Below, piece after piece: positions 1 to 64,000 of a stretch of DNA of 64,000 bases. How positions within the stretch are numbered: the first letter of the stretch is position 1; every line of letters starts with the position of its first letter. A program made the translations under genes and the position numbers. Origin of the DNA: an uncultured Bacteroidales bacterium. GTDB taxonomy: Bacteria > Bacteroidota > Bacteroidia > Bacteroidales > ML635J-15. The stretch lies in NCBI GenBank assembly GCA_905234755.1, contig CAJOIT010000003.1:479331-543330 (forward strand), given 5' to 3'. The notes under the pieces are model-generated. The model was given only the letters and a program-made list of their open reading frames with translations. It was not told where the DNA came from and searched no databases.

Positions 1-39
1 TTTTTTCGCTTCAAGTCAATATCTTTTATTTAAAACCCT

Positions 40-47
40 TATCTTTG
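40..47 (+). promoter_or_regulatory. Bacteroidota -7 promoter box TAnnTTTG (TATCTTTG)
   Basis: Exact consensus match 25 nt upstream of the ATG at 72. Confidence 0.5.
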
Positions 48-71
48 CACCATAATAAAAACTATATAATT

Positions 72-1232
72 ATGGCTAAGATTCTTGTGATTGACGATGA
101 ACGAAGCATCCGTAACACATTGAGCGACATACTTGGTCTTGAGGGACATAAGGTGGAAGTTGCCGAGGATGGCGAACAGGGATTCCGCAAGGCATCCGAA
201 ACAAAGTTTGATGCTGTGTTCTGCGATATAAAAATGCCAAAGATGGACGGAATGGAAGTGCTTGCAAAGTTGCACGACAGTTTTCCGGAACTTCCGATTG
301 TAATGATTTCGGGGCATGGTGACATAGATACAGCTGTTGAGTCGATAAAGAAAGGTGCTTTCGACTACATTCAGAAGCCCTTGGACTTGAACCGTATGTT
401 GGTGACATTGCGCAATGCTCTCGATCGTTCCACATTGGTCACCGAAACCAAGACCTTGAAAAAGAAGGTGAACTCAAAGTACAAGATGATAGGCGAGACT
501 CCCGAAATGAAGAAAGTCAAGGAGATGATTGACCGTGTTGCGCCAACCGATGCCCGCGTGCTGATAACCGGTAGCAACGGAACAGGCAAGGAGGCGGTGG
601 CTCATTGGATTCACGAGAAGAGCAACCGTGCTGCGGCTCCATTTGTCGAGGTAAACTGCGCTGCAATACCATCGGAACTTATTGAGAGCGAGTTGTTTGG
701 TCATGTTAAGGGTTCGTTCACTGGTGCCGTAAAGGACAAGGCTGGAAAGTTTGAGCAGGCCGACGGCGGTACGCTTTTCCTCGATGAGATTGGCGATATG
801 AGTCTTGCAGCACAGGCAAAGGTGCTTCGTGCATTGCAGGAGAGCAGGATTACACGCATCGGAAGCGACAAGGATGTGACTGTAAATGTGCGCGTTGTGG
901 CGGCAACCAACAAGAATCTGCGCGAGGAAATTGAAAAGGGCAATTTCCGCGAAGACTTGTATCACCGTCTTAGCGTAATTTTGATTCATGTGCCGACTTT
1001 GAACGAGCGCGCCGATGATATTCCGCTGTTGGTGGATGATTTCATCCGTACTTGCTGCGAGGAGCAGAATTTCCCAGTTAAGAAAATTACCGATGATGCG
1101 ATTGCTGAATTGAAGAAAATAAACTGGCGAGGAAATATCCGCGAACTTCGCAATGTGATTGAAAGGCTTGTAATTCTCTGCGGCGCAGAAATTACCGCTG
1201 ATGATGTAAAGAATTATGCAAATGTTTTTTAA
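72..1232 (+). CDS. sigma-54-dependent response regulator (REC + AAA+ sigma-54 interaction domain, no C-terminal HTH)
   Basis: ORF 45..1232. The ATG at 72 (MAKILVIDDE) is preferred because a TAnnTTTG box sits at 40-47. Receiver-domain Asp/Lys pattern, Walker A GSNGTGKE, GSFTGA (GAFTGA-type) loop. The protein ends about 20 aa after NIRELRNVIERL. Confidence 0.85.
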   Translation: MAKILVIDDERSIRNTLSDILGLEGHKVEVAEDGEQGFRKASETKFDAVFCDIKMPKMDGMEVLAKLHDSFPELPIVMISGHGDIDTAVESIKKGAFDYIQKPLDLNRMLVTLRNALDRSTLVTETKTLKKKVNSKYKMIGETPEMKKVKEMIDRVAPTDARVLITGSNGTGKEAVAHWIHEKSNRAAAPFVEVNCAAIPSELIESELFGHVKGSFTGAVKDKAGKFEQADGGTLFLDEIGDMSLAAQAKVLRALQESRITRIGSDKDVTVNVRVVAATNKNLREEIEKGNFREDLYHRLSVILIHVPTLNERADDIPLLVDDFIRTCCEEQNFPVKKITDDAIAELKKINWRGNIRELRNVIERLVILCGAEITADDVKNYANVF

Positions 1233-1310
1233 GGCTAACGGTCGAACAGTCTAACAGCCTTGCAGTCGAGTCAAAGGCTGTTTGCTTTTAGCCTGTCAGC
1301 CTGTTAGCCC
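1233..1310 (-). repeat. intergenic word-repeat element (module a, inverted)
   Basis: The reverse complement of 1284-1310 is GGGCTAACAGGCTGACAGGCTAAAAGC. Confidence 0.55.
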
Positions 1311-1322
1311 AAGTATATTACC

Positions 1323-1976
1323 ATGAAAAAAATAATAGTATCCCCATCGTTACTTTCGGCAGACTTCAACCATCTTGCCGATGACATAGAAATGATAAAC
1401 GGCAGCGAAGCCGACTGGTTTCACCTCGACATTATGGATGGAGTGTTCGTTCCGAACATATCATTCGGATTGCCGATTGTGAAAAGTGTGAAAAAACTTG
1501 CGCAGAAGCCTCTGGATGTTCATCTGATGATTGTTCAGCCGGAACGCTACATAGAGGCGTTTGCAAAGGCAGGTGCCGATATTCTTACCGTTCATTATGA
1601 GGCATGTACGCACTTGCATCGCACGGTGCAGGAAATCAAGAGCCACGGAATGAAGGCTGGCGTTTCGGTAAATCCGCACACCTCGGTCAAGTTGCTAGAG
1701 GACATTCTGCCCGAGATAGATCTTGTGCTGATAATGTCGGTAAATCCGGGATTTGGCGGACAGTCGTTCATCAAGAACAGCTTGAAAAAGATTTCGGAAC
1801 TTCGCAGTATTGCCAATGTGGTTAATCCCGAGGTGATAATTGAGGTGGATGGAGGCGTTGATACTCAGAACCATCGCGAGATTGTCAAGGCAGGTGCTAA
1901 TGCACTTGTTGCTGGAAGCGCAGTTTTCGGTGCCGAAAATCCGACTGAAGCTATTACAAAGCTAAAAACTTTATAA
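1323..1976 (+). CDS. rpe: ribulose-phosphate 3-epimerase
   Basis: 217 aa with SPSLLSADF, HLDIMDG, VNPGFGGQSF and EVDGG motifs. Confidence 0.95.
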   Translation: MKKIIVSPSLLSADFNHLADDIEMINGSEADWFHLDIMDGVFVPNISFGLPIVKSVKKLAQKPLDVHLMIVQPERYIEAFAKAGADILTVHYEACTHLHRTVQEIKSHGMKAGVSVNPHTSVKLLEDILPEIDLVLIMSVNPGFGGQSFIKNSLKKISELRSIANVVNPEVIIEVDGGVDTQNHREIVKAGANALVAGSAVFGAENPTEAITKLKTL

Positions 1977-2854
1977 TGAAGCGTCTGGAATATCTTTCGT
2001 TTCGCTTTTTGGTGGCGTGTTCGCGGATAACGCCGTTTTTTCTGCTGTACTTTTGGGCTGATGTATTTTATTTTGTGATATACTACTTAGCTGGTTACAG
2101 GAAAAAAGTTGTGCTTGAGAATCTGCGCAAGTCGTTTCCCGAAAAGTCGGACAAGGAAATAACGCAGCTTGCAAAGAAATTTTACCGACATCTGGCAGAT
2201 GTTACGCTTGAGGCAATCAAGGGCATGACGATTTCGGAAAAGCAGATAAAAAAGCGCTATGTCATTGAAAATGCGGATATTCCAAATGAGTATTTTGATC
2301 GTGGGCAGTCGGTGCTTCTGCTTACAAGCCATTATGGAAACTGGGAGTACGGAATGTTGGCAACCGATATGGCTATCAAGCATCAGACGGTGGCGTTGTA
2401 TCTTCCGCTAACTAACAAGTTTTCGGAGAGTTATGGTGTGACTCGCCGTGGAAGGTTTGGCATGAAGATGGTGCCTGTGCAGCAGACGAAGACCATTTTT
2501 GCCACTCCACCCGAAAAACCGATTGGCGTGATTATGGCTGCCGACCAAAGTCCATCGAATCTTGAACGGGCAATATGGCTCGATTTTTTGAATCACGATA
2601 CCGCTTGCATTCACGGACCTGAGGCGTATGCGAAAAAAATGAATCTTCCAGCTCTTTATATGAAGATTTGGAAGCCCAAGCGCGGACATTACAAACTGAC
2701 ATTCGAGAAACTTATCGACAATCCGCAGCAGTACGAGCAAGGCGAGATTACTAAGTTGTATTTCAAGAGGTTGGAGGAAGATATAAGGCAGTGTCCTGAA
2801 TATTGGCTTTGGTCGCACAGAAGGTGGAAACATTCGCGTCAAAGCGAAAACTAA
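1976..2854 (+). CDS. lipid A biosynthesis acyltransferase (LpxL/HtrB family)
   Basis: 292 aa with an N-terminal TM segment and the SHYGNWE acyltransferase motif. The start overlaps the rpe stop (TAATG). Confidence 0.8.
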   Translation: MKRLEYLSFRFLVACSRITPFFLLYFWADVFYFVIYYLAGYRKKVVLENLRKSFPEKSDKEITQLAKKFYRHLADVTLEAIKGMTISEKQIKKRYVIENADIPNEYFDRGQSVLLLTSHYGNWEYGMLATDMAIKHQTVALYLPLTNKFSESYGVTRRGRFGMKMVPVQQTKTIFATPPEKPIGVIMAADQSPSNLERAIWLDFLNHDTACIHGPEAYAKKMNLPALYMKIWKPKRGHYKLTFEKLIDNPQQYEQGEITKLYFKRLEEDIRQCPEYWLWSHRRWKHSRQSEN

Positions 2855-2869
2855 TAAAACTTAATTGGT

Positions 2870-3505
2870 ATGACAGAATTCAATACTTTTATATTCAATG
2901 CTTTTGGCGTTAATGCCTACATCGTTTCCGATGAGACAAACGAAGCCGTAATTATTGATGGTGCAGTAAATTCCGACAGGGAAATGTTGGCGTTGAAGCA
3001 ATTTGTTGACAATAACAAACTGAAAATAAAGTACATAATCAATACACACGGGCATCTTGACCACATTTGTGGCAACGACAGGTTGAAAAAGGAATACAAT
3101 GTTCCTGTTCTTGCAAATTTCAAGGATAATGACTTGGTAGCGAATGTGGATAGGGAAGCAGCGATGTTCGGTTTTCGCATGAACCAGCAGTCGTTGCCTG
3201 ACCAGAACATAGTTGATGGCGATGAAATCAGATTTGGAAATTCGGTATTGAAGGTTTTGGAAGTTCCGGGACATTCGCAGGGTAGTGTTGCCTTGTATTC
3301 CGAGACTGGGAATTTTGTCGTTTGTGGCGATGCTTTGTTTTGTGGAAGCATTGGTCGCACCGATTTGCCGGGTGGAAGCCATGCCCAGTTGATTGACAGC
3401 ATAAGGAAAAAACTTTTCACGCTTGACCGAAATTGCAAGGCATTGCCCGGACATGGCGAATCCACAACAATAGGGTATGAGGTTGACACAAATCCGTTCT
3501 TTTAG
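2870..3505 (+). CDS. MBL-fold metallo-hydrolase (glyoxalase II-like)
   Basis: 211 aa with the HGHLDH (HxHxDH) zinc motif and downstream His/Asp ligands. Confidence 0.85.
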   Translation: MTEFNTFIFNAFGVNAYIVSDETNEAVIIDGAVNSDREMLALKQFVDNNKLKIKYIINTHGHLDHICGNDRLKKEYNVPVLANFKDNDLVANVDREAAMFGFRMNQQSLPDQNIVDGDEIRFGNSVLKVLEVPGHSQGSVALYSETGNFVVCGDALFCGSIGRTDLPGGSHAQLIDSIRKKLFTLDRNCKALPGHGESTTIGYEVDTNPFF

Positions 3506-3540
3506 GACAATATTTTAGGGAAATTTGCGTTAACTAACCA

Positions 3541-4788
3541 ATGAAATTGTCAAAGACAAACATAGTACTGATTGTTGTGCTGTCGGTAATCGTGGCGACG
3601 GGAGTTGCTGTCGCTGTGATTGTGTTTTGCGGTAAGGCAGAGGACGATAGGGTAGAAGTTCCTGTGGAAGAACCAATTGTCGAAACTCGCTTTGGTTTTC
3701 CTGTTGACGATTGGACTATTACCGACGATACAGTTCGCCAAGGCGATTATCTGGGTACTATACTAAATAGGTATGGCGTTCCGATGTCGCAGGTTGACAA
3801 GATTGCACGAATTTCGGATTCAGTTGATTATACGCGGATTGCTGTTGGTCGTCCGTACAGCGTTTTTTCATCGCCGGACGATACCGCCCGAATGGCAAAG
3901 ATTTTTGTTTACGAAAATAGTCCGCTGATGTTCACGGTGTTCGATTTTCGCGATTCGGTGGGTGTGTTCCGCCAATACCACGATGTCGATACTGTGGTTT
4001 GTACGGCATCGGGACGGATAAGCTCGTCGCTGTGGAATGTGCTGGATGCCAAGGGTTACGACTGGGATTTGGCGGTTGGAATGTCGCAGGTGTGGGCGTG
4101 GACGGTGGATTTCTACGCCTTGCAGAAGGACGACTGGTTCAAGATTATTTTTGAGGAATATCGTGTTGGTGGCGAAACGGTTAGGATTGGCAAAGTTCTG
4201 GCTGGAGTTTTTTCGCACAACGGCAAGGAGAGGTGGGCGATACCTTTTGTCAACGATTCGGTTTCTGAATTTTTCGACACCTGCGGGCAAAGTATTCGCA
4301 AGACCTTTATGAAGGCACCGCTGAAGTTCACGCGCATAAGCTCACGATATACAAATTCGCGTATGCATCCCATCCACCATGTTCCTAAGGCGCATCTGGC
4401 GGTTGACTTTTCTGCTCCGATGGGAACGCCTGTGTATGCAGCATCTGATGGTCGTATAACCCTGCGCCAATATGGAAATGGTTCAGGAAATTATGTCAAG
4501 ATTAGGCATAATTCAGTTTATGAGACGGTGTATATGCATTTGTCGAAGTTTGGAAAGTACAATGTGGGCGATTATGTGCATCAGGGCGATGTGATTGGTT
4601 ATGTGGGCAGTACTGGATGGTCAACTGGTCCGCATCTGCACTACGAGGTTCACGAAAACGGCAAGAAGATTAATCCGTTGAACTTTGACCCGCCTACAGC
4701 AGAACCTGTAGATTCGGCAAATATGGAGCGTTTCAATAGGGAAAAGCGTCCGTGGATTGAAAAGATTGGTAAAATTGTATTGGAATAA
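3541..4788 (+). CDS. membrane-anchored LysM-like + M23 family metallopeptidase
   Basis: 415 aa with an N-terminal TM helix. HLAVDF and GSTGWSTGPHLHYEV are M23 signatures. Confidence 0.85.
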   Translation: MKLSKTNIVLIVVLSVIVATGVAVAVIVFCGKAEDDRVEVPVEEPIVETRFGFPVDDWTITDDTVRQGDYLGTILNRYGVPMSQVDKIARISDSVDYTRIAVGRPYSVFSSPDDTARMAKIFVYENSPLMFTVFDFRDSVGVFRQYHDVDTVVCTASGRISSSLWNVLDAKGYDWDLAVGMSQVWAWTVDFYALQKDDWFKIIFEEYRVGGETVRIGKVLAGVFSHNGKERWAIPFVNDSVSEFFDTCGQSIRKTFMKAPLKFTRISSRYTNSRMHPIHHVPKAHLAVDFSAPMGTPVYAASDGRITLRQYGNGSGNYVKIRHNSVYETVYMHLSKFGKYNVGDYVHQGDVIGYVGSTGWSTGPHLHYEVHENGKKINPLNFDPPTAEPVDSANMERFNREKRPWIEKIGKIVLE

Positions 4789-4793
4789 AAAAT

Positions 4794-4820
4794 AAAAAAG
4801 AGGCGTTGAGCCTCTTTTTT
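4794..4820. terminator. bidirectional intrinsic terminator
   Basis: AAAAAAGAGGC-GTTGA-GCCTCTTTTTT: a GC core flanked by an A-run and a T-run, between convergent genes. Confidence 0.8.
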
Positions 4821-4837
4821 ATTGAAAAACATGCGGA

Positions 4838-5116
4838 TTATTCAGCTATCTTTTGGAGAGCGTCAGCCATCTTCAACATGCAGTCAATGTCCATGTTGTC
4901 GTTTTCGAGAACCTTGTTGAATTTTGCTTCAGCGTTGCCTTCGAAATCGGTTTTGCCTTTCCAGCCTTCTACGATTTTAACAGCTTCATCGCAGTTGCCA
5001 GCGTTAATAGCGTCTTCTACCTTCTGAACGTCAGCTTCTGTAACCTTGCTGCCGCAGCTTGTCATTGCAAAGCATGATGCAAATGCAATCATTCCAATAA
5101 AAAATAATCTCTTCAT
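4838..5116 (-). CDS. small lipoprotein, unknown function
   Basis: 92 aa with a signal peptide and lipobox (FAMTSC). Convergent with the M23 gene across a shared hairpin. Confidence 0.6.
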   Translation of the reverse strand: MKRLFFIGMIAFASCFAMTSCGSKVTEADVQKVEDAINAGNCDEAVKIVEGWKGKTDFEGNAEAKFNKVLENDNMDIDCMLKMADALQKIAE

Positions 5117-5296
5117 TTATTTATGTTTTAAAATTTTAGGGGCTTTTTATTTAGTTGAATCAGATGCCCCATTTTGTCTTCATCAACTTCGGGACAAAAG
5201 TATGAATTATTTTTCATGGGACAAGTAGCTTTTTCGTTTTTTTAGTTTATGTTCGTAAACATGTTTTTTGTTTGATAGGCATTCGGAATAAAATTT

Positions 5297-5304
5297 TATC
5301 TTTG
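5297..5304 (+). promoter_or_regulatory. TAnnTTTG box (TATCTTTG)
   Basis: 31 nt upstream of the ATG at 5335. Confidence 0.5.
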
Positions 5305-5334
5305 TGCCAATTAATTTTTAAACACAAATAGGTC

Positions 5335-6546
5335 ATGATAGAAAACTTGAATGAATTTATGTCAACGAATATGGCTGCTGCAAAGCGTTCTGCCATTCGT
5401 GAAATATTGAAGTTAACACAGCGTCCCGAAGTTATTTCGTTTGCTGGTGGTTTGCCTGCTCCTGCATCGTTCCCAGTAAAGGACATCAAGCAGTGCATCG
5501 ATGAAATACTTGATGAGGCTGGACCAAAAGCATTGCAGTACGGAACTACCGAGGGTGATGTTGAGCTTCGCAACGAAATCGTTAAGCATTATGCTCGTCA
5601 GGGAATGAATGTCACCATCGACAACCTTATGATTACCACTGCATCACAGCAGGCTCTCGACATTGCAGGTTGGATTTTCATCAATCCTGGTGACACAATC
5701 ATCTGCGGTTTGCCGTCATATCTTGGCGCTCTCGGTTCATTCCGCGCTTACGGTGCTGTTCCAGTAGGAATTCCATTCGATGAATATGGCATGAAACCAG
5801 ACCTTCTCGATGCTAAGTTGGCTGAAATGAAGGCTCAGGGCAAGAAACCGAAATTCATCTATTTGATTCCTGATTTCCAGAACCCGACAGGTATTACTTA
5901 CCCAGAAGCACGCCGTCAGGAAATTATAGACATTGCCGACAAGTACGATTTGTTCATCATCGAGGACTGCCCATACCGTGAACTTCGTTTCGAAGGCAAG
6001 GCACAGCGCATGATGTACGAACTTGACAAGAACCACAGAGTTATCTCTCTCGGAACATTCTCGAAGACTTTGGCTCCTGGTTTCCGTCTTGGTTGGGTTC
6101 TTGCTCATCCGGATGTAATCTACAAGTTCGTAACTGCTAAGCAGCACACCGACCTTTGTACTCCAGCTATCCTTCAGATGGCAACCGCAAGATATATGTC
6201 GAAAGGTTTGTTCGAGAAGAACTTCGGCAAGACAATCGAGATGTACCGCGAAAAACGCGACTATATGCTCAATTGCTTCGAAAAGTACATGCCAGAAGGT
6301 GTTAAGTGGACACATCCAGAAGGCGGTTTGTTCCTCTTGCTCTCGTTGCCGGAAGGTTACGATACAAACGAACTCTTCCAGGTTGCAATCAAGAACAATG
6401 TTGCTTTCGTAACCGGCGAAGTATTCTTCTGCGATGGAAGCGGCAAGAACACAATGCGTTTGAATTTCTCATATTCATCGTTGGAGCAGATAGAAGAAGG
6501 TGTAAAGCGTCTTGCATCTGCAATAAAGGAATTCATGAAGAAGTAA
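5335..6546 (+). CDS. PLP-dependent aminotransferase (class I/II)
   Basis: 403 aa with the SFSKTLAPGFRLGW PLP-lysine motif. TAnnTTTG box at 5297-5304. Confidence 0.85.
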   Translation: MIENLNEFMSTNMAAAKRSAIREILKLTQRPEVISFAGGLPAPASFPVKDIKQCIDEILDEAGPKALQYGTTEGDVELRNEIVKHYARQGMNVTIDNLMITTASQQALDIAGWIFINPGDTIICGLPSYLGALGSFRAYGAVPVGIPFDEYGMKPDLLDAKLAEMKAQGKKPKFIYLIPDFQNPTGITYPEARRQEIIDIADKYDLFIIEDCPYRELRFEGKAQRMMYELDKNHRVISLGTFSKTLAPGFRLGWVLAHPDVIYKFVTAKQHTDLCTPAILQMATARYMSKGLFEKNFGKTIEMYREKRDYMLNCFEKYMPEGVKWTHPEGGLFLLLSLPEGYDTNELFQVAIKNNVAFVTGEVFFCDGSGKNTMRLNFSYSSLEQIEEGVKRLASAIKEFMKK

Positions 6547-6570
6547 ATAGTATAAAGCAATTAGATTTGA

Positions 6571-6601
6571 AGAGCGATGCCAATGGTATCGCTCTTTTTT
6601 T
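6571..6601 (+). terminator. intrinsic terminator
   Basis: AGAGCGAT/ATCGCTCT 8-bp stem followed by T7, after the aminotransferase gene. Confidence 0.8.
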
Positions 6602-6662
6602 GATAGGTATTATTCCGCATCTAAAAACATTTTCGTAATTTCGCGACCTAAATGTTTCCAAT

Positions 6663-8441
6663 ATGGACGAATACATTGTATCAGCCAGAAAATATCGTCC
6701 CGATACCTTTGAAATGGTTGTGGGACAGGACGCTATAACGCAAACACTGAAAAATTCTATAAAGAACAATCAGCTCGGACAGGCATATCTGTTTTGCGGT
6801 CCGCGTGGTGTAGGTAAGACTACTTGTGCGCGAATTTTTGCAAAGACCATCAATTGTAGCAATCCAACGCCTGAGCATGAACCGTGTAACGAGTGCGAAT
6901 CGTGCCGTGCTTTTGCCGAGTCAAGGTCGTTCAACATACATGAACTAGATGCTGCATCAAACAACTCGGTGGACGATATTCGTGTGCTTATCGACCAGGT
7001 TCGCATACCGCCGCAGTTGGGTTCGTACAGCGTGTATATCATCGATGAAGTTCACATGTTGTCGCAGGCGGCTTTCAATGCCTTCCTGAAAACTTTGGAG
7101 GAACCGCCCAAGCATGCGATTTTCATACTTGCAACAACTGAAAAACACAAGATATTGCCTACTATTCTCTCGCGTTGCCAGATATTCGATTTCAATAGGA
7201 TAAGCGTTGAGGATATTCGCAAGCGACTCGAGTTTGTTGCAAATCGTGAAGGTATTGAAGCCGAGTCGGATGCGTTGCATGTGATTGCACAGAAGGCCGA
7301 TGGCGCCATGCGTGATGCTTTGTCGATTTTCGACCAGATTGTAAGTTTCTGCGGAAAGAACATTACATATCAGGATACAATAAAGAACCTTAATGTACTT
7401 GATTATGAAGTATATTTCAAGGTAACCGATGCGCTTTTGGCAGGTAATTATGCCGAAGCATTGACAATCTTTGATGAAGTCCTGAAGAAAGGTTTCGAAG
7501 GAGGATATTTTATCGGAGGACTGGCATCGCATTATCGTGATTTGCTGGTTTGCAAGGATCCGGGCACGATAGGATTGATTGAGGTTGGCGACAAGACAAA
7601 GACAAGGTATCTGGAATATGCGCAAAAGTGCTCTACTTCATTTTTGTTCAATGCCATACAGATTGCCAATGGCTGCGATATGAGTTACAAGACGGCGCAG
7701 AACAAGCGATTGCTTGTCGAATTGTCGTTGCTTAGGATATGCAATCTGGCAACTGATGTTTTTGCAGTAGCACAGGCTCAGCCGGTTCAAAATGTTGTGC
7801 AGAAGCAAGCTGTTGCAAATACAGTAGTGGCAGAACCGCCGAAGGCATATAGCACACCTGAACCTAAGCCAGTTCAACCTAAACCCGAACCAGCAAAAGC
7901 GGTAGAGGAGAAGAAGTCGCTGGAAGCATCTAAAGTTCAGCAGGAAACTAATGCAAAGCCCGGTGCAGAAAATCTTCTTAGCAAGATTGTAGGTCTCGGA
8001 GGAAATGCGGAGGAGAAGCCAAAGGCTGTTGCCGAATCGAATTTCGATAGTGCAAAGTTGGGGGAAAAGGAGTATTCTCTATCCGATGTTGTGACGGCCT
8101 GGCAGGCTTTTGTTGTCGAGAAGTTCAAGACCGACAGTCCGCGTTGGAGCAGTTATTTCAATTCTCATTTGCCAGAACTTTCAGCCGACAATAAATATGT
8201 AGTCAAGGTTGAAAATGAAGAAAAGCTTAGACTTTTGTCGCCAAAGAAAGAGTTTGTGCAGAATTATATTCGCGCAAAACTCGATAATAGGAATTTTACA
8301 TACGACTATGTAGTTGATGAAAGTCTTATCAAGAAGAACGAAGAGTTGGCAAAGACATCATCGGAACGGCTTGATGATCTGAAAAAAAATAATCCCGATG
8401 TAGCCGGAATGATAAGCGACAGCGATTTCATTCAGGTTTAG
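6663..8441 (+). CDS. dnaX: DNA polymerase III subunit gamma/tau
   Basis: 592 aa with GPRGVGKTT Walker A, a CNECESC zinc module, DEVHML and SRCQ motifs, and a Pro/Glu/Lys-rich linker. Confidence 0.95.
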   Translation: MDEYIVSARKYRPDTFEMVVGQDAITQTLKNSIKNNQLGQAYLFCGPRGVGKTTCARIFAKTINCSNPTPEHEPCNECESCRAFAESRSFNIHELDAASNNSVDDIRVLIDQVRIPPQLGSYSVYIIDEVHMLSQAAFNAFLKTLEEPPKHAIFILATTEKHKILPTILSRCQIFDFNRISVEDIRKRLEFVANREGIEAESDALHVIAQKADGAMRDALSIFDQIVSFCGKNITYQDTIKNLNVLDYEVYFKVTDALLAGNYAEALTIFDEVLKKGFEGGYFIGGLASHYRDLLVCKDPGTIGLIEVGDKTKTRYLEYAQKCSTSFLFNAIQIANGCDMSYKTAQNKRLLVELSLLRICNLATDVFAVAQAQPVQNVVQKQAVANTVVAEPPKAYSTPEPKPVQPKPEPAKAVEEKKSLEASKVQQETNAKPGAENLLSKIVGLGGNAEEKPKAVAESNFDSAKLGEKEYSLSDVVTAWQAFVVEKFKTDSPRWSSYFNSHLPELSADNKYVVKVENEEKLRLLSPKKEFVQNYIRAKLDNRNFTYDYVVDESLIKKNEELAKTSSERLDDLKKNNPDVAGMISDSDFIQV

Positions 8442-8451
8442 TATAAAGGCA

Positions 8452-9462
8452 TTGCAGGTGAAAAGCAATAGCGTATTAGAATTTTTCAAATACTGCATAA
8501 GGCGGACGGCATCATCGTGTTGGATTCTTTTCAAACTGATGATTCCCGTTTCCATTGTGATTCGTCTGATTCAGGAATTTGGCGTTCTGCCGTATATCAG
8601 CGGTGTGCTTGAGCCGGTGATGGGCATTGTGGGTTTGCCTGCCGAAACTGCAATAGTGTGGCTTTCGGCGATGGTTGTCAACATTTATGGTGGACTTTTG
8701 TCTCTGTTTTCGATTTATCCCTCGCTAAGTGAACCGCTTACGCATTCACAGCTTACCATTCTGCTTACGATGGTCCTTTTGGCGCATACGATTCCCGTAG
8801 AAGTCGGCATTGCAAAGAAAACAGGCGTAAAATTCTGGATAATGTTCCTCATTCGTTTCCTTGGTGCGATTGCGATAGGAGCAATATTAAATGGTATATA
8901 TTCGCTCACAGGAACATTGCAGAACCCAGTTGAAATGCCGGATTTTCTTGTCGCAGAGAACCTTGGCTGGGGCGAATGGGCGTTGAATGAGTTGAAAAAT
9001 TACGGTCTGATAATATCGGTAATATTTGCCCTTGTGGTGTTTGTGCGACTGCTGGAGGTAATTGGCTTTATGAAGTTTATCAATAAGATGTTCCTGCCTT
9101 TGCTTGGTTGGTTGGGAATCAGCGAGCGTATGCTTCCGCTTACCGTAATTGGAATGACTATGGGACTGGCATACGGCGGTGGACTTATTGTGGAAGAAAG
9201 CAAGAAAGTGGAGGTTCGTCCAAAGGATATTTTCTTTTCAATGACATTGATGGGACTTTTACACAGCATATTCGAGGATACGATATTGATAATAGGAGCA
9301 GGTGCGCACTGGACGGGAGTGATTGTGGTTAGGGCAATATTCGCTTTTGCTGTGACTTACATTTTTGTTTTACTTACCAAAAAGGTTGATGACAAGAAGT
9401 TTGCACGAATTTTCATGACAAAATCCTTTCAAAAGCGCATGACGGCTGAAAAAACGAAATAA
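8452..9462 (+). CDS. nucleoside-recognition (gate) domain membrane protein
   Basis: 336 aa, polytopic. It resembles SpmA/SpmB and FeoB gate-domain proteins; the family call is tentative. Confidence 0.6.
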   Translation: MQVKSNSVLEFFKYCIRRTASSCWILFKLMIPVSIVIRLIQEFGVLPYISGVLEPVMGIVGLPAETAIVWLSAMVVNIYGGLLSLFSIYPSLSEPLTHSQLTILLTMVLLAHTIPVEVGIAKKTGVKFWIMFLIRFLGAIAIGAILNGIYSLTGTLQNPVEMPDFLVAENLGWGEWALNELKNYGLIISVIFALVVFVRLLEVIGFMKFINKMFLPLLGWLGISERMLPLTVIGMTMGLAYGGGLIVEESKKVEVRPKDIFFSMTLMGLLHSIFEDTILIIGAGAHWTGVIVVRAIFAFAVTYIFVLLTKKVDDKKFARIFMTKSFQKRMTAEKTK

Positions 9463-9515
9463 TCGTTTGCCATATTAATTTTTATTACTATTATTACATT
9501 CTTAAATTTAACGAT

Positions 9516-9980
9516 ATGAAAGTAGCAGAAGGAAAGCTTGTTAAGGTCGAGTATGATTTGTTCCTTGATGGTTATAATGAGGAACTTGCATATTCAACAA
9601 AGAATGAAGAAGATGGTTCTGGTTGCATTGAGTTTGTATGTGGCAAGGGCGAACTTCTTGAGCCGATGGAGGCAAAACTCGTAGGAATGGAACCCGGACA
9701 GGAGTTCAAGTTTATGATTCCGAAGGACGAGGCATACGGCGATATAGATGAGGATTTGTTTATCGGTTTCCCGAAATCGGAGTTCATTGATGAGACTGGC
9801 GTTGAAGATATGCCGGAGGAAGGCGACATTGTTCCAATGGAGGACGAAGACGGCATCATTATGAATGCAGTTGTCAATGAAATTACCGATGACCATGTAA
9901 TTCTGGACTTCAATCCTATATATGCTGGCGAAGACCTATATTTCATAGGTAAGATTTTGGATGTAAGGAACGCAAAATGA
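9516..9980 (+). CDS. FKBP-type peptidyl-prolyl cis-trans isomerase (SlyD-like)
   Basis: 154 aa, acidic. The pattern is KVEYDL...GxxExLxPxxEAxLxGM...F. Confidence 0.75.
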   Translation: MKVAEGKLVKVEYDLFLDGYNEELAYSTKNEEDGSGCIEFVCGKGELLEPMEAKLVGMEPGQEFKFMIPKDEAYGDIDEDLFIGFPKSEFIDETGVEDMPEEGDIVPMEDEDGIIMNAVVNEITDDHVILDFNPIYAGEDLYFIGKILDVRNAK

Positions 9981-10720
9981 AGCTCGAAGGCGGACACGAG
10001 AAAATACTGGAGCAGATGCGAGAAATCGCAATGAAGCATCCCGAAAAGATACGGATTGTAGAAACTAATGTGGATGCCGATGTTCAGCTTGAGTTCTACG
10101 CTATGATGCAGGATGCGGGAAAATCCGATGTAGAAGAGGATTTGTCTGCTATTTTTGCGCGACTTTCCGATTGTACCGATTTGGAAGATCGCAAGCGAAT
10201 GCTCGTGTCGCTGGCTTGTACTGGCGAGATAGAGGCGTACAGGTTTCTGGAAAAGTATCTCGAGTCATGCGATGATGACATTAGGAAGTGGGCGATGCTT
10301 GCATATCAGCAATGCCAGATGTTTCTTGAGTCGTCGTTGCTTGATGAGTCGAAGATATATGTAGCATCGGGACTTGGTGGCAAGGATCATCGCTTGAGGT
10401 ATATATTTGTGCTTGGCGGTGTTTCTAAGGAGCCGTATACCGATTTCCAGAAAAAGGTAATTGCCAACGAGACGAAATATTACCTCGAGAAATGCGATTC
10501 GGTGGATGAATCCATACAGTATGATGGCAATTATGCAATTTGTACGGCGTTAATCCCGATTTACGAGGATGTTGTCGCTTTGGTGCAGAGCATAATTGAT
10601 GAGGTAAACCAGTATGGCGGTTTTGTAAAACATAGCATATTCATTACCAACGAGAAACCCGTCGGTAAGAATGTGCTAGACAAAATGTTTGATTCTGATG
10701 AAGACGGTAAAAATAGATGA
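9977..10720 (+). CDS. hypothetical cytoplasmic protein
   Basis: 247 aa. ATGA overlap with the upstream gene. I recognise no motif. Confidence 0.55.
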   Translation: MKLEGGHEKILEQMREIAMKHPEKIRIVETNVDADVQLEFYAMMQDAGKSDVEEDLSAIFARLSDCTDLEDRKRMLVSLACTGEIEAYRFLEKYLESCDDDIRKWAMLAYQQCQMFLESSLLDESKIYVASGLGGKDHRLRYIFVLGGVSKEPYTDFQKKVIANETKYYLEKCDSVDESIQYDGNYAICTALIPIYEDVVALVQSIIDEVNQYGGFVKHSIFITNEKPVGKNVLDKMFDSDEDGKNR

Positions 10721-11378
10721 TTCGTGGTACGAACGGCTAAAGGATGAATTTTCGAGCGATTATTTTGCTCAACTGAAGAGTTTTCTTGTTGCCGAAAAAC
10801 AGCAGTATGTGGTTTTTCCTCCGGGAAGTCAGATTTTTAATGCCTTCGATACAACTCCATTCGACAAGGTGAAGGTTGTAATTCTTGGTCAGGACCCGTA
10901 TCATGGTCCAGGACAGGCTCATGGATTGTGCTTTTCTGTACAATATGGCGTGCAGATACCAAAATCCTTACAGAACATTTACAAGGAACTCAATAGCGAC
11001 ATAGGTTTCCAGATTCCCAATCATGGTAACCTAACGCATTGGGCAGAGCAAGGCGTTTTTCTGCTCAACGCAACACTTACAGTGCGTGCGCATCAGGCAG
11101 GTTCGCATCAGAACAAAGGTTGGGAGAGGTTTACCGACAAGGTGATTTCTATACTCAACGAGCAGAAAAATAATCTAGTTTTCCTGTTGTGGGGAAACTA
11201 TGCCAAGGCTAAATCTTCGCTTATAGACCATAATCGGCATCTTGTGCTCACTGCGGCTCATCCATCGCCATTGAGCGCTCATAGCGGTTTCTTCGGATGC
11301 AAGCATTTCTCGCAGGCAAATAACTACTTGAAAGCGCATAGCATTGCTCCGATTGACTGGAGCCTTGAGAATGTGTAG
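10698..11378 (+). CDS. ung: uracil-DNA glycosylase (family 1)
   Basis: GQDPYHGPGQAHGLCFSV and HPSPLSA motifs. The ATG at 10698 is preferred over the TTG at 10689. Confidence 0.95.
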   Translation: MKTVKIDDSWYERLKDEFSSDYFAQLKSFLVAEKQQYVVFPPGSQIFNAFDTTPFDKVKVVILGQDPYHGPGQAHGLCFSVQYGVQIPKSLQNIYKELNSDIGFQIPNHGNLTHWAEQGVFLLNATLTVRAHQAGSHQNKGWERFTDKVISILNEQKNNLVFLLWGNYAKAKSSLIDHNRHLVLTAAHPSPLSAHSGFFGCKHFSQANNYLKAHSIAPIDWSLENV

Positions 11379-11382
11379 TATT

Positions 11383-11445
11383 GGGCTAAAAGGCGAGCTG
11401 GCAAAAAGCCTAAAAGTTTTATGGCTTAAGGTCTTCGAGCCTTAG
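11383..11445 (+). repeat. intergenic word-repeat element (module a)
   Basis: 11383-11416 matches 27732-27765 at 29 of 34 positions. Confidence 0.65.
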
Positions 11446-11514
11446 TATTTCATACAGAAATTAAAAATAAAATACCAATTAACTTTGCAGAAATAAATTT
11501 AAAACGAACAAGGC

Positions 11515-12330
11515 ATGAAACGATTTTCAATAATGCTGATTTTGCTGTTGCCCATGTGCTTTGCCATGGGGCAGAAAACATCTTTAGAGCGCTCGAAAGT
11601 ACCTATATATATTAATACAGGAATAGGGATGGGTACAGCCAATTATTACGATGCTGGCGTGTCGCCACTGCGCTATCATGGTGTAGGATTGGGCGGAGAT
11701 ATGGGTGTCACAGTGGACTGGAGCCGTTTCCAAGCATCGCTCGAAGGTCGGGTTGAAGGTTGCTTGGGCGCAGGAAATAAGGCTGATAGCAGTGCTGGTG
11801 CATACGGTGTTACCATTATGCCAAGAACTTCGTTTATGGTTCGTTTTGCCGAACCGGTTGAGGGGTCGCTTAGACTGTGGGCTGGCGCTTCAGTAGGTTC
11901 TTACATTGACATGCGAATCAACCGAAAAATGATGAATGCCGCTGTCGGACTTACGATGATGTTTAATCTATATGGTAATTTCCGCCTCGAATATGATATA
12001 CCGTCGCGGCGCAGAACAGATTTGTTTACCTTGACAGCCGACATTTCGCTGCCGCTTATGGGGATTGGCGAACGACCGGGCTATGCCTATGTTTACAACG
12101 CAACATCATCAAACGACCCGGTGGAGTATCTTTTGGACAGCTATGAATTTTTCGGTATTTTCATGTCTGGAGCAACGACCGATATTGGATTTTACTTTAA
12201 TCTTAAAAACCGCAACAAAATCGGACTTAACTATCGTTGGGACTATTGTACAACCCGTCATGCTTCGGCACATCGTTTCGACAATGCCTATCATATTGTG
12301 TCACTTAAGTTAATGTTTAATATCAATTGA
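11515..12330 (+). CDS. putative outer-membrane beta-barrel protein
   Basis: 271 aa with a signal peptide, alternating beta-strand pattern and aromatic C-terminus. TAnnTTTG at 11480-11487. Confidence 0.55.
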   Translation: MKRFSIMLILLLPMCFAMGQKTSLERSKVPIYINTGIGMGTANYYDAGVSPLRYHGVGLGGDMGVTVDWSRFQASLEGRVEGCLGAGNKADSSAGAYGVTIMPRTSFMVRFAEPVEGSLRLWAGASVGSYIDMRINRKMMNAAVGLTMMFNLYGNFRLEYDIPSRRRTDLFTLTADISLPLMGIGERPGYAYVYNATSSNDPVEYLLDSYEFFGIFMSGATTDIGFYFNLKNRNKIGLNYRWDYCTTRHASAHRFDNAYHIVSLKLMFNIN

Positions 12331-12332
12331 TT

Positions 12333-13364
12333 ATGAAAAATATACATATAGCACTAGCATTCATTGCCTTTGTTTTGCTGTGTTCCTCCTGCGAAAAGGC
12401 TTTTATGGAAAAGGAAACAAGTAGCGAGCCAGTTTCAACTTTCGAATATTTGTGGAAAACTGTTGATGAGAATTATTCGTTCTTCGATGTGAAAGGTGTA
12501 GATTGGGATTCGGTTTATGCTGTATATAGTCCCAAAGTTTCGGAAAACATCAGCGACGACAGCCTATTTAGCGTTCTGGGCGCAATGCTCAACACATTGA
12601 ACGATGGACACACCAATTTGGTCTCTCCATTTGATATTTCGCACAACGAACTGGTTTACCGTAAGATGTACGAGAATAATAATATAAATACCGATGTCGT
12701 TGTACTCAATTATCTTACAATAAATTACCACACAACGGGGGCTTTTGCGCATAATGCTTTGCGTGATGGAAAGATTGCGTATCTGCGCTATTCTTCTTTT
12801 TCAAATTCCATTGCTGATGACGATTTGGTTTATCTCGTAAATAAATACAAAAATACCAAGGGTATGATAATCGACTTGCGTCAGAATGGCGGTGGCAGTG
12901 TGGATAATGTGTGGAATTTGATGAAATTGTTCCCCAGTGGAACTCGCGAACTATATAAGACGCAGATTAAGAATGGTCCTAAGCATGATGATTTTTCCGA
13001 TATTACCATTGTAAAGCAGCCCGAACACGATGAGAAGACAATATACGGACATCCGATAGTTGTTCTTACCGACAGAGGTTCGTACAGCGCGACATCTTTC
13101 TTCTCGTTGTGTATTAAGTCCAATTTTCCTGAAGCAACCATAGTGGGCGATACCACCGGCGGCGGTCTTGGACTTCCAAATGGCGGCGAATTGCCAAACG
13201 GATGGACATATCGCTTCTCAATCACTCGCACACTCGACAACGACGACAACAACTACGAAAATGGAATGCCACCTGATGTTACTGTCATTCTTGACCCTGT
13301 ACAAACAGCCCAAGGCATTGACAATGTGATAGAAACGGCTTGTGATATTCTGTTGAACAAATAA
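12333..13364 (+). CDS. S41 family peptidase lipoprotein
   Basis: Lipobox LLCSSC, DLRQNGGG motif, and the S...K region (SYSATS). Confidence 0.8.
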   Translation: MKNIHIALAFIAFVLLCSSCEKAFMEKETSSEPVSTFEYLWKTVDENYSFFDVKGVDWDSVYAVYSPKVSENISDDSLFSVLGAMLNTLNDGHTNLVSPFDISHNELVYRKMYENNNINTDVVVLNYLTINYHTTGAFAHNALRDGKIAYLRYSSFSNSIADDDLVYLVNKYKNTKGMIIDLRQNGGGSVDNVWNLMKLFPSGTRELYKTQIKNGPKHDDFSDITIVKQPEHDEKTIYGHPIVVLTDRGSYSATSFFSLCIKSNFPEATIVGDTTGGGLGLPNGGELPNGWTYRFSITRTLDNDDNNYENGMPPDVTVILDPVQTAQGIDNVIETACDILLNK

Positions 13365-13490
13365 TTTTGAATCATTGAACCTTTGAATTATCAAACCTAT
13401 AAACAACATCAAACAACCAGAACGGCGTACTTCGACTTCCCTTCGACAGGCTCAGGGGGCGGCTCAGTACAAGTAGCCCTCAACGAAGTA
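13365..13490 (+). repeat. intergenic word-repeat element (module d plus duplicated CTTCGAC and GGCTCAG words)
   Basis: TTGAATCATTGAACCTTTGAATTATCAAACC...CAAACAACCAGAACGGCGTA. Confidence 0.55.
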
Positions 13491-13674
13491 TAACATAGGA
13501 ACCCTGAAACTTTTTCTTTTGAACAATTTTCCCCCAATACCTATGTTTATTATTGCTTTCGGTTGTTCATAAATATTGAAACAAATCGGTGGTCGAACGG
13601 TAAAAAAGCCGTAAGTTTGAAACTTGTTTGTTAGGATGGAGTTTTTTGTCCTGACGAGATGTAAATTGTTGAAA

Positions 13675-15078
13675 ATGAAGATAAAATTTATTGGTGCAAC
13701 ACGCGAGGTTACTGGTAGCAAGCATTTGATAATTACCGATTCGGGAAAGAAGATTCTTCTTGACTGCGGAATGTTCCAAGGCAAGGGAATGGAAACCGAT
13801 GCAGCTAACCGAAATCTGGGCTTCGAACCATCCGAAATTGACTATGTGCTTGTGTCACATGCTCATATCGATCATACAGGACTTATACCTTATATTTATA
13901 AGAACGGTTTCAACGGCAAGGTTATATGTACGCCTGCCACCAAGGACCTTTGCTCGATAATGCTTCCCGACTCGGGATTCATTCAGGAACTCGATATAAA
14001 GTGGTACAACAAGAAGCTGTTCAAGCAGGGGCTTCCGCGCGTGAACCCGATATACACCCACATGGACGCCGAGCAGTGTATGAAGATTTTTGTAGCGGTG
14101 CCATACGACAAGGACTATAAGGTTGACGAGGGCATAACCGTGCGTTTTACCAATAGTGGACACATGCTCGGAAGTGCGGTGGTTAACATTACTTTGGAAG
14201 AAAACGGCAAGGTCACTCGTATTGCCTACACTGGTGATGTTGGTCGTCCGCACAACAGGATTGTGAAGCCGCCGGTACCGTTTCCACAGGCCGACATTCT
14301 CATCACCGAGGCAACTTACGGCAACCGCATCCACGAGCAGGATAGGGAAACAGAACTTGACCTGTACAATGTTATAAACAACACTTGCGTGCAAAGAGGC
14401 GGAAAACTTATAATTCCTTCGTTCAGCGTTGGCCGTACACAGGAAATTGTGTATATGCTCAACAATTTCTACAACGAGGGCATTCTTCCAAAGATTGACA
14501 TTTATGTCGATAGTCCGTTGTCGGTGGATGCTACCGAAATCTTCAAGATGCACAAGGAATGCTATAACGAAGGCATTATCGAGACCATGAAGGATGATCC
14601 GCACCCGTTCCATTTCGATACTTTGCATTATGTGAGAAGTGCGGAGGAATCTAAGGAGCTGAACACCACCAAGAAGCCTTGCATAATAATCTCGGCATCG
14701 GGTATGGCCGAAGCTGGTAGGGTGAAGCACCACATTGCAAACAGCATCGAGGATTCGCGCAACACGATAATGCTTGTCGGTTATTGTGCTCCGGAAACTC
14801 TTGGCGCAAGAATACAGGAAAAAGGTCTGCACGAAATTTCAATATTCGGCCTTGTTCATCCGCTGAATGCCGACATCGAGAAAATTGAATCGTTGAGCGG
14901 TCACGGCGACTATATTGAAATGGGTGATTTCATTTCGTGCCAGAATCCCGAAAAGTTGCGCAACATATTCCTTGTTCACGGTGACTACGATGCACAGAAG
15001 TTCTACCGCGAATATCTTATGAGCAAGGGATATAGCAACATACAGATTCCAAAGTGCGGAGACGAATTTTACTATTAG
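13675..15078 (+). CDS. MBL-fold / beta-CASP RNA-metabolising hydrolase
   Basis: MKIKFIGATREVTGS start and HAHIDHTG motif, with a beta-CASP-type C-terminal half. The upstream extension to 13624 is judged spurious. Confidence 0.85.
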   Translation: MKIKFIGATREVTGSKHLIITDSGKKILLDCGMFQGKGMETDAANRNLGFEPSEIDYVLVSHAHIDHTGLIPYIYKNGFNGKVICTPATKDLCSIMLPDSGFIQELDIKWYNKKLFKQGLPRVNPIYTHMDAEQCMKIFVAVPYDKDYKVDEGITVRFTNSGHMLGSAVVNITLEENGKVTRIAYTGDVGRPHNRIVKPPVPFPQADILITEATYGNRIHEQDRETELDLYNVINNTCVQRGGKLIIPSFSVGRTQEIVYMLNNFYNEGILPKIDIYVDSPLSVDATEIFKMHKECYNEGIIETMKDDPHPFHFDTLHYVRSAEESKELNTTKKPCIIISASGMAEAGRVKHHIANSIEDSRNTIMLVGYCAPETLGARIQEKGLHEISIFGLVHPLNADIEKIESLSGHGDYIEMGDFISCQNPEKLRNIFLVHGDYDAQKFYREYLMSKGYSNIQIPKCGDEFYY

Positions 15079-15081
15079 AAA

Positions 15082-15534
15082 ATGGACGAGAAAAGGCTTA
15101 CGCCGCACGACATATTGAAGAACTATCTGGAAAGCCATTCGTTGAGGAAAACACCTGAACGTTTTGCTATACTCGATGAGATATACTCCGATTCGGGACA
15201 TTTCCGCATTGAGACGCTTTACGAGGCAATGAAGAACAAGAACTATCATGTGAGTCTTGCAACCTTGTACAACAATATTGATATTCTGATAGATGCTGGA
15301 CTTCTCGTAAAGCATCAGTTTGATAAGGGCAATACCTACGAGAAGACCATGGACAACATCAAGCACGACCATTTTATATGCCGTCAATGCGGAAAAATAT
15401 ACGAGGTGTCGCTGTCGAAAGTTGAGGATGTGAAGGATGAGGTTTCGCAGAAATATGGTTTCGATGTGGCTTCGCACTTCCTGACCGTTTATGGTATATG
15501 TAGCAATTGTAAAGAATTAAAAAACAGAAAATAA
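15082..15534 (+). CDS. fur: Fur family transcriptional regulator
   Basis: 150 aa with a winged-helix N-terminus and two CxxC pairs (CRQCG, CSNC). Confidence 0.85.
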
Positions 15535-15541
15535 AACAGCA

Positions 15542-16813
15542 ATGAAAGTAGATGTCTTATTAGGTATGCAGTGGGGCGACGAAGGCAAAGGAAAAATTGT
15601 CGATGTGCTTACGCCGCAGTATGACATTATTGCCCGTTTCCAGGGCGGTCCGAATGCAGGACATACGTTGGAATTCAACAATATAAAGCATGTCCTTCAC
15701 ACTATTCCGTCGGGAATTTTCCGTCCGAAAGCCATGAACATTATTGGTAATGGGGTAGTGGTTGACCCTGTAATCTTGAAGGAGGAAATCGAGTCGGCGA
15801 TGAAGCTCGGCGCAGACTTGCACAATAATTTGTTAATCAGTAAGAAAGCACATTTGATAATGCCGTCCCATCGTCTTTTGGACAAGGCATACGAGGAATA
15901 CAAGGGTGCTAGCAAGATTGGTTCCACGCAGAAAGGCATTGGTCCTACATACACAGACCGCACAGCTCGTATTGGTCTGCGCATGGGCGACATGTTCAGT
16001 TCTGATTTCGTGCAGAAGTACAACACCACAAAGGCTCACCACCAGAAAGTTATGGTTGGCTACGGTTTCACCGAAACAAACGAGGACTACGAAAAATTGT
16101 GGTTCGAGGCAATTGACTACCTCAAGACTTTCAACTTTGTGGATTCCGAAATATATGTCAACAAGGCATTGGCAGAAGGCAAGTCCATTTTGGCAGAAGG
16201 CGCTCAGGGTTCTATGCTTGATGTCGATTACGGTTCATATCCATTCGTAACATCTTCGAACACATTGGCTTCGGGCGTATGTTCTGGTATAGGTGTTGCT
16301 CCATCGAAAATTGGAAAGGTTTATGGTATTGTGAAGGCATACTGCACGCGCGTTGGCAGCGGTCCGTTCCCGACCGAACTTTTTGATGAGACAGGTGAAA
16401 CCTTGCGCAGAATTGGTAATGAATTCGGAGCAACAACAGGTCGTTCGCGTCGTTGCGGTTGGCTCGACTTGGTGGCTCTCAAGTATGCTGTTATGCTTAA
16501 TGGTGTTACCGACATCATTATCACTAAAGCCGATGTTATGAATGATTTCGACAAGTTGAAAGTGGCTGTTGCATACAAGATTAACGGTAAGGAAGTGGAT
16601 TATGTTCCTTTCGAGATGAATGAAGACATTGAACCTGTTTATATCGAGTTTGACGGATGGAAGCAGGATATTTCAAAGTGCCAGAGTGAAGCCGATTTGC
16701 CAAAGCCGTTGAAGGATTACCTGTCGTTCATAGCAAAGGAAACTGGCGTGAGAATATCTTACTTGTCGGTTGGTCCCGACAGGGTTCAAACATTAAAGGT
16801 TAATATTGAATAA
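15542..16813 (+). CDS. purA: adenylosuccinate synthase
   Basis: GMQWGDEGKGKIVD P-loop and GIGPTY, TTGRSRRCGW motifs. Confidence 0.97.
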   Translation: MKVDVLLGMQWGDEGKGKIVDVLTPQYDIIARFQGGPNAGHTLEFNNIKHVLHTIPSGIFRPKAMNIIGNGVVVDPVILKEEIESAMKLGADLHNNLLISKKAHLIMPSHRLLDKAYEEYKGASKIGSTQKGIGPTYTDRTARIGLRMGDMFSSDFVQKYNTTKAHHQKVMVGYGFTETNEDYEKLWFEAIDYLKTFNFVDSEIYVNKALAEGKSILAEGAQGSMLDVDYGSYPFVTSSNTLASGVCSGIGVAPSKIGKVYGIVKAYCTRVGSGPFPTELFDETGETLRRIGNEFGATTGRSRRCGWLDLVALKYAVMLNGVTDIIITKADVMNDFDKLKVAVAYKINGKEVDYVPFEMNEDIEPVYIEFDGWKQDISKCQSEADLPKPLKDYLSFIAKETGVRISYLSVGPDRVQTLKVNIE

Positions 16814-16814
16814 A

Positions 16815-17159
16815 ATGGAAATTACCAATGATTTTTTGAAGGAAACTCCGTTTGCAGTAACGGTCTGTGATAACGATGGTATTATCGTTTACATGAACGA
16901 CAAGGCTGCTGCAACATGGGAGGCTCGTGGAGGCGCTTCTCTCGTAGGCAAGTCACTGTACGACTGCCACGGCGAAAGGGCAACGGCAATGATAAAGAAT
17001 ATGCTTGCAACAGGAATTACAAACGCCTATACCATATCGAAAAACGGACAGAAAAAACTCATTTATCAGAGTCCGTGGCATAAGGATGGCAAGGTTGCTG
17101 GACTTGTGGAATTGTCGATTGTCATTCCCGAGGAAATGCCGCATTTCGTAAGAGGATAA
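16815..17159 (+). CDS. PAS domain protein
   Basis: 114 aa. The stand-alone PAS-like fold pattern is a tentative call. Confidence 0.55.
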   Translation: MEITNDFLKETPFAVTVCDNDGIIVYMNDKAAATWEARGGASLVGKSLYDCHGERATAMIKNMLATGITNAYTISKNGQKKLIYQSPWHKDGKVAGLVELSIVIPEEMPHFVRG

Positions 17160-17162
17160 AAG

Positions 17163-17255
17163 GAATTTACGATTTTTTGATTGGCTACGCCGAGCTAAAG
17201 GTTTACGATTTACGATTGAATTTAGAATCATCAAATTATCGAATCTTTGAATCTT
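17163..17255 (+). repeat. intergenic word-repeat element (modules b and d)
   Basis: TTGGCTACGCCGAGCTAAAGGTTTACGATTTACG, then GAATCATCAAATTATCGAATC. Confidence 0.65.
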
Positions 17256-17271
17256 TTTAAAATAAAAGTAC

Positions 17272-17279
17272 TATCTTTG
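17272..17279 (+). promoter_or_regulatory. TAnnTTTG box (TATCTTTG)
   Basis: 26 nt upstream of the PorP/SprF ATG at 17305. Confidence 0.5.
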
Positions 17280-17304
17280 CCGTTTGTTTGCAAATAGCTG
17301 CCTT

Positions 17305-18330
17305 ATGCAGAGGATTTGGTGCTTAATATTGATTTTTAGCGTTTTATGCCTGTTGACGGCAAAAAAATCAAATGCACAGGATGCTCCTGTGTACGAGCAG
17401 TATGTCTTCGACAATACGCTTCTTAATCCGGCATTTGTAGGTCTTGTGGATATAATAGAGCTAAAGGCGGCTCATCGTCAGCAATGGATTGGTATGGGTA
17501 CGAGAAATACGCCTAGTACGACTTTCCTTATGTTCCGTTCTCGTCTAAAGGATAGGGATGGAGGTTTGGGAGGTTTCCTTTATACCGACAGAAATGGTGT
17601 AAACTCGCAGACAGGACTGCAACTTAACGGTTCTTTTCAGTTCCTCATGCGTACCAAGCGTAAGACGCGTACAATCCTTTCGTTCGGTTTCGGCGCCACA
17701 ATATTCATGCATACATACGATGAATCCAGTTTCGACCGTGATATTTACGACCCAATTGTTAATTATGGCAAGAGAAACTATTTGGGATACGATGCTAATT
17801 TCGGCGTGTTGCTTACTCATGGTGGCCTGATTGCTGGCATTAGCTTCAATAATATGCTTCAGTGGACTTGCCCTGTGTACAATGTCGAGCTTGAGCGTTC
17901 TCCTAGCGTCAACATGAATGTACATGTGGGAAAGACTTTCTGGCTTGCCGCAGGCGTGCAGTTGTGTCCGCTTTTCATTTACAAGACCAATATGAAGAAT
18001 CTTAATCAGATTGACCTTGGCGTAAGACTTAAGTTCTTGTCTGGCAATAAGATTCGAACAGTTTATACCAAGGATGAAAACGAATTTGTCATTGGTCTTA
18101 CATATAAGCAGACTCTTGATGTGGGAAATGTAAGTCCGCTTTCGGTTTCACCGATGGTAGGCTTTATAATGAAGGGAATAACTGTGTCGTACTTGTGCGA
18201 TATTGGTCTTACAAGTCTGCAGAGATATAACTATGGAACCCATCAGATAGCATTGGGATTCAGGTTGTATCGCGACAAGTTCACGACTCTCGACAAGCAT
18301 AATGTTGCATCAATGGTTTACGATTTTTAG
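17305..18330 (+). CDS. PorP/SprF family type IX secretion system membrane protein
   Basis: Signal peptide, then QDAPVYEQYVFDNTLLNPAF, the typical PorP/SprF N-terminus. TAnnTTTG at 17272-17279. It sits directly upstream of a type-B CTD cargo. Confidence 0.85.
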   Translation: MQRIWCLILIFSVLCLLTAKKSNAQDAPVYEQYVFDNTLLNPAFVGLVDIIELKAAHRQQWIGMGTRNTPSTTFLMFRSRLKDRDGGLGGFLYTDRNGVNSQTGLQLNGSFQFLMRTKRKTRTILSFGFGATIFMHTYDESSFDRDIYDPIVNYGKRNYLGYDANFGVLLTHGGLIAGISFNNMLQWTCPVYNVELERSPSVNMNVHVGKTFWLAAGVQLCPLFIYKTNMKNLNQIDLGVRLKFLSGNKIRTVYTKDENEFVIGLTYKQTLDVGNVSPLSVSPMVGFIMKGITVSYLCDIGLTSLQRYNYGTHQIALGFRLYRDKFTTLDKHNVASMVYDF

Positions 18331-18338
18331 AATTGCCT

Positions 18339-21300
18339 ATGAAGAGAACATTTGCATTGATATTGTTTCTGATAAGTACAGCGATGACTTTTGCCCAGCA
18401 TGCTGGCGACAGCATCGACTGTAGCGACCGCATTGGCTATTCATGGATGAAGGGCTTTGGTAATACGGCTTCCGAATCCATATCCGATGTGGCTGTTGAT
18501 GCTTCAGGAAATATATATCTTACAGGTTCTTTTACCGGCTCGATTTCAATTGATGGTCAGTCGGTTACATCGGCTGGCAATACAGACTTCTATGTTGCAA
18601 AGCTGTCGCCCGAAGGTTCGGTGTTATGGTTCAAGAGTGGCGGTAGCAGTGCTGTAGAGGAGGCAAATGCAATAGCTGTTGATGCCAACGGAAATGTTTT
18701 CGTGGCAGGTATGTCGAACGAAAGCACATCTTTTGACGGCAATTCTTATCCGTCGTTGGGAGGGAAGGATGGTTTCTTGTTGAAACTTGACACTGATGGT
18801 AACTTTGTGTTTGTCAGGACTATAGGTTGCTTCAACGATGACAATGCCTACGATGTCGTTGTAGATGGTAGCAACAATGTGATAGTAACGGGACATTTCA
18901 ATTACGCATTGCAGGTAAGCTCTACCTCCTTGTTCCAGACAGCCAAGGGTGCTAACGATGCTTTTCTTGTAAAGTTCGACAATGCCGGAGCATTCTTGTG
19001 GACAATTCCTTATGCATCGTCTGCGCACGATTATGGCAGGCGTGTGGCTTGCGACAATGCCGGCAATATTTATTTGGCTGGCGAGTTCAAGGGAACAATC
19101 AACATTGCAGGCAGCACCTTGCAGTCGCCAAACGACATGAATGTATATATTGCCAAGTTTAACCCGTCTGGTGAGGTGCAATGGGCTGCGCAGCGTGGTG
19201 CATCGGGCGACGATGCAGTGAAGGCTTTGGCTGTGACTTCGACTGGAGATGTGTACCTTGCATATAAGCAGTCGAATACAAATCCATACATCGCAAAATA
19301 TTCTGCATCAGGAACATCACAGGGAACAATCGCGTATTCTGGAAGCGGAACCCTTGATGTGGCCGACATACTTTGCGATACAAATGGCAACATCTACATA
19401 ACTGGTAATTATTCCGGAACTATTGAGTTCGGTTCTACAGCATCGACATCAAGCGGTAGCGGATGCGACTTCTATATTATCAGATATGATTCTGACGGAG
19501 TTATCAATATGCGCATATTTGGTAACCAGAATAATGCAAACTACATAAAGTCCATTGCCATAGATTATGCCAACAATGTTGTCGCAGGTGGCGGATTTGC
19601 ATCAAGCATCACTATGAATTCCGATACGGAAACTTCTAACGGACAAGATGATGCGTTGCTCATAAAGTTTGAGCGTTATATGAGTTTTGGATATTCTGAA
19701 ATATCAAGTACGGGATGTAATGCCAGCAATATGAGCGCAAGCATCAATGTAGAAGGAGGCATTGCTCCGTATCTGTACTATTGGTCGAATGGTTCCACAA
19801 GCCAGTCGCTGTCGGGAGTGTCGGCAGGCACATATACGCTTACGGTTGTCGATGGCGACCATTGCTACATAACCACTTCGTTGACATTGACTGCGCCACA
19901 GCCTCCAGTTGTCGAGTTGCCTTCGATTCCTACTCTATGTCCGATGGATACGGTTTCGGTGGCAGTCAACAGCGATATGTCCGCTTATGCGTGGAATACC
20001 GGCGAGCATACGCGCGAAATATCAATTCATAGTGCCGGCACATATTCGGTGACCATTACAAATTCAAATTCATGTACGGCATCTGCCTCGTTTTCAGTTT
20101 CGCAGTATCCTAATATTGATGTGTTGCCCGAAACCGACTATTATTTCTGCCCTAACGAGTCCCTTACGATAGAAGCAAGCGGCTTCCTGTCGTATTATTG
20201 GTCGAATGGAATGTCGTCATCTACATTTACTACACCGCTCGAATATACATTCTGGGTGAGGGCATTCAACGGCATCTGCTATTATTATGATACAATTACA
20301 ACTCACAAATATCCACAGCCTACGATAGAACTTGGTGCCGACACATATTTCTGTGCTGGCGATAGCGTTAGGGTTACGGCTCCCGATGGTTTTGTTTCGT
20401 ATTCGTGGAGTAATGGGGCAGAGGGGCGTTCCGTTTGGGTATCAATAGATGGCGTGCTTACTGTCGAGGCTTCGGATGCAAACTCGTGCAAGGCCGTAGA
20501 TTCCATAAATGTCGGAAAGGTTGAATCTCCTGAGGTTGACTTGGGCAAGGATACAACCTATTGTACCGACGGGAAAGTTATACTTTCATCATCAGGACAG
20601 TATCAGAATTGCAGTTTCGAGTGGAATACGCACGAGCAAACGGCAGCGATAGGGGTGACATCGTCTGGAACATATTGGTTGCGTGTTACAAACCAGTACG
20701 GCTGTTCAAGCGTTGATACGGTTACGATAAGAGTTATAAATGTACCGACTTTCGGACTGCCTGATGACATGGATTTCTGCGAGGATTATGTTAGGCTTTC
20801 GTCTCACAACCATTATTTGTCGTACCAGTGGAATACTGGCGAAACTTCAGCATACATTGATATTTATTCGTCGGGAGTGTATTCGGTTACTGTGACCGAT
20901 GCCAGCGGTTGTACGGTTAGTGATGAGGTGAATGCTACCAAGCATGATATAATTGACCCGTTCATTGGTAACGATACCGTATTCTGCGGACTTCAGTCGC
21001 GCCGCTTGTATCTGAATACAACATACGCAAGCTACGAATGGAACAACGGTACATCAAATCCATACATCGACATTGCTGTTCCCGGTTATTATGCGGTAAG
21101 TGTAACCAATACAAGTGGTTGTACGGCAAGCACTTCCTTGCGTGCCGATTTTTCCGACAACTATCCTGAAATTATCAATATTACATCGGGCAAAGGTCTT
21201 GTAATTGTCGAGGTACAGGGTGGCACACCGCCATATTATTATTCGGCTGATGGTGTCACATGGCAGTCGTCAAATATCTTCGACAACCTGCCATCGTCGT

Positions 21301-21629
21301 TTTACGACATCAGGGTTCAGGACAATAACCATTGCATAGATGTTGAACAGACCTACTTGGATGCATCCGTAGGCATACCGTCGTTCTTTACGCCAAACGG
21401 TGATGGTTTCAACGATACATGGGTGCTTACAGGCTTGTATATGTATCCCGAATCCAAGGTTTCTGTATATGACCGCTACGGCAAGGAACTTTTCAGCTCT
21501 AAGGGTGCAATTTGCGAGTGGGACGGAATGTATGGTGGTCGTCCGTTGCCAAGTGATTCGTATTGGTATGTTGTATACCTTGGTGAAGGTTATCCCGTCA
21601 TGAAGGGTTGCGTCACGATAAAAAGATAA
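18339..21629 (+). CDS. large surface protein: SBBP-like beta-propeller repeats + Ig-like repeats + T9SS type B C-terminal sorting domain
   Basis: About 1096 aa. The N-terminal half has repeated (A)VDxxGNIY(V/L)(T/A)G units. The middle has about 7 Cys-containing Ig-like repeats (YxWNTGE/SNG). The C-terminus is FFTPNGDGFNDTW...YDRYGKELF...WDG...YWY. Confidence 0.9.
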   Translation: MKRTFALILFLISTAMTFAQHAGDSIDCSDRIGYSWMKGFGNTASESISDVAVDASGNIYLTGSFTGSISIDGQSVTSAGNTDFYVAKLSPEGSVLWFKSGGSSAVEEANAIAVDANGNVFVAGMSNESTSFDGNSYPSLGGKDGFLLKLDTDGNFVFVRTIGCFNDDNAYDVVVDGSNNVIVTGHFNYALQVSSTSLFQTAKGANDAFLVKFDNAGAFLWTIPYASSAHDYGRRVACDNAGNIYLAGEFKGTINIAGSTLQSPNDMNVYIAKFNPSGEVQWAAQRGASGDDAVKALAVTSTGDVYLAYKQSNTNPYIAKYSASGTSQGTIAYSGSGTLDVADILCDTNGNIYITGNYSGTIEFGSTASTSSGSGCDFYIIRYDSDGVINMRIFGNQNNANYIKSIAIDYANNVVAGGGFASSITMNSDTETSNGQDDALLIKFERYMSFGYSEISSTGCNASNMSASINVEGGIAPYLYYWSNGSTSQSLSGVSAGTYTLTVVDGDHCYITTSLTLTAPQPPVVELPSIPTLCPMDTVSVAVNSDMSAYAWNTGEHTREISIHSAGTYSVTITNSNSCTASASFSVSQYPNIDVLPETDYYFCPNESLTIEASGFLSYYWSNGMSSSTFTTPLEYTFWVRAFNGICYYYDTITTHKYPQPTIELGADTYFCAGDSVRVTAPDGFVSYSWSNGAEGRSVWVSIDGVLTVEASDANSCKAVDSINVGKVESPEVDLGKDTTYCTDGKVILSSSGQYQNCSFEWNTHEQTAAIGVTSSGTYWLRVTNQYGCSSVDTVTIRVINVPTFGLPDDMDFCEDYVRLSSHNHYLSYQWNTGETSAYIDIYSSGVYSVTVTDASGCTVSDEVNATKHDIIDPFIGNDTVFCGLQSRRLYLNTTYASYEWNNGTSNPYIDIAVPGYYAVSVTNTSGCTASTSLRADFSDNYPEIINITSGKGLVIVEVQGGTPPYYYSADGVTWQSSNIFDNLPSSFYDIRVQDNNHCIDVEQTYLDASVGIPSFFTPNGDGFNDTWVLTGLYMYPESKVSVYDRYGKELFSSKGAICEWDGMYGGRPLPSDSYWYVVYLGEGYPVMKGCVTIKR

Positions 21630-21639
21630 AGAAAATATA

Positions 21640-21684
21640 ATATATGCGTAGGGGCAGGTTTCAAACTTGCCCCTACGCATATAT
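21640..21684 (+). terminator. long perfect hairpin after the type-B CTD gene
   Basis: 17-bp stem 21640-56 / 21668-84. No T-run on the plus strand; an A8 run follows. Confidence 0.5.
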
Positions 21685-21733
21685 GTCTTCAAAAAAAATC
21701 TCATTCCCATTTTGTATTATTATACCAATATGT

Positions 21734-21741
21734 TATATTTG
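21734..21741 (+). promoter_or_regulatory. TAnnTTTG box (TATATTTG)
   Basis: 46 nt upstream of the LRR gene ATG at 21787. Confidence 0.45.
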
Positions 21742-21786
21742 CAAAACATTTGTGTTTGGGGATTTGGATTTAATAAACAATAAAGA

Positions 21787-24700
21787 ATGAGGAAATTATA
21801 TAAATTAACTCTATTGCTCATTGTTATCCTGCTGGGCAACAAGGCAATGGCTTACGACTTTTCCGCTGTATGCAGTACCGGGCAGACATTGTATTACACA
21901 ATTACATCAGATATAGAGCCTTATACGGTTAGTGTGGCAACAGAAAATGAAGAGTACCCATTCTACAATACAACTCCTACTGGTGACCTTGAAATCCCGG
22001 AATCGGTTGAGTTTAATAGTATAACATATTCTGTTACAGGTCTTATCGATTATGCGCTGCAACATTGCAACGGACTGACATCCGTTACAATTCCCAATTC
22101 AGTAACGAGCATTGGTGCCTATGCTTTTTATGGTTGTAGTGGTCTGTCTGAGATAACAATTCCTAGTTCTGTAACAGAAATTGGCGATGAAGCATTTGTC
22201 AGTTGTAGCGGATTGACTACTGTCAATTTCAATGCGGAAACCAGCACAGGATCGAGCATTTTTACTGGTTGCTCGTTTACAACCTTGAATATCGGCGAAA
22301 ACGTGAAGGTTATTCCCGCTCAAGCATTTATGTATTGTGGCGGACTGACAGAGGTGATAATATCGGATTCTGTCACTACTATTGGCGATCGTGCATTTAA
22401 TGAATGTTCATCACTGGCTACTCTTACGATTGGCAAGTCGGTTGCAAGTATAGGCAATAGCGTATTTATAAACAACTCAGGATTGACCACAGTCTATTAC
22501 AATGCCACAAACTGCGCAACTGTCGCAACATATAACTGGGGCGGCTGTTCATCGTTAACAACCCTGAACATTGGCGAAAGTGTTAAGAATATTCCTGATT
22601 ATTTATTTAGAGATTGTAGTGGACTTACAGGCACTTTGGTTATACCAGATTCGGTGACGAATATCGGAGCATCTGCGTTTTACAATTGCAGTGGATATGA
22701 AACTCTAACATTAGGCAAAAGTGTGGAAACAATCGGTAATAATGCATTCTACGGCTGCAATTTCTCCACGCTCAACTACAATGCCGCCAACTGCAGCAGC
22801 ACTTCTTTTTCTGGCAACAGTAATATCACCACTATTACCATTGGCGAGGATGTGGAAACGATTTCCAATGGCGCATTTTCCGCTTGCACAGGACTGACTA
22901 CTGTCAATTTCAATGCAACAAACTGCACAACTATGGGAAGTTCCAGTAATCCTGTATTTTATAATTGTACATCATTGGCGACTATAAATATCAGCGAAGG
23001 GGTAACGAATATTCCAAGTTATGCATTTTATCAATGCAGCGCACTGACAAGAGTTAATTATTCAGGCACTATTACTCAGTGGTGCGGAATAACATTTGGT
23101 GCTCCAGGTCCACTATATGATGCCCATAACCTATATATTAACAATAGTCTAGTTACTGACTTGGTTATCCCTGATATTGTAACAGAAATAAATGATTATG
23201 CATTTCGGGGTGCGACTTGCCTGACATCGGTTACGATTCCAGAATCTATTACCAACATAGGTACTGCCGCCTTTTCTTCATGTAGCGAACTGACTACGGT
23301 AAATTTCAATGCAATTAATTGTACTACGATGGGAAGTGCTGGTGTTTCTGTATTTTCATCATGTACATCGCTGTCAACATTGAATATTGGCGATAATGTT
23401 AAAAATATTCCAGCCAATGCATTCAAGAATTGTAGCGGATTGGAAACAATAACAATAGGGAATTCAATAGAAAGCATTGGCGATTATGCATTTTATAATT
23501 GCAGCGGACTAACAGGAATAACAATTCCCGATTCTGTAACTAACATTGGCTCATACGCATTTTCTGGATGTACAGGAATAAGTGAAATAACAATTCCCAA
23601 TTCTGTAACAAGCATTGGCGATAAGACTTTTGATGGGTGTACGGGACTGAATACGGTAAACTTCAATGCCGAAAACTGCACTACTGCGGGAACTACAAAC
23701 TATTCGGCATTTTCTAATGGTACATTTACAACCTTGAATATCGGCAATAATGTTAAAAATATTCCCAATTATGCATTTTATAATTGTAGTGGACTGACAG
23801 AAATAACAATTCCCGATTCGGTAACTAACATTGGCACATACGCGTTTTCTGGTTGTTCGGGACTAACTACGGTTAATTTTAATGCGACAAACTGTACAAT
23901 CATGGGAAGTGCGAGTGATCCTGTTTTTGACAATTGCTCTTTGTTTGCTACTTTGAATATTTACGATAATGTTAAGAATATTCCAAGTTATGCATTCAAG
24001 GGGTGCACAGGTTTGACCGAAATAACAATTCCTGATTCTGTAACAAGCATTGGTGACAGGGCTTTTTATGGTTGTACTGGACTATCTATGGTTAATTTCA
24101 ATGCCCAAAACTGCACGACTATGGGTGGCTCTTATCCTGTATTCGAGGATTGCACAAACATGGCGACCTTAAATATTGGCGAAAGAGTAAAGAATATTCC
24201 TGACCATGCGTTCCGTACTTGGACAGGACTGACTGAAATAACAATTCCCGATTCGGTAACAAGCATTGGCGACAGGGCATTTTCTGGTTGTACTGGACTA
24301 TCTACCGTTAATTTCAACGCCCAAAACTGCACCACTATGGGAAGTTCAAGTAATCCTGTATTTTACAATTGCACATCATTTGCGACCTTGAATATCGGTG
24401 AAAGAGTAAAAAGTATTCCTGACAATGCTTTTTATGGTTGCACAGGACTAAACGAAATAACAATTCCTGATTCGGTAACAAGTATTGGCGAAAGAGCATT
24501 TTATGGTTGTACAGGATTGACTACGGTTAATTTCAATGCCGAAAATTGCACAAGTATGGGAACAATGGACGATGCTGCATTTAATCATGGTACATTTACA
24601 ACCTTGAATATCGGCAATAATGTTATGAATATTCCCGATTATGCATTTAGCTATTGCGAAGGACTGACTGAAACTTTAACTATCCCAAGCTCTGTTACAA

Positions 24701-26724
24701 GCATTGGCGCGAGAGCATTTTATCATTGTATAGGTCTGTCCTCATTATCAATCCCAGAATCAGTTACTAGCATTAGCGATGGAGCGTTTGCGTATTGTGA
24801 AGGGCTTATAGGAGAACTTGTTATTCCCAATTCTGTTATAACTATAGGAAGTGAAAATGACATGTATGGTGCATTTTGGCACTGCAGCAATCTCACATCG
24901 GTAACAATAGGCAGTACGGTAGAAACTATTGGCAAATATGCATTTCAGGCTTGTATCAGTTTGATTTCGATAGCTGTTCCAGATTCGGTAACAAGCATTA
25001 GAGACTGGGCTTTTCATGGTTGTACAGAATTAACTACGGTTACAATAGGTAGTTCCGTAGAAAATATTGGCTCTTCGGCATTTAGTCAGTGTGAAAACAT
25101 CACAGAAATATATATAACAGCTAATACACCACCAGTTCTTGAAGGTACTTCTGTTTTTATGCCGATAGTACGCAGTTCCGCTTCTCTTTATGTTCCTTGC
25201 AATGCATCAGATGCATATAGTTCGGCTGACGGATGGAGTGATATCACTAACATACAGGAACGCTTCCTATATGAATTGAATGTATCGAGCGAAAATGAGC
25301 AGCAGGGGACGGCAAGCATAACACAACAGCCGACTTGCTCCAACAGCGGAATAATAACCGCGACACCTGTCAATGGCTATCGCTTCCTATCGTGGAACGA
25401 TGGCAACGAGGACAATCCAAGGACGGTTATTGTCACAAGCGACAGCACTTTTATGGCAGGTTTCAGGGCAATCCATACCATTACGGCAACTGCAGGTGAA
25501 AATGGTTTAATCGCTCCGAGTGGTGAAATAACACTGGACGAAGGAGAAAACCAGTCGTTCACCATCACGCCAGCCGAAGACTACCGCATTGCAAGCGTAT
25601 TGGTTGACGATGTGGATGCAACCGACCAACTTGTTGAAGGTGTTTACACTTTTGAAAATGTTACAGCAAATCATACAATCGAAGCAACATTCGAGGAAAT
25701 ACCAAGTTTTACAATTACCGTTTCTGCAAATAACGATGAGTATGGTTCTGTTTCAGGTAGCGGAACATACGAGGAAGGTGCAGAAGTCATCATAACCGCA
25801 ACTCCAAACGAAGGCTACCAATTTGTTTCGTGGAGCGATGACAACACCGACAATCCGCGCACGATTACTGTTACAAGCGACAGCACATTTGTCGCAATCT
25901 TCGAACATTTGCTTGAGAGCTACATAATTACAGTTTCGGCAAACAACGATGAGTATGGTTCTGTTGCTGGTGGTGGCACATACGATGAAGGTGCGGAAGT
26001 CGTTATAACTGCAATTCCAAATGAAGGTTACCGCTTTGTTTCGTGGGATGACGAAAATACCGATAACCCGCGTACGATTACGGTTACAAGCGACAGCACA
26101 TTTGTTGCAATCTTCGAAGTGGAACCGCTTCAGCAATATACAATTACAGTCTTGTCAAATGATGAAGAATATGGTATGGTTTCTGGCGGAGGAACTTACG
26201 ATGAAGGTTCAACAGTAATAATTACTGCAATTCCTAACATTGGCTACTGCTTCTTGACATGGAGCGACGGAAATACGGATAATCCGCGCGAGATTGTAGT
26301 TACAGCCGACCGCACATATACGGCCTACTTCACAGCATCTACGCATGTTGAAATAGATACGACAGTAACGAAATACCTTAGCATATATGAGCGTACATTT
26401 TATGTCGCAGGACAATATTCGTTTGTAGTTCCTTCTGCAGAGGGTTGCGATACGATTGTCGACCTCAACCTTCGCATCCTCGACGAGCCTGAAACATACG
26501 ACATTAGCCCTAATCCTGCGAAGAGCCTAATCAGCATTTCGTCAGAGGATTACATATCGTTTGTTGAATTTTATTCCACAGCAGGGCGACTTGTAATGCG
26601 TAATGAAATCAATGCGTATAGTGCAGAGATAAATGTAGAAGCACTTATGCCTGGTGTTTATTTTGTAAGATTATATGGCGAGGACGAAGGTCTGCCATCA
26701 GTTCAAAGATTTGTAAAGGAGTAA
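21787..26724 (+). CDS. BspA-type leucine-rich repeat surface protein with InlB-B-like repeats and T9SS type A C-terminal domain
   Basis: 1645 aa. About 40 LRR units (IPxSVTSIGxxAFxxCxGLT), four GY(R/Q/C)F(L/V)SW...NPRT repeats, and a terminal 75 aa with the Por-secretion-tail pattern (ISPNPA...GVYFVRL). Confidence 0.9.
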   Translation: MRKLYKLTLLLIVILLGNKAMAYDFSAVCSTGQTLYYTITSDIEPYTVSVATENEEYPFYNTTPTGDLEIPESVEFNSITYSVTGLIDYALQHCNGLTSVTIPNSVTSIGAYAFYGCSGLSEITIPSSVTEIGDEAFVSCSGLTTVNFNAETSTGSSIFTGCSFTTLNIGENVKVIPAQAFMYCGGLTEVIISDSVTTIGDRAFNECSSLATLTIGKSVASIGNSVFINNSGLTTVYYNATNCATVATYNWGGCSSLTTLNIGESVKNIPDYLFRDCSGLTGTLVIPDSVTNIGASAFYNCSGYETLTLGKSVETIGNNAFYGCNFSTLNYNAANCSSTSFSGNSNITTITIGEDVETISNGAFSACTGLTTVNFNATNCTTMGSSSNPVFYNCTSLATINISEGVTNIPSYAFYQCSALTRVNYSGTITQWCGITFGAPGPLYDAHNLYINNSLVTDLVIPDIVTEINDYAFRGATCLTSVTIPESITNIGTAAFSSCSELTTVNFNAINCTTMGSAGVSVFSSCTSLSTLNIGDNVKNIPANAFKNCSGLETITIGNSIESIGDYAFYNCSGLTGITIPDSVTNIGSYAFSGCTGISEITIPNSVTSIGDKTFDGCTGLNTVNFNAENCTTAGTTNYSAFSNGTFTTLNIGNNVKNIPNYAFYNCSGLTEITIPDSVTNIGTYAFSGCSGLTTVNFNATNCTIMGSASDPVFDNCSLFATLNIYDNVKNIPSYAFKGCTGLTEITIPDSVTSIGDRAFYGCTGLSMVNFNAQNCTTMGGSYPVFEDCTNMATLNIGERVKNIPDHAFRTWTGLTEITIPDSVTSIGDRAFSGCTGLSTVNFNAQNCTTMGSSSNPVFYNCTSFATLNIGERVKSIPDNAFYGCTGLNEITIPDSVTSIGERAFYGCTGLTTVNFNAENCTSMGTMDDAAFNHGTFTTLNIGNNVMNIPDYAFSYCEGLTETLTIPSSVTSIGARAFYHCIGLSSLSIPESVTSISDGAFAYCEGLIGELVIPNSVITIGSENDMYGAFWHCSNLTSVTIGSTVETIGKYAFQACISLISIAVPDSVTSIRDWAFHGCTELTTVTIGSSVENIGSSAFSQCENITEIYITANTPPVLEGTSVFMPIVRSSASLYVPCNASDAYSSADGWSDITNIQERFLYELNVSSENEQQGTASITQQPTCSNSGIITATPVNGYRFLSWNDGNEDNPRTVIVTSDSTFMAGFRAIHTITATAGENGLIAPSGEITLDEGENQSFTITPAEDYRIASVLVDDVDATDQLVEGVYTFENVTANHTIEATFEEIPSFTITVSANNDEYGSVSGSGTYEEGAEVIITATPNEGYQFVSWSDDNTDNPRTITVTSDSTFVAIFEHLLESYIITVSANNDEYGSVAGGGTYDEGAEVVITAIPNEGYRFVSWDDENTDNPRTITVTSDSTFVAIFEVEPLQQYTITVLSNDEEYGMVSGGGTYDEGSTVIITAIPNIGYCFLTWSDGNTDNPREIVVTADRTYTAYFTASTHVEIDTTVTKYLSIYERTFYVAGQYSFVVPSAEGCDTIVDLNLRILDEPETYDISPNPAKSLISISSEDYISFVEFYSTAGRLVMRNEINAYSAEINVEALMPGVYFVRLYGEDEGLPSVQRFVKE
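21990..25140 (+). repeat. intragenic LRR repeat array with long near-identical DNA copies
   Basis: For example, a 26-nt exact match at 23800-23825 and 24235-24260, and ~75-nt near-identical stretches starting near 22903 and 24304. Confidence 0.85.
25270..26335 (+). repeat. intragenic array of ~75-aa InlB-B-like repeats
   Basis: Four copies of ...NDEYGSV.G.GTY.EG..V.ITA.PN.GY.F.SW.D.NTDNPR.I.VT.D.T...F. One unrelated Ig-like unit lies after the first copy. Confidence 0.8.
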
Positions 26725-26729
26725 ATTAT

Positions 26730-27683
26730 ATGAGAACGAAGAATTTCAGTGGAATTTTATTTGTAGGAATAGTCCTCTTGTTTTTGGCGGCATCGTGCCA
26801 TAAGGAAGCTATAGAGTTAAGCCCTCTCGCCAAGTTGGACTTGGTTGTTGTGCGTGGCGACAAGACAATGAACAAGAGTCTCCTGACCGAGTTCGAGGCT
26901 CGAGTTCTTGTTGAATACGAGTATGATACGATTGAGAGAAAATGTGTATTTGTATATAGTGCCGACGACGACATGTATATGTACGATGTTACTCGTAGCG
27001 ATGTCGTTGAGGTTCGCAGGGAAAACCCGTTTAGTGTTATGGTAGAAGCTGTTATCGACGACGATGTGCTTCGTGGTGAGTCCGAGACCTTGACCATTGG
27101 CGATGACCCATTGACGATTAGCATAGTCCTGCATTCTGAAAACGGAGGTCATACCTTTATCGATTTAGGATTGCCGAGCGGTACGCTTTGGGCTGAGTGC
27201 AATTTGGGAGCAAGGAAGCCAGAGGAATACGGAACTTACTACGCATGGGGCGAAATAGCAACAAAGGATTTGTTCAGCTGGAATACATATAGCATTGGCA
27301 ATGAGTTGGATAGCGTGACGCGTCTTGATGCGTCGCATGATGCGGCAACAGCCAATTGGGGCGACAACTGGCGTATGCCGTCGCGTGAGGACTTCGATGA
27401 GTTGTACTCCTCGTGTACACGGACATGGACAACACGCAACAATGTCAACGGCTATCAGCTTACAGGACTAAACGGCAACAGCATTTTCCTGCCAGCAGCT
27501 GGTGGTCGTGGCGATGGCAACATTTACGAAGGCGGTTCTTGTGGATTCTATTGGCTAAGTTCCGTTTATACTGACGATACACAGTTTGCTTGGGGATTCC
27601 TCATTGATGCCGATTCCTTCTACGAGACAAGCTATTACCGCATGTATGGTCAGACGATTAGACCGGTATGTAATGCGCAATAA
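26730..27683 (+). CDS. lipoprotein with C-terminal FISUMP/DUF1566-like (lectin-fold) domain
   Basis: Lipobox LAASC. C-terminal LGLPSGTLWAECNLGA...YYAWGE...WRMPS...IFLPAAG...YWLSS...IRPV. Paralogous to 30355..31485. Confidence 0.75.
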   Translation: MRTKNFSGILFVGIVLLFLAASCHKEAIELSPLAKLDLVVVRGDKTMNKSLLTEFEARVLVEYEYDTIERKCVFVYSADDDMYMYDVTRSDVVEVRRENPFSVMVEAVIDDDVLRGESETLTIGDDPLTISIVLHSENGGHTFIDLGLPSGTLWAECNLGARKPEEYGTYYAWGEIATKDLFSWNTYSIGNELDSVTRLDASHDAATANWGDNWRMPSREDFDELYSSCTRTWTTRNNVNGYQLTGLNGNSIFLPAAGGRGDGNIYEGGSCGFYWLSSVYTDDTQFAWGFLIDADSFYETSYYRMYGQTIRPVCNAQ

Positions 27684-28030
27684 ATAATGAACAATGGATA
27701 ATTGACAATGAACAATGTATAATGGATAAATGGGCTAAAAGGCGAACAGGCAGAAATGCTAAAAGCCAACCATTAGCTCGCGCAAGCAATTTCAATTCGT
27801 TCCAAACATCCATCAAACAATTTGCTAATGGAACAATTTGTGGTGTCGTTGCACGCAACGACCCTACAAATTAATCTTCAAATTATCAAATCATCGAATC
27901 ATCAAACAATCAGAAACTTAGAAACGGGCGAAGCCTATAGAAACTGCGAAGCGTAGAAACGGCGTAGCAATATAAACCAGAAACATTTCCAAACAATAAA
28001 TTCCTAAATCGTACATCGTAAATCCAAAAT
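27684..28030 (+). repeat. longest exemplar of a dispersed, modular, G-poor intergenic word-repeat element
   Basis: Contains all of modules a-d described in the findings, plus an internal near-tandem duplication of AATGAACAATG(G/T)ATAAT. Confidence 0.7.
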
Positions 28031-28037
28031 TTTATTG

Positions 28038-28045
28038 TACATTTG
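28038..28045 (+). promoter_or_regulatory. TAnnTTTG box (TACATTTG)
   Basis: 27 nt upstream of the SOD gene start. Confidence 0.45.
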
Positions 28046-28071
28046 TCGTATAAACAATAATTATCATACTT

Positions 28072-28674
28072 ATGAAAGAAATTATGCCAGTAAACGGAAT
28101 CTTTGAAATGCCTGCATTGCCATTCGAAGCAGCGGCATTGGGTGGTGTTATAAGTGAAAATACTTTGAGTTTCCATCATGGAAAGCACCTTAAAGCTTAT
28201 GTCGATAACATGAACAAATTGTTGCCAGGGAGCGGACTTGAAAACATGTCGCTTGTTGAGGTTGTAAAGCGTGCCGAAGGAGGAATGTTCAACAATGCTG
28301 GTCAGGTGCTGAACCACACAATGTATTTTGAGCAGTTTGCAGCAAAACGCGAAAACAACCAGCCTACAGGACAACTTTTGTCGTTGATTGAAAGGGATTT
28401 CGGTTCATTCGATGCTTTCAAGACTGAATTTGTGCAGAAGGGTGTTGGTCTGTTTGGTTCTGGCTGGGTTTGGCTATCGCTGAATGCAGAGGGAAAACTT
28501 GTCATTACGCAGGAACCGAATGCAGAAAATCCTGTTCGCAAGGGTCTGAAGCCGTTGCTGACATTTGATGTATGGGAGCATGCATACTACCTTGATTATC
28601 AGAACCGCCGTGCCGATCATCTCGTAGCTCTGTGGAGCATAATCGACTGGAAGGTTATTGAAGGCAGACTGTAA
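28072..28674 (+). CDS. Fe/Mn superoxide dismutase
   Basis: HHGKHLKAYVDN and DVWEHAYYLDYQNRR motifs. The true start may be the Met at 28084. Confidence 0.95.
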   Translation: MKEIMPVNGIFEMPALPFEAAALGGVISENTLSFHHGKHLKAYVDNMNKLLPGSGLENMSLVEVVKRAEGGMFNNAGQVLNHTMYFEQFAAKRENNQPTGQLLSLIERDFGSFDAFKTEFVQKGVGLFGSGWVWLSLNAEGKLVITQEPNAENPVRKGLKPLLTFDVWEHAYYLDYQNRRADHLVALWSIIDWKVIEGRL

Positions 28675-28704
28675 TTTTTTGCTTTTGCAATAGCAACCTT
28701 TATT

Positions 28705-28740
28705 CTATTGTGTCGGATTTGCTGGAATCCGACACAATAG
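28705..28740 (+). terminator. hairpin after the SOD gene
   Basis: 15-bp perfect stem CTATTGTGTCGGATT / AATCCGACACAATAG with a 6-nt loop. Confidence 0.6.
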
Positions 28741-28879
28741 TGCATTTTCATTTTGCTTTGATAAGACACTCATAAGGCAACATTTATCTGTATTTTTACG
28801 TCTTTCTTTGATTCTCCCAAGAATAACGAATTAAGCATAATTTAACAAAATTTTAAGAAAAATTAATTCGATTGTGTTG

Positions 28880-28887
28880 TATATTTG
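28880..28887 (+). promoter_or_regulatory. TAnnTTTG box (TATATTTG)
   Basis: 53 nt upstream of the ATG at 28940. Confidence 0.4.
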
Positions 28888-28939
28888 TTGCAATAAATAC
28901 AGAAATAACAAATTCTTAACATTATAAATAATTGCTAAT

Positions 28940-29602
28940 ATGAAAAAACTTTTTATTCTATGCTTTGCCATACTGACAAGCGTTTATGCTTATTCGTATA
29001 AATGGTTCTACAATGACATCATTGTTACAAAGGGTGAAGATTATGCCTTCATGAAAGAGGATGCAAAAATGTGGTTGTACCTCGATTTTAGCAAGGCGCA
29101 ACTTGTAAATTTTAAAATAAAAGCCAAGAAAATTACAAAGGAAATTGGTCCGTATTTGGAATACAAAAAAGATGAATGGACAGAGGATTTAGAACAAATC
29201 TATTTCTGGATTGTCAAGTACTGGAACATCTCCTGTGATAATCGTAATATTGCGCTTCATATGACCGCCGACAAAGACTCTGCCAAGTATGCCATGGAGT
29301 GGTATGTCGACAAGGTTGATGAGGGGTTGCCGCGTTTTACAATATATGCTGGTAAAGGAGCTACGTTAGTAGGCAAGATTATCGTACGTAACTTAGAGAC
29401 AAAAGAGGTTGTCTACGAAGCTACCATTGACCGCGTACAAACATCCTTCGGAATGACAACGGACGTATGGAGGCTTCGTATGCTGATTTTCGGTTCTATT
29501 CTTGCACCACATTTCTTAGGAATGCATCCTGGCTATATAGATGTCAGTGAAAAAGCTCCATTAATGAAATATAACAAAGATTACAAACCTAAAAAGAAAT
29601 AA
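28940..29602 (+). CDS. hypothetical secreted protein
   Basis: 220 aa with a signal peptide. TAnnTTTG at 28880-28887. I recognise no motif. Confidence 0.55.
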   Translation: MKKLFILCFAILTSVYAYSYKWFYNDIIVTKGEDYAFMKEDAKMWLYLDFSKAQLVNFKIKAKKITKEIGPYLEYKKDEWTEDLEQIYFWIVKYWNISCDNRNIALHMTADKDSAKYAMEWYVDKVDEGLPRFTIYAGKGATLVGKIIVRNLETKEVVYEATIDRVQTSFGMTTDVWRLRMLIFGSILAPHFLGMHPGYIDVSEKAPLMKYNKDYKPKKK

Positions 29603-29604
29603 TA

Positions 29605-30240
29605 ATGCGTAAGTTCTTATTATTTTTGATGGGCATTTTAGTCACTTGCGCGCTATGTGCGCAGGAGTATAATGTGACCATGCCCGGCCAGAAGAAAGTG
29701 ACGACTGTGGACAGTACCGGAACGGTGACCACACAGAATGTAACAGACAACGACTCTGAGCTCATGCAGTATCGTTCTGGTTCTTGGTTCTACAAGGGAG
29801 AAACCATGAACGAGGCTCAGTTTTTGGCAAAGATGAAAGCAGAGTGCAATGCAGCCTACCAGCAATACCAAGCGGGTGTCAAACAGAAAAAAAACGGTAT
29901 AATAATAGCATCCGTCGGTGGGGCAACATTGCTTATCGGAGCAGGTTTTCTGATAGGCGGTGCTGCGACCTCTGGTCATATAAACTATTATAATAGTTCT
30001 GGTTGGTATGTAGGTTCGGAAATATTGCCCAACTGGGCAATGCTTACTGGGTATTGTATGATGGCAGGCGGAGTAGTTGTCGGTTTCGCCGGTGGTTTGC
30101 CATGTATACTGCTAGGACAAAACAAGAAAACCACTGCGCACCATGTCTATAATAGCGAGTGCGTAGACCGAAAGGATACCGCCGTAACGATGAACTTTGG
30201 TTTTACCGGTAACGGTATATGTTTGGTAGTTAATTTCTAA
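29605..30240 (+). CDS. hypothetical membrane protein
   Basis: 211 aa with a signal peptide and two Gly-rich TM helices. There is a 2-nt gap after the upstream gene. Confidence 0.55.
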   Translation: MRKFLLFLMGILVTCALCAQEYNVTMPGQKKVTTVDSTGTVTTQNVTDNDSELMQYRSGSWFYKGETMNEAQFLAKMKAECNAAYQQYQAGVKQKKNGIIIASVGGATLLIGAGFLIGGAATSGHINYYNSSGWYVGSEILPNWAMLTGYCMMAGGVVVGFAGGLPCILLGQNKKTTAHHVYNSECVDRKDTAVTMNFGFTGNGICLVVNF

Positions 30241-30254
30241 CTTCTACTGCTGTT

Positions 30255-30285
30255 GAATATCTGCATTAGTATTGTGCAGATATTC
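30255..30285 (+). terminator. hairpin after the 29605..30240 gene
   Basis: 11-bp perfect stem GAATATCTGCA / TGCAGATATTC. No T-run. Confidence 0.4.
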
Positions 30286-30354
30286 GATGGCAGTATTGGC
30301 AATAGGATGATGTGACTAATTGATTGGATGTTAATAATTTAAATAATTTGGGGT

Positions 30355-31485
30355 ATGAGGAAATTTACATTCTTGTTTTTCTCCATCGTTATCGTGGCTG
30401 GAATGCTGGTGCTTAGCGGTTGCAAGAAGGAAACTTATACTGTAACCTTCAATGCCAATGGAGGTGTTGGCGAAATGCAGGCGCAGACATTCACCGAGGG
30501 CAAGTCGCAGCCTCTTGCCATTAATGAGTTCACATATCACGGATACATTTTTGAAGGATGGAATACAACTTCAAACGGCAGTGGCACATCGTATGAAGAC
30601 ATGCAAAGAATAATTGTTACTTCCGATATGACCTTGTACGCGCAGTGGAAAAAGATTTCTTCTTTCGTAAAAGTTACCTTTGATGCAAACGGCGGTACAG
30701 GCGAAATGAGACCGCAGCAGTATGTGGCTGGTTCTCCGCAAGTGCTTAGGCCAAATGCATTCTCAAAACCTGACTATTATTTTTACAACTGGAATACTGA
30801 AGCCGATGGCAGTGGAACCTCATACGCCAATACGCAGGAAATAACAATTTCTAGGAGTATCACCTTGTATGCGCAGTGGAAATATGCATATGTTGACCTT
30901 GGTCTGCCGTCGGGTACGCATTGGTCGGCATGCAATGTAGGCGCAAACTCTCCAGAGGAATGTGGCAACTACTATGCATGGGGCGAAACCACCACAAAGG
31001 AAGATTACAGCTGGACTACATACCGCTGGTGCTATGGTGATTACAATACGCTAAACAAATATTGTAGCATTGCTCATGATGGTTACAACGGCTTTACCGA
31101 CAACCTTACCGTTTTGGAAGCTGCCGACGATGCAGCTACCGCCAATTTGGGAGCTGGATGTAGAATGCCAACGAAGGAAGAAATTCGCGAATTGTACAAC
31201 AGTTGCACTCACGAGTGGACAACCTATAATGGTGTTAGTGGAATGAAGTTCACGGGGCAGAACGGTAACTCTATTTTCTTTCCCGCTTCTGGTTACCGCA
31301 ATGGTCGCGAGCTCTATGGTGAAGGATCCTATGCCTTCTTATGGGCTAGTTCGCTCGAAACATTTAGGGATTCGGATGGTGCGTGGACACTCTATTTTGC
31401 TACAGATACTTGCTATGTGGACTCCTTCTCTCGCGACTGTGGACGATCAGTTCGTCCTGTCAGCGTTTTCGGCACGTTAGAATAA
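30355..31485 (+). CDS. lipoprotein: two Listeria-Bacteroides (InlB B) repeats + FISUMP/DUF1566-like domain
   Basis: Lipobox LSGC. Two repeats of YTVTFNANGG...GWNT..DGSGTSY...TLYAQW. The C-terminal domain is paralogous to 26730..27683. Confidence 0.8.
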   Translation: MRKFTFLFFSIVIVAGMLVLSGCKKETYTVTFNANGGVGEMQAQTFTEGKSQPLAINEFTYHGYIFEGWNTTSNGSGTSYEDMQRIIVTSDMTLYAQWKKISSFVKVTFDANGGTGEMRPQQYVAGSPQVLRPNAFSKPDYYFYNWNTEADGSGTSYANTQEITISRSITLYAQWKYAYVDLGLPSGTHWSACNVGANSPEECGNYYAWGETTTKEDYSWTTYRWCYGDYNTLNKYCSIAHDGYNGFTDNLTVLEAADDAATANLGAGCRMPTKEEIRELYNSCTHEWTTYNGVSGMKFTGQNGNSIFFPASGYRNGRELYGEGSYAFLWASSLETFRDSDGAWTLYFATDTCYVDSFSRDCGRSVRPVSVFGTLE

Positions 31486-31562
31486 AAGTGTTTGTAATGT
31501 TTTGATTATCAAGGGTAATTGAAAATGTGTTATAAAATGCAAGGTTTTAAATATAAAATATA

Positions 31563-31570
31563 TATATTTG
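31563..31570 (+). promoter_or_regulatory. TAnnTTTG box (TATATTTG)
   Basis: About 100 nt upstream of the GldM_C-like gene, which implies a long 5' UTR. Confidence 0.35.
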
Positions 31571-31673
31571 CAGTGTCGTTGTCTTTGGCTTTTGTTTAAA
31601 GGACTTCGCAGAACTGGAGATGCGGCATAAAAATGTTAAAAAATAGAAGTCCATCAATTAAATTTTTAATAAT

Positions 31674-32306
31674 ATGAGAAAAAATCTAATTTTAGTAGTG
31701 TCGTTGCTGTGCTTTTCTTTTATGATGGCTAATGCACAGGGTGTTCAAATCAAAAACAGTGCAGTTAATGTGTTGTATCAGGGCGTAAAGAATCCTGTTT
31801 CGATAGTAAACTGTGCAAATGATGTCGCACCGACAATATCAAACGGTGCAAAAATATATTCTGGACAAGTTCCTGGATTCGACGGCCAATACGTAGTTGA
31901 AATAACCGATCCGAATGTTAAGTCGGTGACAATAAGTGTAGGAGAGACCTCTTGCAAGTTTAATGTGTTGAATCTTCCTATGCCTACAATCACAATTGGA
32001 GGATATAGGGTCGGAGATGAGATTCCTAAGTCAGTTTTTACAAAATCGACAAAAATTGATGCTTCAATAGGTGATGTAAACTTTCCGTTCAAGGATGTTG
32101 AATATACTGTGGCTCAATTCACATACATGAAAGAAGAAGATGGGATAACATCAACACAATTTGTAACTGGAAATGAAATCCCCGCTGATATTCTAGCCGA
32201 TATAAAGAAGAAATCATCTGGTTCTACAATAATGTTCATCGGAATTAAGGTTTCTACACCAGCTGGTGTAAGAAATGCACCTGCTTTTTCGGCAAAATTG
32301 AAATAA
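31674..32306 (+). CDS. secreted stand-alone GldM C-terminal-domain-like protein
   Basis: 210 aa with a cleavable signal peptide. NVLYQGVKNPVSI, FNVLNLPMPTITIGG and DVNFPF...YTVAQFTY follow the GldM/PorM C-terminal pattern. Confidence 0.65.
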   Translation: MRKNLILVVSLLCFSFMMANAQGVQIKNSAVNVLYQGVKNPVSIVNCANDVAPTISNGAKIYSGQVPGFDGQYVVEITDPNVKSVTISVGETSCKFNVLNLPMPTITIGGYRVGDEIPKSVFTKSTKIDASIGDVNFPFKDVEYTVAQFTYMKEEDGITSTQFVTGNEIPADILADIKKKSSGSTIMFIGIKVSTPAGVRNAPAFSAKLK

Positions 32307-32337
32307 AGGTATATGTAAATAGCAATATGTTGATAAA

Positions 32338-32370
32338 CGGCAGTCGGCGAAAGTCGGCTGTCGTTTTTTT
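32338..32370 (+). terminator. intrinsic terminator (copy 1 of a duplicated terminator)
   Basis: CGGCAGTCGGC-GAAA-GTCGGCTGTCG followed by T7. Confidence 0.75.
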
Positions 32371-32415
32371 CAGTGAATCGCTTCCAAAAAATATTTGTAT
32401 GTTTCATATTTTCAC

Positions 32416-32423
32416 TATTTTTG
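32416..32423 (+). promoter_or_regulatory. TAnnTTTG box (TATTTTTG) of the TA cassette
   Basis: 14-29 nt upstream of the two candidate antitoxin ATGs. Confidence 0.45.
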
Positions 32424-32451
32424 CAACATCAAACAAATGAGAATCGGATTT

Positions 32452-32661
32452 ATGTGTACGGTAACAATCGAATATAGTAAAAACAGAAAGGAAATAGATG
32501 CACTTTTGTCCGTTATGCGGAAACTTGGAGCCATTGTGACCGTGTCGAAAGATGAAGAACCGCAATATAATCCAGAAATCGTGGCAAAAGTAGAACGAGG
32601 ACGCGAAGCATACAAGCGTGGCGAATGTGTTAAAATTGCTATTGAAGATTTATGGAAATAG
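32452..32661 (+). CDS. DUF2683-like antitoxin (partner of YoeB/Txe-type toxin)
   Basis: 69 aa. The ...PQYNPEIVAKVERGREAYKRGE...DLWK pattern is typical of the Bacteroidota antitoxin family. It overlaps the toxin start by 10 nt. An alternative ATG lies at 32437. Confidence 0.65.
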   Translation: MCTVTIEYSKNRKEIDALLSVMRKLGAIVTVSKDEEPQYNPEIVAKVERGREAYKRGECVKIAIEDLWK

Positions 32662-32925
32662 TCTATACACCAGACGCGTTAGAAGATTTGGAATACTGGA
32701 AGCAGTCTGGCAACAAACAAGCATTGAAAAAAAATAACACAATTGTTGACCGCTATTCTTGTCGATTATAAAAATGGAATAGGTCAACCAGAGCAGTTGA
32801 AGAAAAATATGACTGGCTGCTGGTCACGGCATATTGACAAGAAAAATCGTCTTATTTATGAGGTGTACGAAGATGACCAGATTATTAATGTCGTATCTCT
32901 TCGCGGTCATTATTTAGATAAATAA
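32652..32925 (+). pseudogene. yoeB: YoeB/Txe family toxin, frameshifted in an A8 homopolymer
   Basis: Frame A (32652-32771) gives MEIVYTPDALEDLEYWKQSGNKQALKK then a stop. Frame B (32743-32925) gives LLTAILVDYKNGIGQPEQLK...WSRHIDKKNRLIYEV...GHY. Removing one A from the run at 32727-32734 fuses them into a canonical ~90-aa YoeB. Confidence 0.8.
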
Positions 32926-32956
32926 TAATCAGATAAAACATTGAATTTACGATTTA

Positions 32957-32989
32957 CGGCATTCGGCAAAGGTCGGCTGTCGTTTTTTT
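32957..32989 (+). terminator. intrinsic terminator (copy 2, 31/34 identical to copy 1)
   Basis: CGGCATTCGGC-AAAG-GTCGGCTGTCG followed by T7. Confidence 0.75.
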
Positions 32990-33012
32990 GTTAATAAATA
33001 TCTCATGTTAGT

Positions 33013-33020
33013 TATATTTG
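33013..33020 (+). promoter_or_regulatory. TAnnTTTG box (TATATTTG)
   Basis: 47 nt upstream of the helicase ATG at 33067. Confidence 0.45.
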
Positions 33021-33066
33021 GCTCGACTGATATGTTTACTTTTGCCATTTGTAAATTGAGAATAAA

Positions 33067-34386
33067 ATGCGATTTGACGAACTGACATTGCACGATTGTC
33101 TTCACGAAGCCGTAGAATCTTTCGGCTTTGAGGAAATGACACGCATACAGGCGGAAACTTTCCAGCCAGTTGTGGATGGGTGCGATGTAATGGCTTGTTC
33201 GCAGACTGGTTCGGGTAAGACCGTCGCTTTTTTACTTCCCTTGATGGAGAGGATGTTGCGTTTCCCAAAGAAAGGCATAAGGGCGTTGGTAATTGCACCT
33301 ACGCGCGAACTTTGCCAGCAAATCGAGGAGCAGATTGACGGACTTGCGTATTTTTCCAATCAGTCATCAATCGCAATATATGGCGGAAATGACCAGCAAG
33401 GTTTTGGTGACCAGAAAAATGCACTTGTCAATGGTGTTGACATTGTGGTGGCAACGCCTGGACGCTTGATTTCGCATTTGAACCTCGGTTATGCTGACTT
33501 TTCCACACTCGATTTCCTTGTACTGGACGAAGCCGATGAAATGCTCGATATGGGTTTCTATCCCGACATTATGAAGATTGTCAGTCAGTTGCCTAAAAAG
33601 CGACAGTCGTTGATGTTCAGTGCAACTATGCCTGCGCAGATAAAGAAACTTGCCGAGCAGATTCTGATTGAACCAAAGTTCGTTGACCTTAACTTTTCGA
33701 AACCCGCTGCCGAAATAGACCAGAAGGTTTACATGGTTTACGAAAACGACAAGATGAAACTATTGCTTCACACTTTGTCGGAACACAAGGGCGAGAAAGT
33801 GATAATTTTTGTCGGGAAGAAGCAGAGCGTAGGAGAGGTGTCGTCGTTTTTGCGCATGAACAATATTCCTAACCGACCGATAAATTCAAACTTTACGCAG
33901 GAGGAGCGCGAAAATGCCGTTCTCGATTTCAAGAGCGGAAAAATCAACATTGTGGTTACGACAAACCTGCTTTCGCGTGGCATCGACATCGACAATGTGA
34001 ACCTGATTCTGAACTACGACATTCCGCACAAGGCTGAGGATTATGTTCATCGCATTGGTCGTACTGCCCGTGCAGGAAAGGACGGCTTGGCTATAAGTTT
34101 CATTGGCGAAAAGGAAATAGAGCATTTCTCACGTATTGAGAAACTGCTTGAACGCGTGGTCGAGAAGTCGCCTTTGCCCGATGGTTTTGGCGAAGCACCT
34201 GAATATAAACCAGGCGGAAAGTCATCACGACGCAAATGTGGCGGTTCGCATCGTGGAGGACGAAAATTTTCGGGACAAAAGAAAGCCGTATCAAAAAATA
34301 CTGATGGTGTTGCAGGCGAGGCAAAGTCGCGCAAACCACATCGTCGCAGAAGTCATAGTAAGAAAACTGCAGAATCAAACTCATAG
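33067..34386 (+). CDS. DEAD-box ATP-dependent RNA helicase with basic C-terminal tail
   Basis: Q-motif, SQTGSGKT, PTRELC, DEAD (VLDEADEM), SAT and HRIGRTARAG motifs. The tail is Arg/Lys-rich. Confidence 0.95.
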   Translation: MRFDELTLHDCLHEAVESFGFEEMTRIQAETFQPVVDGCDVMACSQTGSGKTVAFLLPLMERMLRFPKKGIRALVIAPTRELCQQIEEQIDGLAYFSNQSSIAIYGGNDQQGFGDQKNALVNGVDIVVATPGRLISHLNLGYADFSTLDFLVLDEADEMLDMGFYPDIMKIVSQLPKKRQSLMFSATMPAQIKKLAEQILIEPKFVDLNFSKPAAEIDQKVYMVYENDKMKLLLHTLSEHKGEKVIIFVGKKQSVGEVSSFLRMNNIPNRPINSNFTQEERENAVLDFKSGKINIVVTTNLLSRGIDIDNVNLILNYDIPHKAEDYVHRIGRTARAGKDGLAISFIGEKEIEHFSRIEKLLERVVEKSPLPDGFGEAPEYKPGGKSSRRKCGGSHRGGRKFSGQKKAVSKNTDGVAGEAKSRKPHRRRSHSKKTAESNS

Positions 34387-34391
34387 CATTG

Positions 34392-34413
34392 TATACGCGT
34401 TGCGTATATTTTT
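34392..34413 (+). terminator. intrinsic terminator after the helicase gene
   Basis: TATACGC-GTT-GCGTATA followed by T5. Confidence 0.65.
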
Positions 34414-34560
34414 AGCCAAGAAGAAATAGTGTACGCAGTGCGTACATAATTCTGATTGTCCTTTCGGATTTGTAACCTTTAGCTCGCTGCCTTTAGTAGT
34501 AATTCTAAAGAATTGAATATGAAGATTTTAAATCCGAATAATAATCCATTTCAGTATCCC

Positions 34561-34624
34561 TAAAACATCGTTATAATTTGCGGTGAACGCACAAAAATGC
34601 CTGTTCACCGCAAAATAAAAGCAC
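34561..34624 (+). repeat. 64-bp direct repeat, copy 1 (contains a GCGGTGAAC/GTTCACCGC hairpin)
   Basis: 62 of 64 positions identical to 34779-34842. Confidence 0.85.
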
Positions 34625-34653
34625 GATTATGACTTCGTTTCAAAACTAAATGT

Positions 34654-34661
34654 TATCTTTG
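34654..34661 (+). promoter_or_regulatory. orphan TAnnTTTG box (TATCTTTG) between the two 64-bp repeats
   Basis: Exact match with no plausible CDS downstream before the hairpin at 34798-34833. Confidence 0.25.
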
Positions 34662-34778
34662 TTTCAATTTAAAATTTATATTGAAAATATGGAAAGTTGC
34701 AGATAATGAGCCATTTAGAGAAACGATAACTCTGTATAAAAAGGCGCAATGCAACTTATTAAGCGTAAAATTGAACAA

Positions 34779-34842
34779 TAAAACATCGTTATAATCTGCG
34801 GTGAACGCATAAAAATGCCTGTTCACCGCAAAATAAAAGCAC
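34779..34842 (+). repeat. 64-bp direct repeat, copy 2
   Basis: 62 of 64 positions identical to 34561-34624. Confidence 0.85.
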
Positions 34843-35009
34843 ATAGTTCTTTCGGATTTGCAATCTTTAACTCGTTGCTTATGGCAACAATCCGAATAAA
34901 CATCTCATCGCATTACGAATCCAGCTACCGCACAATCCAAATTTCTTTCACAAAATTATTTCCACCCCAAATTTTGCATTTTTTGTTTAGATTTATTATC
35001 TTCGCAAGA

Positions 35010-35017
35010 TAAATTTG
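35010..35017 (+). promoter_or_regulatory. TAnnTTTG box (TAAATTTG)
   Basis: 18 nt upstream of the Bro-N gene ATG at 35035. Confidence 0.45.
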
Positions 35018-35034
35018 ACAAAAATAGCAGGCTG

Positions 35035-35889
35035 ATGGACACGCAGATAAAACTTTTTGAAAACAAAAAGGTACGCACACTTTGGGATAAGGAAACCGAA
35101 GAATGGTTTTTCTCGGTAGTAGATGTAGTTGCAGTTCTAACAGATAGTCCTAATCCTAACAATTATTGGAAAGTGCTGAAAAACAGGCTAAAAAAAGAGG
35201 GTAGCCAGTTGGTTACAAATTGTAACCAACTGAAAATGCCTGCCGCAGATGGAAAGATGTACAAGACTGATTGTATGAATGTTGCACAACTTTTCCGTCT
35301 TATTCAGTCCATTCCCTCGCCTAAGGCAGAACCATTTAAACTGTGGATGGCGCAGGTTGCAAAAGAACGCATTGACGAAATGCAAGATCCTGAACAAGGA
35401 ATACAACGTGCCTTGCTCGAATATAGGGCGTTGGGGTATTCCGATGCTTGGATTAATCAAAGACTAAAGTCTATAGAAATACGCAAAGACCTTACGGACG
35501 AGTGGAAAAAGCACGGACTGAAAGAGGGAGTGCAGTTTGCGACTCTTACCGACATAATTTATAAGACTTGGGCAGGTAAAACCGCCAAAGAATACAAGGA
35601 ATTCAAAGGTCTGAAAAAAGAAAATCTGCGTGACAATATGACTAACAAAGAATTAGTCTTGAATATGCTCGCTGAACTTTCCACAAAAGAAATCTCTGAG
35701 AATTCAAATCCGCAAGACTTTAACGACCATATACAAAATGCTGTGGATGGTGCCACAATAGCAAAAAATGCCAGAATGGAACTAGAACAAAAAACAGGCA
35801 AAAAAGTTGTGACCAGTCTCAATGCCCGTGATGGAATAATATTATCCATAGATGCAAACGCATCGGAAAATAATAGTGGTGAAAATTAA
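35035..35889 (+). CDS. Bro-N domain protein (phage antirepressor / DinD-like)
   Basis: The N-terminus FENKKVRTLWDKETEEWFFSVVDVVAVL matches the Bro-N pattern. TAnnTTTG at 35010-35017. Confidence 0.65.
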   Translation: MDTQIKLFENKKVRTLWDKETEEWFFSVVDVVAVLTDSPNPNNYWKVLKNRLKKEGSQLVTNCNQLKMPAADGKMYKTDCMNVAQLFRLIQSIPSPKAEPFKLWMAQVAKERIDEMQDPEQGIQRALLEYRALGYSDAWINQRLKSIEIRKDLTDEWKKHGLKEGVQFATLTDIIYKTWAGKTAKEYKEFKGLKKENLRDNMTNKELVLNMLAELSTKEISENSNPQDFNDHIQNAVDGATIAKNARMELEQKTGKKVVTSLNARDGIILSIDANASENNSGEN

Positions 35890-36037
35890 AGATGAGTGTG
35901 GTGATGATATTTGAAATGTAATCTATTAAGAAAAAAAAATCTTTAATTTTGTCTCAAATTATTATTACGGTTTAGGTGAATAGTAATGTAGAAATTTCAG
36001 TTCAGTGTCAAGATACGAAAACAAAGGAGAATAATAT

Positions 36038-36811
36038 ATGAGCAAAAAGGTAATCAGGGACTTGCGTGTCATCGGGAACGAAAGGATAGGTGGTTCGTTC
36101 TTCATGCTCACATTGCAAAGCGAGGATGCACTGCCGGTGATTATGCCGGCGCAGTTTGCCGAAGTCAAGATTAACAATTCGGTGGGAACTTTTCTTCGCC
36201 GTCCCATAAGCATACACGATGTCGATTACGACAAGCAGACAATTCAACTTTTGGTGAAGATTGCCGGCGACGGAACAGCAACTCTCGCTCACTTGCGTGA
36301 GGGCGATTTGCTGAATGTGGTTTTCCCGTTGGGCAATACTTTCGCTTTGCCATTGTCGGGTAGGGTATTGCTTGTCGGTGGTGGCGTAGGCGTTGCTCCA
36401 TTGCTGTTCACGGCAAGATACATGCAGAGGTTTGGCTTCCGTCCCGACATTCTGCTCGGTTACCGCAGCAAGTCAAACATTTTGCGCAAGGAAGTTTACG
36501 AGAAGTTCGGCAATGTGTTCTATTCAACCGATGACGGAAGTTTCGGCGAAAAAGGAACCGTAATGCAACATTCGATATTTAATTCCGAAAACTTCCCATA
36601 TACCGAAATCCTTGCCTGCGGACCCGAACCAATGATGCGCGCACTTGCAAAATGGGCATTGGAACACAAGGTCGAATGCGAGGTTTCGCTCGAAAACAAG
36701 ATGGCGTGCGGAATTGGCGCTTGCCTGTGCTGCGTGCAGAATACAAAAGACGGTCACAAGTGCGTATGCACCGAAGGCCCAGTGTTTAATGTAAAGCAAT
36801 TGTTATGGTAA
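36038..36811 (+). CDS. pyrK: dihydroorotate dehydrogenase B electron-transfer subunit
   Basis: 257 aa with an FNR-like fold and a C-terminal 2Fe-2S cluster motif (CGIGACLCC...C). Confidence 0.9.
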
Positions 36812-37716
36812 ACCTGAATGTAGATATTAACGGATTGAAGCTTAAGAATCCTGTGCTTACAGCATCGGGAACTTTTGGTTTCGGCTTGGAATATGCCGAT
36901 TTTGTTGACCTTGAACGACTTGGCGGTTTCATTGTAAAGGGCACAACCTTGAATCCACGCGAAGGAAATCCTTATCCGCGTATGGCGGAGACCGCATCGG
37001 GAATGTTGAACGCAGTAGGACTTCAGAACAAGGGCGTGGATTATTTCTGCAAGGAAAACTATCCTCAGTTGAAGGATTTGAAAACCAATGTGCTTGTAAA
37101 TGTTAGCGGCTCGTGCATAGAGGATTATGTGGAAACTGCAAGACGGATAGGGGAATTGCCAAATATTCCAGCTATCGAACTTAATATTTCCTGTCCCAAT
37201 GTGAAGGAAGGCGGAATGGCTTTCGGCACAGACCCGAAATCGGCAGGAGAAGTTGTAGCTGCTGTGCGCAAGGCATACGGAAAGCATCTTATGGTGAAAC
37301 TTTCACCCAATGTAACCAACATTGTATCAATAGCTAAGGCTGTTGAAGATGCTGGCGCCGATTCGGTTTCGCTGGTCAACACCTTCTTGGGAATGGCAAT
37401 CGATGTCAGGACTCGCCGTCCGAAACTTTCGACCATAACTGGCGGAATGTCTGGTCCTGCAATAAAGCCGATAGCAGTGCGAATGGTTTGGCAAGTTGCT
37501 CATAATGTGAAGATTCCAGTTTGCGGACTTGGTGGCATTGTAACTGCTGAAGATGCAATAGAGTTTTTGCTTGCAGGAGCTTCATGCATTCAGGTTGGAA
37601 CAGCCAATTTCCTTTATCCCGATGCAACAGTCCGTGTGCTTGACGGCATCGAATTGTACTGCGAAAAGTATGGTGTGAAAGATATTTCTGAACTTATTGG
37701 CGGAATGAAGCAATGA
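36805..37716 (+). CDS. pyrD: dihydroorotate dehydrogenase B catalytic subunit
   Basis: 303 aa, class 1B pattern ([29 protein letters not shown]). It overlaps the pyrK stop. Confidence 0.95.
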
Positions 37717-38969
37717 AAAAGCTTGTTGTAATATTATTGATGCTTGTGTTTTCGTTGTCAGGGAATTGCGCATATATGCTCATTCCCATGGACGAGTCGC
37801 AGACCGACCATTTAAAGGCCTACGGGCTTACATACTGGTCGCTGGAACAAGGACTTGAAGCATGGTGGTTGCTTAACTATCGTGGTGGAAGTTTTGTAAT
37901 CGGATTTTCGTCCAATTTGGAGCGTGAGTGCATTTTGCGAAATGTTTCTTACGAGATTATTGCTGATGCACAGAAGAATGCCATTTTCAATGACATTTCG
38001 GCTCCATCGGTGAATCAGGATGCTGTGAAATTGGAAAAAGCGCCTAAGATTGCCGTTTATACGCCACCAATTTCGCAGCCGTGGGACGATGCAGTGACTT
38101 TGGCGCTTACCTACGCTGAAATTCCCTACGACAAGATTTATGATACCGAAATCATTGAAGGCAAATTGGCAGAATACGACTGGCTTCACCTTCACCATGA
38201 GGACTTTACCGGTCAGTATGGAAAGTTTTACGCATCTTATGCCCGTATGCAGTGGTATCAGGAAAGGCAGAAGTTGAGCGAGGAAGAAGCTGCAAACCTT
38301 GGCTTCAGCAAGGTTTCAAAATTGAAACTTGCAGTGGTGCTGGCTATTAAGCAATATGTTTTCAATGGAGGATTTATGTTTGCGATGTGTGCCGCCACCG
38401 ATACTTTCGACATTGCACTTGCCGCTGCTAATACCGATATTTGCGAATATATGTTCGATGGCGACGGCATGGACCCGAATGCACAAAAGAAACTTGATTA
38501 CGAAAATTGCCTTGCCTTTCAGAACTTTACGGTAAAGACAAATCCATACGAGTACGAATTTTCCGATATAGATGTAACTCAGTCGAAGCGTGCTGGTACA
38601 AACGAGGATTATTTCTCGCTGTTCGAGTTTTCGGCAAAGTGGGATCCTGTTCCTACTATGCTCTGCCAGAACCACGCAGCCCTTATTCACGGATTCATGG
38701 GACAAACGACCGCCTTTAAGCGCGACCTTATAAAGCCTAATGTGTTGATAATGGGTGAGAACAAGTCGATGAACGAGGCTCGTTACATTCACGGTGAATA
38801 CGGACAGGGAATGTGGACTTTCTACGGCGGTCACGACCCCGAGGATTATCGTCACTATGTAGGCGATGAAAAGACCGACTTGTCGCTTTATCCGAATTCG
38901 CCGGGTTACAGGTTGATTCTCAACAATGTATTGTTTCCTGCTGCAAAGAAGAAAAAACAAAAAACATAG
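37713..38969 (+). CDS. hypothetical secreted protein
   Basis: 418 aa with a signal peptide. The start overlaps the pyrD stop (ATGA). I cannot assign a family by eye. Confidence 0.6.
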
Positions 38970-38975
38970 GATTTT

Positions 38976-39704
38976 ATGAAAAAACTGGTTGCAATATTGC
39001 TTTTAGTGTGTGCCGTAAATATGGCATATACCCAGTTTATTGACAATACTCTTATAAAGACTCGTCCTTTCAAGTTGTTTTTCAATCCGAATATATGCTT
39101 CGAGAAACCATTTCACAAGTATTTTAGTGCAACAGCCGAGCTCGCCTATCGGCGTAGGGAATTGTTTTCCGATGGAAGCATTGATGGTCAGTATTTTAAC
39201 AAAAGTACGACAATGCTTGGTGAGCCCAGCAAGAGTGTAAAGTTCAATGGTGTGGAATTCGACTTGGGGCTTCGTTTCTATATGGTGTCATTGCCTACAA
39301 GATATCTTGAAGGGTATTACTGGAATGCTCCGTTTGGGTGGTATCTGGAGACTATTGTCGGATATGCACATTCGGCAGTGCGGGATTTGCAGATATACAA
39401 CTATGGAGAGTCGCTTAATCGAGGAGAAAACTTTCCCTATTATCGTGCTAATGTTCGTCTTGATAATTTGGCAGTATTTATTCTGACTGGCTATCAGTTC
39501 AATATTGAAAATGTATTTTCATTCGACATCAATGTTGGTGCGAGGTACGATTGCATAGCACAGGAATCGCGTAGGGTTGTGTCGGCAACACCAACTGGTG
39601 ATGGTATCAATCCTGATGATTTGCTTCGCTACAACAATCCGCGCTGGCGTTTCGCCGGCAGGATAACCTTTGGCTATTATATTAGGGTTGATTGGATGGA
39701 GTAG
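38976..39704 (+). CDS. putative outer-membrane beta-barrel protein
   Basis: 242 aa with a signal peptide and alternating strands. It begins 6 nt after the upstream gene. Confidence 0.55.
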   Translation: MKKLVAILLLVCAVNMAYTQFIDNTLIKTRPFKLFFNPNICFEKPFHKYFSATAELAYRRRELFSDGSIDGQYFNKSTTMLGEPSKSVKFNGVEFDLGLRFYMVSLPTRYLEGYYWNAPFGWYLETIVGYAHSAVRDLQIYNYGESLNRGENFPYYRANVRLDNLAVFILTGYQFNIENVFSFDINVGARYDCIAQESRRVVSATPTGDGINPDDLLRYNNPRWRFAGRITFGYYIRVDWME

Positions 39705-39792
39705 AAAGATAGGTTTATCTTAGCAAAATTAATTAGTATAAAATAGGTTCTTTGGAAGAGGTCGAGGAAATCGAAAGAGCGATAATGGATGA

Positions 39793-40452
39793 TTAGTCCT
39801 CGTTGATGTAATTCCAAATCTCCTCAACCTTTTCAATTGTATAATCTGCACCGTTGGCAATAAGTTCATCCTTTGTGCGGAAGCCCCAGAGAACGCCAAG
39901 AGCGGTTAGTCCTGCATTCTTTGCAGTTTGCATGTCAACGCCTGAATCGCCAAGATATAGGATTTCTTTTTTGGCAGTTGGACATTTTTCAATAATCTTG
40001 TGTACTATTGTCGGGTTTGGTTTTACGGGGATTTCTGTACTTGTGCCTATAGTGGCTGCGAACTTTATGCCGTGGAAATAGAAATCAACAACAGCATCAA
40101 CTCCTTCCTGATACTTGTTCGAGGCGATAGCTATCTTTATGCCTTTGTCGTTCAGTTCTTTGAGTAGGGGAATAATGCCATCGTAGGGACAGGTTTCTTC
40201 GTGCAGGTGACCGTTGTAGCGAATTATGAACTCATCTAGTATTTGTTTGCAAAACTCGTCATTGTTCCTGTATTCTTCTGGCAAAGCGAGTTTTATGAGA
40301 CGGCGGATTCCCGAACCTATAAAGTAGCGGTATTCATCGTGGGTATGAGGCGGAAATCCATGCTGGTGCAACACATAATTGCAGGCGTTTGTGAGGTCGT
40401 CTATTGTGTTGAGCAGTGTGCCATCCAGGTCGAATATGATAAGTTTTTTCAT
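39793..40452 (-). CDS. HAD family hydrolase (phosphoglycolate phosphatase-like)
   Basis: MKKLIIFDLDGTL (DxDGT) and GDSGVDMQTA motifs. The start at 40452 is preferred over 40473. Confidence 0.85.
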   Translation of the reverse strand: MKKLIIFDLDGTLLNTIDDLTNACNYVLHQHGFPPHTHDEYRYFIGSGIRRLIKLALPEEYRNNDEFCKQILDEFIIRYNGHLHEETCPYDGIIPLLKELNDKGIKIAIASNKYQEGVDAVVDFYFHGIKFAATIGTSTEIPVKPNPTIVHKIIEKCPTAKKEILYLGDSGVDMQTAKNAGLTALGVLWGFRTKDELIANGADYTIEKVEEIWNYINED

Positions 40453-40456
40453 TGCG

Positions 40457-41212
40457 CTATTTTTTCTTTTCAAACCACTCGTTTATAATTCTCTTGCCAT
40501 CGGTTTGCAATGTTGCAGCAAATTCTTTTACTTCAATCTGCAGGCACTCGCTTAATGGTCGTGACATTGTGGCTGTGATTTCGTGTTTGGCGGCGCGTAA
40601 TGCTTCGCGTGGCTTTGATGCAAGCAGTTGTGCAAATTCTTCTGACTTGGTGTACAGTTCGTTGCGTGAGAAAACATCTTGTACGATTCCGTGATTGTGG
40701 GCGTAGTCTACTGGGATTTGCTTGCAGGAATACACAAAGTATGCAATGTCGGCAGGGGAGATGTACTTCGACAAAAAGGATATTCCGCCAGCACCAGGGA
40801 TTATTCCCATATCAACTTCGGGGAATTTCATGCGGGTTTCGGGTGTGCAGAAACGGATGTCGCAGCGTAGGGCAAGTTCCAGTCCGCCACCATATACAAT
40901 GCCATCAAGGGCTGCAATTACTGGAATGTCAAGGTTTAGTAATCCATCGTAAATGTAATGTGCGTTGGTTGCCATCAGTGTAGCTTTCTCGTAGTCGGCT
41001 CCAGCAATTTCGTGAAGGTTTCCGCCTGCTGAGAATACTTTTTCGGAGCCACGGATAATTAGAACTCTGCATTCCTTGTCGTTGCGGACAGATTCAACAG
41101 CCTCGTGAAATTCCTTAAGGAAAAGCTGGCTCATGGCATTCATCGTCGGCTCGTTGTCGAACTTAATGGTGGTGATGTTGCCAGTGTGTGATATTGATAT
41201 GGTTTTGTACAT
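40457..41212 (-). CDS. enoyl-CoA hydratase/isomerase (crotonase) family protein
   Basis: 251 aa from MYKTISISH, with FSAGGNL and GGGLELAL oxyanion-hole motifs. The upstream extension to 41320 runs through a repeat block and is rejected. Confidence 0.8.
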   Translation of the reverse strand: MYKTISISHTGNITTIKFDNEPTMNAMSQLFLKEFHEAVESVRNDKECRVLIIRGSEKVFSAGGNLHEIAGADYEKATLMATNAHYIYDGLLNLDIPVIAALDGIVYGGGLELALRCDIRFCTPETRMKFPEVDMGIIPGAGGISFLSKYISPADIAYFVYSCKQIPVDYAHNHGIVQDVFSRNELYTKSEEFAQLLASKPREALRAAKHEITATMSRPLSECLQIEVKEFAATLQTDGKRIINEWFEKKK

Positions 41213-41214
41213 GG

Positions 41215-41400
41215 TTATGTTTCTGGTTTCTAAGTTTCTGGGTTTTAGGTTTGAAATTGTTTGAAATTGTTTATTGTTGTTTGATGATTTGATGATTCTT
41301 TTGGGCATAGTGAAAAACATTCGTGTTATTGGCCGCGCCGAGCTAAGGGTTCGTGGTTAACCTCCAGTTCGAGCTTGCGAGAACGTCTTTGCTTCTTGTC
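41215..41400 (-). repeat. intergenic word-repeat element (modules c and d in minus sense, module b inverted)
   Basis: 41226-41240 is the exact reverse complement of 27911-27925 (CAGAAACTTAGAAAC). 41329-41361 matches 17181-17214. Confidence 0.7.
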
Positions 41401-41408
41401 AGCCATTT

Positions 41409-42437
41409 TCAAAATTGTTTTCTTTTTTCCTTTTCTTTAAATATATCATACACAGGAATATTAAGCGCTTCCGATAGTTCTGCCGTGATTTTTTCCGAAT
41501 TCATTATGTATCCGTTTGGTGATGTTGGGTTTACACAGACTGCAATGAGCTTTGTGCGAAGCAGTACCTTTATTTTCCCACCTTTCGACAGGTAGGAGTA
41601 AAGTGATTCCGGAGTTACAAAAATCCTTGTGAAATCCTTGACAATCAATGTCGTGTTTTGAATTTCCTTTTGCATGCGCAAAAGATTCAAAACCTTGTCG
41701 GTGACTATTCCGCTGGCGAAAATTGTAGTGCCATATTCGAAAAGCTTGTCCTTCTTGTTTTCGAGCAGTAGAGTGGAGTCGATGCCAAGGTCATGGATGT
41801 CATTGTTGTCATCGATTGCCCAAATGCCACGGTCAATGTTTAGAAGTTTGTCGCTTGCAGGAGATTCGTATTCCTCGATGTTTATCAGGCTATAGACGAA
41901 TTTTGTCTTGCGAGTAAGTTCCTTGTAGTCATGCGAGACGGCTGCACCTGTCGATAGAACCATGCAGTCGGTAACGGATGGAGAACCAAGCGATTTTCGT
42001 GACAAAGCACCATCTATAATTGTCAACTGGCTGCCGAAATCCTTCATTTCGCCAATTACATCCTTAATCCACATTGTGCTTGTCGGTCCAGAGAATATCA
42101 GTTTGCCACGCGATTTTGCCCTTGCAGTTACAAGTCGTCCTAGCGATGTGCTTTGCTTCGAAATGTTCAGTATTTCAGATGTGATTCTGCGTGTGCGGTA
42201 GTGGTTTTCGGAGGTTGTGAACAATGTGTCGGGATAAATCTCGATTTCGGGCTTGTGCGTTTTGGTCACCTGGTCAACGGTTTCGCCATCGATGCCGATT
42301 GAAGTTATGGCGATTTTTGTTCCGCTGTCCTTGAGCCTACCTATTATATAATTGAGACACTCCGTCTTGCCGGTGTTCTTTTCCATTCCGACAATCGACA
42401 ATGACTTGTGTTTCAATATTTCGTTTATAAATGGCAT
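41409..42437 (-). CDS. uncharacterised P-loop protein co-transcribed with kamA
   Basis: 342 aa with the Walker-A-like VGMEKNTGKTE motif near the N-terminus. Otherwise no family recognised. Confidence 0.6.
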   Translation of the reverse strand: MPFINEILKHKSLSIVGMEKNTGKTECLNYIIGRLKDSGTKIAITSIGIDGETVDQVTKTHKPEIEIYPDTLFTTSENHYRTRRITSEILNISKQSTSLGRLVTARAKSRGKLIFSGPTSTMWIKDVIGEMKDFGSQLTIIDGALSRKSLGSPSVTDCMVLSTGAAVSHDYKELTRKTKFVYSLINIEEYESPASDKLLNIDRGIWAIDDNNDIHDLGIDSTLLLENKKDKLFEYGTTIFASGIVTDKVLNLLRMQKEIQNTTLIVKDFTRIFVTPESLYSYLSKGGKIKVLLRTKLIAVCVNPTSPNGYIMNSEKITAELSEALNIPVYDIFKEKEKRKQF

Positions 42438-42495
42438 CTCTGTTTAAAATAAAGGCGTGTTTCCACGCCTTCATTCAATCTAGCATATTCCCTTA

Positions 42496-43740
42496 TTATT
42501 TCTTTACATGTCTTTCCTTGCGAGCGAGGTTGCTTGGTTCGAGAGCCATCTGTTCGCCCTTCATCAGACGAAGTACGCCTTCGGGCTTAATCTTCGATTC
42601 TTCGCTTGCAGGAGTCTGGTTGTCAATATAATCGGTTGGCTGCGAGTAGGTTGTGATAACACCTTCGTAGTTGCGGAGGATAACCTTTGTCGGGCTTTCC
42701 GAAATCAAGTAGTTAGGCATTACAGGAATCTTTCCGCCGCCGCCTGGAGCGTCAACTACGAATGTTGGAACTGCGTATCCTGAAGTATGTCCGCGCAGAC
42801 CTTCAATGATTTCGATACCCTTTGAAACAGGTGTGCGGAAATGTTCGAGACCCATTGAAAGGTCGCACTGGTAGATGTAGTACGGACGAACTCTCATCAT
42901 AACGAGCTTGTGAACCAACTTCTTCATAATATCAACATTGTCGTTGATGCCGCGGAGCAATACCGACTGGTTGCCCAGTGGAACACCGGCGTTAGCAAGA
43001 CGAGCGCAAGCTGCTGCCGATTCTTCGGTAACTTCGTTCGGGTGGTTGAAATGAGTGTTTAACCATATTGGATGGTACTTCTTCAACATTTCGCAGAGGC
43101 TGTCGGTAATACGCTGCGGGCATACAACCGGAGTTCTCGAGCCGATACGGATAATTTCTACATGAGGTATTGCACGAAGTCTCTTGATGATAGATTCGAG
43201 CATAGCGTCATCGACCATAAGAGCATCACCGCCTGACAAAAGAACGTCGCGAACCTGTGGGGTGCGTGCTACATAGTCGATAGCTGCCTGTATGCGTTCC
43301 GATGGCGACTGGCAGTCGTGCTGACCTGCAAATCTGCGGCGTGTGCAGTGACGGCAGTACATTGAGCACATGTCGGTGATGAGGAACAAAACTCTATCTG
43401 GGTAACGGTGAGTAAGTCCCGGAACAGGAGAATCTTCGTCCTCGTGAAGCGGGTCGAGCAAGTCTGCTGCCGACTGGTGAAGTTCTGCTGCTGTAGGGAT
43501 AGCCTGCTTGCGAACAGGGTCGTTCGGGTCGTCGGGATTGATAAGGCTCAGGTAGTATGGAGTGATTGCCATGCGGAGAGTCTTAAGTGACTTTGCAACG
43601 CCTTCTTCCTCTTCGGGAGTCAGCGAAACATATTGTTTCAATTGTTCCAGAGTTTCAATTCTGTTTCTCACTTGCCATTTCCAGTCGTTCCATTCTGCAT
43701 CGGTAACATTCGGAAACATTTCTTTTCTTCTGCTTGCCAT
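42496..43740 (-). CDS. kamA: lysine 2,3-aminomutase (radical SAM)
   Basis: 414 aa with [11 protein letters not shown] (CxxxCxxC), the PLP-binding region, and the N-terminal WNDWKWQ pattern typical of KamA/AblA. Confidence 0.92.
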
Positions 43741-43802
43741 ATATTTTACAGTCTAATTTTTAGAAAAAACATTTTTAAACAGCCAATTTTATTTGGCGAC
43801 TG

Positions 43803-43810
43803 CAAAGGTA
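43803..43810 (-). promoter_or_regulatory. TAnnTTTG box (TACCTTTG on minus strand)
   Basis: 63 nt upstream of the kamA start at 43740. Confidence 0.45.
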
Positions 43811-43955
43811 AATCTTTTTGCCGAATAATGCAAGGTGTTGTTTGTTTTTGTTTTTCGATTGTTTCGGTTGCGATGATTGTTGGTAGTTTCCCATAGGAAT
43901 GCTGTTCTTGTTGAGGTTTTGTTCGATAATTTTTTGTCCGTTCAATTTTAATTCA

Positions 43956-43963
43956 TACCTTTG
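43956..43963 (+). promoter_or_regulatory. TAnnTTTG box (TACCTTTG)
   Basis: 23 nt upstream of the ATG at 43986. This supports the short lipoprotein start. Confidence 0.5.
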
Positions 43964-43985
43964 TCAAGTCGTTAATAATTGGATA

Positions 43986-44372
43986 ATGAAAAACAATAGG
44001 ACATACAAATGGGTGCGCGGATTGCTTGCCGCATCTGCTTTTACTTCGGTGATGTTCATAATGCAGGCATGCTACGGAACTCCAAACTATCGCAACGAAG
44101 AGAGTTTCAGTTATGAGGTCAAGATGTCGGGAATAGTTACAGATAGCGCTTCGGCTCAGCCGTTGTCGGGAATAAATGTGTCTACCGACATATCAGAGGA
44201 AGTAGCAGTTTCCGATGAAAACGGACAGTTCTGCTTGTCTTTTATGGTCTATAGTGATGACGATTCAGGATACAACCTTAATTTTTCGGATTCCCTCGAC
44301 CGTTACGCACCGCTCGATACGCTAATTGTTTCCGATTTTTCCGATATTAACATCTCGCTTGCAGCAAAGTAG
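43986..44372 (+). CDS. small lipoprotein coupled to a radical SAM/SPASM enzyme
   Basis: 128 aa from the ATG at 43986 (TAnnTTTG at 43956-43963). Lipobox MQAC. CarboxypepD_reg-like segment GIVTDSASAQPLSGINV...DENGQF. There is a 2-nt gap to the rSAM gene. Confidence 0.7.
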   Translation: MKNNRTYKWVRGLLAASAFTSVMFIMQACYGTPNYRNEESFSYEVKMSGIVTDSASAQPLSGINVSTDISEEVAVSDENGQFCLSFMVYSDDDSGYNLNFSDSLDRYAPLDTLIVSDFSDINISLAAK

Positions 44373-44374
44373 CT

Positions 44375-45421
44375 ATGCTTCAGGCATTTCATAACTATTT
44401 CCGGAAAAAGGAAACCCAACTTCACGAACTTAACTACCTTTTTTGGGAGTGCACGCAGCGTTGCAATTTGAATTGTCGGCATTGCGGTTCCGACTGTATG
44501 GCATCGTCAGTATTGCCAGATATGCCTTTCAATGATTTCCTGAGGGCTATTGAGCCGTTGGAAAAGCGTTATCCGCGAAATTCTGTGTTTGTCGTTATAA
44601 CTGGTGGCGAACCTTTGTTGCGCAACGACCTTGCCGAATGTGGACGTGAGTTGCGCAGGCATGGTTTTATATGGAGTATTGTCACAAACGGCTATGCCTA
44701 CGATGCCGCAATGCACCGCAAACTTATGTTGGCTGGAATGAGTAGCATAACGGTCAGCCTTGATGGTTTGCGCGAAACTCATGACGCTTTTCGCAAGCAT
44801 GTTGGCAGTTTCGACCGGGCAATAAACGCCATCGACTTGATTGCCAATGAAAAAAACTTGCCTACATACGACATTGTCACCTGCGTAAGCCCGATGAATT
44901 TAGGTCAGCTTGACGAAATGAAGCGAATGTTGATTGAGCATAAGGTCAAGGCTTGGCGTTTCTTTACAATAGCCCCGATTGGCAGGGCAGCAACCGACAA
45001 AAACTTGCAACTTGATGGCTCTCAACTTCGTCAACTTATGGATTTCATTGTTGCCACGCGTAAGGAGGGAAAGATTGATGCAAAGTTCAGTTGCGAGGCT
45101 TATCTTGGAAAGTACGATCGAAAAGTTCGCGACTGGCATTTTTTCTGCCGTGCAGGAATAAATATCGGTTCGGTACTTATTGACGGTTCTATTTCCGCTT
45201 GTCCAAATATTGACCGCAGGTTTGCACAAGGCAACATTTATTCCGACAACCTTATTGATGTGTGGGATAACAAATTCGAAAAGTTCCGCAATAGGGAGTG
45301 GGCAAGGTGTGGTGTTTGTGCTAATTGCCGTGAGTTTAAGAATTGCTTGGGTGGTGCAATGCATTTGCACACTGTCGATTCTGGTGAAATCATGGAATGC
45401 CATTGGAGGAAGTTGATTTAG
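44375..45421 (+). CDS. radical SAM / SPASM domain protein
   Basis: 348 aa with CNLNCRHC (CxxxCxxC) near the N-terminus and a Cys-rich C-terminal SPASM-type region (C...CPN...CGVCANCREFKNCLGG). Confidence 0.88.
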   Translation: MLQAFHNYFRKKETQLHELNYLFWECTQRCNLNCRHCGSDCMASSVLPDMPFNDFLRAIEPLEKRYPRNSVFVVITGGEPLLRNDLAECGRELRRHGFIWSIVTNGYAYDAAMHRKLMLAGMSSITVSLDGLRETHDAFRKHVGSFDRAINAIDLIANEKNLPTYDIVTCVSPMNLGQLDEMKRMLIEHKVKAWRFFTIAPIGRAATDKNLQLDGSQLRQLMDFIVATRKEGKIDAKFSCEAYLGKYDRKVRDWHFFCRAGINIGSVLIDGSISACPNIDRRFAQGNIYSDNLIDVWDNKFEKFRNREWARCGVCANCREFKNCLGGAMHLHTVDSGEIMECHWRKLI

Positions 45422-53437: not shown

Positions 53438-54496
53438 ATGGCAGGAAATAAAAAATTACGGGAAGCAAATAAAGCCAAAAAGGATGAGTTCTATACTCAA
53501 CTTGTAGATATTGAAAATGAACTAAAGCATTATAAGGAACATTTCAGAGGAAAAACTGTTTTGTGTAACTGCGACGACCCAAGAGTGAGCAACTTTTTCC
53601 ACTATTTTAGCTACAATTTCGAAAAATTGGGATTAAAAAGGCTTATTACAACCTGTTATAAAAATCAAAATCGCGATTTGTTTAGCAACAATGACAGCGA
53701 AAGGGCAATTTGGCTTGAATATTTTGGTGACCGCAATGGTAATCTTGTTCCAGACCCCGAAGAAATTGGAATAAATTATTTCGATGGTGACGGTGATTTC
53801 CGTTCGCAAGAATGTATTGAATTGCTGAAGCAGGCTGATATTGTGGTGACAAATCCACCATTTTCGTTGTTTAGGGAATATGTGGCGCAGTTGATGAAAT
53901 ACGAAAAAAAGTTTGTGATTGTTGGTCATCAAAATGCTATTACATACAAGGAGATTTTTTCTTTAATAAAAGATAACAAGATATGGTTGGGATATGGATT
54001 TAAAGGTGGAGCAGGACATTTTATAAGTAAATACGAAGATACGGCAACAGCAGGAGATCATCGCGAGGGCATGATTCGCGTATCAGGTGTAAATTGGTTT
54101 ACAAATCTTGAAATAAGTAAAAGGTACGAAGATTTGATTCTTTACAAAACATATAACTCAGAAGAATATCCTAAATTTGACTATTATGATGCAATAAATG
54201 TTGACAAGACTTCCGATATTCCTATGGACTATAATGGTATTATGGGGGTTCCGATAACTTTTCTGGATAAATACAATCCAAATCAGTTTGAAATAATTGA
54301 AGGTTTGAATAGATATACTATTCTTGATGTTGATGGAAGAAATGAATGGGCAAGAAAGGAGCATATACATTTTACTACTATTAATGGAAGTCCAAAATAT
54401 TTTAGAATATTGATCCGTCGTCGTACCCAAAGCATACCATACACAATGGAAGAATCGCAAATGTCGATGGCGGCAGAAAAGGGTGTGGAAATTTAA
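53438..54496 (+). CDS. EcoRI-family N6-adenine DNA methyltransferase
   Basis: The N-terminus AKKDEFYTQ...CNCDDPRVSNFF closely recalls M.EcoRI-type enzymes. NPPF catalytic motif (VVTNPPFS). The ATG at 53438 is preferred. Confidence 0.8.
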   Translation: MAGNKKLREANKAKKDEFYTQLVDIENELKHYKEHFRGKTVLCNCDDPRVSNFFHYFSYNFEKLGLKRLITTCYKNQNRDLFSNNDSERAIWLEYFGDRNGNLVPDPEEIGINYFDGDGDFRSQECIELLKQADIVVTNPPFSLFREYVAQLMKYEKKFVIVGHQNAITYKEIFSLIKDNKIWLGYGFKGGAGHFISKYEDTATAGDHREGMIRVSGVNWFTNLEISKRYEDLILYKTYNSEEYPKFDYYDAINVDKTSDIPMDYNGIMGVPITFLDKYNPNQFEIIEGLNRYTILDVDGRNEWARKEHIHFTTINGSPKYFRILIRRRTQSIPYTMEESQMSMAAEKGVEI

Positions 54497-54527
54497 AATG
54501 GTAAATTATATTATTCCCAAAATTGTA

Positions 54528-54586
54528 AAAATAGGAACAATATGATTAAAAATTAACATTGATAACAATAAAATAGGAACAATATG
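54528..54586 (+). repeat. 17-bp exact direct repeat pair AAAATAGGAACAATATG
   Basis: Copies at 54528-54544 and 54570-54586. The second copy supplies the start codon of the DUF262-HNH gene. Confidence 0.8.
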
Positions 54587-55675
54587 CAAATCGAACTACA
54601 CAAAATTTCAGTCCGCGATCTTACAAACGGCTATACCGACAACGCCGAAAAAGGTGTAACCGCATACGGTGGAAAACTGGATGTCCGTCCGCCGTACCAA
54701 CGCGAATTCGTCTATGGAGAAAAACAGCGCAATGCCGTGATTGATACTCTTATGCAAGGTTTTCCTTTAAATGTAATGTACTGGGCAACCCGCGAGGATG
54801 GCACCTACGAAATCATTGACGGTCAACAGCGTACAATCAGCATTTGCCAGTATGTGAGCGGAGATTTTGCCTTCGACATGCGCTATTTCCACAATTTGGA
54901 GAAAGATGAAAGGGAGCAAATTCTAAACTATGAACTGCAAATCTACATTTGCACTGGCACCGACAGCGAAAAACTAAAGTGGTTCAAGACGATAAACATT
55001 GCAGGCGAGAAACTTACCGACCAGGAACTGCGCAACGCTGTGTATGCTGGTTCGTGGGTTAGCGATGCCAAGCGGTATTTCAGCAAGAATGGTGCGCCAG
55101 CTGCTAAAATCGGCAGTGACTATCTTACAGGTTCTGCAATCCGTCAGGAATACCTTGAGACTGCAATATCTTGGATTTCGGACGGAAACATCGAATCGTA
55201 CATGGCTAATCACCAGCACGATGCAAGCGCAGCTCCGCTGTGGCAGTTTTTCCAGTCGGTGATAACTTGGATAGAAAGCACTTTCCGCCCGACCAAGGAA
55301 CGCAAGAAAATAATGAAGGGCGTAAACTGGGGCGCATTGTACAAGCAATACAAAGATCAAGTATTTGATTTCAAAGAAATTGACGAGGAAGTAAAGCGCT
55401 TGGTACTCGACGATGATGTCACCAAGAAGACTGGCATTTATCCATATATTCTTACTCGCAAGGAGAAGTATTTGTCAATTCGCGCATTTACCGATGCCCA
55501 GAAATTGGCCGCTTACGAACGACAGGGTGGTGTTTGCCCAATTTGCGGAGAGCGTTTCGAACTTTCGCAGATGGAAGCCGACCACATAACTCCGTGGCAC
55601 GATGGCGGTCGCACAGTCGCCGAAAACTGCCAGATGCTTTGTCGTACATGCAATAGGGAGAAAAGCGGAAAATAG
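54584..55675 (+). CDS. DUF262 (ParB-like nuclease/NTPase) + C-terminal HNH endonuclease protein
   Basis: 363 aa with PPYQREFVY and IIDGQQRT (DUF262 DGQQR motif). The C-terminal CPICG...DHITPWHDGG...N..MLCRTCNREK is an HNH module. Confidence 0.8.
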   Translation: MQIELHKISVRDLTNGYTDNAEKGVTAYGGKLDVRPPYQREFVYGEKQRNAVIDTLMQGFPLNVMYWATREDGTYEIIDGQQRTISICQYVSGDFAFDMRYFHNLEKDEREQILNYELQIYICTGTDSEKLKWFKTINIAGEKLTDQELRNAVYAGSWVSDAKRYFSKNGAPAAKIGSDYLTGSAIRQEYLETAISWISDGNIESYMANHQHDASAAPLWQFFQSVITWIESTFRPTKERKKIMKGVNWGALYKQYKDQVFDFKEIDEEVKRLVLDDDVTKKTGIYPYILTRKEKYLSIRAFTDAQKLAAYERQGGVCPICGERFELSQMEADHITPWHDGGRTVAENCQMLCRTCNREKSGK

Positions 55676-55684
55676 CTATGTTTC

Positions 55685-55865
55685 ACGTTTCTAGGTTTCT
55701 CGCTTCGCTGTTTCTAAAAAACGCGGTTGTCATGCTGAACTTGTTTCAGTATCTGATTCCGTGTTTTTTTTGTTTCTAAGTTGCCTGTATAGGATAACAG
55801 ACACAAAGGCTTACAGCTTTTGGACTTTTAGCCTTTTCTTCTTTCAGCCTTTTTAGCCTCCCCAA
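55685..55865 (-). repeat. intergenic word-repeat element (modules c and a, inverted)
   Basis: The reverse complement of 55687-55716 is TAGAAACAGCGAAGCGAGAAACCTAGAAAC (compare 27938-27960). 55825-55863 carries GGCTAAAAGGC-type words. Confidence 0.6.
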
Positions 55866-55950
55866 AAACACACCTTCGCTTGTTCGTTTTCTGTTAGTAA
55901 ATGTCCCAAAAATCACTTGCCAATTACATTTAGTGCCGAATTTTATTTTG

Positions 55951-55958
55951 TAAATTTG
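55951..55958 (+). promoter_or_regulatory. TAnnTTTG box (TAAATTTG)
   Basis: 32 nt upstream of the ATG at 55990. Confidence 0.45.
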
Positions 55959-55989
55959 CACAAAAATTTTTCAAAAAGTAATATTTGAT

Positions 55990-57285
55990 ATGGCAACAGC
56001 AAGTGAACTGAAAGTAAAAGTAGCAAAGATTTCGACAATTGTTGAATACCTTGAAGATGAGCAGATAAACCAAATTGAAAAGGACATTTTGCTACAAGCG
56101 GTAAGGGAATTGTACTCGGATATATTGGTTACTGACACAGCAAATACAGTCGTAGAAAACACAAAATCAGAAGAAGAACCAGTTAATGAACAACAAGAAG
56201 CTGTTGAGGAACATGTTGATGAAAATGTCGCAGAAACGGTGGCTGCTGCAGTTGTTCCGCCAGTTATTTCTGTTGCGTTTGATGATGGTGAGTTCGATTT
56301 CTCGGATTTGCTGAAGGATAAAACAACGGAAGAAAATGATGAAGTTCAGGAGACAAATGTTGAAACGGAAATTCCAGTAGAAAATGTCGCTACTGAAGAA
56401 ATGCCAGCAGAAGAAGAAATTCCGGTCGAAGAACCAGAACCCGAAGTAGCAAAAGAGGAACCTGCCACAGAATTTGTTCCAGAAGAAATTGACGAGCAGG
56501 AACCTGAAAGTGTAGAAGAATTTGAGGAGCCGGAACCTGAAAATATTGAAGAAGTCGATTCTATAGAGGAATTTGAAGAAGAGGATGATGACAGCGAAGA
56601 ATTGGAGGAGGCAGAACCAGAAACTTCAGAAGTAGTTGAAGAAGAAGTTCAGGAATCGGAATCAAATTTTGAAGAAACTGTTACTGGCGATACTGAAATA
56701 AACTATAGTTTCAACGAGGATACTTTGCAAGATGAACAACCAACTGTTGAGGAAGAAGAACCACAGATAGAAGAACCTGTCGTAGAAGAAACTCCAGTAG
56801 TTGAAGAAGAGCCAGTCGTTGAGGAAAAGCCAATTGTAGATGAACCTGTTGCAGATGAGCCTCAAGTTGCTGCTGAAATGCCAACCATAGAAGAACCTGC
56901 CGTTGAAACTCCGCAGAATGTTGAAGAAAAGCCAGTTGAGCAAGAAAAAGCAGAACCGGCTCACATAACCTTAGGCGAACAACTTGGACAGTCGCGCCAA
57001 TCATCACTGAATGATAAGTTTGCAAGCAACAAGCCTGCAGAAGGCAGTTATGGTTTGAAACCAATTTCCGATATTAAGTCGGCAATCCCTTTGGGTGAAA
57101 GATTCAGATTCACTCGTATGTTGTTCTCTGGCAACGGACCTGCTTTCGATTCAACCGTGGCAAAACTCAATGAAATGTCAAGCATTGAGGAGGCGGACAA
57201 CTATGTACGCACAAACTTCAGCTGGGACATGGATTCTCCTGTTGTCGCCGACTTTATGAATATTGTTCGCAGAAGATATTTGTAA
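55990..57285 (+). CDS. hypothetical protein with a long acidic E/P/V-rich low-complexity core
   Basis: 431 aa. The N- and C-terminal domains look conserved and flank ~270 aa of EEPVVEE-type sequence. TAnnTTTG at 55951-55958. Confidence 0.65.
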   Translation: MATASELKVKVAKISTIVEYLEDEQINQIEKDILLQAVRELYSDILVTDTANTVVENTKSEEEPVNEQQEAVEEHVDENVAETVAAAVVPPVISVAFDDGEFDFSDLLKDKTTEENDEVQETNVETEIPVENVATEEMPAEEEIPVEEPEPEVAKEEPATEFVPEEIDEQEPESVEEFEEPEPENIEEVDSIEEFEEEDDDSEELEEAEPETSEVVEEEVQESESNFEETVTGDTEINYSFNEDTLQDEQPTVEEEEPQIEEPVVEETPVVEEEPVVEEKPIVDEPVADEPQVAAEMPTIEEPAVETPQNVEEKPVEQEKAEPAHITLGEQLGQSRQSSLNDKFASNKPAEGSYGLKPISDIKSAIPLGERFRFTRMLFSGNGPAFDSTVAKLNEMSSIEEADNYVRTNFSWDMDSPVVADFMNIVRRRYL

Positions 57286-57286
57286 G

Positions 57287-58561
57287 ATGTTTCGCTCGGG
57301 TTTGATATTATTGGTTTCGCTTCTTTGCTGCCTTTATTCCTTTGCACAGGATGTCGACAATGCAAGGAAGCATGTGCAGAAACTCACCGCTCCCGAATTT
57401 TATGGGCGCGGTTATTCCTTTGGCGGTTCCGACAAAGCAGCAAAATATATTGCTGATGAGTTTAAGTCGCTGGGTGTAAAACCGTTTGGTAAGTCCTACT
57501 ATCAGGATTTTAACTACGATATGAATACCTTTCCTGCAAAAATGTGGGTTGCCATCGATGGCAAGGAACTGAAGCCCGGCACCGATTTCATACCAGGTCA
57601 GTTTACGCCTACCGTAAAAGCTTCTTACGAATTGTTTTTGCCCGATTCGTTGCTGCTAAACGACACCGTTGCTTTTATGACTCGTTATTTGTTCGAGGAC
57701 TGGTCGAAGAAAATGCTGGTAATCGACTATGCACAGACCGAAAACAAGGAAATCAAGATGTTTTACATCAAGATTTTGTACGGCAATACGCGCTTTGGTG
57801 GCATAATGGAGCTTATTCCCGATGAACTTATGTCATCTGTGGGCGGAAGACAGCAGCAATATCCTGTGGTAAAGGTTAAGCGCGAGGCATTCGACCGTTC
57901 AGCAAAAAGCATTTCTGTGGACATTAGCGCAAAATTGAGGAAAAAATTCGCAGCAAAGAATGTAATCGGATACATCGAAGGCAAAAATCCCGACAAATAT
58001 TATGTCTTTTCGGCTCATTACGACCATATTGGCACAATAGGAAAGGGCGTGTATGTCCCTGGCGCGCAGGATAATGCATCTGGTACTGCTATGGTTCTTG
58101 ACTTGGCTGCCTACTATTCAAAGCATCAACCCGAATGTACAATGGTTTTCATGCTGTTCTTTGGCGAGGAAGCAGGTTTGCTCGGTTCGTCGTACTATGT
58201 TGAACATCCGTTGTTTCCGTTGGAAAAAATACGCATGGGATTTAACCTCGACATGGTTGGCACTGGCGACGAAGGCATAACGATTGTGAATTCGAGCGAA
58301 GAAAATTATGCTGGCGAATGGGAGCTTATCAGCAAGATAAACGATGAAAACAAATATTTCGACCCTGTCAAGCAACGCGGAGCAGCCGCCAACAGTGACC
58401 ATTATTCGTTCAACAGGAAAGATGTTAAGTTTGTATTCATATACACTATGGGACCCGGAACTTTCTACCACAATGTGAAAGACAGGTACGAAACTTTGAC
58501 ATTCACGGGATATGAAAGTTTGTTCGGGCTATTGACTAAATTTGTAGAAAGGTATGAGTAA
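57287..58561 (+). CDS. M28 family peptidase
   Basis: Signal peptide, with HYDH, GAQDNASG and FFGEEAGLLGS motifs. Confidence 0.85.
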   Translation: MFRSGLILLVSLLCCLYSFAQDVDNARKHVQKLTAPEFYGRGYSFGGSDKAAKYIADEFKSLGVKPFGKSYYQDFNYDMNTFPAKMWVAIDGKELKPGTDFIPGQFTPTVKASYELFLPDSLLLNDTVAFMTRYLFEDWSKKMLVIDYAQTENKEIKMFYIKILYGNTRFGGIMELIPDELMSSVGGRQQQYPVVKVKREAFDRSAKSISVDISAKLRKKFAAKNVIGYIEGKNPDKYYVFSAHYDHIGTIGKGVYVPGAQDNASGTAMVLDLAAYYSKHQPECTMVFMLFFGEEAGLLGSSYYVEHPLFPLEKIRMGFNLDMVGTGDEGITIVNSSEENYAGEWELISKINDENKYFDPVKQRGAAANSDHYSFNRKDVKFVFIYTMGPGTFYHNVKDRYETLTFTGYESLFGLLTKFVERYE

Positions 58562-59261
58562 ACTATATTTGGTGCCAACGCCTGTCGGGAATCTTGAGGA
58601 CATGACATTTCGCGCTGTAAATGTGCTGAAATCTGTCGATTGCATTCTCGCCGAGGATACGCGCACATCGGCAGTGCTGATGAAGCACTACGGCATTTCT
58701 ACTCCGCTTGTAAGCCATCACAAGTTCAACGAGCATAAGACTTCGGAAGGCGTTGCCGAAAGGATTCTTGGTGGCGAAAACATTGCGCTCGTTACCGATG
58801 CCGGCACACCTGGAATTTCCGATCCTGGTTTTCTGCTTGTGCGCACCTGCGTAGAAAAGGGCGTGGAGGTGGAATGTCTGCCCGGAGCAACGGCATTTGT
58901 GCCTGCTTTGGTAAACTCGGGTTTGCCATGCGAAAGGTTTACCTTCGAGGGTTTTCTTCCTCAGAAAAAGGGCAAGAACAAGAAGGTGCAGGAACTGGCA
59001 GAAGAGGAGAGAACCATGATTTTCTACGAGTCGCCTTTCCGCTTGGTGAAGACTTTGGAACTTTTTGTCCAGTATTTCGGTGAGGAACGTCAGGCTTGTG
59101 TTTCTCGTGAGATTTCAAAGATTCACGAGGAAAATTTCCGTGGCACTCTGAAGGAATGCATCGAGCATTTTTCGCAGAAGGATGTCAAGGGCGAAATTGT
59201 GATTGTCGTTGAGGGCAAGAACAGAAAGGTTAGGAATGCAGAAAACGAGGAGGATGAATAA
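58554..59261 (+). CDS. rsmI: 16S rRNA (cytidine1402-2'-O)-methyltransferase
   Basis: LYLVPTPVGNLEDMTFRA N-terminus and DAGTPGISDPG motif. Confidence 0.92.
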   Translation: MSKLYLVPTPVGNLEDMTFRAVNVLKSVDCILAEDTRTSAVLMKHYGISTPLVSHHKFNEHKTSEGVAERILGGENIALVTDAGTPGISDPGFLLVRTCVEKGVEVECLPGATAFVPALVNSGLPCERFTFEGFLPQKKGKNKKVQELAEEERTMIFYESPFRLVKTLELFVQYFGEERQACVSREISKIHEENFRGTLKECIEHFSQKDVKGEIVIVVEGKNRKVRNAENEEDE

Positions 59262-59263
59262 TT
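59235..59263 (+). repeat. 29-bp perfect direct repeat, left copy (3' end of rsmI)
   Basis: AATGCAGAAAACGAGGAGGATGAATAATT is identical to 60021-60049. A degenerate extension of 9 nt lies upstream. Confidence 0.9.
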
Positions 59264-59283
59264 TTGCGATTTGGAATATTTTG

Positions 59284-59291
59284 TAACTTTG
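59284..59291 (+). promoter_or_regulatory. TAnnTTTG box (TAACTTTG) of the MNT-HEPN cassette
   Basis: 20 nt upstream of the ATG at 59311, just inside the left 29-bp repeat. Confidence 0.5.
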
Positions 59292-59310
59292 CAAAGTAAT
59301 ACATTATATT

Positions 59311-59625
59311 ATGAAAAACATTTTGGCTGATATAAGGCAACTTGCGTCAAAGGTTATTCCGACAGGCAGTTCTGCTTTGCTATATGGTTCGCGAGCACGA
59401 GGTTCGGCGCACTCGCATTCCGATTGGGATATTTTGTTGATTCTTGACAAAGATTCGCTTACGCAATCGGACTATGATTCAATAAGTTATCCGTTTGTCT
59501 TGTTGGGTTGCGAATTAGGAGAAGAAATCAATCCGATAATGTACACCGAAAAAGAATGGAAGTCGTATGAGGCTACACCATTTTATGAAAATGTAAAACG
59601 AGATGCAATTAATTTATTGTCATGA
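59311..59625 (+). CDS. nucleotidyltransferase (MNT-type antitoxin-like)
   Basis: 104 aa with LYGSRARGSAHSHSDWDILL (GSxxRG...DxD). TAnnTTTG at 59284-59291. Confidence 0.8.
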   Translation: MKNILADIRQLASKVIPTGSSALLYGSRARGSAHSHSDWDILLILDKDSLTQSDYDSISYPFVLLGCELGEEINPIMYTEKEWKSYEATPFYENVKRDAINLLS

Positions 59626-60047
59626 ATCAAGAAGAAAAAAGATTATTGGTTAAGCGACAAGTTGAAAAGGCATATCATTTTATGAACCAAGCAGATGAAA
59701 TGATCAGTTTGGGACATACGGATTTGGCTGTAAACCGTTTGTATTATGCCTGTTTCCATATAGTACAAGCGTTATTCCTTCAATCTGGAATATCGGTTCG
59801 CACTCATTCAGGAATAATTACCCAGTTTAGTCAGCATTTCGTGAAAACAGGTATGGTGCCTATTGAAAAAGGCAGTTTGTTGGCACGATTATTTCAATTA
59901 AGACAAAAAGCTGACTATAATTGTGCATACGACATTTCTGATGAAGAAGCAAAGTCTTTAATTGCTCCTGTTCATCTTTTTATTGCCGAAATATCAAAAA
60001 TGATAGATAATAAAGTGATAAATGCAGAAAACGAGGAGGATGAATAA
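59622..60047 (+). CDS. HEPN domain protein (MNT partner)
   Basis: 141 aa, all-helical. ATGA overlap with MNT. The last 8 aa (NAENEEDE) are identical to the rsmI C-terminus. Confidence 0.75.
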   Translation: MNQEEKRLLVKRQVEKAYHFMNQADEMISLGHTDLAVNRLYYACFHIVQALFLQSGISVRTHSGIITQFSQHFVKTGMVPIEKGSLLARLFQLRQKADYNCAYDISDEEAKSLIAPVHLFIAEISKMIDNKVINAENEEDE

Positions 60048-60049
60048 TT
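60021..60049 (+). repeat. 29-bp perfect direct repeat, right copy (3' end of the HEPN gene)
   Basis: Identical to 59235-59263. It is followed immediately by the ATG of the next gene. Confidence 0.9.
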
Positions 60050-60805
60050 ATGAAAAGATTAGTTGCATACATAATTGTTTTATTGGTATCGGCACATTGC
60101 TTTGCGCAAAATTCAAATGGTATATCTACATCCGACAAGGAAATCGGTGGCATAAAGTTCAGAACTTACAGTTACGAGTTTTCGAGCAATGAATTTTCAA
60201 AGAACATTTCATTTACATTGCCTTTGTCCAATGATCCCAAAATGCTGTTAATCATCGAAACCTTGTTGCACGGCGAATACGATGGTGAGACGATAGGACA
60301 GGAGATGGCAGAGGAGTATTCGTCGTACTTGGCAGAAAAAGCTGCCGATACGGCCAAAAAGGATGATTATTACGAAACCGTTTGGAAGATTGTCCCTGTG
60401 TTTGTAGGTGGCGGATATGTGGCGTTCATATCGTCGTTTTCTCAAAAGTTTGCAAGTGATATACCTGCACCAATGTGGGGCGATGTTGGTTCTGTTTACG
60501 AACTTTCGACAGGAAAGCGAATAACTGAGGAAGATGTATTCGGCAATAATGCTGACCAAAACAAAGCTGTCGCCCAAAAGTTGTATGCCGAGATGAAGAA
60601 AAAAGCAAGTGTAGAAAATACCGAAGATGCAGTTTTGTTCAATGGCAACTTCTATTTCACAAATAAGGAATTGGTATTCATGTATGGTTCGTTCGAAATG
60701 TATCATACTTCGGGAGTAACAAAGTTGTCGCTTCCGAAGAAAAGCATGAAACCTTACCTGAATGTTGACGGACCGTTGTACAAGTATTGGTTCGGAGAGA
60801 AATAA
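60050..60805 (+). CDS. DUF3298/DUF4163-like (RsiV-like) secreted protein, paralog 1
   Basis: Signal peptide. C-terminus NGNFYFTNKELVFMY...LSLPKK..KPYLNVDGPLYKYWF. Confidence 0.6.
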   Translation: MKRLVAYIIVLLVSAHCFAQNSNGISTSDKEIGGIKFRTYSYEFSSNEFSKNISFTLPLSNDPKMLLIIETLLHGEYDGETIGQEMAEEYSSYLAEKAADTAKKDDYYETVWKIVPVFVGGGYVAFISSFSQKFASDIPAPMWGDVGSVYELSTGKRITEEDVFGNNADQNKAVAQKLYAEMKKKASVENTEDAVLFNGNFYFTNKELVFMYGSFEMYHTSGVTKLSLPKKSMKPYLNVDGPLYKYWFGEK

Positions 60806-60820
60806 TAAATATTGTGTAAT

Positions 60821-61645
60821 ATGAAAAGAATAGTTGTATATATCATAGTTTTACTGCTGACGGTACAATGCTTCGCGCAGGAGTCGTCGCAGAGCAAAAA
60901 TCTTATAGTTACCGATACTGTAGTGTATGACGCTAAGTGTAGATTGTACAGTTTTGAATTTGAATCGGCAGAATTTTCGAAAAAGGTTTATTTCCTTTTG
61001 CCATTGATTGAAGACACTGTTGTTCGGCAAATAATATGGGACAAAATGATTGGAAGTCGGTACGACAGCAAGATGCTCGAACTGGAATTACTGGAAGAAA
61101 TAAACATGTATATGGACCGTGTTGCCAGCAATCCAGAACTTATTGATGCAGAGAAAATGGAAGAGCGGTTCTCCGATATTGAATATTATGAGTCGTCGTG
61201 GATGGTTACGCCAGCGTTTGTAAGCGACGAATACATCGCGTTAACTAATTATTTTTCGGAGTTTAATGGTGGCGCAATTCATCATCAGTGGGGCGAAGTG
61301 GCTTATGTTTTCAGTCTTTCGACAGGAAAGCAAATATCGGAGGATGATGTGCTAGACAATATTGATACACATAGATATTTGGTAGCTAACAAGTTGTATG
61401 AGTTGTTGCAGAAAAATCTCGGTTATGATTCCGATGAGTTATTTGTTGACAATGTAATGCAGATGTTGAACGGTAACTTTTATTTTACCGAGAAGGAACT
61501 GATATATATGTATGAGCCGTACGAGGTCGCGTGCTATGCGGCAGGTGAGCCAACGTTGTCTTTGCCAAAGAAATGGTTAAAGCCTTATCTAAATGTTGAT
61601 GGCCCATTGTATAAATATTGGTTTGGAGATAAGAAAACTAGATAA
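60821..61645 (+). CDS. DUF3298/DUF4163-like secreted protein, paralog 2
   Basis: Signal peptide, same architecture. C-terminus NGNFYFTEKELIYMYEPYEVACYAAGEPTLSLPKKWLKPYLNVDGPLYKYWF. Confidence 0.6.
   Translation: MKRIVVYIIVLLLTVQCFAQESSQSKNLIVTDTVVYDAKCRLYSFEFESAEFSKKVYFLLPLIEDTVVRQIIWDKMIGSRYDSKMLELELLEEINMYMDRVASNPELIDAEKMEERFSDIEYYESSWMVTPAFVSDEYIALTNYFSEFNGGAIHHQWGEVAYVFSLSTGKQISEDDVLDNIDTHRYLVANKLYELLQKNLGYDSDELFVDNVMQMLNGNFYFTEKELIYMYEPYEVACYAAGEPTLSLPKKWLKPYLNVDGPLYKYWFGDKKTR

Positions 61646-64000: not shown

Follow-up and report, generated by a model that had tools for sequence, protein, structure and literature searches.

Ordered, BIME/REPIN-like mosaic repeats, probably diversified by slippage, in intergenic spacers of an uncultured Bacteroidales lineage

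The 64-kb stretch of DNA analysed here (the window) holds, between the gene at 26730-27683 and the SOD gene at 28072-28674, a spacer built of short repeated words (the flagged spacer), and words of the same kinds recur in further intergenic regions (Table 1). Gene boundaries rest on crude ORF calls; the ORF called at 40457-41320 has its true start at 41212, so that 41213-41408 is spacer. The repeat blocks are real. The words named in the original prediction lie where it placed them, and spacer enrichment, local duplication and sharing between spacers all stand well above shuffled controls, confirming a dispersed modular repeat family, located after stop codons and unexplained by any gene. The 15-mer CAGAAACTTAGAAAC occurs exactly at 27911 (+) and 41226 (-) and in 14 of 15 positions at 48909 (-), as claimed, and with two mismatches at 55687 (-); five matches are found at up to two mismatches, against 0.24 expected. 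Exact copies of GGGCTAAAAGGCGA begin at 11383 and 27732; GCCGAGCTAARGGTT is intact at 17189 and 41337 and recurs in degenerate form at 27768 (-) and 34474 (-). Across 5.9 kb of spacer and 58 kb of coding sequence, the words GCTAAAAG, TTAGAAAC and CGAGCTAA were counted five, six and four times in spacers and zero, one and zero times in genes in the 8-mer enrichment comparison. When 6-mers that recur locally, at a distance of 4-24 nt, are mapped, they account for 19.2% of spacer bases and 7.8% of coding bases (1022 spacer bases vs 501 ± 75 after shuffling), and the flagged spacer (27684-28030) is the most repetitive of all at 45%. Different spacers have 72 exact 11-mers (22 ± 6 shuffled) and 32 exact 12-mers (7 ± 4 shuffled) in common. 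A proposed match between 27938-27968 and the reverse complement of 55687-55716 holds over the first 22 of 31 columns, with one mismatch and one gap, but dissolves in the last eight columns, which are mostly mismatched.

Table 1. Repeat modules of the flagged spacer and related cassettes elsewhere in the window
Feature	Position	Strand	Composition or context
Inverted a-words, long imperfect REPIN-like hairpin	1233-1312	+	between sigma-54 activator gene and rpe
a-word cassette	11383-11445	+	between UDG-family gene and promoter of gene 11515-12330
d-words, then structured element	13365-13500	+	element contains CCCTTCGACAGGCTCAGGG (13439-13457)
f-words (antisense), module b GCCGAGCTAAAGGTT, d-words (sense)	17163-17255	+	upstream of TATCTTTG box, PorP/SprF gene
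Module e	27684-27731	+	7-nt words YAATKRA: ATAATGA ACAATGG ATAATTG ACAATGA ACAATGT ATAATGG
Modules a and b	27732-27782	+	imperfect hairpin GGGCTAAAAGGCGAACAGGCAGAAATGCTAAAAGCCAACCATTAGCTCG; fold dG -17.0, z -2.7
REP-like hairpin	27837-27866	+	GTGG-T-GTCGTTGC-AC-GCAACGAC-C-CTAC
Module d	27867-27910	+	G-free 8-nt words AAATTAATC TTCAAATT ATCAAATC ATCGAATC ATCAAAC
Module c	27911-27985	+	GC mini-hairpins GGGCGAAGCC, TGCGAAGCG, GGCGTAGC in alternation with NAGAAAC words; module ends in ACCAGAAACAT
Module f and presumed promoter	28003-28041	+	TAAATCGTACATCGTAAATCC, then -7 box TACATTTG (28034-28041)
b-like word AACCTTTAGCTCGCTGCC in a different local repeat	34455-34500	+	near-identical piece in L227
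Intercistronic cassette b, d, c	41213-41408	-	ends 13 nt from ATG of enoyl-CoA hydratase gene (40457-41212)
Second palindrome g copy GACGCAATGCATTGCGCC	47430-47447	.	identical to copy within L227 RAYT-like ORF
Palindrome g GACGCAAGGCCTTGCGTC (48932-48949), TCAACGAT and c-words TAGAAACTTAGAAAC	48892-48954	-	21 nt upstream of ATG, gene 47452-48891
Cassette inverted relative to + strand neighbours	55676-55865	-	on the - strand, a-words then c-words

The e array of the flagged spacer begins within the last codons of the upstream gene, has a TRF period of 7/14 and is predicted to be unstructured (dG -1.0); e words also stand immediately 3' of stop codons at L202 1730, L202 9768 and L218 2638 (sequences from relatives are cited by L-number). 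The outer stem of the hairpin that follows pairs GGGCTAA with TTAGCTC, and b is therefore the 3' arm partner of a. This hairpin has a 35-nt relative at 11381-11415 (86% identical) and longer versions with both arms at 1233-1312 and L218 2700-2860, while the sister species L227 carries an 8-nt insertion and a C to T change that preserves a G-U pair. The label G-poor, originally extended to modules a and b, does not apply to these G-rich hairpin arms. The second hairpin has an 8-bp stem, a GTAG-like GTGG tag on its 5' side and CTAC on its 3' side (fold of 27800-27870: dG -19.6, z -4.4), a layout comparable to that of the palindrome TGTA[CG]AGACGCAA-N4-TTGCGTCT[CG]TACA (palindrome g), to whose family it is provisionally assigned by resemblance only. 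Degenerate GTGG tags are known in some REP families (PMC3733652). Module d has a TRF period of 8 (dG 0.0 for 27866-27925) and contains GAATCATCAAA, also present in 17160-17283 and 41213-41408. Module c has a TRF period of 16, and nowhere else does the spacer differ as much from L227 (86% identity and a word-unit indel); massive c arrays lie at L230 4192-4441 (19 NNNGAAAC units) and L202 1840-1916, and most units retain a GAAAC core while their prefixes vary. The box TACATTTG is presumably the Bacteroidetes-type -7 box of the SOD gene, judged by the TAnnTTTG consensus, and f words also lie just 5' of such boxes in L210 10437-10572, L213 11442-11513 and L215 3817-3938. The reported strong excess of C over G does not extend to 27684-28030 as a whole, which is just mildly richer in C (C70, G56), G-poor sequence being confined to the d and c sub-blocks; in 27861-27925 the count of three G was right and that of 18 C was not (A31 C15 G3 T16). 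Contig L001, identical to the window here, carries spurious small ORF calls of 50 and 32 aa inside the spacer. A protein-coding reading built on the 50-aa ORF was rejected because an 8-nt indel within it in L227 breaks the frame, and the idea that e words supply stop codons in all three frames was dropped, one frame being open for 50 codons.

About 170 kb of DNA from close relatives resolved the architecture of the cassettes. From the stop codon onwards the order is e, a/b, a GTAG/CTAC-tagged REP-like palindrome, d, c and f, followed by a TAnnTTTG promoter or an ATG. Module e consists of YAATGRA 7-mers at the stop codon, a/b of GGCTAAAAG and CTGTYAGCC arms of imperfect GGC...GCC hairpins, d of G-free 8-nt ATCATCAAA words, c of NAGAAAC words with interleaved GCGAAGC-type mini-hairpins, and f of ATCGTAA words. 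In a small sample of about 10 independent spacers, with relatives chosen partly for their flanking cassettes, relative positions within the spacer are 0.04-0.11 for e, 0.12-0.35 for a, around 0.5 for d, 0.57-0.93 for c and 0.53-0.91 for f. All six spacers bearing a d array have it in sense, and by our own tally c, d and e are sense-only in nine spacers and antisense-only in one, which upholds the original observation that c and d mostly share the orientation of the gene before them. Another species has a complete cassette at a position that is not orthologous (L218 2638-2927), and over 80 nt this matches the beginning of the flagged spacer at 77.5% identity. The e-a junction is unlikely to have been inherited with the upstream Lcl_C-like gene, because the upstream proteins are 45% identical and the DNA is 77-86% identical. 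REPs and other short motifs in a recurrent arrangement, the hallmark of a BIME, are seen as e-a/b-REP-d-c-f at 27684 in the window, L218 2638, L202 1730, L230 4192 and elsewhere; the motifs are unrelated to those of Escherichia coli BIMEs. This polar order, the identity of a and b as two hairpin arms, the GTAG/CTAC palindromes and the RAYT-like transposases of relatives had all been missed in the original prediction. Rfam 15 covariance models gave no match in the window at the gathering score and, at E ≤ 1, nothing for the blocks (one unrelated match elsewhere in the window has E = 0.43); a tRNA/tmRNA scan returned none.

Outside the flagged spacer, the hairpin at 1233-1312 has a dG of -34.7 (z -5.4) and no T-run terminator. 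L212 and L213 lack the 11383-11445 cassette: the spacer preceding their orthologous 271-aa gene is shorter, and in its place they have a RAYT-like gene upstream. The structured element of 13365-13500 is related to a hairpin flanking the RAYT-like gene in L212, L213 and L214. Against L210, the stop-proximal half of 13365-13500 is unalignable, and identity is 90% over the 108 nt nearest the promoter. The L210 spacer orthologous to 17163-17255 (5877-6074) extends to 198 nt with many more CTTTGAAC and TTTGAATC words, and the L202 spacer orthologous to 48892-48954 has the same palindrome and eight c-words. No promoter box lies between the 41213-41408 array and the ATG of the enoyl-CoA hydratase (ECH) gene. 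The inverted cassette at 55676-55865 adjoins a low-GC restriction-modification/GmrSD island (~52.0-55.7 kb), and the L227 counterpart of 34455-34500 sits in the loop of a terminator-like hairpin after SOD.

Comparisons between strains and species show copy number changing in word units, the slippage-type gain and loss that had been proposed being directly visible. L202 and L220 differ by a 14-nt (2 x 7) indel in e and a rebuilt c array, L210 and L212 by a 21-nt duplication in b at a third-codon-position difference of 2.6%, and the window and L227 by 8-nt indels. Spacers have also been inflated, from 1-33 nt in outgroups to 200-290 nt in the clade: upstream of ECH, spacer lengths are 1 nt (L221), 33 nt (L204), 196 nt (window), 233 nt (L202) and 254 nt (L220). 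Between the window and L227, identity in the flagged spacer is 91.8% (94-96% over 27600-27899), whereas third positions of the flanking genes differ by 27-39% and the next spacer is 57-71% identical; likewise, synonymous sites beside the L202/L220 spacer have diverged more than the spacer itself. A recombination tract could account for how well the flagged spacer is conserved, and identity is plainly mosaic against L224 and at 21.4-21.8 kb. At a third-position difference of 35%, only slightly more divergent, other cassettes can no longer be aligned.

A single genus-level clade accounts for all occurrences of the words and of the palindrome TGTASAGACGCAA-N4-TTGCGTCTSTACA. In 169 kb of clade DNA, 74 kb from near outgroups and 461 kb from other Bacteroidota, respectively, c pairs number 30, 0 and 1, AGAAACTTAGAAA 11, 0 and 0, e words 10, 0 and 0, and strand matches to palindrome g 14, 0 and 0. 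REPs are imperfect palindromes of 20-40 nt, repeated at many places outside genes, with a conserved GTAG at one stem end. In keeping with this, palindrome g stands at several extragenic sites (window 47430 and 48932; L202 1780 and 5560; L230 4333), with four further intragenic copies, and 535 kb of outgroup Bacteroidota DNA contains no copy. Its stem end bears a GTAG tag, as TGTAGAGACGC...GCGTCTCTACA in L211, L213 and L214 and CTGTAGCGACGC...GCCGCTACA in L227; spacer copies carry GTAC/CTAC or TCAA variants, and the flagged spacer GTGG...CTAC. With GTAG/CTAC flanks the palindrome occurs in spacers and inside RAYT-like ORFs. Such ORFs are present in the clade members L211-L214 and L227, the 64-kb window having no RAYT gene of its own. 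The RAYT-like proteins match NF047646 at E-values of 5e-16 and 1.8e-12, below the NCBIfam curated cutoff, and one matches Pfam Y1_Tnp at 25.9 bits (cutoff 23). They are 178-190 aa long, with the motifs PNHIHAIV, PNHVHLII or PDHIHGIV, AWQ[SRP]R[YF][FY]D and EYIENNVAEW (V replacing P), and palindrome g lies between their HUH and Y motifs. TnpA-REP subclass 2.4, which includes Bacteroidetes, is described by NH[IFV]H, WQ, YIxNNP, a length of ~194 aa and a REP inside the gene (Quentin et al. 2018; PMC6006769), and by motifs, size and intragenic REP the clade proteins are putative members of it. The RAYT genes are flanked by a different hairpin, and a cognate REP was not seen beside them. The link between word arrays and palindrome is one of co-occurrence in the same clade and spacers, not of mechanism.

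RAYT-like transposases and GTAG/CTAC palindromes place the family beside the REP/BIME/REPIN systems. As a whole, the blocks are best explained, at a probability of about 60%, as lineage-specific mosaic extragenic repeats, the Bacteroidales counterpart of those systems: a BIME/REPIN-like mosaic family diversified by slippage. The cassettes resemble the REP and BIME of Enterobacteria in lying outside genes, for the most part 3' of a gene or between two co-directional ones, in combining short imperfect palindromes with other motifs in a composition that varies by locus and strain, and in a likely tie to a RAYT-type transposase through the GTAG tag (PMC3733652); like them, they are plausibly transcribed. 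They differ in that most of their length is tandem arrays of 7-8-nt words rather than palindromes, and in a fixed module order, polar to transcription, with a part that is free of structure and of G. With the REPIN-RAYT systems of TnpA-REP subclass 2.4 (Cyanobacteria/Bacteroidetes; PMC6006769) they share a palindrome dispersed in spacers, clade RAYT-like genes with NH[IV]H, WQ and YIENN and a REP copy inside the gene, and inverted a-word arms that form long REPIN-like hairpins. However, the clade RAYT matches fall below the NCBIfam cutoff, none lies in the window, and the c, d, e and f arrays have no counterpart in described REPINs. The word arrays had not been recognised as a described class, and full-text literature searches yielded no account of them and no description of such mosaics in uncultured rumen Bacteroidales.

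Looser parallels are found in other modular repeats. BOX elements of Streptococcus pneumoniae comprise modules of 45-59 nt in an A-Bn-C arrangement, are transcribed and can fold; we know of no transposase for them. The cassettes are likewise modular intergenic repeats in which the tandem copy number of one module varies by locus, can fold and may be transcribed, though their units are 7-17 nt and of at least six module types. MITEs have terminal inverted repeats, target-site duplications and clean filled/empty sites. A MITE origin was rejected, as cassette ends have neither TIR nor TSD and boundaries are diffuse between species; target-site duplications and clean filled/empty sites were not found for the word arrays either. 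A true TIR-bearing insertion of 220 nt, unlike the cassettes, is present at L227 16468-16693. Viral contigs scanned with a 14-mer gave matches at chance level only (collection scans need at least 21 specified bases), and exact-protein look-ups lengthened the window by just 3.5 kb, in which there was no further cassette. An SOD scan of the genome collection recovered mostly distant taxa (≤66% identity), which served as outgroup DNA, and one 91% match with broken synteny.

A possible though doubtful alternative is that the d/c arrays are dedicated rut sites and the cassettes Rho-dependent terminators, with Rho loading on naked UC/CC-bearing RNA past the stop codon and transcription ending before the next promoter. 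Rut sites comprise some 60-80 nt of unstructured RNA richer in C than in G. Like them, d/c would give unstructured (dG 0.0), G-depleted sense RNA beyond the stop codon with UC/CC dimers (C15 and G3 in 27861-27925). Windows of 60 nt with C exceeding G by at least 10 occur in the sense strand of 9/19 cassettes and the antisense strand of 4/19, and make up 1.35% of CDS windows. Under a strict hairpin-plus-T-run rule, confined to spacers and used in place of generic scans, a terminator is found in none of nine cassette spacers and 12 of 31 others (Fisher p = 0.037); scans for sigma-70 promoters and for terminators in general gave no more than shuffled sequence did. BIMEs are reported to cause Rho-dependent attenuation in E. 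coli, which also counts for this reading. However, d/c contains just 23-30% C and is A-rich, c-words offer one C per 7-8 nt, mostly in AC rather than YC context, and the co-directional spacers of the window taken whole are not richer in C (C763 vs G810). Unlike rut sites, the arrays are built of tandem words and vary freely in length between strains, and around half run up to the start codon of an operon-internal gene (41213, 48892, L202, L218, L230) with no intervening promoter; termination there would be polar, and A-rich, G-poor, unstructured leaders are in any case usual at Bacteroidia start sites (PMC6847099). For the G-poor part, a candidate role in Rho entry is plausible. It is also unlikely that the d/c arrays are expanded translation-initiation leaders, A-rich, G-poor and unstructured standby sites for Shine-Dalgarno-less Bacteroidia ribosomes. 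Bacteroidia start sites are typically A-rich and weakly structured (PMC6847099), clade start regions have 42-51% A and 11-14% G from -20 to -6, short operon spacers of the outgroup L204 contain G-free, d-like words, c arrays abut the ATG at 41213, 48892, L202 1730 and L230, and the sole piece common to the ECH spacers of the window, L202 and L220 is CCAGAAACTTAGAAAC, next to the start codon. Against this, arrays in the flagged spacer, 13365, 17160, L210 5877 and L202 3369 lie upstream of a TAnnTTTG box and therefore outside the mRNA of the downstream gene, arrays of 100-250 nt far exceed what a start site needs, and one cassette is inverted (55676). The notion that AGAAA is an alternative Shine-Dalgarno-like site was dropped: sense and antisense counts upstream of starts are 48:5, without a sharp peak in position.

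It is distinctly improbable that the blocks are neutral, cryptically simple DNA in which slippage inflates spacer words with neither dispersal nor function, and sharing stems from composition and common constraints. Such microsatellite-like DNA has the same short-period imperfect tandem repeats with gain and loss of units between close strains, and word-unit indels, spacers inflated relative to outgroups, stop-proximal halves unalignable between species at 35% third-position divergence and the c region as the most variable part would all fit. Against it stand the same 13-18-mers and module order at non-orthologous, unrelated loci in several species, strong rules of orientation and position, a GAAAC core kept in most units as prefixes vary, and partial conservation, with the flagged and L202/L220 spacers conserved beyond flanking synonymous sites. 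Less probable still is that the e-a-b-hairpin part (27684-27870) is a locus-specific small regulatory RNA, or a 3'-UTR-derived sRNA, to which the repeats are incidental. Its identity to L227, above that of flanking coding sequence, and its significant predicted structures (z -2.7 and -4.4) speak for it. An upstream promoter box is absent, however, Rfam gives no match even at E ≤ 1, one L227 change in the hairpin breaks a pair without compensation, the sequences are too few for covariation, the 50-aa ORF is broken in L227, and the same modules recur at many other loci.

For the mosaic REP-like family, then, what is observed is a polar, ordered set of modules in one clade with RAYT-like genes carrying the same palindrome, growth and shrinkage by word units, and inflated spacers. 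Its palindromes may have spread through recombination or a RAYT-type mechanism acting on single-strand DNA, and the word arrays would have been made and resized in place by replication slippage, perhaps deriving in part from the palindrome's 3' tail (CTAC-AGAAAC). Cassettes would be transcribed as 3' UTR or intercistronic RNA, in which hairpins could act as 3'-end barriers or pause sites and the G-depleted, unstructured d/c run could provide naked RNA for Rho loading in spacers that have no intrinsic terminator, or ribosome start RNA where a gene follows directly.

REP and REPIN-RAYT systems have, to our knowledge, been studied almost solely in Proteobacteria. The phylum of the Bacteroidales lacks Shine-Dalgarno pairing, and its terminators are poorly mapped. 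The mosaic of this Bacteroidales genus is richer, since its hairpins come together with arrays of 7-8-nt words that are ordered and strand-polar, and its operon spacers have been inflated from 1-33 to 200-290 nt, yet in two comparisons are conserved beyond neighbouring synonymous sites. If the arrays act at the RNA level, they would be a natural means of tuning termination, polarity or the start of translation through copy number. It is rather improbable that, going further, the cassettes are selected polar gene-end modules, with REP-derived hairpins and word-built structure-free RNA replacing intrinsic terminators, as Rho-dependent terminators or insulators or as intercistronic couplers tunable by word copy; that would be a slippage-tunable, RAYT-seeded termination or coupling system undescribed in any bacterium. 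The cassettes also break metagenome assemblies, with contigs L219 and L206-L209 ending in or near them.

A single polar cassette of repeat modules recurs in the spacers of the window and of ~170 kb of close-relative DNA, its anatomy emerging once all spacers are oriented like the genes that flank them (see table; L-numbers denote contigs of related or outgroup bacteria). Expressed as relative position in the spacer, module e lies at 0.04-0.11, a at 0.12-0.35, d at ~0.5, c at 0.57-0.93 and f at 0.53-0.91. The clearest complete copy is found in L218 (2638-2927), and a 250-nt spacer in L230 (4192-4441) consists of nearly nothing but c-words around one palindrome. The c units include TTAGAAAC (13 counts), ATAGAAAC (10) and CCAGAAAC (8). 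Folding indicates that structured and structure-free parts alternate along cassettes, with a dG of -1.0 for e, 0.0 for d/c and -34.7 (z -5.4) for the a-hairpin at 1233-1312, and a z of -4.4 at 27800-27870. Cassettes are oriented with transcription and not with replication: as first noted for most cases of c and d, c/d/e arrays follow the sense of the upstream gene (nine independent spacers sense-only versus one antisense-only), and cassettes adjoining minus-strand genes (41213, 48892) are reversed. The sole antisense cassette (55676) lies next to a low-GC inserted island of restriction/GmrSD genes. This island (~51970-55675; GC 0.35) encodes an EcoRI-like adenine methyltransferase (53408-54496) and a GmrSD_N+HNH endonuclease (54584-55675), and was probably acquired horizontally as a defence island.

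Cassette modules and associated or neighbouring elements
Feature	Order in cassette	Location	Sequence
Module e	First after stop codon		YAATKRA 7-mers, beginning in last codons of upstream gene
Modules a/b	After e		GGCTAAAAG-type words and near-complements CTGTYAGCC / TTAGCTC, the two arms of imperfect hairpins
REP-like palindrome	After a/b, before d		
Module d	After palindrome		G-free 8-mers, e.g. ATCATCAAA, TTTGAATC
Module c	After d		NAGAAAC words, often in alternation with the mini-hairpins GGGCGAAGCC, GGGCTTTAGCCC or GGCGATAGCC
Module f	After c; then TAnnTTTG box or start codon		ATCGTAA words
Palindrome g in spacers		Window 47430, 48932; L202 1780, 5560; L230 4333	TGTA[CG]AGACGCAA-N4-TTGCGTCT[CG]TACA
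RAYT-like genes		L213 8563-9117; L211 830-1390; L214 5600-6172; L212 7107-7646; L227 19419-19955	
Conserved ~100-nt stretch		Window 31560-31673; L021 1360-1462; L210 11300-11442	TTTGCAGTGTCGTTGTCTTTGGCTTTTGTTTAAAGGACTTCGCAGRACTGGAGATGCGGCATAAAA
~65-nt palindromic element		L202 5440-5510; L210 2155-2220; L211; L212	GTTAAATGGGCGTCG..CTGTAAAGACGTGCCATGGCGCGTCTCTACAGAAACGCCGCAGGCAT

The positions at which the word repeats had originally been reported all hold, and the diagnostic words are specific to spacers, as counts in 5.9 kb of these versus 58 kb of coding sequence show: GCTAAAAG occurs 5 versus 0 times, TTAGAAAC 6 versus 1 and CGAGCTAA 4 versus 0. The local duplication of modules is likewise real, with 6-mers re-used within 4-24 nt covering 19.2% of spacer bases versus 7.8% of coding bases. 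Bases in such 6-mers number 1022 in spacers versus 501±75 in shuffles, the flagged spacer (27684-28030) forming the extreme at 45%, and 72 exact 11-mers are common to different spacers versus 22±6 expected. The blocks had also been called G-poor, which is true of sub-blocks d and c only; the hairpin arms a and b are rich in G, the whole block has C70:G56, and the reported 18 C against 3 G in 27861-27925 becomes 15 C and 3 G on recounting. Independent metagenome assemblies break inside or within ~200 nt of cassettes (starts of L219, which lies inside an a-word array, L206-L209 and L222), and four Logan contigs start ~220 nt 5' of the hydratase gene, as would be expected if the cassettes are repeats present in multiple copies.

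The words and the palindrome are restricted to one and the same clade. In DNA from the clade (169 kb), from near outgroups (74 kb) and from other Bacteroidota (461 kb), respectively, c pairs number 30, 0 and 1, AGAAACTTAGAAA 11, 0 and 0, e words 10, 0 and 0, and palindrome hits 14, 0 and 0. Palindrome g, the clade's REP-like palindrome, in many cases precedes TCAA or CTAC and c-words. It is also present, with the same loop variants as in spacers, inside ORFs of L211, L213, L214 and L227 that resemble REP-associated tyrosine transposases (RAYTs). In four of the five RAYT-like genes (not that of L212), the stretch separating the HUH and Tyr motifs includes an in-frame, perfect GTAG/CTAC palindrome of 24-30 nt, whose loop variant is in each case one found in clade spacers. 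These ORFs best match NF047646 'REP-associated tyrosine transposase' at E-values of 5e-16 and 1.8e-12, below the curated cutoff, and one exceeds the Pfam Y1_Tnp cutoff. With NH[IV]H, WQ and YIENN motifs, ~180 aa and a REP inside the gene, they appear to fit TnpA-REP subclass 2.4, which is reportedly abundant in Cyanobacteria and Bacteroidetes and singled out for REPs inserted within tnpA-REP (PMC6006769). GTAG-tagged REPs are reported to be mostly 3' of genes and have been proposed to work as RNA elements (PMC3733652). In L212-L214 the RAYT-like gene is flanked by a hairpin of another type, CCCTTCGAC..GCTCAGGG, which the window's 13365 block contains too; no RAYT gene lies within the 64-kb window. 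Palindromes and RAYT-like genes are ordinary members of a described kind, REP/TnpA-REP subclass 2.4. Full-text literature searches returned no description of the 7-8-nt word arrays, ordered and strand-polar, that accompany the palindromes, of their size or of their confinement to one rumen Bacteroidales genus, so that the arrays appear to be a new variation on this kind.

The window (G+C 43%) is densely packed with genes, including type IX secretion cargo genes (PorP/SprF, CHU_C, Por_Secre_tail), and has TAnnTTTG promoter boxes and no Shine-Dalgarno sites. Its Fe-SOD is 91% identical to that of a yak-rumen 'Bacteroidales bacterium' MAG, remaining genome matches being <=66%, and L001, a rumen-type metagenome contig from ENA, is identical to the window around the flagged spacer; both matches point to an uncultured rumen Bacteroidales as the source. 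The source genome was read over ~64 kb with simple ORF calls, the relatives were reached via cassette-adjoining genes (enoyl-CoA hydratase, S41 peptidase and the one that precedes the flagged spacer), and the statistics rest on ~10 independent spacers.

Cassette spacers are inflated relative to outgroups. The spacer before enoyl-CoA hydratase measures 1 nt in L221 (70% protein identity) and 33 nt, G-free, in L204 (80%), versus 196 nt in the window, 233 nt in L202 and 254 nt in L220. Gain and loss of words by slippage, one of the origins first proposed, is borne out by word-unit changes between close genomes: a 14-nt (2 x 7) e indel and rebuilt c array between L202 and L220, a 21-nt b duplication between L210 and L212 (2.6% third-position difference), and two 8-nt indels in the flagged spacer between the window and L227. 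Between orthologous spacers, word types are kept and word numbers change, and lengths differ (PAS->PorP, 124 versus 198 nt; murF/alr->RapZ-like, 63 versus 187 nt). The flagged spacer is 386/388 identical in a 97% strain and 91.8% identical in L227 (94-96% over 27600-27899; 86% in the c region), against third-position differences of 39% in the upstream gene, 28% in SOD and 27% in the DEAD helicase, and only 57-71% identity in the next spacer; in L202/L220, too, the cassette spacer is better kept than third codon positions. At slightly greater divergence (window versus L202/L210, 35% at third positions) stop-proximal halves are unalignable, so spacers appear to change in a punctuated way, through replacement, and not gradually. 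Along alignments with related strains, identity jumps sharply between ~100% and 83-90% (26100-28300 versus L224; 21400-21790 versus L227), in some cases at breakpoints near spacers, which indicates frequent homologous recombination.

As a structural and evolutionary statement, the cassettes are interpreted as a mosaic family of BIME/REPIN-like type whose word arrays are driven by slippage. The main alternative to a function is that they are pure selfish or neutral DNA; the flagged spacer is conserved where neutrality would predict decay, though, given the mosaic recombination, part of this apparent conservation may be recent exchange. Hairpin-plus-T-run terminators occur in 0/9 cassette spacers versus 12/31 other post-stop spacers (Fisher p = 0.037), which would fit a role at transcript ends.

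The original proposal of Rho (rut) elements, applied to the d/c runs, is plausible but less likely than not: the runs are unstructured, G-depleted and sense-oriented, but A-rich instead of C-rich, C does not exceed G over whole spacers, and half of them lie immediately 5' of a start codon within an operon. These operon-internal runs abutting start codons would suit translation leaders for the downstream gene, in agreement with the known start regions of Bacteroidia, which are A-rich and weakly structured (PMC6847099), but this reading, the less probable of the two, fails at the flagged spacer, where d and c precede the promoter box of SOD. As a working model, judged from sequence, it is most likely that the hairpins would form a barrier at the transcript end and d/c a zone of naked RNA that Rho or ribosomes would use according to context. 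The cassettes are a clean repeat system that is open to experiment and may have a regulatory use.

Other elements were observed in the region. A 220-nt structured insertion in L227 (16468-16693), with terminal inverted repeats GTCATTCCGYAA...TTRCGGAATGAC, separates two genes with 6 nt between them in the window (38970-38975); this is a clean filled/empty site of a MITE-like element, which differs from the word cassettes. The ~65-nt palindromic element, absent from the window, is near-identical at different loci of two species. The ~100 nt 5' of a GldM_4th-like gene (31674-32306) are kept across species, directly following SOD in L021 and L210; the stretch, which has no Rfam match, is a candidate structured leader or riboswitch. 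Preceding a BRO-N gene, a 648-nt spacer (34387-35034) contains a ~65-nt unit (AAACATCGTTATAATYTGCGGTGAACGCAYAAAAATGCCTGTTCACCGCAAAATAAAAGCAC) twice and TTTCGGATTTG.AA.CTTTA.CTCG likewise twice, and L224 has an ATPase gene inserted in the matching region. Two near-identical intrinsic terminators (CGGCAGTCGGCGAAAGTCGGCTGTCGTTTTTTT) lie at 32335-32366 and 32955-32990, and the 405-nt 'spacer' at 32662-33066 (within 32395-33066) resembles a disrupted YoeB/ParE-type toxin gene, L224 having an intact 75-aa + 91-aa pair at a comparable place. The 1645-aa LRR_5/Por_Secre_tail gene contains long in-frame tandem repeats at 23475-24673 and 25713-26118 (periods of 69/219/435 and 213 nt); its L227 orthologue encodes 3002 aa, and repeat number is therefore highly variable.

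Follow-up and report, generated by a model that had tools for sequence, protein, structure and literature searches.

A probable mobile restriction-modification module pairing an EcoRI-family methyltransferase with a DUF262-HNH nuclease behind a structured leader in a Bacteroidales genome

In this study, a 64,000-nt stretch of DNA from an uncultured Bacteroidales bacterium (the window) was analyzed, and we concluded with good confidence that its positions 53438-55675 represent a mobile two-gene restriction-modification (R-M) module composed of a DNA methyltransferase (MTase, M) and a DUF262-HNH restriction subunit (R). The two genes form a conserved unit and are not a chance juxtaposition. They are preceded by a leader of ~260 nt that folds into a rod-like RNA and is shared with other genes of gut and rumen Bacteroidales.

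The two genes and their products

Both open reading frames were found on the + strand at the coordinates of the original prediction, and all the motifs that it quoted were located in the two translations; the spacer between the genes is 87 nt long, and not 88 nt as first given. The features of the pair are as follows.

53438..54496, + strand: MTase gene, encoding an EcoRI-family (PF13651) N6-adenine DNA methyltransferase of 352 aa
54528..54586, + strand: repeat pair in the M-R spacer, two exact copies of AAAATAGGAACAATATG, 42 nt apart
54584..55675, + strand: nuclease gene, encoding a DUF262 (GmrSD_N, ParB/Srx-like)-HNH protein of 363 aa, the predicted restriction subunit
54683-55045, + strand: DUF262 domain, with the DGQQR codons at 54818-54832
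55535-55666, + strand: HNH domain with a Cys4-type zinc ribbon (Pfam)

The MTase covers nearly the whole Pfam profile PF13651 EcoRI_methylase (E=2.5e-137) and matches the PADLOC model MTase_II over its full length (E=7e-122). With the motifs DEFYTQ (aa 16-21), CNCDDPRVSNFF (aa 43-54) and the catalytic NPPF (aa 139-142, encoded at 53852-53863), it has the SAM-binding and catalytic signatures of a DNA MTase. Its identity with authentic M.EcoRI (WP_002670781.1), the gene of which adjoins a 'type-2 restriction enzyme EcoRI', ranges from 50.9% (tblastn) to 54% (alignment), and a sequence search among solved structures gave no match to the MTase. The C-terminal ~65 aa are variable, and DNA-level homology with related loci drops out at 54300-54500, in the 3' part of the gene. 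A longer open reading frame begins with a TTG at 53408, which is unlikely to be the true start; the start-proximal hairpin of the leader, ending 1 nt before the ATG, favours position 53438 as the true start of the MTase.

The architecture originally read from the nuclease, an N-terminal DUF262 module and a C-terminal HNH module, was borne out by Pfam matches to PF03235 GmrSD_N (aa 34-154, E=3.6e-21) and PF01844 HNH (aa 318-361, E=2.4e-14). The corresponding motifs are PPYQREF (aa 36-42) and DGQQR (aa 79-83) in the former, and CPICG (aa 318-322), DHITPWHDGG (aa 333-342) and CRTCN (aa 353-357) in the latter; IIDGQQR (aa 77-83) is invariant family-wide, and every family-invariant residue is present in this protein. 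The nuclease showed no match to PF07510/DUF1524, and its C-terminus is a PF01844/PF14279 HNH domain with a CxxC...CxxC zinc ribbon. When solved structures were searched by sequence, matches were confined to the HNH domain. The predicted structure was mediocre (pLDDT 65), with residues 134-216 unresolved and the DNA-recognition region undefined, and a fold search with this model gave nothing at E<=0.001; weak matches to ParB/Noc, sulfiredoxin, BrxU (7p9k), SspE (6jiv) and HNH folds are simply in line with the domain assignments. Given the conserved DGQQR pocket, the nuclease may depend on an NTP, an unusual trait for a Type II enzyme.

In a PADLOC search, both proteins matched Type II models, MTase_II and REase_II. 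For the nuclease, residues 1-363 aligned with positions 1-372 of the 372-position "Type II restriction enzyme" profile PDLC03418 (E=1.6e-138), where "Type II" is a database label. PDLC03418 was presumably built from REBASE sequences; the literature and reviews searched did not name the enzyme underlying the profile, and the source names are generic. R.HpyAXII was considered and ruled out, being a member of the PabI glycosylase family. Because PDLC03418 matches the nuclease end to end, the pairing of a DUF262-HNH protein with an EcoRI-family MTase is, as judged from this profile match, already catalogued in defence databases as Type II. Public annotation, however, labels the nuclease merely as a "DUF262 domain-containing protein". 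No experiment on the pair and no published description or characterization of it was found in our literature searches.

The second copy of AAAATAGGAACAATATG ends in the nuclease ATG and the first yields a 4-codon mini-ORF (MIKN*); the repeat probably arose when the initiation region was duplicated locally. Other loci do not conserve this spacer, and their junctions range from overlap to >1 kb. The GC content is 0.347 for the MTase gene, 0.469 for the nuclease gene and 0.426 for the window, so that the suspected difference in base composition between the genes, 12 GC points, is real. It is no sign of separate origin, however: the nuclease is the more GC-rich gene in 73/73 related loci, and this family-wide offset is therefore uninformative on separate acquisition in this genome. 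A candidate defence system, PDC-M13, adjoins the pair according to PADLOC.

Linkage of the pair and its alternative explanations

Among 80 genome loci, the MTase gene lies directly upstream of the nuclease gene in 77, and the remaining three end at a contig edge, giving adjacency in all 77 testable loci. On viral contigs the MTase is upstream in 77/80 and directly downstream in 1/80, with no room for a partner in 2/80 (adjacent in 78/78 testable). Both genes were also together in all five places found for a clade at 38% identity, with unrelated contexts, and in 7/7 plasmid or phage records inspected, including Flavobacterium phage laban6-1 and a 7.5-kb Ligilactobacillus plasmid that carries just rep, a MerR regulator, M and R. 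Among loci chosen by the RNA pattern alone, there was no complete MTase with >=1.1 kb of downstream sequence that lacked the nuclease. The adjacency spans at least five phyla, the plasmid, phage and metagenome loci examined all having both genes. The family comprises 518 clusters at 50% identity (counted at E<=1e-30), and the pair is present on 267 viral contigs.

Further signs of a common history were observed. The stop and start codons of M and R overlap or abut in many lineages, one predicted protein of 688 aa is a fusion of PF13651, GmrSD_N and HNH, and the two clades of the nuclease are reproduced by the MTase tree. An endonuclease gene evolutionarily linked and adjacent to the MTase was thus found in genome, viral, plasmid, phage and metagenome loci as well as in the fusion. 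An initial impression of much stronger conservation in the nuclease than in the MTase (median pairwise identity 85% vs 67%) was discarded as partly an effect of locus choice; the values were 64% vs 55% in the sample chosen by RNA pattern, and at long range divergence was equal (38-67% for the nuclease, 40-66% for the MTase). On a Chryseobacterium plasmid, an intact nuclease lies beside a frameshifted MTase, which, unless it is a sequencing error, argues against strict lethality of the nuclease.

The reading of the two genes as an R-M-like pair was favoured by all the genomic tests run, namely linkage, matching clades, coupled junctions, carriage on plasmids and phages, the M-R fusion and the PADLOC MTase_II and REase_II matches, and from it we infer protection by methylation. 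A quite unlikely alternative is that the pair serves the mobile element, either as a post-segregational killing (addiction) module or as an aid to phage packaging or competitor exclusion. It would suit the very small plasmids that carry the pair with little else, the toxin-antitoxin genes adjoining some copies and the carriage by 267 viral contigs; HNH proteins are also known helpers of terminases. In phages, loci with ParB and an MTase beside the terminase have been tied to packaging (PMC4738411). However, the laban6-1 pair does not adjoin a terminase, most copies are chromosomal and located in defence islands beside other R-M systems, and Type II R-M systems are known to cause addiction as a side-effect, which is compatible with restriction.

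The other two explanations are highly improbable. The view, raised in the original prediction, that a defence island brought together a stand-alone, modification-dependent Type IV DUF262 nuclease and an orphan adenine methylase unrelated to it was effectively refuted by the co-occurrence test proposed with it: reviews describe the characterized DUF262 enzymes as Type IV or modification-sensing, the genes differ by 12 GC points and PDC-M13 adjoins them, but essentially all testable loci, whatever the phylum and on plasmids and phages too, have the two genes side by side, their clades co-diverge, the stop codon of one overlaps the start codon of the other, the two occur fused in one protein and the GC offset is a family trait (73/73 loci). 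A two-step, Type IV-like scheme, in which the MTase marks particular DNA, such as invading or single-stranded DNA, and the DUF262-HNH protein cuts what its own partner has marked, would agree with the usual reading function of DUF262 domains and with the MTase gene coming first in the operon, but with constitutive co-expression the MTase would also mark the chromosome of the host, with suicidal effect, no third discriminating component is conserved nearby, and PADLOC groups the nuclease with classical Type II REases.

The structured leader upstream of the MTase gene

The leader is composed of the following elements.

53177-53437, + strand: whole leader, ~260 nt, made up of a rod-like RNA and two further hairpins, one terminator-like and one next to the start codon
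53177..53191, + strand: conserved 5' block GCATTAGCTATTATT, the left edge of the conserved module
53188..53372, + strand: rod-like structured RNA core, from fold, covariance model and covariation
53188-53199/53361-53372, + strand: helix P1 of the core
53206-53216/53346-53356, + strand: helix P2 of the core
about 53274-53286/53330-53343, + strand: helix P4 of the core
53297-53306/53311-53320, + strand: P5 hairpin of the core
53373..53397, + strand: terminator-like hairpin with arms GAAAGGT/GCCTTTC and a T run after it, adjoining the core on its 3' side
53404..53436, + strand: start-proximal hairpin GTGATTGATAG-(11 nt)-CTATCGGTCAC, with its 3' end 1 nt short of the MTase ATG

Homology with related loci starts at 53177, with a nearly invariant GCATTAGCTATTATT block (alignment A3); the window has one occurrence of this pattern (0 expected), and metagenome contigs have at least 120. 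The block may serve as a promoter or operator, or the leader transcript may begin with it. Its sequence complements the start-proximal hairpin in the 5' arm and loop, and covariation for that pairing is weak. A sigma-70 promoter scan gave counts at the level of shuffled sequence, the consensus not being applicable to Bacteroidota.

The core has a minimum free energy of -82.4 kcal/mol (z=-7.5), and the covariance model R1 scores 163 bits at 53188..53372. Its internal loops are conserved. In the covariation analysis, 95.7% and 94.6% of cells were paired, against about 40% in slid controls, with compensatory changes in 30/35 and 35/35 pairs; the P4 duplex is formed in 153/153 instances. The terminator-like hairpin is found in nearly all aligned instances, and model helices 5-6, which correspond to it, covary. 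The start-proximal hairpin (-12.9 kcal/mol, two G-U pairs) sits 2-6 nt ahead of the start codon in all cargo types, and the variant arms GGATAATGG/CTGTTATCC preserve its pairing. Two further hairpins, P2a and P3, were rejected, their stability being no greater than that of shuffled sequence, as was an anti-terminator pairing of the P1 3' strand with the terminator loop, which is seen in the window and on inspection is not kept in other loci. Rfam 15 (4227 families) gave no match at E<=1 to the leader region and eight further instances.

The leader is not an intrinsic part of the M-R module, as it is absent from 80 viral copies and from the plasmid copies and precedes other cargo. In gut and rumen Bacteroidales, this cargo includes R-M systems of the Type I, Type ISP and HaeIII kinds as well as some surface genes; glycosyltransferase, lipoprotein and outer-membrane protein genes are among the cargo classes. 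Several observations would also suit a DNA-level feature, such as an invertible promoter with inverted repeats, a MITE or a recombination site for cargo exchange, instead of a functional RNA, an explanation that we consider unlikely. These cargo classes resemble those known to be phase-variable in Bacteroidales, the outer stems of the leader are inverted repeats, and both its upstream flank and its downstream cargo vary, as at a cassette junction. At one locus, a truncated and a full copy flank a DUF3791/DUF3990 insert; no leader remnant was found upstream of the DUF3791/DUF3990 genes of the window. In contrast, the orientation relative to the cargo is one and the same in about 170 instances, and the leader is single-copy per locus and per 64-kb window. 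Covariation extends beyond the ends to the nested inner helices P4 and P5, G-U outnumbers A-C by 334:92, which favours the + (cargo) strand as RNA, and conservation extends to the terminator-like hairpin and to the start-proximal hairpin, which keeps a fixed distance to the start codon.

A structured leader RNA in this lineage would probably throttle or time expression of the operon behind it. Like the known regulatory leaders of R-M systems (C-protein operators and EcoRI antisense RNAs) and riboswitch or attenuator leaders, it lies in cis, upstream of the first gene, and it has the layout of an expression platform, with a terminator-like hairpin and a start-codon hairpin. It differs from C-protein systems in that no controller-protein gene is present, and from known R-M leaders in being a rod-like RNA of roughly 200 nt common to unrelated R-M types and some surface genes.

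Proposed mechanism and relation to known systems

Considering the above results, we have proposed a probable model. The EcoRI-family MTase, predicted to be a gamma-class N6-adenine enzyme, would mark the host's own DNA, and the C-terminal zinc-ribbon HNH domain of the nuclease would cleave DNA. By analogy with GmrSD, BrxU and SspE, the ParB/Srx-like DUF262 domain with its DGQQR motif most likely binds or hydrolyses a nucleotide, coupling substrate sensing to cleavage. M and R would be co-transcribed in that order, with translational coupling in most lineages.

The nuclease shares with GmrSD, BrxU and SspE the N-terminal DUF262, in which DGQQR is the nucleotide-pocket motif, and a nuclease domain of the His-Me-finger type at the C-terminus. 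In contrast, its C-terminus is a zinc-ribbon PF01844 HNH domain, where theirs is PF07510/DUF1524; it is ~200-400 aa shorter; and, unlike the GmrSD family, it is by gene context always paired with a PF13651 MTase and not stand-alone. The constant cognate MTase implies restriction of unmodified, not modified, DNA. The polarity would then be opposite to that of GmrSD, BrxU and SspE, the expected target being DNA without the m6A mark of the partner. To our knowledge, every characterized DUF262 nuclease (GmrSD, BrxU, SspE) is modification-dependent or modification-sensing, and none is modification-blocked. Zinc-ribbon HNH Type II enzymes such as KpnI, Hpy99I and PacI have a beta-beta-alpha-Me core with CxxC...CxxC/H and mostly an adenine or cytosine MTase as partner. 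The present pair resembles them in this catalytic core and in the protective MTase that most of them have, and we know of no such enzyme with a ParB/Srx-like DUF262 NTPase module.

As in the EcoRI system, the MTase belongs to PF13651 and the module is a two-gene, plasmid-borne and mobile one. The partner is different, DUF262-HNH here and an unrelated PD-(D/E)XK fold in EcoRI, and the gene order is M then R, whereas it is R then M in EcoRI; within 52000-56000 there was no open reading frame for an EcoRI-type REase. A small NJ tree places the EcoRI-type MTases on a single branch, with a clade of DUF262-HNH-linked MTases on either side. Neither the window nor a set of 80 related loci showed notable avoidance of AATT or GAATTC (observed/expected for GAATTC 0.87 and 0.77, respectively), so that these counts pointed to no recognition site, site avoidance being weak evidence either way. 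The most avoided 6-mer was CATATG, with an observed/expected ratio of 0.16-0.20 in a comparison without control genomes.

A broader reading, to which as a whole we give even credence, joins three proposals: that 53177-53437 belongs to an undescribed class of cis-regulatory leader RNA gating many horizontally acquired genes in rumen and gut Bacteroidales, chiefly R-M systems of unrelated types but also surface and envelope genes, that the DUF262-HNH protein is perhaps NTP-switched and reads the absence of m6A, and that the EcoRI pair is perhaps an offshoot of a larger family. The leader would then combine a rod-like domain, the internal loops of which are conserved, with an intrinsic terminator and a hairpin that sequesters the start codon. 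Through some factor or ligand it would gate expression, for instance while the genes become established in a new host.

In our sample, the MTase family made famous by EcoRI has a ParB-like/HNH partner as often as an EcoRI-type one, or more often. Characterization of the DUF262-HNH nuclease, possibly a restriction enzyme of new specificity or NTP-gated, would extend the Type II repertoire by one nuclease architecture, and its DUF262 module, of a kind known to read modified DNA, offers a test case for the opposite polarity. Furthermore, a structured RNA common to unrelated restriction systems would provide a new, testable handle on how R-M genes are safely expressed in a new cell, and the leader would bear on the control of horizontally acquired genes by Bacteroidales.

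Organization and linkage of the two genes

The homology of the window to related loci begins at about 53130-53155 and ends at 55675-55679, and the conserved unit therefore takes in about 290 nt preceding the methyltransferase (MTase) gene. Its features are as follows:

53177-53437, +, leader: rod-like structured RNA, terminator-like hairpin and start-codon hairpin, conserved and strongly covarying
53373-53397, +, terminator-like hairpin with a T run, at the end of the leader core
53404-53436, +, second conserved hairpin, ending 1 nt before the MTase ATG
53438-54496, +, MTase ORF, 352 aa, PF13651
54584-55675, +, nuclease ORF, 363 aa, DUF262 and HNH

Both ORFs and all the motifs quoted in the original prediction were found, with the intergenic spacer measuring 87 nt instead of the 88 nt claimed. 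In Pfam, the MTase matched EcoRI_methylase (PF13651) over nearly the whole profile (E=2.5e-137), and its NPPF catalytic motif was intact. The nuclease carried an N-terminal GmrSD_N/DUF262 domain (aa 34-154, E=3.6e-21) and a C-terminal HNH domain (aa 318-361, E=2.4e-14), with no Pfam match to DUF1524, and it retained every family-invariant residue (P36, Q39, R40, D79-R83, C318, C321, D333, H334, N348, C353 and N357). In a structure model of mediocre quality (pLDDT 65, middle third unresolved), the N-terminal part resembled only ParB/Noc CTPase domains, sulfiredoxin, BrxU and SspE, and the C-terminal part only Cas9 or Gme HNH domains.

The final ~65 MTase codons (54300-54496) had no DNA-level similarity to 79 of the 80 related loci, and many distant MTase protein alignments ended at about aa 287; this end is a variable region, possibly belonging to the target-recognition domain. 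The spacer, which was unconserved among other loci, contained an exact 17-nt direct repeat, AAAATAGGAACAATATG (54528-54544 and 54570-54586, +), whose first copy opens a 4-codon mini-ORF (MIKN*) and whose second copy holds the nuclease start codon.

Linkage of the two genes was found in every sample. Eighty genome loci (rumen and gut Bacteroidales plus one Fibrobacter) were identified through their nuclease, at 78-88% identity; 77 of them have an MTase homologue as the immediately preceding gene in the same orientation, and the remaining three begin at a contig end. For the best 80 of 267 IMG/VR viral contigs (52-71% identity), the MTase was upstream in 77 and directly downstream in one, with no room in two. 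A second clade of 387-aa nucleases, only about 38% identical, was abutted by an MTase in 5/5 places amid unrelated surroundings (integrase, GmrSD, MmeI-like enzyme and toxin-antitoxin genes). All seven plasmid or phage records (Chryseobacterium, Aeromonas, Gordonia, Ligilactobacillus, Enterococcus, Apilactobacillus and Flavobacterium phage laban6-1) held both genes, the 7.5-kb Ligilactobacillus plasmid having only rep, a MerR-family regulator and the pair aboard. When metagenome loci were picked solely by the upstream RNA pattern, blind to protein, every complete MTase followed by 1.1 kb or more of sequence was accompanied by the nuclease.

The stop and start codons of the two genes overlapped or abutted in many lineages, the two proteins had diverged to matching extents at long range (identity of 40-66% for the MTase and 38-67% for the nuclease), and a small MTase tree mirrored the two nuclease clades. 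P0278, a 688-aa predicted metagenomic protein, joined PF13651, GmrSD_N and HNH in one polypeptide, a possible natural fusion of the Rosetta-stone kind, although this single instance could be a gene-calling artefact. The alternative considered in the original prediction, two independent modules merely juxtaposed, was thus refuted by near-constant adjacency across independent samples together with co-divergence, matching clades, codon overlap and fusion.

The predicted difference in base composition was borne out (GC 0.347 in the MTase vs 0.469 in the nuclease; window 0.426). The nuclease had the higher GC in 73/73 related loci (mean gap 11.6 points), and across the 80 genome loci its GC3 was 0.63 vs 0.39 and its GC tracked that of the flanking genome better (r=0.65 vs r=0.35). 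As the offset travels with the family, it gives no sign of separate acquisition at this locus. Across the first 80 loci, median pairwise identity was 85% for the nuclease and 67% for the MTase, a large gap much of which is due to locus selection; in the protein-blind sample the values were 64% and 55%.

Three small ORFs directly upstream of the module (52234-53146, +; DUF3791, DUF3990 and a 74-aa ORF) matched PADLOC candidate defence system PDC-M13 A/B/C (E down to 8e-40), and at about 6 of the 80 related loci these three genes likewise sit ahead of the module. Immediately downstream, beyond the conserved unit, lies a 431-aa ORF (55990-57285, +) encoding a very acidic, repetitive, Glu/Pro/Val-rich protein with no Pfam match. 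Two small overlapping ORFs of 104 and 141 aa (59311-60047, +) resemble, on visual inspection, a nucleotidyltransferase/HEPN pair of the toxin-antitoxin type.

Proposed mechanism and relation to EcoRI

The genomic evidence supports the restriction-modification (R-M)-like pair originally predicted, in which the MTase would mark host DNA with m6A and the HNH domain would cleave unmarked DNA. The DUF262 pocket would most likely bind or hydrolyse a nucleotide and gate cleavage, as in Type IV relatives, while its response to modification would have the opposite polarity. A caveat to this polarity is that, to our knowledge, all characterised DUF262 nucleases read modifications. A further caveat to the R-M model comes from Chryseobacterium taklimakanense plasmid NZ_CP034172.1 (L082:3056-3906), where the MTase is frameshifted near codon 237 beside an intact nuclease; unless the frameshift is a sequencing error, this is a nuclease that occurs naturally with no full-length MTase.

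The MTase shared 50.9% (tblastn) to 54% (alignment) of its residues with authentic M.EcoRI, which makes an AATT-containing recognition site conceivable; site-avoidance analysis of the window and the 80 related loci gave no support for such a site. Within the window, ACGT, GGCC and GATC were strongly avoided (observed/expected 0.15-0.17), and CATATG was the most avoided 6-mer (0.16 in the window, 0.20 in the 80 loci), all of these ratios standing without control genomes for comparison and so tied to no particular R-M system. For authentic M.EcoRI-type MTases (L088, L089, L091), by contrast, the R gene comes first and encodes an EcoRI-family REase. These MTases formed one branch between two clades of DUF262-HNH-linked MTases in a neighbour-joining tree (17 sequences, no support values), which suggests that EcoRI's classical partnership may be derived and in the minority.

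Structure and distribution of the leader RNA

The leader folds at -82.4 kcal/mol (z=-7.5), far more stably than shuffled sequence. A covariance model trained on 31 copies recovered it at full length, in the orientation of the gene, at 71 of the 80 genome loci. Covariation in this set was strong, with 95.7% of cells paired and compensatory changes in 30/35 pairs; partners slid by 1-3 columns paired in 33-48% of cells. As a replicate, a 21-nt pattern from the leader 5' edge was scanned in viral contigs, with 0 matches, and in rumen and gut metagenomes, with at least 120; the model matched 98 of the first 100 metagenome matches (94.6% paired, 35/35 pairs, slid controls about 40%). Double-change cells numbered 356 vs 96±8 in shuffles for the genome set and 423 vs 100±9 for the replicate, a very large margin even though the alignments were fitted to the model and so biased toward structure. 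P4, an additional helix of about 15 bp, formed in 153/153 distinct copies.

A reading of the leader as an invertible promoter, MITE or recombination junction instead of an RNA is argued against by its constant orientation across about 170 copies, its covarying nested helices, its fixed spacing to start codons and the excess of G-U over A-C pairs (334 vs 92), a bias in favour of a cargo-strand RNA. The start-proximal hairpin, 2-6 nt ahead of the start codon at other loci, fixes the MTase start at 53438. Pairing of the 5' block with this hairpin, as an anti-sequestor, is weakly suggested.

Copies of the pair on viral contigs and plasmids, and those of the distant clade, lacked the leader. Among the 120 metagenome loci listed, it preceded a PF13651 MTase in 80, and elsewhere Type I hsdM-hsdS-hsdR, a Type ISP enzyme, a C5 MTase with a HaeIII-type REase, an N6_N4 MTase, a 769-aa NPPF protein with an Mrr-like nuclease, a glycosyltransferase, a sulfatase-family protein, DUF2334, a trypsin-like peptidase, a lipoprotein and outer-membrane beta-barrel pair, or DUF3990. 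Therefore, the leader is lineage-specific and not tied to this pair, and Bacteroidales set it ahead of many acquired genes, R-M systems most often. A DUF3990 gene lay downstream of the leader copy at L136 and L205. At L132, a tRNA gene (2347-2420) about 140 nt upstream of a leader copy preceding a glycosyltransferase hints that some leader-cargo units occupy tRNA-linked insertion sites.

Standing in databases and significance

In PADLOC, nuclease residues 1-363 matched the 372-position profile PDLC03418 "Type II restriction enzyme" (E=1.6e-138) and the methylase matched PDLC03297 (MTase_II, E=7e-122), so a standard defence-finder would already label the locus Type II R-M. NCBIfam had no model for either protein and PHROGs no dedicated family; source names were only "DUF262 domain-containing protein", "HNH endonuclease", "GmrSD ... 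domain-containing" and "McrA". This is a large family, with more than 8000 relatives in a 90%-identity collection and 518 clusters at 50% identity (E<=1e-30), and our literature search found no paper describing the MTase/DUF262-HNH pair. The leader, in the window copy and eight others, matched no family in Rfam 15. The locus thus belongs to a kind already known to defence databases, though biochemically undescribed, and the novelty of the pair is modest; it is the undescribed leader RNA for which the locus merits another look.

Follow-up and report, generated by a model that had tools for sequence, protein, structure and literature searches.

The stop codon of rsmI in an uncultured rumen Bacteroidales bacterium is the site of a small two-gene cassette flanked by two copies of the rsmI 3' end. 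We call the whole 64-kb stretch of DNA that was analysed the window, alleles with the cassette filled and alleles without it empty. The features of the locus, in window coordinates, are:

58554..59261, + strand: rsmI (16S rRNA cytidine-1402 2'-O-methyltransferase), 235 residues, tail ...KVRNAENEEDE; Pfam TP_methylase, 1e-29
59226..59234, + strand: left AAGGTTAGG, codons K V R, putative upstream part of an original target duplication of ~38 bp; aligns to AARGTRATA, found at the right end of every filled allele
59235..59263, + strand: left 29-bp direct repeat copy, comprising rsmI codons N A E N E E D E, the stop and TT
59264..59310, + strand: cassette leader with a Bacteroidetes-type -7 box, TAACTTTG, at 59285-59292, from reading of the sequence
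59311..59625, + strand: MNT (minimal nucleotidyltransferase), 104 residues, predicted antitoxin; Pfam Polbeta/NTP_transf_2, PADLOC PDC-S09, 1.7e-15
59622..60047, + strand: HEPN gene, 141 residues, predicted toxin; Pfam HEPN, 3e-16
60012..60020, + strand: AAAGTGATA, the old, decayed part of the right rsmI-tail copy with an AGG->ATA signature, common to all filled alleles
60021..60049, + strand: right 29-bp direct repeat copy, identical to the sole copy of empty-site relatives
60021..60079, + strand: empty-allele-like patch of ~45-60 nt (the 29-mer joined without a spacer to the opening 16-30 nt of the following gene), its right limit resting on 4-6 SNPs
60050..60805, + strand: DUF3298-like gene with signal peptide, first of a tandem paralogue array; Pfam DUF3298
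60812-61645, 61645-62565 and 62570-63427: further DUF3298-like paralogues with signal peptides

The cassette and the repeated rsmI end

The repeat is the 29-mer AATGCAGAAAACGAGGAGGATGAATAATT, which occurs exactly twice when the 64-kb window is scanned, on the + strand in both cases, at 59235-59263 and at 60021-60049. Allowing up to three mismatches revealed no other match in the window, and none appeared in shuffled sequence (0/100 shuffles; chance expectation 0), in agreement with the perfect duplication described in the original prediction. The right copy forms the last eight codons, the stop and two further nucleotides of the 141-residue HEPN open reading frame. The weaker similarity that had been reported upstream was likewise found: the nine nucleotides 5' of the repeat, AAGGTTAGG on the left and AAAGTGATA on the right, match at 5/9 positions, and the RsmI and HEPN proteins both end in KV(R/I)NAENEEDE. 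The right copy runs straight into the next gene, as had been stated, with the ATG of the DUF3298-like gene read at position 60050 and a junction of the form TAATTATG. The acidic tail family comprises more than 100 RsmI orthologues at 94-100% identity, and by this comparison the tail is native to RsmI. The database version of RsmI has 230 residues, called from a later TTG start, and an exact-protein search with it returned only the window's own organism.

Between the repeat copies lie 757 bp (59264-60020), which by open reading frames and Pfam indeed hold only a promoter box and the overlapping MNT and HEPN genes. The TAACTTTG box is presumably a promoter, as matched to the published Bacteroides consensus, and a leader block containing TTTTGTAAYTTTGCAAAG is conserved in L002, L108, L110, L105 and L003. 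The two genes overlap by 4 nt (ATGA), and a regular expression places the MNT motif GSx10DxD at residues 26-40. The HEPN protein belongs to the PF05168/UPF0332 family, its closest solved structures being 9xbd, 9xbc and AF0298. The Rx4-6H motif is absent from the canonical C-terminal-helix site, where the conserved site reads R94-QKAD-Y99 and solved PF05168 relatives read RNRSDY; regular-expression matches to R..H occur only at residues 12 and 39, off the canonical position. Because RQKADY stands where the canonical motif would usually be, an RNase-toxin function of HEPN is a prediction only, and the MNT-HEPN pair is predicted to be a toxin-antitoxin or defence module. HEPN homologues are mostly of 129-133 residues, and a shorter HEPN (P0002 type) ends ~30 nt earlier, with its stop aligned to the ATA at 60018-60020. 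This difference of ~30 nt marks the rsmI-tail segment as an add-on. On alignment, the native HEPN is a protein of ~130 residues whose last ~10 residues in the window are read from the copied rsmI tail.

The arrangement recurs outside the window. An independent assembly (L001, ERZ1667847) is 100% identical across 57301-61303, the same HEPN protein (P0241) is recorded on four contigs of up to 1.1 Mb, and a variant HEPN (P0246) has the same structure on a Logan contig. An assembly artefact or strain-mixture chimera might be suspected, given that the comparison data are mostly metagenome assemblies and that one contig with the cassette, L108, shows an odd join. The recurrence in independent assemblies makes this explanation extremely unlikely, and no sufficiently long k-mer is common to filled and empty alleles at the join.

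A presence/absence polymorphism at the rsmI stop

Relatives without the cassette were predicted to carry a single 29-mer at the rsmI stop, and rsmI was predicted to have originally abutted the next gene; both expectations were borne out. In L093-L099, in which RsmI differs at two residues, the cassette is absent, and one exact 29-mer (two in the window and in L001) is followed by the TAATTATG junction. In L109, in which RsmI differs at one residue, a single tail copy leads into a junction of the same type with one base different. Compared with the window, these eight contigs are 95.8-96.2% identical in the upstream flank and ~84% identical downstream. Farther empty alleles (L100-L104 and L013) have one tail copy and a spacer of 11-14 nt. 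The first DUF3298-like gene adjoins rsmI directly in empty-site strains, with synteny in L093-L099, L100, L013 and L003, and a genome scan with RsmI returned, among the matches listed, only L013 (empty) and L014 (with a different downstream gene) as close relatives. These alignments establish the cassette at the rsmI stop as a presence/absence polymorphism.

The space between rsmI and the DUF3298-like gene occurs in several states: empty, occupied by this cassette, occupied by a different and unrelated MNT-HEPN pair, or with extra genes, which include a T9SS-tail gene and an AbiEii-like gene. By comparison of these alleles, the slot is an insertion hotspot. Since the T9SS-tail gene lies between rsmI and the cassette in some strains, the original insert may have been larger, or the events may have been nested.

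No determinant of mobility was recognized. The 757-bp insert contains no recombinase gene, only the MNT and HEPN open reading frames, as the original prediction had it. Reading frames of at least 150 residues between 52 and 64 kb matched DUF3990, an EcoRI methylase, GmrSD/HNH, M28, RsmI and DUF3298, with no match for 55990-57285, and no integrase was found among the nearby scanned frames, within 10 kb in the window. Neither terminal inverted repeats nor a hairpin was detected at the cassette ends, and the 38-mer is unstructured. A transposon, insertion sequence or MITE was rejected on the missing terminal inverted repeats and on the length of the repeat (29-38 bp vs target-site duplications of 2-14 bp), and an integron gene cassette on the lack of an attC hairpin and of a nearby integrase. 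A dif- or att-like core was likewise rejected, the repeat having neither dyad symmetry nor structure. The suggestion that the locus looks like att-site recombination did not hold: to the unstructured repeat and the lack of a recombinase is added the decay of the right copies in sister strains (see below). Searches of IMG/VR, PLSDB plasmids and phage records returned no relatives of the cassette, and a metagenome pattern scan for the HEPN 3' end gave no match.

A search for the cassette at other loci between other duplications had been proposed, and such duplications were seen in part. Long direct repeats flank L116 (119 nt), L149 (52 nt, a duplicated promoter) and L139 (16 nt), and none of these repeats has an Rfam match. 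Most of the ~30 other loci lack such repeats, and flanking repeats were rejected as a general feature of the family.

An old duplication and a chimeric right copy

The perfect repeat, the exact match of the empty site, the sharp fall in identity beyond the 29-mer and the rsmI flank of the window, which is nearest to that of empty strains, would all suit a fresh primary insertion, in which an illegitimate or template-switch event at the rsmI stop itself created the 29-bp duplication in the window's lineage. The sister filled alleles tell against it. In L002, L105/L106 and L108 the same cassette has at its end a decayed rsmI-tail copy with 21-23/29 identical positions (72-79%), followed by a spacer of 6-7 nt that resembles the one in older empty sites. 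The L108 contig also carries a second rsmI fragment, whose downstream sequence matches none of the sequences compared. When aligned to empty-junction alleles, L002, L105 and L108 reach scores of 30-40 at their right ends, a level attained by at most 1 of 500-2000 shuffles, while 30/30 unrelated MNT-HEPN loci scored 20 or less; in L105 the alignment, to the L100 empty junction, starts at AAGGTAA and continues past the stop and the spacer up to the ATG. In L002 and L108 the left and right copies vary together at the Val codon, and all right copies, that of the window included, show the derived change AGG->ATA immediately to the left of the 29-mer. The decayed copies and the old-type spacer of the sisters indicate that the duplication is old and spans ~38 bp, as judged from a small sample of filled alleles of type 1 (four independent ones) and of empty lineages (three), mostly on short metagenome contigs. 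The spacer between P0002-type HEPN and its next gene, GAAATGCAAAAT, was considered as a further rsmI-tail remnant and set aside; its scores lie at the top of the null range, not beyond.

The nine nucleotides left of the window's right copy show both the ATA signature and, for Val, the GTG codon that belong to the old rsmI-tail copy in all other filled alleles, from which it follows that the incoming DNA already held rsmI-tail homology and that the join was made inside it. In addition, the left junction TAATT|TTGCGATT is the same in L002, L108 and L110, barring point differences just inside the cassette, which argues against independent illegitimate events. We therefore regard a fresh insertion as unlikely. 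Of the claim that a precise insertion created the 29-bp duplication, the polymorphism of the cassette at the stop stands, and the simple fresh event does not, in view of the decayed sister copies, the ATA signature and the composition of the right copy. The accompanying statement that about 29-38 bp of target were duplicated or recombined came close to the mark, the original duplication being put at ~38 bp and the perfect 29-mer being a secondary product.

Indeed, the right copy falls into two parts when compared with the left: 4/9 mismatches, then 0/29 (hypergeometric p = 0.0017). At the divergence of the sisters, ~22%, the probability of no mismatch in 29 positions is ~7e-4. The 29-nt block is identical to a present-day empty allele, and the window, like its nearest empties, has no spacer. 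Val is encoded by GTT in the left sequence, as in empties, vs GTG in the right one, as in other filled alleles. By these alignments the right copy is chimeric, an old block of 9 nt being joined to a pristine one of 29 nt, and the perfect 29-mer is best interpreted as the product of a secondary recombination with an empty-site allele, superimposed on an old ~38-bp duplication. The flanks are mosaic as well. The rsmI 3' end of the window is nearest that of the empty L109 (7/245 differences, vs 25/245 for L108), the cassette body is nearest L108 (37/710; Fisher p = 0.01 for the L108 contrast), and the next gene follows L109 for its first 30 nt and L105/L108 thereafter. On both sides of the empty-like patch the nearest alleles are filled ones, L108 and L105.

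We consider it probable that an old target-duplicating insertion of ~38 bp was followed by renewal of the right copy through recombination between filled and empty alleles. The slot would have been filled long ago by an insertion that duplicated the last 11 rsmI codons, the stop and TT. One duplicate still completes rsmI, and the other supplies the end of the HEPN frame and the sequence 5' of the next gene's ATG; no mobility gene need have been involved, a pattern termed insertion with long target duplication. In the sister strains the right copy has decayed and the old spacer of 6-7 nt has been kept. In the window's lineage, by contrast, it would have been renewed between filled and empty alleles of the same species via rsmI-tail homology, in an exchange that put empty-allele sequence in place of the stretch beginning at the AAT codon and ending 16-30 nt into the next gene, and left the perfect 29-bp repeat and the spacer-less TAATTATG junction. 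As to pathway and direction, an empty chromosome may have received the cassette, or a filled one a patch of the empty type; a move of the whole cassette into an empty chromosome would explain the data equally well, given an unsampled empty allele with a window-like downstream gene.

Renewal from within the chromosome is a further alternative, in which the left rsmI tail overwrote the decayed right copy by gene conversion. This accounts for the 29 identical bases and the sharp left boundary, but the left copy is followed by TTGCG..., not ATG, so that both the loss of the spacer and the empty-type bases at nt 1-16 of the next gene are left unexplained. Nor was any allele seen that has a renewed tail and a kept spacer, and we hold gene conversion to be very improbable.

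The window could also represent a recent re-integration of a homology-addressed mobile unit, the cassette with one rsmI-tail copy looping out by way of the direct repeats and re-integrating in Campbell fashion, by host recombination, at empty rsmI tails in other strains. Both exchange points fall inside the repeat of ~35 nt, the left one between the GTT Val codon and the cassette and the right one between the ATA and repeat position 4. Divergence between the window and L108 is lower in the cassette than in rsmI, and the right end of each filled allele best matches a different empty-junction allele. A similar life cycle has been proposed for restriction-modification (RM) modules (PMC2853133). 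However, a single SNP stands behind each boundary, RecA-type recombination works poorly on 29-38 bp, the next gene past nt 30 is of the filled type and unlike the sampled empties, and neither a circle nor a tandem form has been observed, which leaves this alternative doubtful. The placement of the exchange points, the differing best-match empty alleles and the direct repeats at L116, L149 and L139 also underlie a wider and speculative reading, to which we attach a low probability: MNT-HEPN cassettes of this family might be recombinase-free mobile units that insert with long target duplication and then shuttle from strain to strain by the duplicated host sequence, here the rsmI tail.

Relation to known modules and insertion classes

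In its gene content the cassette resembles MNT-HEPN (HepT/MntA, type II/VII) modules: two short overlapping genes, the nucleotidyltransferase preceding HEPN, GSx10DxD in MNT and a scattered, context-independent distribution. The biochemistry of such modules has been done on the DUF86 HepT family. The HEPN protein here differs from HepT in belonging to PF05168/UPF0332, in having RQKADY in place of Rx4-6H and in its foreign 10-residue tail from the rsmI copy. In its architecture the locus recalls CIMEs and Xer-dependent IMEX, in which direct repeats of ~30 bp surround a small element devoid of recombinase and the target gene regains its 3' end from one repeat. Unlike in those elements, the repeat lies inside coding sequence, has no dyad symmetry, recombinase-binding architecture or structure, and is accompanied by no integrase within 10 kb in the window; unlike in a functional att site, the right copies decay freely in sister strains. 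Homology-facilitated illegitimate recombination combines a long homologous anchor with a join in very short homology, and transformation can leave mosaic, discontinuous tracts in which donor and recipient segments alternate. Such an anchor with its short join, and such an alternation of donor and recipient segments, would also describe the surroundings of the rsmI site.

The closest known class that the locus fits, on sequence features, is the recombinase-free insertion with long target duplication described for RM gene complexes (Nobusato et al. 2000; Furuta, Abe & Kobayashi 2010, PMC2853133). As in that class, a small addiction-type module is missing from a close relative, the flanking direct repeats are single-copy at the empty site, the insert is small (757 bp vs a criterion of <20 kb) and has neither transposase nor integrase, and a different module substitutes at the same locus. 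The repeat overlaps the 3' end of the flanking gene, as does the 46-bp repeat at H. influenzae HI0105 (PMC2853133). Published long target duplications range from >30 bp to several hundred (PMC2853133), vs 29 bp for the perfect repeat in the window and ~38 bp with the decayed 9-nt block, near the bottom of that range. The locus departs from the class in its cargo, which is MNT-HEPN and not RM, and in its perfect repeat, which appears to be a renewed old duplication and not the primary product.

The locus offers a checkable case of a toxin-antitoxin module that enters, persists and exchanges at one slot without transposase or integrase, and it would extend the pattern of long target duplication from RM to MNT-HEPN modules, in uncultured rumen Bacteroidales. 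It also suggests that a perfect flanking repeat need not date an insertion, since here it would be the renewed copy of an old duplication. The duplication may persist because the same bases serve the rsmI C-terminus and the upstream context of the next gene, and this dual role could plausibly explain the survival of duplicative insertions alone at the rsmI site. A shuttling life cycle has been proposed but never demonstrated for RM modules (PMC2853133); if true here, shuttling by means of host sequence that the cassette carries as a copy would represent gene mobility in a minimal form.

The repeat, its genes and the empty site

Two exact copies of the 29-mer AATGCAGAAAACGAGGAGGATGAATAATT lie in the window, the left copy at 59235-59263 and the right copy at 60021-60049; no further match was found there at up to three mismatches, and 0/100 shuffles gave one. 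In the 9 nt 5' of each copy, 5/9 positions agree between the two. The right copy is followed directly by the ATG of a DUF3298-like gene, the junction reading TAATTATG.

Features of the window around the repeat
58554-59261: rsmI ORF, 235 aa, Pfam TP_methylase match (RsmI family), ending in the left copy
59285-59292: TAACTTTG box, inside the 47-nt stretch ahead of MNT
59311-59625: MNT (nucleotidyltransferase) gene, 104 aa
59622-60047: HEPN ORF, 141 aa, overlapping MNT by 4 nt and ending in the right copy

Repeat search, ORFs and an independent assembly (L001) identical to the window across 4 kb all agree with the original prediction, whose description of repeat, genes and junction was accurate in every detail. 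The empty site that it anticipated in relatives was also found. Seven contigs (L093-L099) encoding P0124, an RsmI 2 aa from the window's, read ...AAGGTTAGG-AATGCAGAAAACGAGGAGGATGAATAATT-ATGAAAAGATTAGTT..., with a single exact 29-mer through which rsmI adjoins the DUF3298-like gene as TAATTATG. Locus L109 (RsmI P0123, 1 aa different) has the same junction with one base of the 29-mer changed. The more distant L100-L104 and L013, a MAG from water-buffalo rumen, are empty too, with a spacer of 11-14 nt (TAATTTATGACCCAATG or TAATTTTTTTTGACCCAATG) still in place. In empty and filled alleles alike, the rsmI tail, duplicated in the window, sets a GGAGG ~11 nt ahead of the start codon of the next gene (window 60031-60052); the motif may contribute to the context in which translation of that gene begins.

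Origin and age of the duplicated tail

Each of the 120 RsmI orthologues listed (94-100% identity) has a C-terminal tail of the form ...KVRNAE(N/C/S)E(E/D).., and HEPN homologues, mostly 129-133 aa long, cover only ~91-93% of the query. Of the tail-less HEPN types the nearest is P0002 (83% identity; found at L003 and L111-L113), whose stop aligns with ATA at 60018-60020, ~30 nt before the window HEPN stop. The acidic tail is native to RsmI and foreign to HEPN. All proteins in the 90%-identity cluster of the window HEPN share ...KMIDNKVIN and then differ, continuing as AENEEDE, TENDVKE, SDNDEK, DET or DETEDE.

Filled alleles of sister strains
L002: rsmI upstream of MNT, left junction as in the window; right end AATACAGAGAACGACGTGAAGGAATAATT + ATTGTT + ATG, 23/29 identical
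L108: rsmI upstream of MNT, left junction as in the window; right end AATGATGAAACCGAAGATGAATAATAGTT + TTTTGTC + ATG
L105/L106: T9SS-tail (Por_Secre_tail) gene and terminator upstream of MNT; right end AATTCGGATAATGACGAGAAATAATAATT + TATTGTC + ATG

The right ends of L002, L105 and L108 align to empty-junction alleles with scores of 30-40, against scores of at most 20 for 30/30 unrelated MNT-HEPN loci; no more than one of 500-2000 shuffles attains the observed scores. The L105 right end follows the empty junction of L100 through AAGGTAA, stop, spacer and ATG in turn. Every right copy has ATA at the position of the rsmI AGG, and the Val codon of L002 and L108 is GTG in left and right copies. The sister right ends are thus homologous to rsmI-tail-plus-spacer junctions, from which it follows that the duplication is old, ~38 bp long and arose in a spacer-bearing empty site.

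A separate oddity was seen in L108 (ENA ERZ28633456 scaffold_58387, 1148-1270): the DUF3298-like gene breaks off after ~95 nt and another rsmI 3' fragment takes over, which is not identical to the first, corresponds to window 59118-59238 and ends in AGGAATG at the 29-mer's left edge. The sequence beyond it had no match among the loci compared. Either the contig is chimeric or a second rearrangement used the same breakpoint.

Probable renewal of the right copy in the window

The window right copy consists of AAAGTGATA, which has 4/9 mismatches to the left copy and the common ATA signature, followed by 29/29 identical bases. The probability of all four mismatches landing in the 9-nt block is 0.0017, and that of no change in 29 nt, at the sisters' ~22% divergence, is ~7e-4. 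The old spacer is absent, exactly as in the nearest empty relatives. The left Val codon, GTT, is that of the empty L093 and L109, and the right one, GTG, is that of the other filled alleles. Across the 245 nt at the rsmI 3' end, the nearest allele is empty L109 (7 differences) and L108 is distant (25), whereas the cassette body is nearest to L108 (37/710), a contrast with Fisher p = 0.01. In the next gene, nt 1-30 equal L109 and nt 31 onward resemble L105/L108; overall that gene is ~5% from L105 and ~9% from the empties. The flanks of the cassette are therefore mosaic, and the perfect right copy is probably secondary, not the primary insertion product. Conversion from the left copy on the same chromosome leaves two features unexplained, the lost spacer and the bases of empty type within the next gene. 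The most economical explanation is that a filled allele recombined with an empty one, the exchange reaching as far as the rsmI-tail homology allowed.

The slot, its cargo and the class of insertion

The MNT carries a GSx10DxD motif, and the HEPN belongs to PF05168/UPF0332 (closest solved structures 9xbd, 9xbc and AF0298). A toxin-antitoxin role is only predicted, because the conserved HEPN site is RQKADY, not Rx4-6H, and PADLOC returned candidate-system matches only (PDC-S09 and PDC-M05).

The rsmI/DUF3298 slot is a hotspot. At L110:893-1770 (ENA ERZ27257204 k141_6586493; RsmI 3 aa different), left junction and promoter remnant are the same as in the window, homology ends exactly at the MNT ATG (59311), and the slot is occupied by a pair unrelated to the window's, an MNT of 102 aa and a HEPN of 135 aa with the C-terminus ...SEYITEN: one TA pair has been allelically substituted by another. 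The slot holds an AbiEii-like gene in L112 and DUF805 in L009/L010. A T9SS C-terminal-sorting gene lies 3' of rsmI in L003, L105 and L014; with its own terminator it stands between rsmI and MNT at L003:2556-4529 and L105:1-444, and L111 retains only the terminator (2590-2690). An original insert of ~3 kb would account for this, as would repeated hits on the slot.

Downstream, window 60050-63427 holds at least four DUF3298-like paralogues in tandem, which carry signal peptides. From strain to strain they show ~84% nucleotide identity, against ~96% for the upstream housekeeping flank, which suggests diversifying selection or frequent recombination. At 52449-55675, 3-6 kb upstream, DUF3990 (ART-like), EcoRI-type adenine methyltransferase and GmrSD_N/HNH endonuclease genes together resemble a small defence islet, of which empty-site strains L093-L095 also have the GmrSD/HNH gene.

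Related MNT-HEPN cassettes occupy many unrelated contexts, among them PFOR, V-ATPase subunit I, NadA and PheT neighbours. Most members of the family have no flanking repeats; three other loci do. In L116 (JGI Ga0310786_10380639), a 71% identical MNT-HEPN in another context lies between direct repeats of at least 119 nt (285-403 and 1490-1608; 93% identity, 91-nt exact core, spacing 1205 nt), the second running off the contig end; this repeat had no Rfam match and no other copy among the loci compared. In L149 (JGI Ga0247611_10000930), a distant MNT-HEPN cassette of 45% identity lies between 52-nt direct repeats (2594-2645 and 3519-3570; 49/52 identical) that contain a duplicated TAnnTTTG-type promoter. 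One copy drives the cassette; behind the other comes non-coding sequence that is GC-rich, looks structured and has no Rfam match. L139 has a 16-nt flanking repeat.

The window insert encodes no recombinase, its ends show neither inverted repeats nor a hairpin, and no cassette copies were found in phage, plasmid or IMG/VR records. Its anatomy matches "insertion with long target duplication" of RM modules, small addiction-type inserts without mobility genes whose long flanking direct repeats are single-copy at the empty site and at times overlap a gene's 3' end (PMC2853133). The perfect repeat, at 29 bp, is slightly below the 30-bp cut-off of that study, and reaches 38 bp with the decayed block. 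Allelic substitution at one locus has likewise been reported for RM modules (PMC2853133). The observed cassette and repeat are genuine, but the perfect 29-mer is better read as secondary, given the ATA signature, lost spacer and mosaic flanks.

The mechanism is best described as an old recombinase-free insertion that would have made a ~38-bp target duplication, followed by recent renewal of the right copy through allelic recombination, which may have brought the cassette to an empty chromosome or, conversely, put a patch of empty type into a filled one. Because the bases coding for the rsmI C-terminus, GGAGG included, are also those that directly precede the next gene's ATG, only insertions that duplicate them would spare both genes. 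The locus is a well-resolved natural example and a lead on how MNT-HEPN cassettes move.
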